Below are positions 1 to 34,291 of a stretch of DNA of 34,291 nt, piece by piece. Positions within the stretch are counted from its first letter, which is position 1, and each line of letters starts with the position of its first letter. A model generated the notes under the pieces. The model did not search any database. It saw only the letters and a program-made list of their open reading frames with translations, and was not told the DNA's origin. Origin of the DNA: Macrostomum lignano (taxonomy: Eukaryota). A program made the translations under genes and the position numbers. Where the stretch lies: assembly GCA_002269645.1 (NCBI GenBank), contig NIVC01004145.1:1-34291 (forward strand), written 5' to 3'.

Positions 1-248
1 GATTGCCTCTAAATAGTTAGTGTATAAACAAAGTAAAAACATTTCTGCTCCAATTGCACTTAAACATCAAATAAAAAGCATTGCCATTGCAAGAGATTTT
101 TAAATTATATTATTTTTTTATGATAGTTTTAAATTTTATTGTATTTTTTTCGTCAGTCATTTTAGCGCGCATATGAAACTTATGCACACGAAATTCAAAA
201 GCACATTGCTTTGGAAGTGCTTTGAATGAGAATACACTAAGGCAAAGG

Positions 249-434
249 CAGTGGCGCAACCAGGTGGGGGCGGGGGGCGGTCTGGTGCCCCCAGGTCTGA
301 GACCCAAAAAATCAAAGAATCAAAGGGGGGACCAAGCGAACTTTCGCCAAAACAGAGCCACCCCGTCCGCCCCACCTCCCGGGACTTTACCCTCCAGAAT
401 CCGCCCCCTCATAAAATTTCTGGTTGCACTACTG
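249..434. mobile_element. Short hAT-like MITE (186 bp)
   Basis: 15-bp inverted termini CAGTGGCGCAACCAG (249-263) and CTGGTTGCACTACTG (420-434), 2 mismatches, around a GC-rich G/C-run interior in AT-rich DNA. CAG termini are typical of hAT MITEs. No convincing 8-bp TSD (GGCAAAGG vs AACGAAAG). Confidence 0.55.
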
Positions 435-918
435 AACGAAAGTTTCCTTACACACCCTCTCTTCAATATAAATTTATAATTATATTATATTTCAATATAA
501 AATTATAATATTAATTACATATTATAATTATAATTATAATTATAATTTTACTTACATGTATATTAATTATATAATTAAAAAAGATATTTAATTTATCTGC
601 ACTTTCTTTAAAAATTTAACCTCATAAAAATAAAATATAAGCATTAAAAGTCATGCTCAAATGTCTTTTGCTGAGCAAAACTGTCACTCTATAATGATGG
701 TATTAAATATTTACGCGTAGATGAACTTTGTTTTAGTTTTTAGTTACTCTTAAGACTAGAAAAAAAATCACCTGGGACTATATGAAGTATAACTTGTTTC
801 AACTAATTGTTTTACTTAAATGAATAAAAAATATATACACTGTAAAAGTTAGCTCATAACAGCAACAACAACAACAAATTATATGCAGCTAGCAATCAAA
901 GTCACAGAGCAGGGTGCT

Positions 919-1886
919 TCAGATGGCGCGCCGCAGAGCCTGAGAGCGGACGAAGTCCGCTCCGTTGGCAGTGTCGGGCGCCCTGGCGTCGCGTACGTAG
1001 GAGGCAGTCCACGTATCGACGGGTTTGGGCCTGACCCCGCCTGAGCGGGCCCTGCAGAGTGAGCAACAGGACGTCCTGAACAGGTTGGGGGCAGTAGCCC
1101 TCGCCCGGATCACGTACGTGGCCCGCCAGTTGAAGTCGCCGCCGGCGCAGGATGGTGGACGGGCGCTGCAGCTTGGCCCGATCGTACAGGGCCTCAGTCC
1201 CGACGCTCTCGTCAGCTCGAAAGGTCGCACGGAGCAGCCCTGAATGCGCCGAGTCCAGCTGCCGCTCTAAGCGTAGCCGTCAGTGTCCACGTCTCGGCGT
1301 TGTAGAGCACACCGCCTGCCACAGCCGACGAGCCCTCTGGCGGTCGGGCAGCGCTTCGGACTGGACGTCGGCCCGGATCGAACGGAAGGCCGCCCAGGCA
1401 AGTCCTCGGCGCCGCCCGATCGAGGTCTTCGTCCACGTGAGGCACCAGACAGCCGAGTAGGTGATCCCGCTGGTAGCGTGCGCGCGAGCGTGGTCATCTG
1501 CCCGTCTGCGAGGCGACATGTCAGGTCCGCTAGCGCTGGGATGTCGGCCGGCACAGTCAGCACCTAGGTCTTTAGCGTGTTTACAACCAGTTCCGACGCT
1601 CAATGCCACCTTGACCAACCTGTCGATCTGGCGGGATGCCACCTTGAACGGATGAGGACAGGAGGGCGAGTTCGTCGGCGTAGCCAAGCAAATAATAATA
1701 AGGCGCTTTTCGCCGTGGCGGCGACCGATGCGTCTGCGCAGCGCAGGAAGCCGTCGTTAGCCGAGGAGACTGCGGTCCGAAGCACCCAGTGGCAGCAGCA
1801 CGAAGAGAAACGGCGCCAAAGTGTCGCCATGCAGAACTCCTGATGAAGTGTCGAACTGATGATGATTTACATGTATGTAATCGCCC

Positions 1887-1943
<57 letters not shown>

Positions 1944-2730
1944 ACCGTCTTCTCATGGGGGAAGGATCAGATCGTATGACTATATGGATGGCTGCCAGCC
2001 GTCTATGACCAGACTATGACCGACAGATCGCCCTTCAGGTTGTCCCGCCCATGCATATTGATAACTTTTTGGTAGTGCTATATTTAGAGATGGGGTAAGG
2101 ACCCAAATGTGCCCCATCGATAGCTATAAGGTGCAAATATTGATCATCGGGTTATTGCATGACCCACTGGCTGCGGCCGGAGCCCCGCCTGGGATGGGTA
2201 TCAAAGGGTTGGAGCTTAATTAGCGGCGAGCAGCATGCAGCCGAATAGCTAATAGGAATCTGCTTGGGCACAAATCGAGAACTCCGGGATCATACAGACG
2301 GATTTTTATAAGGGGATCTTTTAAGGCTGTGATGACATACGGTTCAGATTGCAAAAAGTACATGTAGTGTATAGAGAACACGTAGAACAGCTATACGTGT
2401 ACATCTAGTTTGGATTGATCAATGGGTTCGGGCCTGGCTCCTCATATGAAAGGTAATTTCCTCTCCACATGGAGCACCAGACCGCTGATGTGATGAACCA
2501 CTGCTGGCAGCGTGCGTCTGCGTCGTGGCATGTCAGGTCCGCTGATACGTCAGCAGACACAGTCAGCATCTCGGTCTTCAATATGCTGTCAACGCTTGAA
2601 CCCACCTCTTTCTGTGCTTTCAACAGACGAGAAAAAGAGGCTGAGGTCGCCAGCGTTGCCAAACAAGCTCAGGTGTTTTTTGCCGCTGTGGCGAACGATG
2701 CGTCTCCACAACAGATAAAAAAGCAGGAAG
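919..2730 (+). pseudogene. Decayed GC-rich coding-like segment of unknown family, partly present as two diverged copies (1433-1750 and 2465-2730)
   Basis: The copies align in one + frame (HVRHQTAE / MEHQTAD; HVRSA..SAGTVS / HVRSA..SADTVS; ALFAVAATDAS / VFFAAVANDAS) with synonymous third-position differences (tcg/tca, gcc/gca, ttt/ttc, cag/caa). Copy 1 has in-frame stops. No family motif recognised. Confidence 0.35.
1890..1939. repeat. (TA)25 microsatellite
   Basis: Perfect TA run read directly. Confidence 0.97.
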
Positions 2731-2736
2731 AAATCT

Positions 2737-3878
2737 CTCCATTTCAGCATTCGAGGTGTGCCACGAAGCTCACAGATGTTCAATTGAAAATATATTTTTT
2801 GTGTAAGGTCTACTCAGATGTTATATTGCAAAAATGCTTTAAGTTTAATTTTAAAAAGATTTTCCTTACTGTAGTATGCATTTGATTTTTTTGTACAGTC
2901 ACCATCTACGTCGTAAATTCTAAAGAAAATTCACTCCATTTCAGCATTCGAGGTGTGCCACGAAGCTCACAGATGTTCAATTGAAAATATATTTTTTGTG
3001 TAAGGTCTACTCAGATGTTATATTGCAAAAATGCTTTAAGTTTAATTTTAAAAAGATTTTCCTTGCTGTAGTATGCATTTGATTTTTTTGTACAGTCACC
3101 ATCTACGTCGTAAATTCTAAAGAAAATTCACTCCATTTCAGCATTCGAGGTGTGCCACGAAGCTCACAGATGTTCAATTGAAAATATATTTTTGGTGTAA
3201 GGTCTACTCAGATGTTATATTGCAAAAATGCTTTTAGTTTAATTTTAAAAAGATTTTCCTTGCTGTAGTATGCATTTGATTTTTTTGTACAGTCACCATC
3301 TACGTCGTAAATTCTAAAGAAAATTCACTCCATTTCAGCATTCGAGGTGTGCCACGAAGCTCACAGATGTTCAATTGAAAATATATTTTTTGTGTAAGGT
3401 CTACTCAGATGTTATATTGCAAAAATGCTTTTAGTTTAATTTTAAAAAGATTTTCCTTGCTGTAGTATGCATTTGATTTTTTTGTACAGTCACCATCTAC
3501 GTCGTAAATTCTAAAGAAAATTCACTCCATTTCAGCATTCGAGGTGTGCCACGAAGCTCACAGATGTTCAATTGAAAATATATTTTTTGTGTAAGGTCTA
3601 CTCAGATGTTATATTGCAAAAATGCTTTTAGTTTAATTTTAAAAAGATTTTCCTTGCTGTAGTATGCATTTGATTTTTTTGTACAGTCACCATCTACGTC
3701 GTAAATTCTAAAGAAAATTCACTCCATTTCAGCATTCGAGGTGTGCCACGAAGCTCACAGATGTTCAATTGAAAAGATATTTTTTGTGTAAAGTCTACTC
3801 AGATGTTATATTGCAAAAATGCTTTTAGTTGAATTTTAAAAAGATTTTCCTTACTGTAGTATGCATTTGATTTTTTGT
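2737..3878. repeat. 197-bp tandem repeat, about 5.8 near-identical copies
   Basis: CTCCATTTCAGCATTCGAGG recurs at 2737, 2934, 3131, 3328, 3525 and 3722 (period 197), with few substitutions. Confidence 0.97.
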
Positions 3879-5485
3879 TTATTTATTTTCGTGGAACTGA
3901 ACGTGGAACTAAAAATCCGGTCATTAAATTGAGAGTCAGCCTTTTGACAGGGCTTACTTATTTTAATCATCTAAACATTTATGGATATTAAATAAACAAA
4001 TAATTACCATGCGGTGAGGGTTTTATTGTATATTTTAGCTGTAAATGAACTTTTAGAAGCTATTTATAACATATAAAATTTATCAATTACCGAGAGCGTT
4101 TTGAAATAAAAGTTCTTTTATTTTATATTTTCGAGGAACGGGACACTTTAAATTCCTACTACGGATCTAGAATTTCGTTAATCAAGGTAGTCAAAGGCCT
4201 AGTCTTCGAACTTGAAGACGCTTGAGCTTGAGCATGCTCGGCCTTCTTATCCCTATTGATCTAATTAATCCGATTATTGATTTGAGCACTAATCCAAACT
4301 AAGGACTACTTCAGTAGAAGGACGGGAAACTACGTTTCTTGGAAATATAGGAAGCAGGTTTTAACTAAAAATGCATTAAACTAAAGTAACTAGACAATGG
4401 AGGTTTTCATTTTTTATTTCATTTAAAAGTGGGAATGCAGAATGATATAGCTTGAAAGCTTTGTCTTTGACATTAAGTCTATTAGTCAGGTTGTAGAATT
4501 AGTCAGTTTTCAGTCAGTGTAGAGAGGAGCAGATGCATTAGACATAACTCAAACAACTCATTTACTTACCAGGGTAATGGATGCCAAAAACTGTGCCTTT
4601 TTAAGAACCAGTTAATAGTTTTAAAAACTGGTTTGCTCATCATTTTTTTTTAAAGAACAAAATATGCATAGAACTTATATACTATTATATATTTGCCTTA
4701 TTTTTAATGTTTATCTGTTGCTGCCTAAAGCATGTTATTTTTCTTAACAACTATCTAACTAATTAATAATAATGTTGTCAGTTTTGCAAATAATGTGATT
4801 AAATGAACTTTTATTACTTTATAATAATAATCAGTTTGTGTGTAGGCCTAAATTGTCCTGCATAGACATTTTTTTGCATTTGAAGTTTTTTTAGGCTAGG
4901 CCGAATGACAATAGAAAAATTAGCATTTTTTACTACTTTGCAAGAGAACAAAACTTTGTTTTATTTTTTTACTTTTGTTTTATTTTTTCTTGTTTTATTA
5001 TCCAAAATGGCATATAAACAAGAGGAAACAATGGTCTCCTTGCTAGATCTTTCTACAACCCTAATAACAGTACTAATGGTTTAGATAAATGGCAAGAATA
5101 AATACCTTTTCATCTAATTAGTAATAATTAGATGGGCATTTTTGCGATTATAGAGAAAAAAGCCTAAAAACTAGAGAATATTTAATTGGAGTTAAATTGA
5201 AGCAGTAAGTGGGCGCTAGGCCCAAACTGATATATTTATACTAGACAAACTTTGGGGGTTAAGCCCATAATAATGAGAGGGGTGGAGTGTGCGACTGAAG
5301 AGAAAGGTGAGAATGGAGAGCCAATCAGAAGGCAGTAAGGGAAAAAGATAGGAATAACAAGATTGAGCTAGACAGAGAGAGAAAACAGAATAAACAGAGA
5401 AAAATGAAGGTGAACTAAAAAATGACTAGGAACGTTGCAACAACAACTTAACAGTAAGAATACCAAGCCATTTTTCTGCGCATCA

Positions 5486-6090
5486 AACTACCAAGAGGGG
5501 GGGAAACCCCCCCCCTGACAATTTTTTTTGTCAGAGAAATTTGCATCAGGGTATCCATAGTCACTTGGTGTCATCTGTGACTTGGTGACAGTGTCGGGAT
5601 GATGATAGAATGCTTAAGAGACTAGTTGAGAATGTCTAGCAGTTGAGGCTTGCCCACTGTCAAGGCTTGATTGGTGAAACTCGAGAAATTTGCATCAAGG
5701 TGTTCATAGTCACCTGGTGCCACCTGTTGAAGGTCTAGAAGCTCTGTCTCAGTGAAGGCCAGTAACCAACAAAGTTAGAACTAATGCAGACAGGTGTTCG
5801 ACATGTTGATGAAATTTGGAGGCTTGGCAAGGCTGCACTGAGGCGCAGTGCTAATTGGTACATAGGGGTGTATTGAATACACTGGCGCTTATAGGAAAGA
5901 TCCGACCTTTCGGCAGAATTGTCAAATATCTCGATGGTCCAAAGGGCTAGGGACTGGATTCTTGTTTGAGAAGGTGTGCAACAAAAAGTTAGCCTGTGTT
6001 CTTGAATTTCGTGTGCCTGCGTTGCTCTATTCCAGCATAGCAAAAAAATTGTTAGGGGGTAGGAAAATTCCCCCCCCCCTCTTGGTAGTT
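5486..6090. mobile_element. Non-autonomous TIR element (605 bp, MITE-like)
   Basis: Imperfect ~45-50-bp inverted termini AACTACCAAGAGGGGGGG...ACAATTTTTTTTG (5486-5530) and its reverse complement (6041-6090). Internal direct repeat GAGAAATTTGCATCA.GGT.T.CATAGTCAC near 5535 and 5683. Abuts the broken end of the decayed mariner. No TSD found. Confidence 0.7.
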
Positions 6091-7098
6091 CTACTGTTAA
6101 TCTGAGCTTCTTCAGAGACAAGATGTAATGCTCTACATTGACAGTTGTGTTTGGCTCTAGAAAGTTGATAGTCAGAAGGCCATGGCAATCAAAAAAGCAG
6201 CAGCATCAGCTTCTGGCAATGAACTTCTTGATAAGCCTTGCTTGGAAGGTCGGAACCCCTTATTGCCCAGACCTTTGACTCTTCTTTTGTTGGGGGGTCA
6301 AAGTGAGGCAGCCAGGTTTCATCACCTGTGACAATGAGCTGTCAAAAGGCCTCCTACCTGCCTCGCTCTTTGAGAAACCTGAGATTGCTCTTGTACATGT
6401 TCTGTTGCTGTGCTTTTATCTCCAGTGTGAGAAGCCTCGAAACCCACCTGGCACTGAGCTTGATGAGATCTATGCTGCAGATGCAATGATAAACTATGGA
6501 CTTTGGCATATCTAGTCTGTTAACAATTTCCCTGATGGTAAGGCAAGCATCATCTTCAAACAGATCCAAAATTTGATTGCTCAAAGTCTTGGATGTGGAC
6601 ATCCTTGGCTGACCACATTTTGGCCATGCCGTCACATTGGTTCAACCAGCCTCAAACTCTTCAATCTACCAGTAAATCGTGCTCTTGATCACTGTGTGCT
6701 ATTTATGGATATACTGCAGTTTACTTAAAATCTCCAATCCATTGTGTCCAAGGCTCCATAGAGTAAAAATGGCATGGTACTACCCCTTTTTTGAGTGGAT
6801 GTCCAACATGTTGGCACAAACTTTGTTGCTTCAGAAGCGCAAGTTGACAAGATGTCTGGCTTAGCTGTGCCATCCATGTAAAGCTTAGTATCAGCTGGCT
6901 TTAATGATACTGCATATGTTCATAGTTTTGGTATTCAGCCCATAGACATGCGTTACTATATCTTATCTTATTAACATAATTCAAAATATATTGCATAGAT
7001 AGATAAAGCCACTTTAATGAAATGTCAATGTCATTTATGTATCTGACTCTAGCTATGAACTATGTTGAAAAGTCCCACTACTTTTTGGACACCCCTTG
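6091..7098 (-). mobile_element. Decayed, 3'-truncated mariner (Tc1/mariner) element; transposase pseudogene 6809 down to 6091
   Basis: TIR reading TA-CAAGGGGTGTCCAAAAAGTAG on the minus strand (TA at 7099-7100). The frame from ATG 6809 gives an HTH (STIYW*IEEFEAG*TNV), SARWVSRLLT and LIVTGDETWLPHFDP, with at least 6 in-frame stops and a later frameshift. The catalytic C-terminal half is missing. Confidence 0.85.
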
Positions 7099-7454
7099 TA
7101 AATCAGTTTTTTGGTCAAAAGGATCATAGTCCTAATGTAAATTTCCCATAAAGAAACCCAAAATATTTCTTTCATAAAAAATAGAATAATTTTTTTATTC
7201 CTCAACCAAATTTAACAAATGAGGCCATTTTAGACTTCTGTCACTTAGATCTATCTAGCTAAGAAATAAAAATTATAGAAATATAAAATTTCAAGATCTC
7301 ACTGGAGTCCCTAGATATAGCATTCTTGTTTTCATATAAAATATTAATACAAATTACATGAATAATTGCAAACTAATTGGACTTAGGAATGAAAGGAAAT
7401 ATATTGAAATCTAGGCTGAAGTCTTAGATTGTAGATAAAACAGGTGCCTAATAG

Positions 7455-7635
7455 TTCCCACTATTTAGTAGGCTTGCTTTAGCATGCCTAGCTCTACTAC
7501 CTAGTAACAATGATAGTAAACAAGCATTCTTAGACTTGGTAAACATCCTGACAAATAAGCGCAATTGCCTGTCAGGTGATATGATCAGAGCAGCCTTGCA
7601 AGTAAAGTACAACCTCAAATCAGCAATAAAGCTTA
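7455..7635 (+). pseudogene. hAT transposase C-terminal dimerisation-domain remnant
   Basis: Reads FPLFSRLALACLALLPSNNDSKQAFLDLVNILTNKRNCLSGDMIRAALQVKYNL, matching the hAT dimerisation pattern (FP.L...A...L..P.SN...ER.FS......T.KRN.L). Flanked by stops and CpG-depleted. Confidence 0.6.
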
Positions 7636-8647
7636 AGCTATGGCTTCAATTTTAGCAAATCACTTATTGTTGTTGCATGAACTGCGTCCCAACATTATAG
7701 GCAAAGAGAATGCAAATGGCATGCTTTAGAAGCAGAGGCAAATATTAAGAAGAGGTGAGAATTAGAGAAGGCCTAGCATCAATGCCTGCAAGCAGAGATT
7801 TGGAAGGCCAAAGAGCAGCAGCAGAAGAAAAAGAACTGAGTAAACAAGAGGCTACTGCCACTGCTATGCTGCAGGTGTATCAAGAAGCAACGAAAAACAT
7901 TCAACAGCTATGCAAGGGTCTTGCTGCCAGTGCTAAGAAGCAAAAGTAACTTTGTGTAACTTTGTGAACATGTGAGACTGTCACACTAGACACCATCCCA
8001 GACAGCTACCCATCCTTTCCTGCCTAGAGTTAGGCAAGGCCATTTAATATTCAAGCAATTTAATTTATAAGTTTCATTTCATATTTTTATTTCTATTTTA
8101 AAGTTTTATATTTTTCTCATAATTGTAGGTTTCTTGTCTATCCTTGTTGAAATTTTCAATCTTCTACAAAATCTTGTAATAAAATCTGCCATTGTACTTT
8201 TTTAAAATGCTTAATTAGGCTTCAATTCAATTAGGCTATTCAGTCAATATTGTAATCGTATGTACTTAACTCTTTCTTTGGCTAGACTAAAATAGTCTGA
8301 AGTTCAAAAACCTTAAATGTATTCATATCCATCATTAAAATATAATTTATATGAAATATAATCTACCAAAATTCTGAAAATGGGTTAGGTGCAAGTGCCA
8401 TGCCACAAGTTCTTAACATGTTATCTCAAATAAATTAGAACTTTTTTAGGAAAAAATCTAGAAATATTCAGGCAAAGACTGCCAAGATACATTGCTCAGC
8501 TAATAAAAAAGCCCCAAAACATCCAGTTTCAAAGCAAGAAATTTTGGAGGAAATTTTTTCTTGCAGAGGAAACTTTACAGTTAATACCAAGTGGCAACAC
8601 TATCCCCAAATCATTGCTCCTTAGTGACAAGAGAGACAAGCAAAATA

Positions 8648-9978
8648 CAAGGGGTGCGCAAAAAGTTTTGGCAACTGGGTTCCCAATTGCAGATAAATTG
8701 TTAGTAAATCTTAAAACGTTATTAAAGTCCTTCAATGTAATCTCCGCCACGTTCTATGCATTTCTGGTGACGGCGGATCCATGCCTCGAAGGCAGCGCGG
8801 TACTCTGAAGCTGGCATGGTGTTCAGCTCTGAATTAATGCGGCGAGCCAGGTCTTGGGGCCGCTGAAAATGGCATCCAGCCATGCATTCGGTCAGCTTTG
8901 GGAATGCCCAGAAGTCACAGGGTGCCAAATCAGGACTGTACGGAGGGTGCGGTATCACTTTGAGCTTGTTATTGGCCAAAAAGCTTGTTGTCATGGCCGC
9001 AGTGTGGCTGGAGGCATTGTCGTGGTGCAAGTGAATTCTGCCACTTTGGAGGCAGGTTGGCTGCTTTTCCATGACTGAAGCCACGACTTTAGGCAAAACC
9101 TTGCCAGTATAGAACGTGGCATTGACGTTCTGTCCATTTGGCACCATAACAACTGTCTCTGGCCCATTGATGCTGAAAAAGACGACGAACATCTGCTTCC
9201 TTGAGTGAAACCCTGGGCGCAGAACAGTTGGACGGTCTTCATCGGAACCAATCCAAACCTTGTTTTGGTTCTTGTGAGGCACTTGGAAGTAGTAGAACCA
9301 CTTCTCATCGCCAGTCACGACATCAGTAAGTCGTTTAGTGCCACCTTCGCCGAAGCATCGCAGAAATTCTTGGCTGCATCGAACCCTCTCCTGCTTCTGC
9401 TCTGCTGTCAGTGCATGAGGTACCCAAGGGGCCGTGACCTTGCGGAAGCCAAGATGGTCATGCAAGATGGTTCGGACACTGCCATCAGAAATGCCGATTG
9501 TCTGGCTAAGTAGTGCAACAGTGATATTGCGATCTTCGTCCACCAGCTGTCACATAGCAACAATGTTCTGCTCGGTCACGGATGTCATTGGCCTCCCAGA
9601 ACAAGGGCTGTCGGTCATGGAGCGTCAACCAGCACTGACCAATTCAATCCAACGGGCGACGGTGCGGTACGAAGGGGCTTGATCTGCTACAACTTGGACT
9701 AGCTCGGCATGAATTTTGGTGGCATTTTCTCCAAGCTGCGATCGCATGAAAACATAAAATCTCCACTGATCAGCAGTGATATTTTCCATTTGAAGGCTGA
9801 AAACGAGACTGTTCGTTAATCAAAATGCTCTAGGAAGCGAAAGAATCAATGCAATGAGCTGAAAACTTATGGACAAACGCAAAATATGGTCATATTTATG
9901 AGATTAAAAAATGGCTACGTTTAAACGTTTATTTAAAAAGTTATGAGCCAGTTGCCAAGACTTTTTGCGCACCCCTCG
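8648..9978 (-). mobile_element. Full-length mariner DNA transposon (1331 bp, D,D34D)
   Basis: 31-bp TIRs at 8648-8678 and 9948-9978 (2 mismatches), with TA duplications at 8646-8647 and 9979-9980. Contains the transposase described next. Confidence 0.97.
8722..9789 (-). pseudogene. Mariner transposase, 355 codons, inactivated by two in-frame TGA stops
   Basis: ATG at 9789 in frame with ORF 8722-9543. HTH (APSYRTVARW), WVPHALT, VTGDEKW, HDNASSH and YSPDLAPCDF with 34 residues between the 2nd and 3rd Asp. TGA at 9625-9627 and 9550-9552, at positions where Arg (CGA) is plausible. Confidence 0.93.
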
Positions 9979-9989
9979 TAGCTACATTA

Positions 9990-11818
9990 CAGAAAAAAGG
10001 ACAAAACATCACATAGACACCTCAACAAATAATGCATTGGAACCCCTGAACTTCAATTCTGTTAGCATAGCTACTGCAAATCAGATGACCATAGAAGCAG
10101 CAGTAGCAAGACACTCTAGACAAATAGGCCAGCTATGACCAGTCTATAGAGCAGTGCCACTATTGCCATCTCCAATGTCTTGCAAGTTGCAGCTAGGTTC
10201 TGGTCGATTAGGGCCTGGCATATGGGCAACAGAGCCAGAACTGCTGCTGCTAGGGCCTGGCTGGTCACCTTCAGGCTGGTGGTCACCATCTAGCTAGTCA
10301 CCATCCAACTGATCACCATCAAGCTAGTGATCAATTTCTGGCTAATTATCATCAGGCTAGTGGTCACCATCTGGCTGGTCACCATTAGGCTAGTGATCAC
10401 CATCTAGCTAGTCACTAGCAGGTGGGTAATCACTCTCCAGCTGGTCAATGTCCAGTTGGTTATTGGCAGCAAGATGGTCAGGTGGTCAGGCTAAAGTGCA
10501 GCAAGCAAAAAATGGATTGCCACTTGAGCCAGTCTATGCAACACCTTGATGGGGATGATTTGCTTACTACTTAGCAGTTTGTACACCCAACATATTCCAA
10601 TATTCTTCATGATAAATGGCACCTTTTGCATTCAACAGATCACCTGGCCAAGCAGCAGCCTTGACATGTTGGCAAAGTAGGTTGAGCACATGCTATGAGT
10701 GAGTGATAGGTATTGGTTGATAATGAAGTCCCAGAGGTTGGGATGTGCACTCTTAACAAATGTCCTCTAGCAGTTGTGGTACAATTCCTGCTTGCTATTT
10801 GTCCTTTCATCGCAATTGTGCACAGAGATTATATCTATGCCTATCTTCTATAGCTAGAATATCTAGACATACTTGTGAGTACAGTTCAGCTGCTATAGCT
10901 TCTGTGCCAAAATGGAGGTGTTGAATATACATTATTTGGGTGCAAAATTGCATGGACTGGAGCAATCATTGCTGCTAGCAGCAGAGGAAGACATGTTAGA
11001 AGCCGAGAGTAGTTTGGGATTTCAGCATGGTGAGAAACATCTGACTAGAGACCCAGTTTCTTCAGCTTAGCCAATAGCCAGGATAGCCTTAGCAACTTGG
11101 AACTAGTAGCCATGGATGCTAGCTTCCTGATGAAACTCTAAGGAGGTCTTGTAAATAGCTAATTCCAAATCAGCCATTAGGCTGGCAGGCTAGAAGCATA
11201 ATCATATGTTGTTGAGCTTTGTCCACACCATATAATAGGTATCTTTCAATTTCTCTATTAATTGTGCAAAAAATGGAAAGAAGTAGCTACATTTGGTGAT
11301 GCCAATGGTAAAAAGTTGATAAAAAAAGCCTTGGTGTCACATAAAAAGTTCCATTAGCAAAAACTTAGTCAGCACTTTCCAGTTTATGTAGCAGGATAAG
11401 ATTGGCAAAAAAGATTGCTACCTGTCCATTGGCTTGCATGCTGCCTTGGTATACCTTGCTAGGTACACTGTCAGCATCATAGTATTGCAAAGTGTTGTCA
11501 CCATTCAGCATCTGGATAGCAACTTTAATAGAATTAGGAATTCTGGGCTGAATGGTGCATCTAGCATAGTGTGTTCTGCTCAACCTGTGGGAAAGCCATA
11601 GTATCTTGTGCTGGATCCCTGCTTAATACAAGGTCAAACACAGTTCAAAGATGCTTGGATGGCTGATTCACAATAGCCTTACTGAGCTCTTACTTCAATG
11701 TGAGGACTCAAAGCTGTTCTTCACTCTGAGGAGCATGGTTGTAGATACTATTAGTGCTTAGAATGTTGCCATTAAGCACTGCATTGGCATTGCAAGTCAT
11801 AGTGCAACATTTGAAGTA
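9990..11818 (-). pseudogene. Mutator-like (MULE) transposase pseudogene, main part: FLYWCH second half, DDE core, acidic DQPDGDH repeats, C-terminal RING remnant
   Basis: Minus-strand translation through stops gives YFKCCTMTCNANAV...YNHAP; VFANGTFYVTPRLFYQLFTI (11320-11365); MADLELAI; HGY*FQVAKA (CxxH region, ~11100); RTNSKQELYHN..HPNLWDF (10725-10810); (D/H)QPDGD repeats (10255-10450); PICLE..YGHLICSSYA..CIIC* (10020-10130). Many stops and frameshifts. Confidence 0.85.
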
Positions 11819-13584
11819 CTTACTTACTTACTACTGATGGGGGGGTGCAGGCGCCGCGAATAGGCCGCGAGGCCCCTATCGCAACCCCAAGGTAAAAGAG
11901 CACAAGGATTAACCCTGGGGGTGCGCCCAGTCCCCGCCAGTAGTCGGCAGGTTCCCGGAGTCCCGGACGAAGGCGCGCAGGTCACGGATATTGTCCGGGG
12001 TGGTCAGCTCGTCCATCCGCTGGGGGTGGCCGAGGTATTTGTGCCGCGCCTTGTTGAAGTAAGGGCAAAAAGTGACGTGATGCTCTGCAGTCTCCTCTCC
12101 TATGCCACAGAAAGGACAGGTGGGAGGGCAACCGGTTTGCAATGATATATGTCTCTGGAAGAATCCATGGCCGGTTAGGACCATGCACATCTCCCTGAGG
12201 TCGGTTCTGTTAAGCGAAATCAGATAATCAGAGACTTTCCTGTTCAGGTTAGGCATGGCAGAGCGGCTCTGCCTGTACTCGGTGCAGCTGTTCCAGTGGA
12301 GGTGGTGCTGCTGATGGAGCCACCTGTTGATATGGTGGGTGACTTGCGACCTAGGAGTGGGTAGCCTCATCAGACGATGGTTGCCGTCTGGGTTGCTGCC
12401 CTCCTTGGCGAGAGAGTCTGCAAGCTCGTTGCCCAGGATGTTGCTGTGACCAGGTGTCCAGATAATTCTAATCCTGTTAAGGACTGAGAGAGATTGCACA
12501 CTGCGGTGGCATTGAGATACTGTAGTAGCGGAGATATTCTCAGTGGTTAAGGCCTTAATAGCAGCTTGGCTATCAGTGTAGAAATTAATGTCAAAGTTAT
12601 TAATGTTCGCCTGAAGCAGTTGCTGGGCACACTGCTCAATGGCGCAAATTTCAGCTTGGAAAACTGAGGTGTTTTCACCAAGGTGCAGACTTTCCTGGAA
12701 AAGCATCTTACCCTTGTGGAAAATGGCAATACCCGTTCCAGCATGGCCGTTGAACAGTGAGCCGTCAGTGAAGCAGTGAATGCCCTGGCTGCGCCGGTTC
12801 ACACCGACATCCAGCGGAATATTGTCTCGGCCAGGGATGGTGGTCTTGAAGCCCCTCCTGATGTTGAGGGCGGGAGGTCGACTATCCACATTACCCAGGT
12901 CCATGTGGATGTTGTTGAGGTCGCGGCGGACAAAGTCCATATGCGGGATTAATGTTTTCATTGGCATAAAGCCAGAGGGTGCGTTATTTAACGTTTTATC
13001 TCTGATAAGCCGGGAGGCAGACTTCATAGCCTCCGCCCTAATGAATAGGTGAAGCGGAGGCAGGTTAAGGATAGTGTTCAGCCCCTCATAGGGGGTAGAC
13101 GGGTACGCACCTGTGATGGCACAGCAAATGCTGCCCTGAAGCTGGTACAGGCACTGATGGGCGGTCTTCTGCTCCAACACGCTAGTCCAGATGAGACTCG
13201 CATATGTGATACTGGGCCGGATGATGCCGGTGTAAATCCAACGGACCGTTCTAGGTGAGAGGCCCCAAGTCGGCCCGATGGCTCTGCGCAGCTGGGCAAA
13301 GCAGCGTTTTGCCCGACCGATGATGTTATCAAGGTGCTTCGTCCAGCGCAGGTCATGCGTTAGCGTCACACCAAGGTATTTGACCTCCTTCTTGAAGGGG
13401 ATGTTTCTGCCATAGACAGTGAGGTTTTTCATCTCCCATGCATGGCGCTTGGTGAAAACGACAGCGACAGTCTTAGTGACGCTGATATTTAGGCCATGCT
13501 GCGTAGCCCAGTCGGCCGCCTTGTCGGCGAATTGCTGCATCAGGTTGCGCAGAGTGGCGGGGTCGGGTCCGCTGACAACCGCGG
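11819..13584 (-). mobile_element. 5'-truncated non-LTR retrotransposon (RT C-terminus, RNase H, CCHC-like knuckle; LOA/R1/I/Tad1-type)
   Basis: 11-bp TSD CATTTGAAGTA at 11808-11818 and 13585-13595. (TAAG)n 3' tail at 11819-11833. Uninterrupted ORF remnant to the stop at 11909 with KYLGVTL (RT thumb), [35 protein letters not shown] (RNase H) and [23 protein letters not shown] and the endonuclease are absent. Clade assignment is tentative. Confidence 0.95.
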
Positions 13585-13691
13585 CATTTGAAGTATTCTT
13601 TGCCATTGTACTTATGGTTGCCTATAAACAGATGCCACTCATAAAGGAGTAATCTAGAGCCTCATTGGCCTTCAACAAATTGGAAGGCCAT
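13585..13691 (-). pseudogene. 5' end of the same MULE transposase (FLYWCH first half)
   Basis: ATG at 13691 gives [35 protein letters not shown], which joins in frame across the LINE TSD to CTMTCNANAV on the other side. Confidence 0.85.
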
Positions 13692-15445
13692 TGTCAATGC
13701 AAATCAAGATGTCTATGGCTATACATATGGCAAGGTGATCTACAAAACAGTGGGAAGAGTGGGAGCAAATTAGGATTTAAACAAATTTAGACAAAATTGG
13801 AAATGACAGGACAAAATTTGATCTACAAGTAATAGTATCCTGCCTACTAGCATGACATTTTATTTTTAAGTTTTTCTGAAAAATTGAACTAATTACCAAA
13901 AATGTTAAAAGACAGAAAATACTGGAAAGCTTTTATTACTAAGCTACAGTACTTGATGACTGCTACAAGGTGAAAAAAGATTTCTTTTTAGAATTAGGCT
14001 ACTTGTTTCATTTCTAATAAGTAAAGAGTACTTGATAATTTGCAAAAAAACAATTACAATTGCCAATGGGGTATTTGAAAAAAATGGACATAAGATAATT
14101 TTTTTACCTTTATCATACCTGTGTTTGCAAAATGTATAAATTAAATATAAAAGGTCAAATAAGCTAAAAATAGGATTCTACCAATGTATAATTAATTAAA
14201 GAGAATTGAATTCTATATCAAATTGGCTCAAGAATTGCAAATTGTTGCTAATAAAATAATTTATAACTAGGAATGAATGAAGTAATAGAAAAAGTTTTGT
14301 CTTTAGGGCACACTAAGACTATTCATTCATTTTAGGCATAATCACTTTTAGCCCAAAAACACTATTTTCAGATGCCATATTTTTTATTTGACATCCTGGC
14401 ATCAAAAAAACCAATGTCATAGGACATTCTGGGTCTAAAAACTAGATATCAAAACCTTTTTAGGGTTTGATGCATCTATTATTGGTATCAAATTTTGGAC
14501 CCTAGATGCCATAAAGTATCTGACTTCTAAGAAACTCAGCACTAGGACATACTTTAGTCAAGCCAGGTCTAATATATAAGTAATAATAAGAAACTATTAG
14601 TCTAAGTAAAAAACTATCCAATTCTCAAATTCAAGTTAATCTAACACTAATAGCCAATACCTAACCACAAACATAGCCAAAACACAACATAAACTTCAAT
14701 TCATAAAATTATATAATATACAAAAACTAAATGTGTCATAGAAATTAAATGGAGCTGCATAGTGAAACTTGGATTCTATTCCTAATATAGCTTATTTGGG
14801 CTTATGCACATTGAATTTAATCCAAGATACATTTGCCAATGTAACAGAACTTTTGTCTATGGTAGCAAGGCTGGCGCAGTGGCATTTGATTTGGTCCAAC
14901 AAGCATCAATTTGGTCCAAATGCTTGTGAGCCAATGGCAAACTCTTGCCTTCTTGCAACTGCCTAAAGGTTGTTGCGCACCGCTGGAGTATTTAGCATCT
15001 GTATTCCCGCCTGGCAAATTTTGGCCTTGTCCTCTGGCAATTCATCTGGCTGCAATTCTGGTTTTCATCTGGGAGTGTAATGTCATTTGAAAACTGGAGA
15101 AAAGCTGAAAGTTTTGTCTACAAACCAGACAAACACGTTTCATGTCTCCAGTTTCATCTGGAATTGAATCCAACATATATCCAAAAATATCTCCAGTTTG
15201 CTACCCGAGAAATACTGGAGGATAACTGGAAAAATATCCAGATTAAAACCAGACAATTGTCCTATTGTAGGCAGTACAGGAGGAATTCTAGATGAAAAGC
15301 AGGCCAAATGCACAAAAGCCATTGTATTTTGTAACTCAGTCATAGAGTGCATACATAGAACATCTGTCATTTGTTGTCTGATTATATACTAAGGTAAAAC
15401 GAATAATTTGACTTTACTTTGCTCGTTTATCAAAGAAATATATTA

Positions 15446-15484
15446 GACCCTGAAGAAAGCCTCGTTCTAGCTGAAATATTGGTC
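15446..15484 (+). ncRNA. Minimal type I hammerhead ribozyme motif (Penelope-like), upstream of a (TATC)n array
   Basis: GACC-CUGAAGA-A-AGC(cucguucua)GCU-GAA-AUAU-U-GGUC: stem I GACC/GGUC, catalytic core, short stem II, palindromic AUAU stem III. Confidence 0.7.
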
Positions 15485-15538
15485 ATTTTCTAGTTTAAGT
15501 GTGAAGTAGCTTCCACTTTGTGTGTGGTTTGTTTTACG

Positions 15539-15632
<94 letters not shown>

Positions 15633-15685
15633 CATCTATTCATCCATCCGTCTATCTATCAATGATCCATCTATCTATCTATCTA
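15539..15685. repeat. (TATC)n microsatellite
   Basis: Read directly; degenerate at the 3' end. Confidence 0.97.
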
Positions 15686-16361
15686 GAGGGATCATTGATG
15701 GCAAAAGTGTATAATGCATTCCATTTTGCTACTTGTATACACACTGTAAAACAGCATTTATTATAAAAAGAAAGTCACATTATTATTCATCAAATGTGCA
15801 TTAATAATTGCAACATTCGGAATATTAGCATGGGTGTATTAGGTAGAAAATCATTTTATTTCGTCGAAGCAAAATAACATTAAAATTATAGCAAAAGGGC
15901 TTGTTTAGTAAGACATTATAAACAGCTTTAAACTTACTGATATGACATCATGAAGTTTGTGCATAATATATTCACTGGATATGCACTCCCAATTTTTTAT
16001 TATATAGATGGAGAACTGCATAATATCATTTCAATGCTTTTGGTGTGATAGCTTAATGTCTTTACAAATTTTGTATCTTTTTTAAAATGGTCAAGTAACT
16101 GAAATATGAGACAATCCTATAAATAAAACTGCATAACTCATATAGAAGTCGCTTGAGCTGCCAAAACTATTGGAGCAGACAAGTTTTTTAAAGAGAATTA
16201 CTAGAAAGACGCTGGGTGCTACCTTGTCAAGGGTACCCCCACAGCAAGGGTTTTGCTACTCCTTAAAAAGGGGGTCTACTATACCCCAGTATGCTCGCTT
16301 TTGGGCTACATAAAAGCTTCTAGTAAAACATAATAAAAATTTTGTCATGTGTCCTGTCAGG

Positions 16362-16980
16362 TTTTAGAGAATGTGATATTTAGGGATTGTGATGTGTCTT
16401 GTAAGATGTTAGAGAATGTGATATTTAGGGATTGTGATGTGTCTTATAAGATTTTAGAGAATGTGATATTTAGGGATTGTGATGTGTCTTGTAAGATGTT
16501 AGAGAATGTGATATTTAGGGATTGTGATGTGTCTTACAAGATTTTAGAGAATGTGATATTTAGGGATTGTGATGTGTCTTGTAAGATGTTAGAGAATGTG
16601 ATATTTAGGGATTGTGATGTGTCTTATAAGATTTTAGAGAATGTGATATTTAGGGATTGTGATGTGTCTTGTAAGATGTTAGAGAATGTGATATTTAGGG
16701 ATTGTGATGTGTCTTATAAGATGTTAGAGAATGTGATATTTAGGGATTGTGATGTGTCTTGTAAGATTTTAGAGAATGTGATATTTAGGGATTGTGATGT
16801 GTCTTATAAGATTTTAGAGAATGTGATATTTAGGGATTGTGATGTGTCTTGTAAGATGTTAGAGAATGTGATATTTAGGGATTGTGATGTGTCTTATAAG
16901 ATGTTAGAGAATGTGATATTTAGGGATTGTGATGTGTCTTGTAAGATTTTAGAGAATGTGATATTTAGGGGTTATGATAT
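16362..16980. repeat. 45-bp minisatellite, about 13.5 copies, with higher-order variant pattern
   Basis: Unit TAGAGAATGTGATATTTAGGGATTGTGATGTGTCTT(G/A)TAAGAT(G/T)T. Variant order ABABAB-ACDB-ACD. Confidence 0.96.
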
Positions 16981-17201
16981 TTAAGAGTCTATGATGTAGG
17001 TTGCTTTTAGAGAATTTGACTTTTAGGGTTTGTGATAGCGCGCAGATTCCATTGTCATAGTTTTTTTGTTTGAATACTTATGAGTCTGCAAATATAAGGA
17101 ACAAATATTTAATGGAGAATATTACTAACAAATAACTTCAGCCACTGCTGGTGCGCTCTGTCCACAGCCCAGCTAGGCGCGCCCTGGTTGGCCCGGGCGT
17201 C

Positions 17202-21644
<4,443 letters not shown>

Positions 21645-21802
21645 ACCCGCGTCTGCTACTGATTGCCATGGCGACCGGCTGGACGGCCAATAAGTTTTTT
21701 ATAGTGCTAATTAGTAATCATTATATTCTTCCCTTTCTCTGTCTTCCCTCTCGTCTGTTTGTCCCGGCCCGGCCCCTTTACTCCTCTTGCTTCCTTCTCT
21801 CC

Positions 21803-22405
21803 GTCTATCCCCTCCCCTGCCTATCCCTTCCTGTCTATCCCCTCCCTTGCCTATCCCCTCCTGTCTATCCTCTCCCCTGTCTATCCCTCCTGTCTATCCC
21901 CTCCCTTGCCTATCCCCTCCTGTCTATCCCCTCCCCTGCCTATCCCCTCCTGTCTATCCCCTCTCCTGTCTATCCCCTCCCCTGTCTATCCCCTCTCCTG
22001 TCTATCCCCTCTCCTGTCTATCCCCTCCCCTGTCTATCCCCTCTCCTGTCTATCCCCTCCCCTGTCTATCCCCTCTCCTGTCTATCCCCTCCCCTGTCTA
22101 TCCCTCCCCTGTCTATCCTCTCCCCTGTCTATCCCCTCCCCTGCCTATCGCCTCCTGTCTATCCTCTTCCCTGTCTATCCCTACTGTCTATCCCCTCCTG
22201 TCTATCCCCTCTCCTGTCTATCCCCTCTCCTGTCTATCCCCTCTCCTGTCTATCCCCTCCCCTGTCTATCCCCTCCCCTGTCTATCCCCTCACCTGCCTA
22301 TCGCCTCCTGTCTATCCTCTTCCCTGTCTATCCCCCCTGTCTATCCCCTCCTGTCTCCTGCCTATCCCTTCCTCTGTCTATCCCCCTCCCTCCATCCCCT
22401 CCCCT
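21803..22405. repeat. Pyrimidine-rich ~17-bp minisatellite (CTGTCTATCCCCTCCC variants)
   Basis: Read directly; strongly strand-asymmetric. Confidence 0.93.
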
Positions 22406-22916
22406 TTTTCCCGTCTGCATAATCCCTTAAAAACCTCTTGATCCAGACAAATAATCACCCTGATTTGGATGGTGGCTTACTTTCGTACTGCCAATTTTCA
22501 TATTTTAGTAACTAAATTAGTACATTTGATTCATTTGCAAAACTGTATGTCACATACGCGCATTATGTACTGAATGTGTACGCCCAAGTCCTTCGTTTTG
22601 CCCATTCTGGATGCTCTATTTTTCTATTTTGTTCGTTCGATATTACTTGATAAATTATAAGTAGTATTGCAAGAGATAGCAGAAAGAAATTGGATACAAA
22701 GCATTTCATATCGCTCCGCCACACGGATCGTTGATTCAATAAGCAATTTATTAGCAATGCCGATGTCTTTGCGAGTAGAATTAAGTCATTTTTTATCATA
22801 TTTACCTGTCGCAGTAATTAGTCCTGTACAAAGTACTAATGTGTTGATTTCGGCCATTTAATGTTTACTATGTTGTTTAAACCCCTATTTTACCCGCACG
22901 GCTATCTCTCTTATCA

Positions 22917-22976
22917 TCTGTCTGTCTGTCTCTCTGTCTGTCTGTCCTTCTGTCTTTTTGTCTTTCTCTGTCTGGC

Positions 22977-23019
<43 letters not shown>

Positions 23020-23165
23020 GTGTCTGTCTTTCTCTGTCTGGCTGTCTGGCTGTCTGTCTGAGTGTCTGTCTCCGTGTCTGTCTTTCTCTATCTGGCTGTC
23101 TGGCTGTCTGTCTGTCTGTCTGTCTGTCTGTCTTTCTCTATCTGGCTGTCTGGCTGTCTGTCTCT
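22917..23165. repeat. Degenerate (TCTG)n microsatellite
   Basis: Read directly. Confidence 0.93.
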
Positions 23166-23391
23166 CTCTTGGCCTTCTTATCTTTACCTGTCATTTACCG
23201 GTTTCTATCGGTTTTTACCTTCCCGTACTGTATTGATGTGTTGTGTAGGCTGTAAATTCAGACAAGAACGTTCAAAAAAAGAATTTTATATTTAACATAC
23301 TGCATACTCGCATTTACAGTAACTTCACCTTTTTATTTGCAGCGCAGGAAGCCACTAATATCAGAGAATTTCTGCACGAATATCGGCAGCC

Positions 23392-25291
23392 ATGATGATG
23401 CTGAATAGATCATCGCCAGCAAATTCAGAGTCGGCAGCGGAGGCACCGACGGCGTCGGCTCCCGCCGTTCTGTCGTTGAGCAAGTCGGAGCCGCGCGACT
23501 CAGACAACGACGAAAACATTGACGTTGGCGCCGCCGCGGCGGCCCCTTTTATTGGAGAGCTGGCCGACCAGACTGCGGTGCCTTCGACAACCGAGAATCC
23601 GCAGTCGATGCATGCTGCTGTCAGCGCGACTGACAGCGTCGGCGGCTGCAGCGGCGTTCGGCGCAAAGACGTTAAAGTGTGCCGAGTCTGCGGCGACAAA
23701 GCGTTAGGCTTTAATTTCGACGCCATCAGCTGCGAAAGTTGCAAGGCGTTCTTTCGGCGGAATGCGCTCAAGCAGGATGTGAGTCAGTTTTTGATTTGTT
23801 GAATGTGGTCGCAGGGTCCTCAAAACTGAAAGTCAGGAGCAAATGCTTCTGGGAGAGATTGTGGTGCTGTAGGACTGTGGTGCTGTAGCATTGTGGTGCT
23901 GTAGCATTGTGGTGCTGTAGCATTGTGGTGCTGTAGCATTGTGGTGCTGTAGGACGTGGTGCTGTAGCATTGTGGTGCTGTAGCATTGTGGTGCTGTAGC
24001 ATTGTGGTGCTGTAGGACGTGGTGCTGTAGCATTGTGGTGCTGTAGCATTGTAGTGTTGTAAGATTTGTTTGATAGAAATTCTGTAAGACAGGAGTTCTG
24101 TAGAACAGGAGTTTTTTAGGAGAGGAGTTCTGTAGGACATGTCTGTAGGACATGTCTGTAGGACATGTCTGTAGGACATGGCTGTAGGACAGTTCAGTAG
24201 GACAGTTCTGTATGACAGGTCTGTAGAACAGGTCTGTAGAACAGGTCTGTAGGACAGGTCTGTAGGACAGGAGTTCTGTAGGACAGGAATTCTGTAGAAT
24301 AAAAATTGCTTTGAGTTATTAAAACCGTGCTGTTTCCATTGGTCTCACACGAAGCAATATCAAGGAAGCCGCTACACTCAATCAAACACCAGGTGCCAGC
24401 CTGCATGTTCACCCAGAACTGTTCCGTTACCGTGGCAACCAGGCGATTTTGCACCCATTGTCGGCTACAAAAATGCATACAGGTTGGCATGCGACCGGAG
24501 CTAGTTAACGCTGATGAAGTTCGCGGTAAGAAACTGAGACGAGAGGCGCCGCCGCAACTGCAGCAGCAACAGCAGCAGCAGCATCCACAGCAGCAACAAC
24601 CACAACAACAGCCTCTCCAGCTGCCTCAGCAGCAGCCTTCTCTGCACATTCCTGCCACCGAGGAACCGTTGACGTCGCCAATGCCGACCCCAGCAGCAGC
24701 GGCGCCCGGCCCTGCCGCAGCAGCAGCCGTGCAGCAGCAGATGGTGCTGAACCCCGCACTGCACGCGGCCGGTGGCTGCCGCTCTCTCACGCACGAACAG
24801 TGGCTAGCGGTGTCCGACTTGCACCAGGCGTACGAGCTCAGCTTCTCGGACACGTCCGAGGACGCCACTCCGGCCGGGTGTCGCAATCTGAACACCCTGG
24901 TGAACTCGTCCTGTTTCATAGTTAAGAAGCTCATTCTGTTCGCTAAGAAGCTGCCAGATTTTATCGGCCTGGGCCAGGCCTGCCAGATTGCTCTGTTGAA
25001 GGGCGCCGTCATCGGGACGCTGTTCCTGCGCTCCGCGGTGCACTACGATCGGGAACGCGACGTCTGGGTTACACCGAAAGGCGACGTGCCAACCGCCATC
25101 CTGAAGGACATACCCGGCTTTGCCGAGCTGCACGACGATCATTTGAAATTCTGCCGCCTGTTTAAAGACTTGCTGCGGGACCCGTTCCTGGTGCCGCTGG
25201 TGCAGGTGCTGGCACTGTTCACCCCCGATAGGCCTAACGTCACCGACCGGAGCGCTGTGGCCGATGTGCAGGACAGGTGCGACTCGTGGGG

Positions 25292-25331
<40 letters not shown>

Positions 25332-25334
25332 GAC

Positions 25335-25395
<61 letters not shown>

Positions 25396-25478
25396 GACTG
25401 TCTGTCTGACTGTCTGTCTGTCTGTCTGACTGTCTGTCTGTCTGTCTGTCTGTCTGACTGTCTGTCTGTCTGTCTGAC

Positions 25479-25523
<45 letters not shown>

Positions 25524-25598
25524 GACTGTCTGTCTGTCTGTCTGTCTGTCTGTCTGACTGTCTGTCTGACTGTCTGTCTGTCTGTCTGTCTGCCTGCC

Positions 25599-25649
<51 letters not shown>

Positions 25650-26019
25650 TTATAGTCCCATTAATAGGCTCGTGCGTGTAATGTTGGCAATTGGGTTGAC
25701 CCATTCACCCAGATACATCTGCCTGCTGAAGCACTACTTAGAAGGCCGCTGCGGCTTCACCGAAGCACGACGCCTGCTGCCCCGGATTCTGTCGGCAATG
25801 GAGGAGCTGCACGACCTGGCTGGCGGTCACGGCCGTCTCCTGCTGCACGTCAATCCGGCCGAGGTCGACCCCCTCCTGCTAGAGGTGTTCGACATTGCCA
25901 AAGCCGCCACCGCCGCCTCTGGCTCCGCACCATCGTCCACGTCGACGGCAACCGCCGCGGCTCCGCCTATGGTTGGCGGCGTGCCAATGTGCGTTTATCA
26001 GCGCAGGCCTGCTGTGTAA
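23392..26019 (+). CDS. HR96: Nuclear hormone receptor, NR1J/HR96-like (DAF-12/NHR-8/HR96 group), 3 coding exons, 525 aa: join(23392..23778,24393..25276,25713..26019)
   Basis: DBD CRVCGDKALGFNFDAISCESCKAFFRRNA (P-box ESCKA) and C-X5-C-X9-C-X2-C finger CMFTQNC..CTHC..KCIQVGM; polyQ/polyA hinge; LBD FAKKLPDF..L...CQIALLKG; AF-2 VDPLLLEVFD. Intron phases 0 and 2 are consistent; CDS 1578 nt; in-frame stop upstream of the ATG; acceptor TTTATTTGCAG at 23332-23342 in the 5' UTR. The symbol is a family-level call, not proven orthology. Confidence 0.9.
23858..24297. repeat. 16-bp ATTGTGGTGCTGTAGC minisatellite (23858-24060), followed by a related 13-bp CTGTAGGACA(T/G)GT array (about 24087-24297), in NR intron 1
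   Basis: Read directly. Confidence 0.94.
25292..25649. repeat. (CTGT)n microsatellite filling NR intron 2
   Basis: Read directly, with CTGA interruptions. Confidence 0.97.
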
Positions 26020-28924
26020 AGGGCGCGGATTCTGATTGCTCATAAAGAAGTGCGCATAAAAACGTCTAATTTAATGGTTGGCTAACCTGATTAGAGTGGT
26101 TATTTTTGCTAAGATAAAGCTCAGCGATAGACGCGTCCGACTCTCGCGCCGCGACCCCTGGTTCAAAATTCAGCTCCCAAGGCAGAGTGTACATGCCTGA
26201 CGATTAGAAAGTCATGGCCGCTGTACACCCTGTGTGAGCGTGTGTGTGAGTGCTGTGACTGCGTACAGTATTAGCGGCCTTGTATTGTGCTCAGGAGTCA
26301 GTGGAATGGGCAGAATTGCCGTCAGCGCTGGCTGTGGGACGATGTCTTTGAAGGCATTACGCCAGGGTGCCAGTAACCGTCCTGCAGATATTACTATTAT
26401 TATTAATATATGAAAATATAATAGATGGAAAATTTGCTCTGGGCAAGTCACGTGCTTTCATTTGTTGGCCCCAAGATCATATATATATACACATGATGGG
26501 CCACTCGTTAACCATTTATGTGGCCATAAAAGCTTATAAGAAAAAATTTGCAACTCGCGACAGCGCGAAAACCATAACTACTGAACTCAATGTCGTCAGT
26601 AGTCTGTGCAGTGCATGCATCATTCTTAGTTTGATTGAGTAGCTATTTTTTTAATTCATGAAAATTTCGATCACATTCTCAAAAAATAGCGTCTATGTCC
26701 TTAAGCTACTGAACTCAAAATTTAAGCATCCCATGTCGGCTTTTTCGCACAAGTGACGAGAAACAGCGATCTATGGTTGGCGTCCCTCAGAAAAAAAGTC
26801 GTTTATTTCCAGTGAGACATCCAGTGGAGTTTGGCCATAGACAAGTGACAAATATTAAGGAAATTCACATTGCTGTTGTCAATTTTTTCCTCACAGCTTG
26901 TTGACTTGACTAACTCAGTGCTGAAAGTTAAGCAGAATTGCGCATGGTTAGACCACAGATATCGATACTAGAATTACTAGATGGGCTACTCAGCACATTT
27001 GCGTGTAAGCTACTTTCAGTTCAGTAGCAAGTTAAACGGAAGCATTTTAATGTATTTTAAAGCCAAGGCTCATTTATTGGCCCTGACCCCCAGCTTAAAC
27101 CCTCCAACCGCGCCTTTCCACACTGCCCCCGCCCCGCCCCAATTTTTATTGCCTTTCTCGGAATTCCAGCCTAAAGCCGCCATGTACATTCCAGTGGACT
27201 GGCCAATGTACATTATTGCTGAGCTGAACCAATTAGCAAGTTGTTTACGCCTGCAAGCTTGGGCTTCTAAACTTATCAAAGTCGTTTAAGCTGCCTTTAT
27301 TTTTATAAAATAGCTTATGTATTCTTCTTTGCTACTGACATGAAGTAGAAAGCTGTTTTACTAAGTATATGCCTGAGTGGCCCATTTAGTCATTTTAGTA
27401 TCTGTGGGTTAGACGAAGTTTTGCAAGAAAGTCATTTAAAAACACTCTTAACTTCTGTAAAGTCCCCTTGCTATCAAAGTCTTCAATAAGAGCCTCGTTC
27501 TCCCTAATACCTTCATTTGCTCATTAATTAATAATCAACCATTTAATTGCTATTCCAACCCGGTTTATACAGTTTGCATCGAACTATTCGCAAACTGTCA
27601 ATTTACTTGTAATAATTAGAATTTCGTTTGCGCCTCATTGCGACTCAGTATTGCATTGCTCATAATATTCTCATAACAGTCAATGAGACTCCACTTATAT
27701 CATGCAAGCTAATAAGTGCTGAAAATGATATTGTAATTAATCATTTCTACTGCCTTAGAACAATACACGATGTTTTCAGTAGTTAATTTGAATTCCTATC
27801 AAATGATTCACTTTTGTCTTGTATAGTAATAATTGTTACTAATGTTATGTCTTAATTAATAATGCGATCTAACGGTGCAGCACTTGTAATATGGACTAAA
27901 CTCTGTTTCCCTTGAAGCATATATAATATTACTGTTTAATTGAAAAGTGCCGACTGCTTGCTAAATGATGATTCTGCTGTAAAATCGGATTAAAGTCTGT
28001 CGCCTTACTCATTCTGTAATTCAACTTTCATCCTTAAAATATAGATTTGCTTTGTAAAAATATTGATTTGAACTTTTCGTTTCCTTTCAGCTAATCTTAT
28101 CGAACGTTTTGGCCGGCCAGCTAAGTTGCGGAAAGCAATTTTAACTTTGTTTTCGCGACTGATTTCGATAATATAGTGTTGTGTTAAGATTTTCTTTTTG
28201 ACTGTTTTGCGTTAATATACTCTTTGTTTTACTGCTTCTGCTTGGCAATAAATCGTTTTTGTACTTTTAACAAAAAAATTGTAACTTTTTTAATTTGTTT
28301 AATCTCTTCGATTCGGCTACATGTGTGTATCACGATGGCTGTGATGACGTCAAGTTTGTGTCGGCATTAAAAATACCATACAAAATGTAAATTATACATG
28401 TACATGTGTTTGGACGAAAGAAAAGAGTGTGGTTCATCCAAGTGTGGGATCTCACACGATTCGATAAGCGGATGGGGCAGACAAGGCACCTGGGTTCGTT
28501 TTGAACGGAGCCGGTTAGGGGGCACATCGAGCACATCGAGTCCAGTTGGTACCGTCTGTGGAGAGCTGGTCAGGTGGGAAAATTTATTAGCTATAGTGCT
28601 CTAAAGGTGCTACGTGACCAAGCCAATATGATTAGCGGGGGACAATATGGAGACGAGGATTACCTCGTTAAAACTTGCTACGCGAATGCTGATGTATGTA
28701 TGTGCTTCAAGGGCCGCATCGCGCGGACATCGCTGTGAATTGGATAAGCAAGTACCGGCCTGAAGGGACGGAATGGTGACAAAGGGATGATTGAAGCGTA
28801 GGTTGTTGTCCGACAAGATATTTTGGAAATTTTTCGAACCCAAAAACACTTACACCTGCCTGCTCTACGGACGGCTGCAAACCGATCTAAGATATCTATC
28901 TGATCCCACCGGCTTTATAGCTTT

Positions 28925-29016
28925 AACAAACAAACTAACTAACAAACAATCTAACTAACTAATTAACTAACTCACTCACTAACTAATTAACTAACTAACT
29001 AACTAACTGACTAACT
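28925..29016. repeat. Degenerate (AACT)n microsatellite
   Basis: Read directly. Confidence 0.88.
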
Positions 29017-32000
29017 CGTGTTGCTCAAACTATTGTAAGAGCAACTAGGTTTAGAGTTATAATGAAGTTTTTTCCTCAAAAATTTTACTTAACAATTTGA
29101 TCTTAAAGAGACCAAAAAAAGTGTTTTTGTTAACTTTGTTATACCCTGTTACAGTCACAACAATTTTAAAAAAGCGTGTCCCCAAGTTGCCGCGCGGTTA
29201 AAGTCAAAACTGAGGAGTCAGAAAATGTAGAAAAAAATTTGTTGTTTCAATTGGTAATTTTTTATACAATTTTTTATATTTCCATTAAGTGGTCTCAAAA
29301 AAACATTTTTAAAGCACAAAATACACCTCTTAATAAATTTCCTACCCATTTGTTAATCTTCACTTTTACGGAGCTGTACGGACGCAGAATCCTATATACT
29401 AAAAATGTCAGAAACTAAATATAGTATTCTAAAAAAATGTTTTATACAAACCCGTGAAAGTAGTTTTTATCTGAAAAAAATAGGTAAATATTGCAATAGA
29501 TATTTTTTAAATAAATATTAAGCTGGATTTTGTTAAACTGCTTACTTTGTTTACGTCGCGCCTGTTTGTGTTCTGAAATACTCTCGTTAATTTAGTTATC
29601 AGTTTCATGTTAATAAGTACTTTATTATTGATGTTTGGCCTGGTTCTTCTTACGGATGTGAAATATCAGCAAACTTTTTTGGATTGAATTAAATATGAGA
29701 TTTAGATATTGATTACTGACTTCTGTATTTCAAGCATTGCAAACGTCTAGCATCAATTTTCTGCTTATCTAATTTATGAACAATAATCGATCGAGGATTC
29801 TAGATATATGCTTTATTTTATAAGCCACGGCTTATGAATAGGCAAATGACTCATGAGACTGAGGTTTAAATAATTTTACTGAATAGAATGACAAATAAAG
29901 GTGTCTATGATCTATCAAGTTTTTTTATAAAATAGCTTTATCCACCCTCGCTCTTGTTTAACTATATTTTTGTTCTGGGGCATAATTTGTAGTCTAGTTC
30001 AGATTGCTATTTATATTTAACAGTCCGTGTCTTAGGCCTATTTGATTTTTTGCTAATGACGTAGTAATAAAAAATATAATGTAAATATAAAATTTTGTAC
30101 AGCTTTACAGCTTAGAATTACTTCGAAACTGATATATGTTTTTTTACAAAAGCCATTGGGCCTTAGCTAAGTGATAATCTACCTTATGATTACTGATAAT
30201 GATACTGTTTATTATAGCCATCACTATGCACTTTTAAGTATATATATAATTTAAATTGCTAAATAATTAACAAGTAGCAAGTAAAAATGGTAATAACTTT
30301 TTTAAACTTAAACTTTCTAGTTTCATATAATTTGCGATGTAAAAAGCTATATAAAATGTGACTTGCACTATTCTTTAAAATGTATAATTGCAATATGTTT
30401 TCATTTGCATTATTTGTTACATTTATTTCATTTAAAGCTCACATTATGAGCTTTAAGAACTAAGAACATGTTAAAAGTTAAAAATGCAAAACCTGATATA
30501 TTTGCTTTTTAAAAAATTAGAATATAGCATTATTTTATTATATATTTTATTGTTTACAAACTGGCTTTAAATGCCTAGCAGGAGTGTTTCCTTTTATACT
30601 ATTGTATATTTAATATACCAATAAATTCTTAACTTGCTTTAGTAGAAGTTTTTTTAGACTTAAATGTAAGTAAAATATGTTAAATGTTTTTCACTTTAAT
30701 TTCAGCCATGCCAGAACTTCTTTGGGAGATCTTCTCAGCTGCATTTTATGATATGCCTTTCATTCTGAGCTCTAAACCTGAGGCCTTACTTAAACAATGA
30801 AACTGGTGGACTTGCTGTATGTTACGTTTACATTTGGTTGAGTGAGTCTAGTGCTTTCTCCATGAACCAACCTGATCTGTCTGAGCAACCTGTTGCAATG
30901 TTGGCGACTCCTGCACCTAGCAGGCCACTTCTGCCCACAACTGGTTCAGGTGCTGCGCTGCTACTTTTGGATTCTGGCACCCAAGATTCTGGTGGCTATG
31001 TGGCCTACATTTTCTCTCAGACCACAAGACACACCTTTTTAGAACCTTATGTTTTATAGTGTGTTTTATTGTATGGGCCTAGTGGCTATACCAAAAATCT
31101 TGTTTTGCATTTAAGTTAATAAAACTTCTGCTTCAGGAATTTATTACTTGTGCCTAAAAATTCTAAAACCTATTTCTGTTGCCTGTTCATCTTTTTCACT
31201 AAATCAAGAGGCATTAAGAGCTTCATTTAGAGCTCTGTGAGATTCACATTTGTATTGAAACTGTTTGGATAGGAGCAAAACCATGCCCCCCCCACCCAGA
31301 TATCTTTTTTACCCTTCTTGAGGTAGCCATATTGATTTTCTGTTCTGGTCTGTGCAGACTGCTCTATACGTCCATGGCCATAGATTAAAATATTTGAGCT
31401 GATGCTGCTTTATTAATAAAACTTTTTATTATCAGATCAATGTGTTTGGGAAGTCGTGTTTTAAATCGTAGGCTCGTTTACTCGTATATTTGTTGAAATT
31501 AAGCAAGAGCTCATCAATCGTTTCGCGCTTGTTCCTGCAGTCTATCAATTGTGGGTCTGTAAGCCAAGCATATACCCATAAACTAATACGTGGCTGCTGG
31601 CAGCCACACATCACAGGTACATAGCTGGTTGAGCTTAAAAAGCACTTATTAATTATATAAGGAGTATGCTATAGTCAAAATAAAAGCATCCTAGCTTTCA
31701 AAGCTAGAACGTTACAACGCTACCACGCTGAAGAGGGCTCGTACTCTCATGCCAGAGCGAATGCAGAAAAGTCAATACAAAAGAGGCCAAATTGCAACGT
31801 CAAAGTGAAAATAAGGCAGCACATACTGCCAGTGTTCTCAAACTCTGCTCGAGCAGCTCAGACTGGCCCTGCTGAAACTGAAGTGCAGCATACTGCCAGA
31901 CTGTGCTCAAAATCTGCTTGTGTCGAACAAAGCTGAGTGACAGAGTCCAACTTGCAGCGATGCGCCAGACTGGATTCTGATCGACTACCCGCCGAACATA

Positions 32001-34291
32001 AGAGGTGGGGTTCTCTACAATGGTTGTCAATTATGTCGACACAAGTTGTTGCTGCGTGTAGCGATTTGTAGCGATTTTTATTTTCATTCCGTTTCCGAAC
32101 AGCTGAAAGGTACATCTGTGGAGATGAACATTTTATTATTAGAGAGATAATGAGTGAACGCTTTGTCTGTATTTTTTGCTGTCTTCTTTCTATTCCAATA
32201 GGATTCTAGCACCATGCAGATTTCAAGATATTAAATTATGAGTTCCAAGTTATTTAAGCATGATTACATAGTCTGTTACAATGCTATAACCTTCATGATG
32301 CCCCAAAATTATTGATCCTAGGTAAATCTGATGTCAGTTAAGCAGACCAATGAATTTAAAGTAAATTTAAAGTCAATCAGACCTGATTATTTGGTGTTAG
32401 TAAGTGAAATCTGATTAATCTGGTGATCTTAGACTAGAATTGCTAGTCATAAAAAATTTAAGTGATGGTCAATAAAAAGATGTTCAAAGTAATTTTTACA
32501 AAATTTACCTCAACTTATTCAGTATGAAATAAGCATAATAACTATCATTAAAAATAACTAAAGCCTAATTCATTACAAATTATACATTAAATGGCAATAA
32601 AATTATATTAGGTTGTCCCTGCTGCAAAGCCAAAAAAATGCTTCTTTATAGGGTTCTTTGCAGTGCCTTGATGAAATATCTAAGCTTTTCATTGTACATG
32701 CTCCACACAGTGGGCTTCCGGAGAAAAAAATCATGACAAAAACTAACATTTATGGCATTTAAGAGCCAACAAAGAGTACCATTTAGTAAAGAAAAAAAAT
32801 GCTTCAAGCTTGATAGGTGTGTAATAACATATTTCAATTCTAAAAGCTGGCAATTATTCATTTTGATGCAACAGACTACTGGAGAAAATCACTTTGTGCT
32901 CTCTAACTATTAAAAAGTATTTTTATATTGTTATAGAATGTTATACAATAAGTAATATATTAGGCTTTTTCAATAAAAAGCATCGATTTTATGCTAAATT
33001 ATTTTCTAAAATGTAAAAGTGAATAATCCAATTGGATACATCAATTTAGATTAGTTTTTAACATATTCTCATATGAGCATATAGGTGGGATGTCATAATC
33101 AATGTTTACTACCAAAACGAAGAATATTCGAACTACAGTAAGGTTTATCCAAATAAAGCATTACTCATGCATGCATTTAATGCAAATTAACTCAAAACTT
33201 TCACCATCTATATTAATTCCTACATTTTTAGCCCTTATTTGTAAATTATATAGAATTTTTTTCACACGTGTTCAACGTGGTTGAATTTCCGCCAAAAAAA
33301 TTATCGCTGAAAAGGACATATTTTGTCTTTCAGAGGAGCGAAAAAGACTAATTTTACTTAGATTATAGTAAAATTATTTATAATTCACAGTTTAATGCAA
33401 GATTTAACCGGCCATACTCATTAGAAAACAGATACAATTTGGTATTACAAAGTTTGAATGGTGTAAACTCGCGATGCCCTCGTTTTGACTTTGCCCCCGC
33501 GTCCGAGTCCATAATTAGGCCTAACCCGCCTAGTCGAGCGGTAGTGGTCAAGCATTGTAAGTTAGTTGCTATCGTATGTGAATCCTATTGATATTGAATC
33601 GGAATAGTTATACATTTTTGTAAAGCAGAATATTAGAAGTTCGAATTAGTCGATACAATTTCCAGACCAAGATTTGTGCCCTTGGGCCTTAGCTTAGGTC
33701 GAGATCAGAATATTATTAAGAATAAGTAATAATAAGTATTGTTAATTATCACAGTCATTCTTAATTCATTTCCTTAAGTCTCATTTCCTTAAGTCTTATT
33801 CAGTAAGTTAATTTGGGCTATTCCAAATCCCCATAGTCCAGATCATGCTGCGTGCACGCCAGAATGCTTAGAACCAATGCACGCCGACGCCAAGTTGGCC
33901 TATGCACACTGATACCGTCACGATCGCAGTTACAACCATAAGGCACCTTTTTGCAGTTACAACAATAAAGGACCTTTTCTTAAAAACTTTACTTACAAAC
34001 TCGAGTAAAACTTAACTATCTTAACATAGGCCTACCCTATATGCACATGTAACTTATAGGCCTAACAAACTAATTATCTCTTCCCTTACTGGCCTTACAC
34101 ATTTTCGTATTTAAAACCTCCTAAAAACCACTTCTCTATTTTATCCTCTAATTATAACAACACTCTATGCCAAATAACTTTGGTAAATGCTATATCTTCT
34201 AAAGACAGGCCAGATCCAAAAAATGAATATAAAATAATGCAAAACTTAGGAAGGAATATAGCATTAAAGCCATTATATAACAACAATTGAT

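Follow-up and report, generated by a model that had tools for sequence, protein, structure and literature searches.

Composition of decayed transposons in a Macrostomum lignano window points to CpG decay and a possible further C-to-T bias at CAG

The old transposons in a 34,291-nucleotide stretch of DNA from Macrostomum lignano (hereafter the window, analysed at its full length) have lost nearly all CpG, and some of them also carry a modest surplus of TAG/CTA. This surplus may reflect an elevated C-to-T rate at CAG, although one 34-kb window is no proof of it. Our tentative explanation, to which we give a probability of about 40%, is DNMT3-type side-methylation of CAG in CpG-methylated transposons, acting on top of CpG decay, instead of a dedicated system resembling RIP or plant CWG methylation. 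A dedicated system is beyond what a single 34-kb window can show.

Transposon remnants and their CpG content

Dead DNA transposons lie nested together in the window. A young LINE interrupts a MULE-like element, which has a hAT-like remnant and two mariners, one old and one younger, beside it. The MULE-like transposase remnant (9991..11830, minus strand) was recognised by motifs read from its translation. Its reading path runs on the minus strand from 11622-11323 to 11321-10494, through P-x-G-D-(H)-Q repeats (10485-10147) and into a Cys-rich stretch (10132-10025), and it includes a coding tandem repeat of 15/18-bp units (10250..10447, minus strand). No Pfam match and no homologue in database searches were found for this element. 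The 5'-truncated LINE inserted in it (11831..13610, minus strand) has an intact 565-aa ORF (11909-13606) with a Pfam RNase_H domain and 94-97% identity to M. lignano proteins. Upstream of the LINE, the MULE-like element continues (13611..14300, minus strand) as a FLYWCH-like N-terminal reading and then non-coding DNA.

The hAT-like remnant (7101..8640, plus strand) is weakly identified, with Pfam Dimer_Tnp_hAT at E=0.029, under the curated cut-off. The element names in an initial annotation of this DNA are thus weakly supported, "MULE" having no database match and "hAT" a dimerisation domain at E=0.03. Mariner-1, of intermediate age (8641..9990, minus strand), has 33-nt inverted repeats, Pfam Transposase_1 and DDE_3 domains, and two in-frame stops, both TGA. 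The old mariner-2 remnant (6101..7100, minus strand; Pfam Transposase_1, E=0.007; TIR relic at 7075-7100) shares 30-37% identity with mariner-1 (tblastx). Its 3' part is interrupted by a foldback/MITE-like element (5448..6100, no strand assigned) with terminal inverted repeats of ~55 nt (one repeat pair 100%) and TTAA at both ends. A 16-bp minisatellite lies at 19842..19953 (plus strand).

CpG observed/expected (o/e) is 0.04 in the MULE-like element, 0.09 in the hAT-like remnant, 0.16 in mariner-2 and 0.0 in 13611-14300, and the (CpA+TpG)/(ApC+GpT) ratio of the old elements is 1.66-1.78, a large CpA/TpG surplus. As the initial annotation had stated, the three old remnants are nearly CpG-free (0.04-0.16). 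CpG has not been lost in the nearby host exon blocks (0.9-1.0), the young LINE (0.70) or the younger mariner (0.75). By their composition, the old elements must have been CpG-methylated and must have lost almost all CpG through ordinary 5-methylcytosine deamination, which left the TpG/CpA surplus. The pattern in this window, with old elements at o/e 0.0-0.16 and CpG retained by young insertions and by unmethylated exons, matches DNMT1/DNMT3-dependent CpG decay of transposons, which is well described in vertebrates and some invertebrates. M. lignano likewise has both enzymes, retaining DNMT1 and DNMT3 with 5mC at a low level (PMC11292947; PMC9246332).

TAG/CTA surplus and sites of known polarity

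TAG+CTA counts were compared with 300 dinucleotide-preserving shuffles per segment. The surplus was strongest in the MULE-like element (101 observed, 72 expected, z=+4.6; 83 and 64 with the tandem repeat left out, z=+3.2). It was also present in 13611-15538 and 4001-6090 (z=+3.5 in each), in the hAT-like stretch (z=+2.3) and in 13611-14300 (z=+2.0). All four control segments, among them the LINE, mariner-1 and 26-34 kb, had z<0. TAG was depleted in the LINE (z=-1.8), in keeping with the claim that this young element is untouched, and mariner-1 was without a surplus (z=-0.9). The AT-rich, CpG-retaining 26-34 kb had z=-2.5 for TAG and +4.3 for CAG. The initial annotation had described many TAG, CTA and CTAG in all three old remnants; this applies to the MULE-like and hAT-like elements but not to mariner-2, which has no surplus over shuffles (19 observed, 22 expected, z=-0.95) and two CTAG. 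The effect was also absent from the CpG-poor kilobases 30-31 and 32-33 kb, so it is not general across old DNA.

Old DNA had a (TAG x CAA)/(CAG x TAA) ratio of 1.66 and controls one of 0.51, about 8 standard errors apart. CpG decay alone creates no TpA, and therefore both the surplus and this flip need something more. When 16 contexts were ranked by their shift to T, YAG (z=7.4) and YTG (z=5.2) came next after the four CpG contexts, and C>T was not elevated at CAA, CAC or CAT. At YAG, the two strands had T fractions of 0.63/0.64 in the hAT-like stretch; the corresponding values were 0.65/0.63 for 13611-15538 and 0.59/0.51 for the MULE-like element. CAA/TTG was likewise raised in old DNA.

Every coordinate and codon reading cited in the initial annotation was found in the sequence: TAG at 11355-11357 (A-N-G-T-F on the minus strand), TAGTAG at 11104-11109 (G-Y-stop), TAG at 10092-10094 and 10068-10070 in the Cys-rich stretch, CTA at 6780-6782 (an in-frame TAG of mariner-2), GAC TAG CTA GAT units in the 10250-10447 repeat, and CTAGG variants in the 16-bp units near 19870. 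The last replace CCAGG in 2 of 7 units and, given a 48-bp higher-order period, may be a single event.

In-frame stops number 13 TAG, 3 TAA and 3 TGA in the MULE-like element and 4, 0 and 3 in mariner-2. In these two elements, up to 17/39 CAG>TAG compare with 3/21 CAA>TAA (p=0.025), but the test drops to p=0.12 if up to five CTAG stops derive from TGG, and such in-frame tests (p=0.02-0.12) are weak. The core of the MULE-like element has seven in-frame TAGs against seven and nine in the other two phases. Since in-frame TAGs are necessarily derived and are as frequent as the others, most TAGs postdate the death of the element.

The 10250-10447 array, which carries a selection bias because it was picked out for its TAG richness, is the only array with a readable ancestral unit. 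Its Gln codons are now TAG in 6/11 and CAA in 0/11, and several CCA have become CTA. Changes of C were found at 9/20 sites in CAG context, 1/20 in CTG context and 8/63 other C/G sites. The "symmetric CAG>TAG / CTG>CTA" signature of the initial annotation is a single mutation class viewed from both strands, and not the symmetry of two cytosines in CWG. Its claim that the C of CAG turns to T more often than other non-CpG C agrees with the composition and with these few polarity-known sites, but the excess is small: in pooled low-CpG windows with tandem repeats masked, TAG/CTA is just 1.15 times the Markov expectation and is not the most deviant trinucleotide, others deviating equally.

General mutation processes

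Somewhat unlikely, though the best of the alternatives, is that no special process acted. CpG deamination and context-free transitions would then account for the decay, and the TAG/CTA surplus would be mostly inherited composition, helped by cryptic (CTAT)n-like simplicity, eye-picked examples and stop-codon ascertainment. Homologue searches were empty; since neither a homologue nor a second copy of the MULE-like element was found, its surplus could partly be inherited. In its core, G>A shifts at synonymous codon pairs are not limited to CAG but extend to several contexts, and the stops (7 TAG : 3 TAA : 3 TGA) fall inside the range of context-free simulations. The missing effect in mariner-2 and the two CpG-poor windows and a pooled excess of just 1.15-fold also fit, and the tandem-array variants are too few to reveal a mutation spectrum. 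Against this, four old segments deviate one way and four controls the opposite way, the phase counts indicate that the TAGs were not inherited, and TAGA/ATAG shows no special enrichment, which speaks against (CTAT)n relics. Moreover, we simulated decay with fast CpG loss and context-free transitions, starting from the LINE or mariner-1. The odds ratio reached a plateau at 1.0-1.1, TAG+CTA at the observed stop density came to 55-75 per 1.84 kb against 101 observed, and coding-like starts fell 3-4 SD short on TAG.

Independent-site decay cannot flip the sign of the association, and thus a C-W-G context effect is plausible. On composition, C>T at C-W-G would plausibly exceed C>T at C-W-A by a modest factor (~2-5 fold). 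Simulations with a 3-5 fold higher CAG/CTG rate gave odds ratios of 2-3, but with too little CAG and too much TAA compared with the data. The four trinucleotide counts fit a loss of TAA/TTA to TAG/CAA as well as a loss of CAG to TAG/CAA.

If C-W-G were intrinsically faster than C-W-A in all neutral DNA, neither methylation nor repeats would matter, and the effect would be visible in the old elements simply through their age, no other neutral DNA in the window being older. The effect size of 2-5 fold falls within the range of known context effects on non-CpG transitions in other animals. The surplus also occurs in 4001-5447 and 14300-15538, which have no recognisable transposon protein, and neither TACAG, CCWGG nor any other extended motif was seen. 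We nevertheless consider this improbable, since the log odds ratio scales with CpG o/e (weighted slope -1.04 +/- 0.22) and not with GC content (-0.26 +/- 0.88), and the CpG-retaining 26-34 kb, which may differ in age and constraint, is biased oppositely (odds ratio 0.61). The TAG effect thus co-localises with CpG-depleted, and so historically methylated, DNA.

Enzymatic systems compared

A dedicated repeat-targeted germline system, either RIP-like hypermutation or heritable, plant-like symmetric CWG methylation, is very unlikely. The surplus is located in old transposons and is strand-symmetric by its YAG T fractions, and C>T/G>A changes that make TpA and stop codons in repeated elements resemble fungal RIP. 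However, RIP is heavy, hits duplicated DNA and consumes CpA/TpG regardless of the next base, giving an index below ~1.03. Here that index is 1.66-1.78, changes are confined to CAG and, being modest, fall short of hypermutation, and no duplicated copies were found within the window. Given the CpA/TpG surplus, we reject RIP, and with it the "RIP-like" label. Although repeats themselves, the young LINE and mariner-1 are untouched, with no events at 28 CAG sites among young LINE paralogues. Plant CHG/CWG methylation (CMT3 with H3K9 methylation) is similar in its C-W-G context and transposon targeting, and symmetric CWG decay predicts that TAG and CAA/TTG are both raised, as in the window. Nevertheless, symmetry fails in the array, where CAG>CAA, the product of the opposite CTG, is absent, and chromomethylases are, to our knowledge, absent from animals. 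The "repeat-targeted, heritable system" of the initial annotation is here indistinguishable from a DNMT side-activity or plain neighbour-dependent mutation.

Least likely of all is an AID/APOBEC-like cytidine deaminase editing single-stranded DNA, with TAGs as CC>CT or TC>TT products: the YAG shift is greatest after C (T fraction 0.34 to 0.64) and 5/7 in-frame TAGs of the MULE-like core lie within CTAG, but the shift is almost equal after A and T, YCA, YCT and YCC are unshifted overall, DNA transposons have no reverse-transcription intermediate, and the changes are unclustered and on both strands.

Asymmetric, DNMT3-dependent CAG methylation occurs in mammalian embryonic stem cells, oocytes and germ cells. 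We know of no evolutionary footprint of it, and none in flatworms was found in the literature searched. In human pluripotent cells, the asymmetric, DNMT3-dependent non-CpG methylation is at a TACAG motif (PMC3950701). The window resembles the mammalian case in its CAG context, in the overlap with domains whose composition suggests CpG methylation, and in the asymmetry of the one readable array, where the C of CAG changed and not that of the opposite CTG. It differs in having no TACAG-like motif and in a composition that is also compatible with some CTG>TTG change.

DNMT3-type side-methylation would work as follows. The old transposons were CpG-methylated and then lost CpG through deamination. 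C>T (G>A on the opposite strand) would have been ~2-5 times faster before A-G than before A-A, and perhaps also faster before T-G, turning CAG/CTG into TAG/CTA with few TAA/TTA remaining. The most economical cause would be a DNMT3-type enzyme of the worm, methylating CAG at a low level inside CpG-methylated domains, followed by deamination. CAG decay in M. lignano would then accompany ordinary transposon methylation as a side effect.

The transposon nest and its surroundings

The leftmost member of the nest is a foldback or MITE-like element of 653 bp (5448-6100), with terminal inverted repeats of approximately 55 nt that contain G8/C8 runs. TTAA is found on both flanks of this element, suggesting a piggyBac-type target site, and the element has broken the 3' part of mariner-2 (approximately 6101-7100; Pfam Transposase_1, E = 0.007). 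At 7075-7100 lies a surviving relic of the 5' inverted repeat of mariner-2, and thus mariner-2 reaches approximately 7100, past the boundary drawn in the initial annotation. This relic is 85% complementary to the repeat of mariner-1 at 8646-8671. A hAT-like stretch (7101-8640), in which only a dimerisation domain was detected (E = 0.03), is followed by mariner-1 (8641-9990), a copy of intermediate age with 33-nt inverted repeats. The two mariner proteins are only 30-37% identical in amino acids, and mariner-1 was therefore rejected as a proxy ancestor of mariner-2. Both carry an in-frame TGA at the matching aligned position, after a conserved glycine (6642-6644 and 9625-9627), which looks like two independent CGA>TGA (CpG) hits on one arginine codon.

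The MULE-like element occupies 9991-11830 and resumes from 13611 to approximately 14300, since it is split by a young LINE (11831-13610). The LINE has a 565-aa ORF on the minus strand (11909-13606) with an RNase H domain, and dozens of Macrostomum lignano proteins in UniRef match this ORF at 86-97% identity, which assigns the window to this flatworm or to a very close relative. The MULE name comes solely from the motifs xGTF, GC-x-F, and RTN-x-x-x-E, read in translation, which we take to be those of a MULE transposase. Pfam gave no match to the element even at E ≤ 10, whether all frames, the corrected path, or a version with TAG reverted to CAG was scanned. No homolog was found at E ≤ 10 by a word-indexed protein search with the frame-corrected path, and the longest stretch free of stops (85 aa), used as the query of an exhaustive HMMER search, returned only two spurious repeat proteins. 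The element at 9991-14300 is thus a putative MULE transposase, named by its motifs and not by database support. Reverting both TAG>CAG and CTA>CTG and scanning Pfam again was uninformative: there was no match, and likewise none for the control reversions (TAA/TTA, TAT/ATA, TAC/GTA, and CAA>CAG/TTG>CTG). The reading frame shifts by one base at 11322, between ...PRLF and YQLF..., and therefore stop codons in this element must be counted along the corrected path; 11286-11173, by eye the longest-looking frame, lies off the true path.

Downstream of the nest are exons of a ubiquitin C-terminal hydrolase (UCH; 18506-18943 and 21177-21641) and of a nuclear receptor (zf-C4; 23392-23799 and 24327-25394). 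The load of tandem repeats is exceptionally dense (2737-3876, 16342-16978, 17443-18379, 18948-19477, 21803-22405, and 25292-25649). The arrays include 197 bp × 5.8 (99% identity), 45 bp × 14 with an open frame, approximately 0.9 kb of (AAC/CAC)n, (CTAT)n × 130, 16 bp × 39, and (GTCT)n × 90. Many of them surround the UCH and nuclear-receptor exons, and several abut exons or run into them. Fragments of another LINE-like element lie at 998-1439 and match segments of chimeric M. lignano gene models at 41-59% identity. With a CpG observed/expected ratio (o/e) of approximately 1.1, this retroelement fragment looks old yet has not lost CpG.

CpG loss and the TAG/CTA surplus

The initial annotation described the old remnants as nearly free of CpG and the host exons as keeping it, and both statements hold. 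CpG o/e was 0.04 in the MULE-like element, 0.09 in the hAT-like stretch, 0.16 in mariner-2, and 0.0 at 13611-14300, so that the old elements span 0.0-0.16. It was 0.70 in the LINE, 0.75 in mariner-1, and 0.9-1.0 in the host exon blocks (UCH/USP and nuclear receptor, 18506-25394). Ordinary methyl-CpG decay has hit the old elements and spared the neighbouring gene bodies. This suggests that historical CpG methylation in the window was aimed at old transposons, not at the two neighbouring gene bodies. Such targeting of transposons in preference to gene bodies would be unusual in an invertebrate. According to reviews, M. lignano differs from planarians and parasitic flatworms in having retained DNMT1 and DNMT3 and has low-level 5mC, and the methylation patterns of free-living flatworms are unknown (PMC11292947; PMC9246332).

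TAG and CTA were counted together and compared with 300 dinucleotide-preserving shuffles per segment. The MULE-like element had 101 against 72 expected (z = +4.6), or 83 against 64 (z = +3.2) when its tandem repeat was removed. A surplus was also found in the old DNA at 13611-15538 and 4001-6090 (z = +3.5 each) and in the hAT-like stretch (z = +2.3). The values were negative for mariner-2 (z = -0.95), mariner-1 (z = -0.9), the LINE (z = -1.8), and the 26-34 kb stretch, which kept CpG (z = -2.5). Thus the TAG richness previously noticed in old DNA stands for most old segments (z = +2.3 to +4.6) but not for mariner-2, and the young LINE, said to be untouched, shows no surplus. The coordinates and codon readings given earlier were all correct. 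In pooled low-CpG windows with tandem repeats masked, TAG/CTA was only 1.15-fold over Markov expectation.

Relative to dinucleotide expectation, the old segments were enriched in TAG/CTA and CAA/TTG and depleted of CAG/CTG and TAA/TTA, and the controls (LINE, mariner-1, and 26-34 kb) showed the reverse. We expressed this as an odds ratio of trinucleotide counts, (TAG × CAA)/(CAG × TAA), by hand arithmetic. The ratio was 0.48 in the LINE, 0.61 at 26-34 kb, and 0.64 in mariner-1, and 1.17 in mariner-2, 1.35 at 4001-6090, 1.67 in the hAT-like stretch, 1.95 at 13611-15538, and 2.5 in the MULE-like element; pooled, it was 1.66 in old DNA versus 0.51 in the controls. The four non-CpG contrasts are functions of one set of four counts, and thus "CAG lost to TAG and CAA" and "TAA lost to TAG and CAA" are equally valid descriptions.

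The balance of T versus C was compared between old and control DNA in all 16 contexts of a pyrimidine plus the next two bases. The four CpG contexts shifted most towards T, followed by YAG (+0.82, z = 7.4) and YTG (+0.54, z = 5.2). The remaining CpA contexts gave +0.24 (YAC), +0.04 (YAT), and -0.35 (YAA), and contexts beyond CpG, YAG, and YTG shifted barely at all or in the opposite direction. The YAG shift was present whether A, C, or T preceded and whatever base followed, and no extended motif stood out (CCWGG as in Dcm, TACAG, CC, or TC). The effect was nearly equal on both strands. What had been called a symmetric CAG>TAG/CTG>CTA signature is one mutation class viewed from both strands.

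A possible mutation bias and its rivals

One of the two main rivals to a mutational bias is inherited composition combined with selection of examples. If mutations at positions 1 and 3 of Y-A-R are independent, their association keeps its sign. A coding-like ancestor starts below an odds ratio of 1, as the LINE and mariner-1 do, and values of 1.7-2.5 therefore need context dependence. Simulated decay of the LINE and mariner-1, in which CpG was 10-fold hypermutable and transitions were context-free, brought the odds ratio to a plateau of 1.0-1.1. Calibrated on the MULE-like core, which has 13 in-frame stops in 376 codons, this simulation gave 55-75 ± 9 TAG+CTA per 1.84 kb versus 101 observed. 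With a 3-5 fold higher C>T rate at CAG alone, or at CAG plus CTG, the odds ratio reached 2-3; these simulations also predict CAG lower and TAA higher than the real values. The MULE-like core has seven in-frame TAGs on its coding strand, and the other two phases hold seven and nine. In-frame TAGs cannot be ancestral and they are about as frequent as those of the other phases, and therefore most TAGs postdate the death of the element.

Sites of known polarity are only suggestive of a CAG>TAG bias. The MULE-like core and C-terminal repeats contain 13 TAG, three TAA, and three TGA in-frame stops, with 15 CAG and 13 CAA left; mariner-2 contains four TAG, no TAA, and three TGA, with seven CAG and five CAA left. 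Taken together, CAG>TAG occurred at most at 17/39 sites versus 3/21 for CAA>TAA (p = 0.025), or at 12/34 (p = 0.12) if five CTAG stops came from TGG instead. Inside the MULE-like element, a 15/18-bp coding tandem repeat (P-x-G-D-(H)-Q, 10250-10447) has CAG>TAG at 6 of its 11 glutamine codons and CAG>CAA at none of the 11. By hand count, the changed C was found at 9/20 CAG-context sites, 8/63 other C/G sites (p = 0.004, Fisher), and 1/20 CTG-context sites (p = 0.008), in an array that was chosen post hoc, having been noticed for its TAG richness, and on the assumption that its units were identical when the element died. Synonymous codon pairs in the MULE-like core shifted towards A in several contexts, CAG not being alone. 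Copy-to-consensus comparison of 45 M. lignano LINE paralogue proteins drawn from UniRef/metaclust gave 19 distinct C>T events, with none at 28 CAG sites; C>T at CpG was not elevated either, and these young copies have no power for the old elements. Inside the window there are no dispersed repeats, and the tandem-array variants hold too few events for a spectrum. Scans of metagenomes, prokaryotic genomes, and viral contigs yielded no further M. lignano DNA.

The other main rival is ordinary neighbour-dependent mutation unrelated to methylation. Across 1-kb windows, the log odds ratio fell with CpG o/e (weighted slope -1.04 ± 0.22; Spearman rho = -0.45, p = 0.013), and GC content did not explain the trend. 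The exceptions to this link between CpG loss and TAG excess were mariner-2 and two windows, 30001-31000 and 32001-33000, where CpG o/e was 0.30 and 0.38, the log odds ratio was -0.84 and -0.17, and there was no TAG/CAA surplus. With moderate confidence, we infer that C>T in the CpG-depleted old DNA is additionally raised 2-5 fold at CAG, perhaps also at CTG.

Symmetric CWG decay, as would follow from plant-like CWG methylation, is allowed by the composition, in which TAG and CAA/TTG are both raised, but the sole readable array argues for CAG only: the CAG>TAG changes there are joined by no CAG>CAA and by a single CTG-context change. The RIP-like reading of the initial annotation fails. RIP is recognised by (CpA+TpG)/(ApC+GpT) below about 1.03, and this index was 1.66-1.78 in the hAT-like stretch, the MULE-like element, and mariner-2, a CpA/TpG surplus; moreover, C>T at CpA depends on the following base, with the other CpA contexts unshifted, the window has no dispersed duplicates, and TAG is not in surplus in the young LINE or in mariner-1. 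Dcm-like CCWGG methylation is rejected by the absence of flanking-base dependence, and AID/APOBEC-type TC/CC editing by a strand-symmetric shift that follows A, C, and T alike and leaves YCN unshifted.

A possible footprint of CAG methylation

The observation that started this analysis is thus confirmed in part and its interpretation supported in part, and the pattern is best classed as ordinary methylation-driven transposon decay that may include a CAG-context component. The old elements were methylated at CpG and then underwent ordinary methyl-CpG decay. A DNMT3-type enzyme of the worm may have added low-level CAG methylation in the germline or the neoblast lineage, and deamination of methylated CAG would leave CAG>TAG changes in old transposons. 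We hold with lower confidence that the CAG bias is the footprint of such methylation. The broader claim, that M. lignano DNMT3/DNMT1 methylates transposons at CpG and CAG heritably enough for old copies throughout the genome to bear a CAG>TAG footprint, is doubtful, with a probability of about one in four.

In human pluripotent cells, asymmetric, DNMT3-dependent non-CpG methylation occurs at TACAG, and the authors raised the possibility that non-CpG methylation increases mutation (PMC3950701). In contrast to the TACAG motif of the human cells, TACAG is not special in the old M. lignano elements. We know of no earlier evolutionary footprint of non-CpG methylation in an invertebrate. If the pattern is not genome-wide, it would amount to ordinary decay of transposons plus a quirk of composition that arose by chance. 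If the reading is true, the footprint would be the first of its kind for invertebrates and would give a first view of methylation targets in a free-living flatworm. If it is genome-wide, it would show that non-CpG methylation can shape the composition of an animal genome over evolutionary time, and DNMT3 flank preference could be read from sequence alone in a lineage whose relatives have mostly lost DNMT1 and DNMT3.
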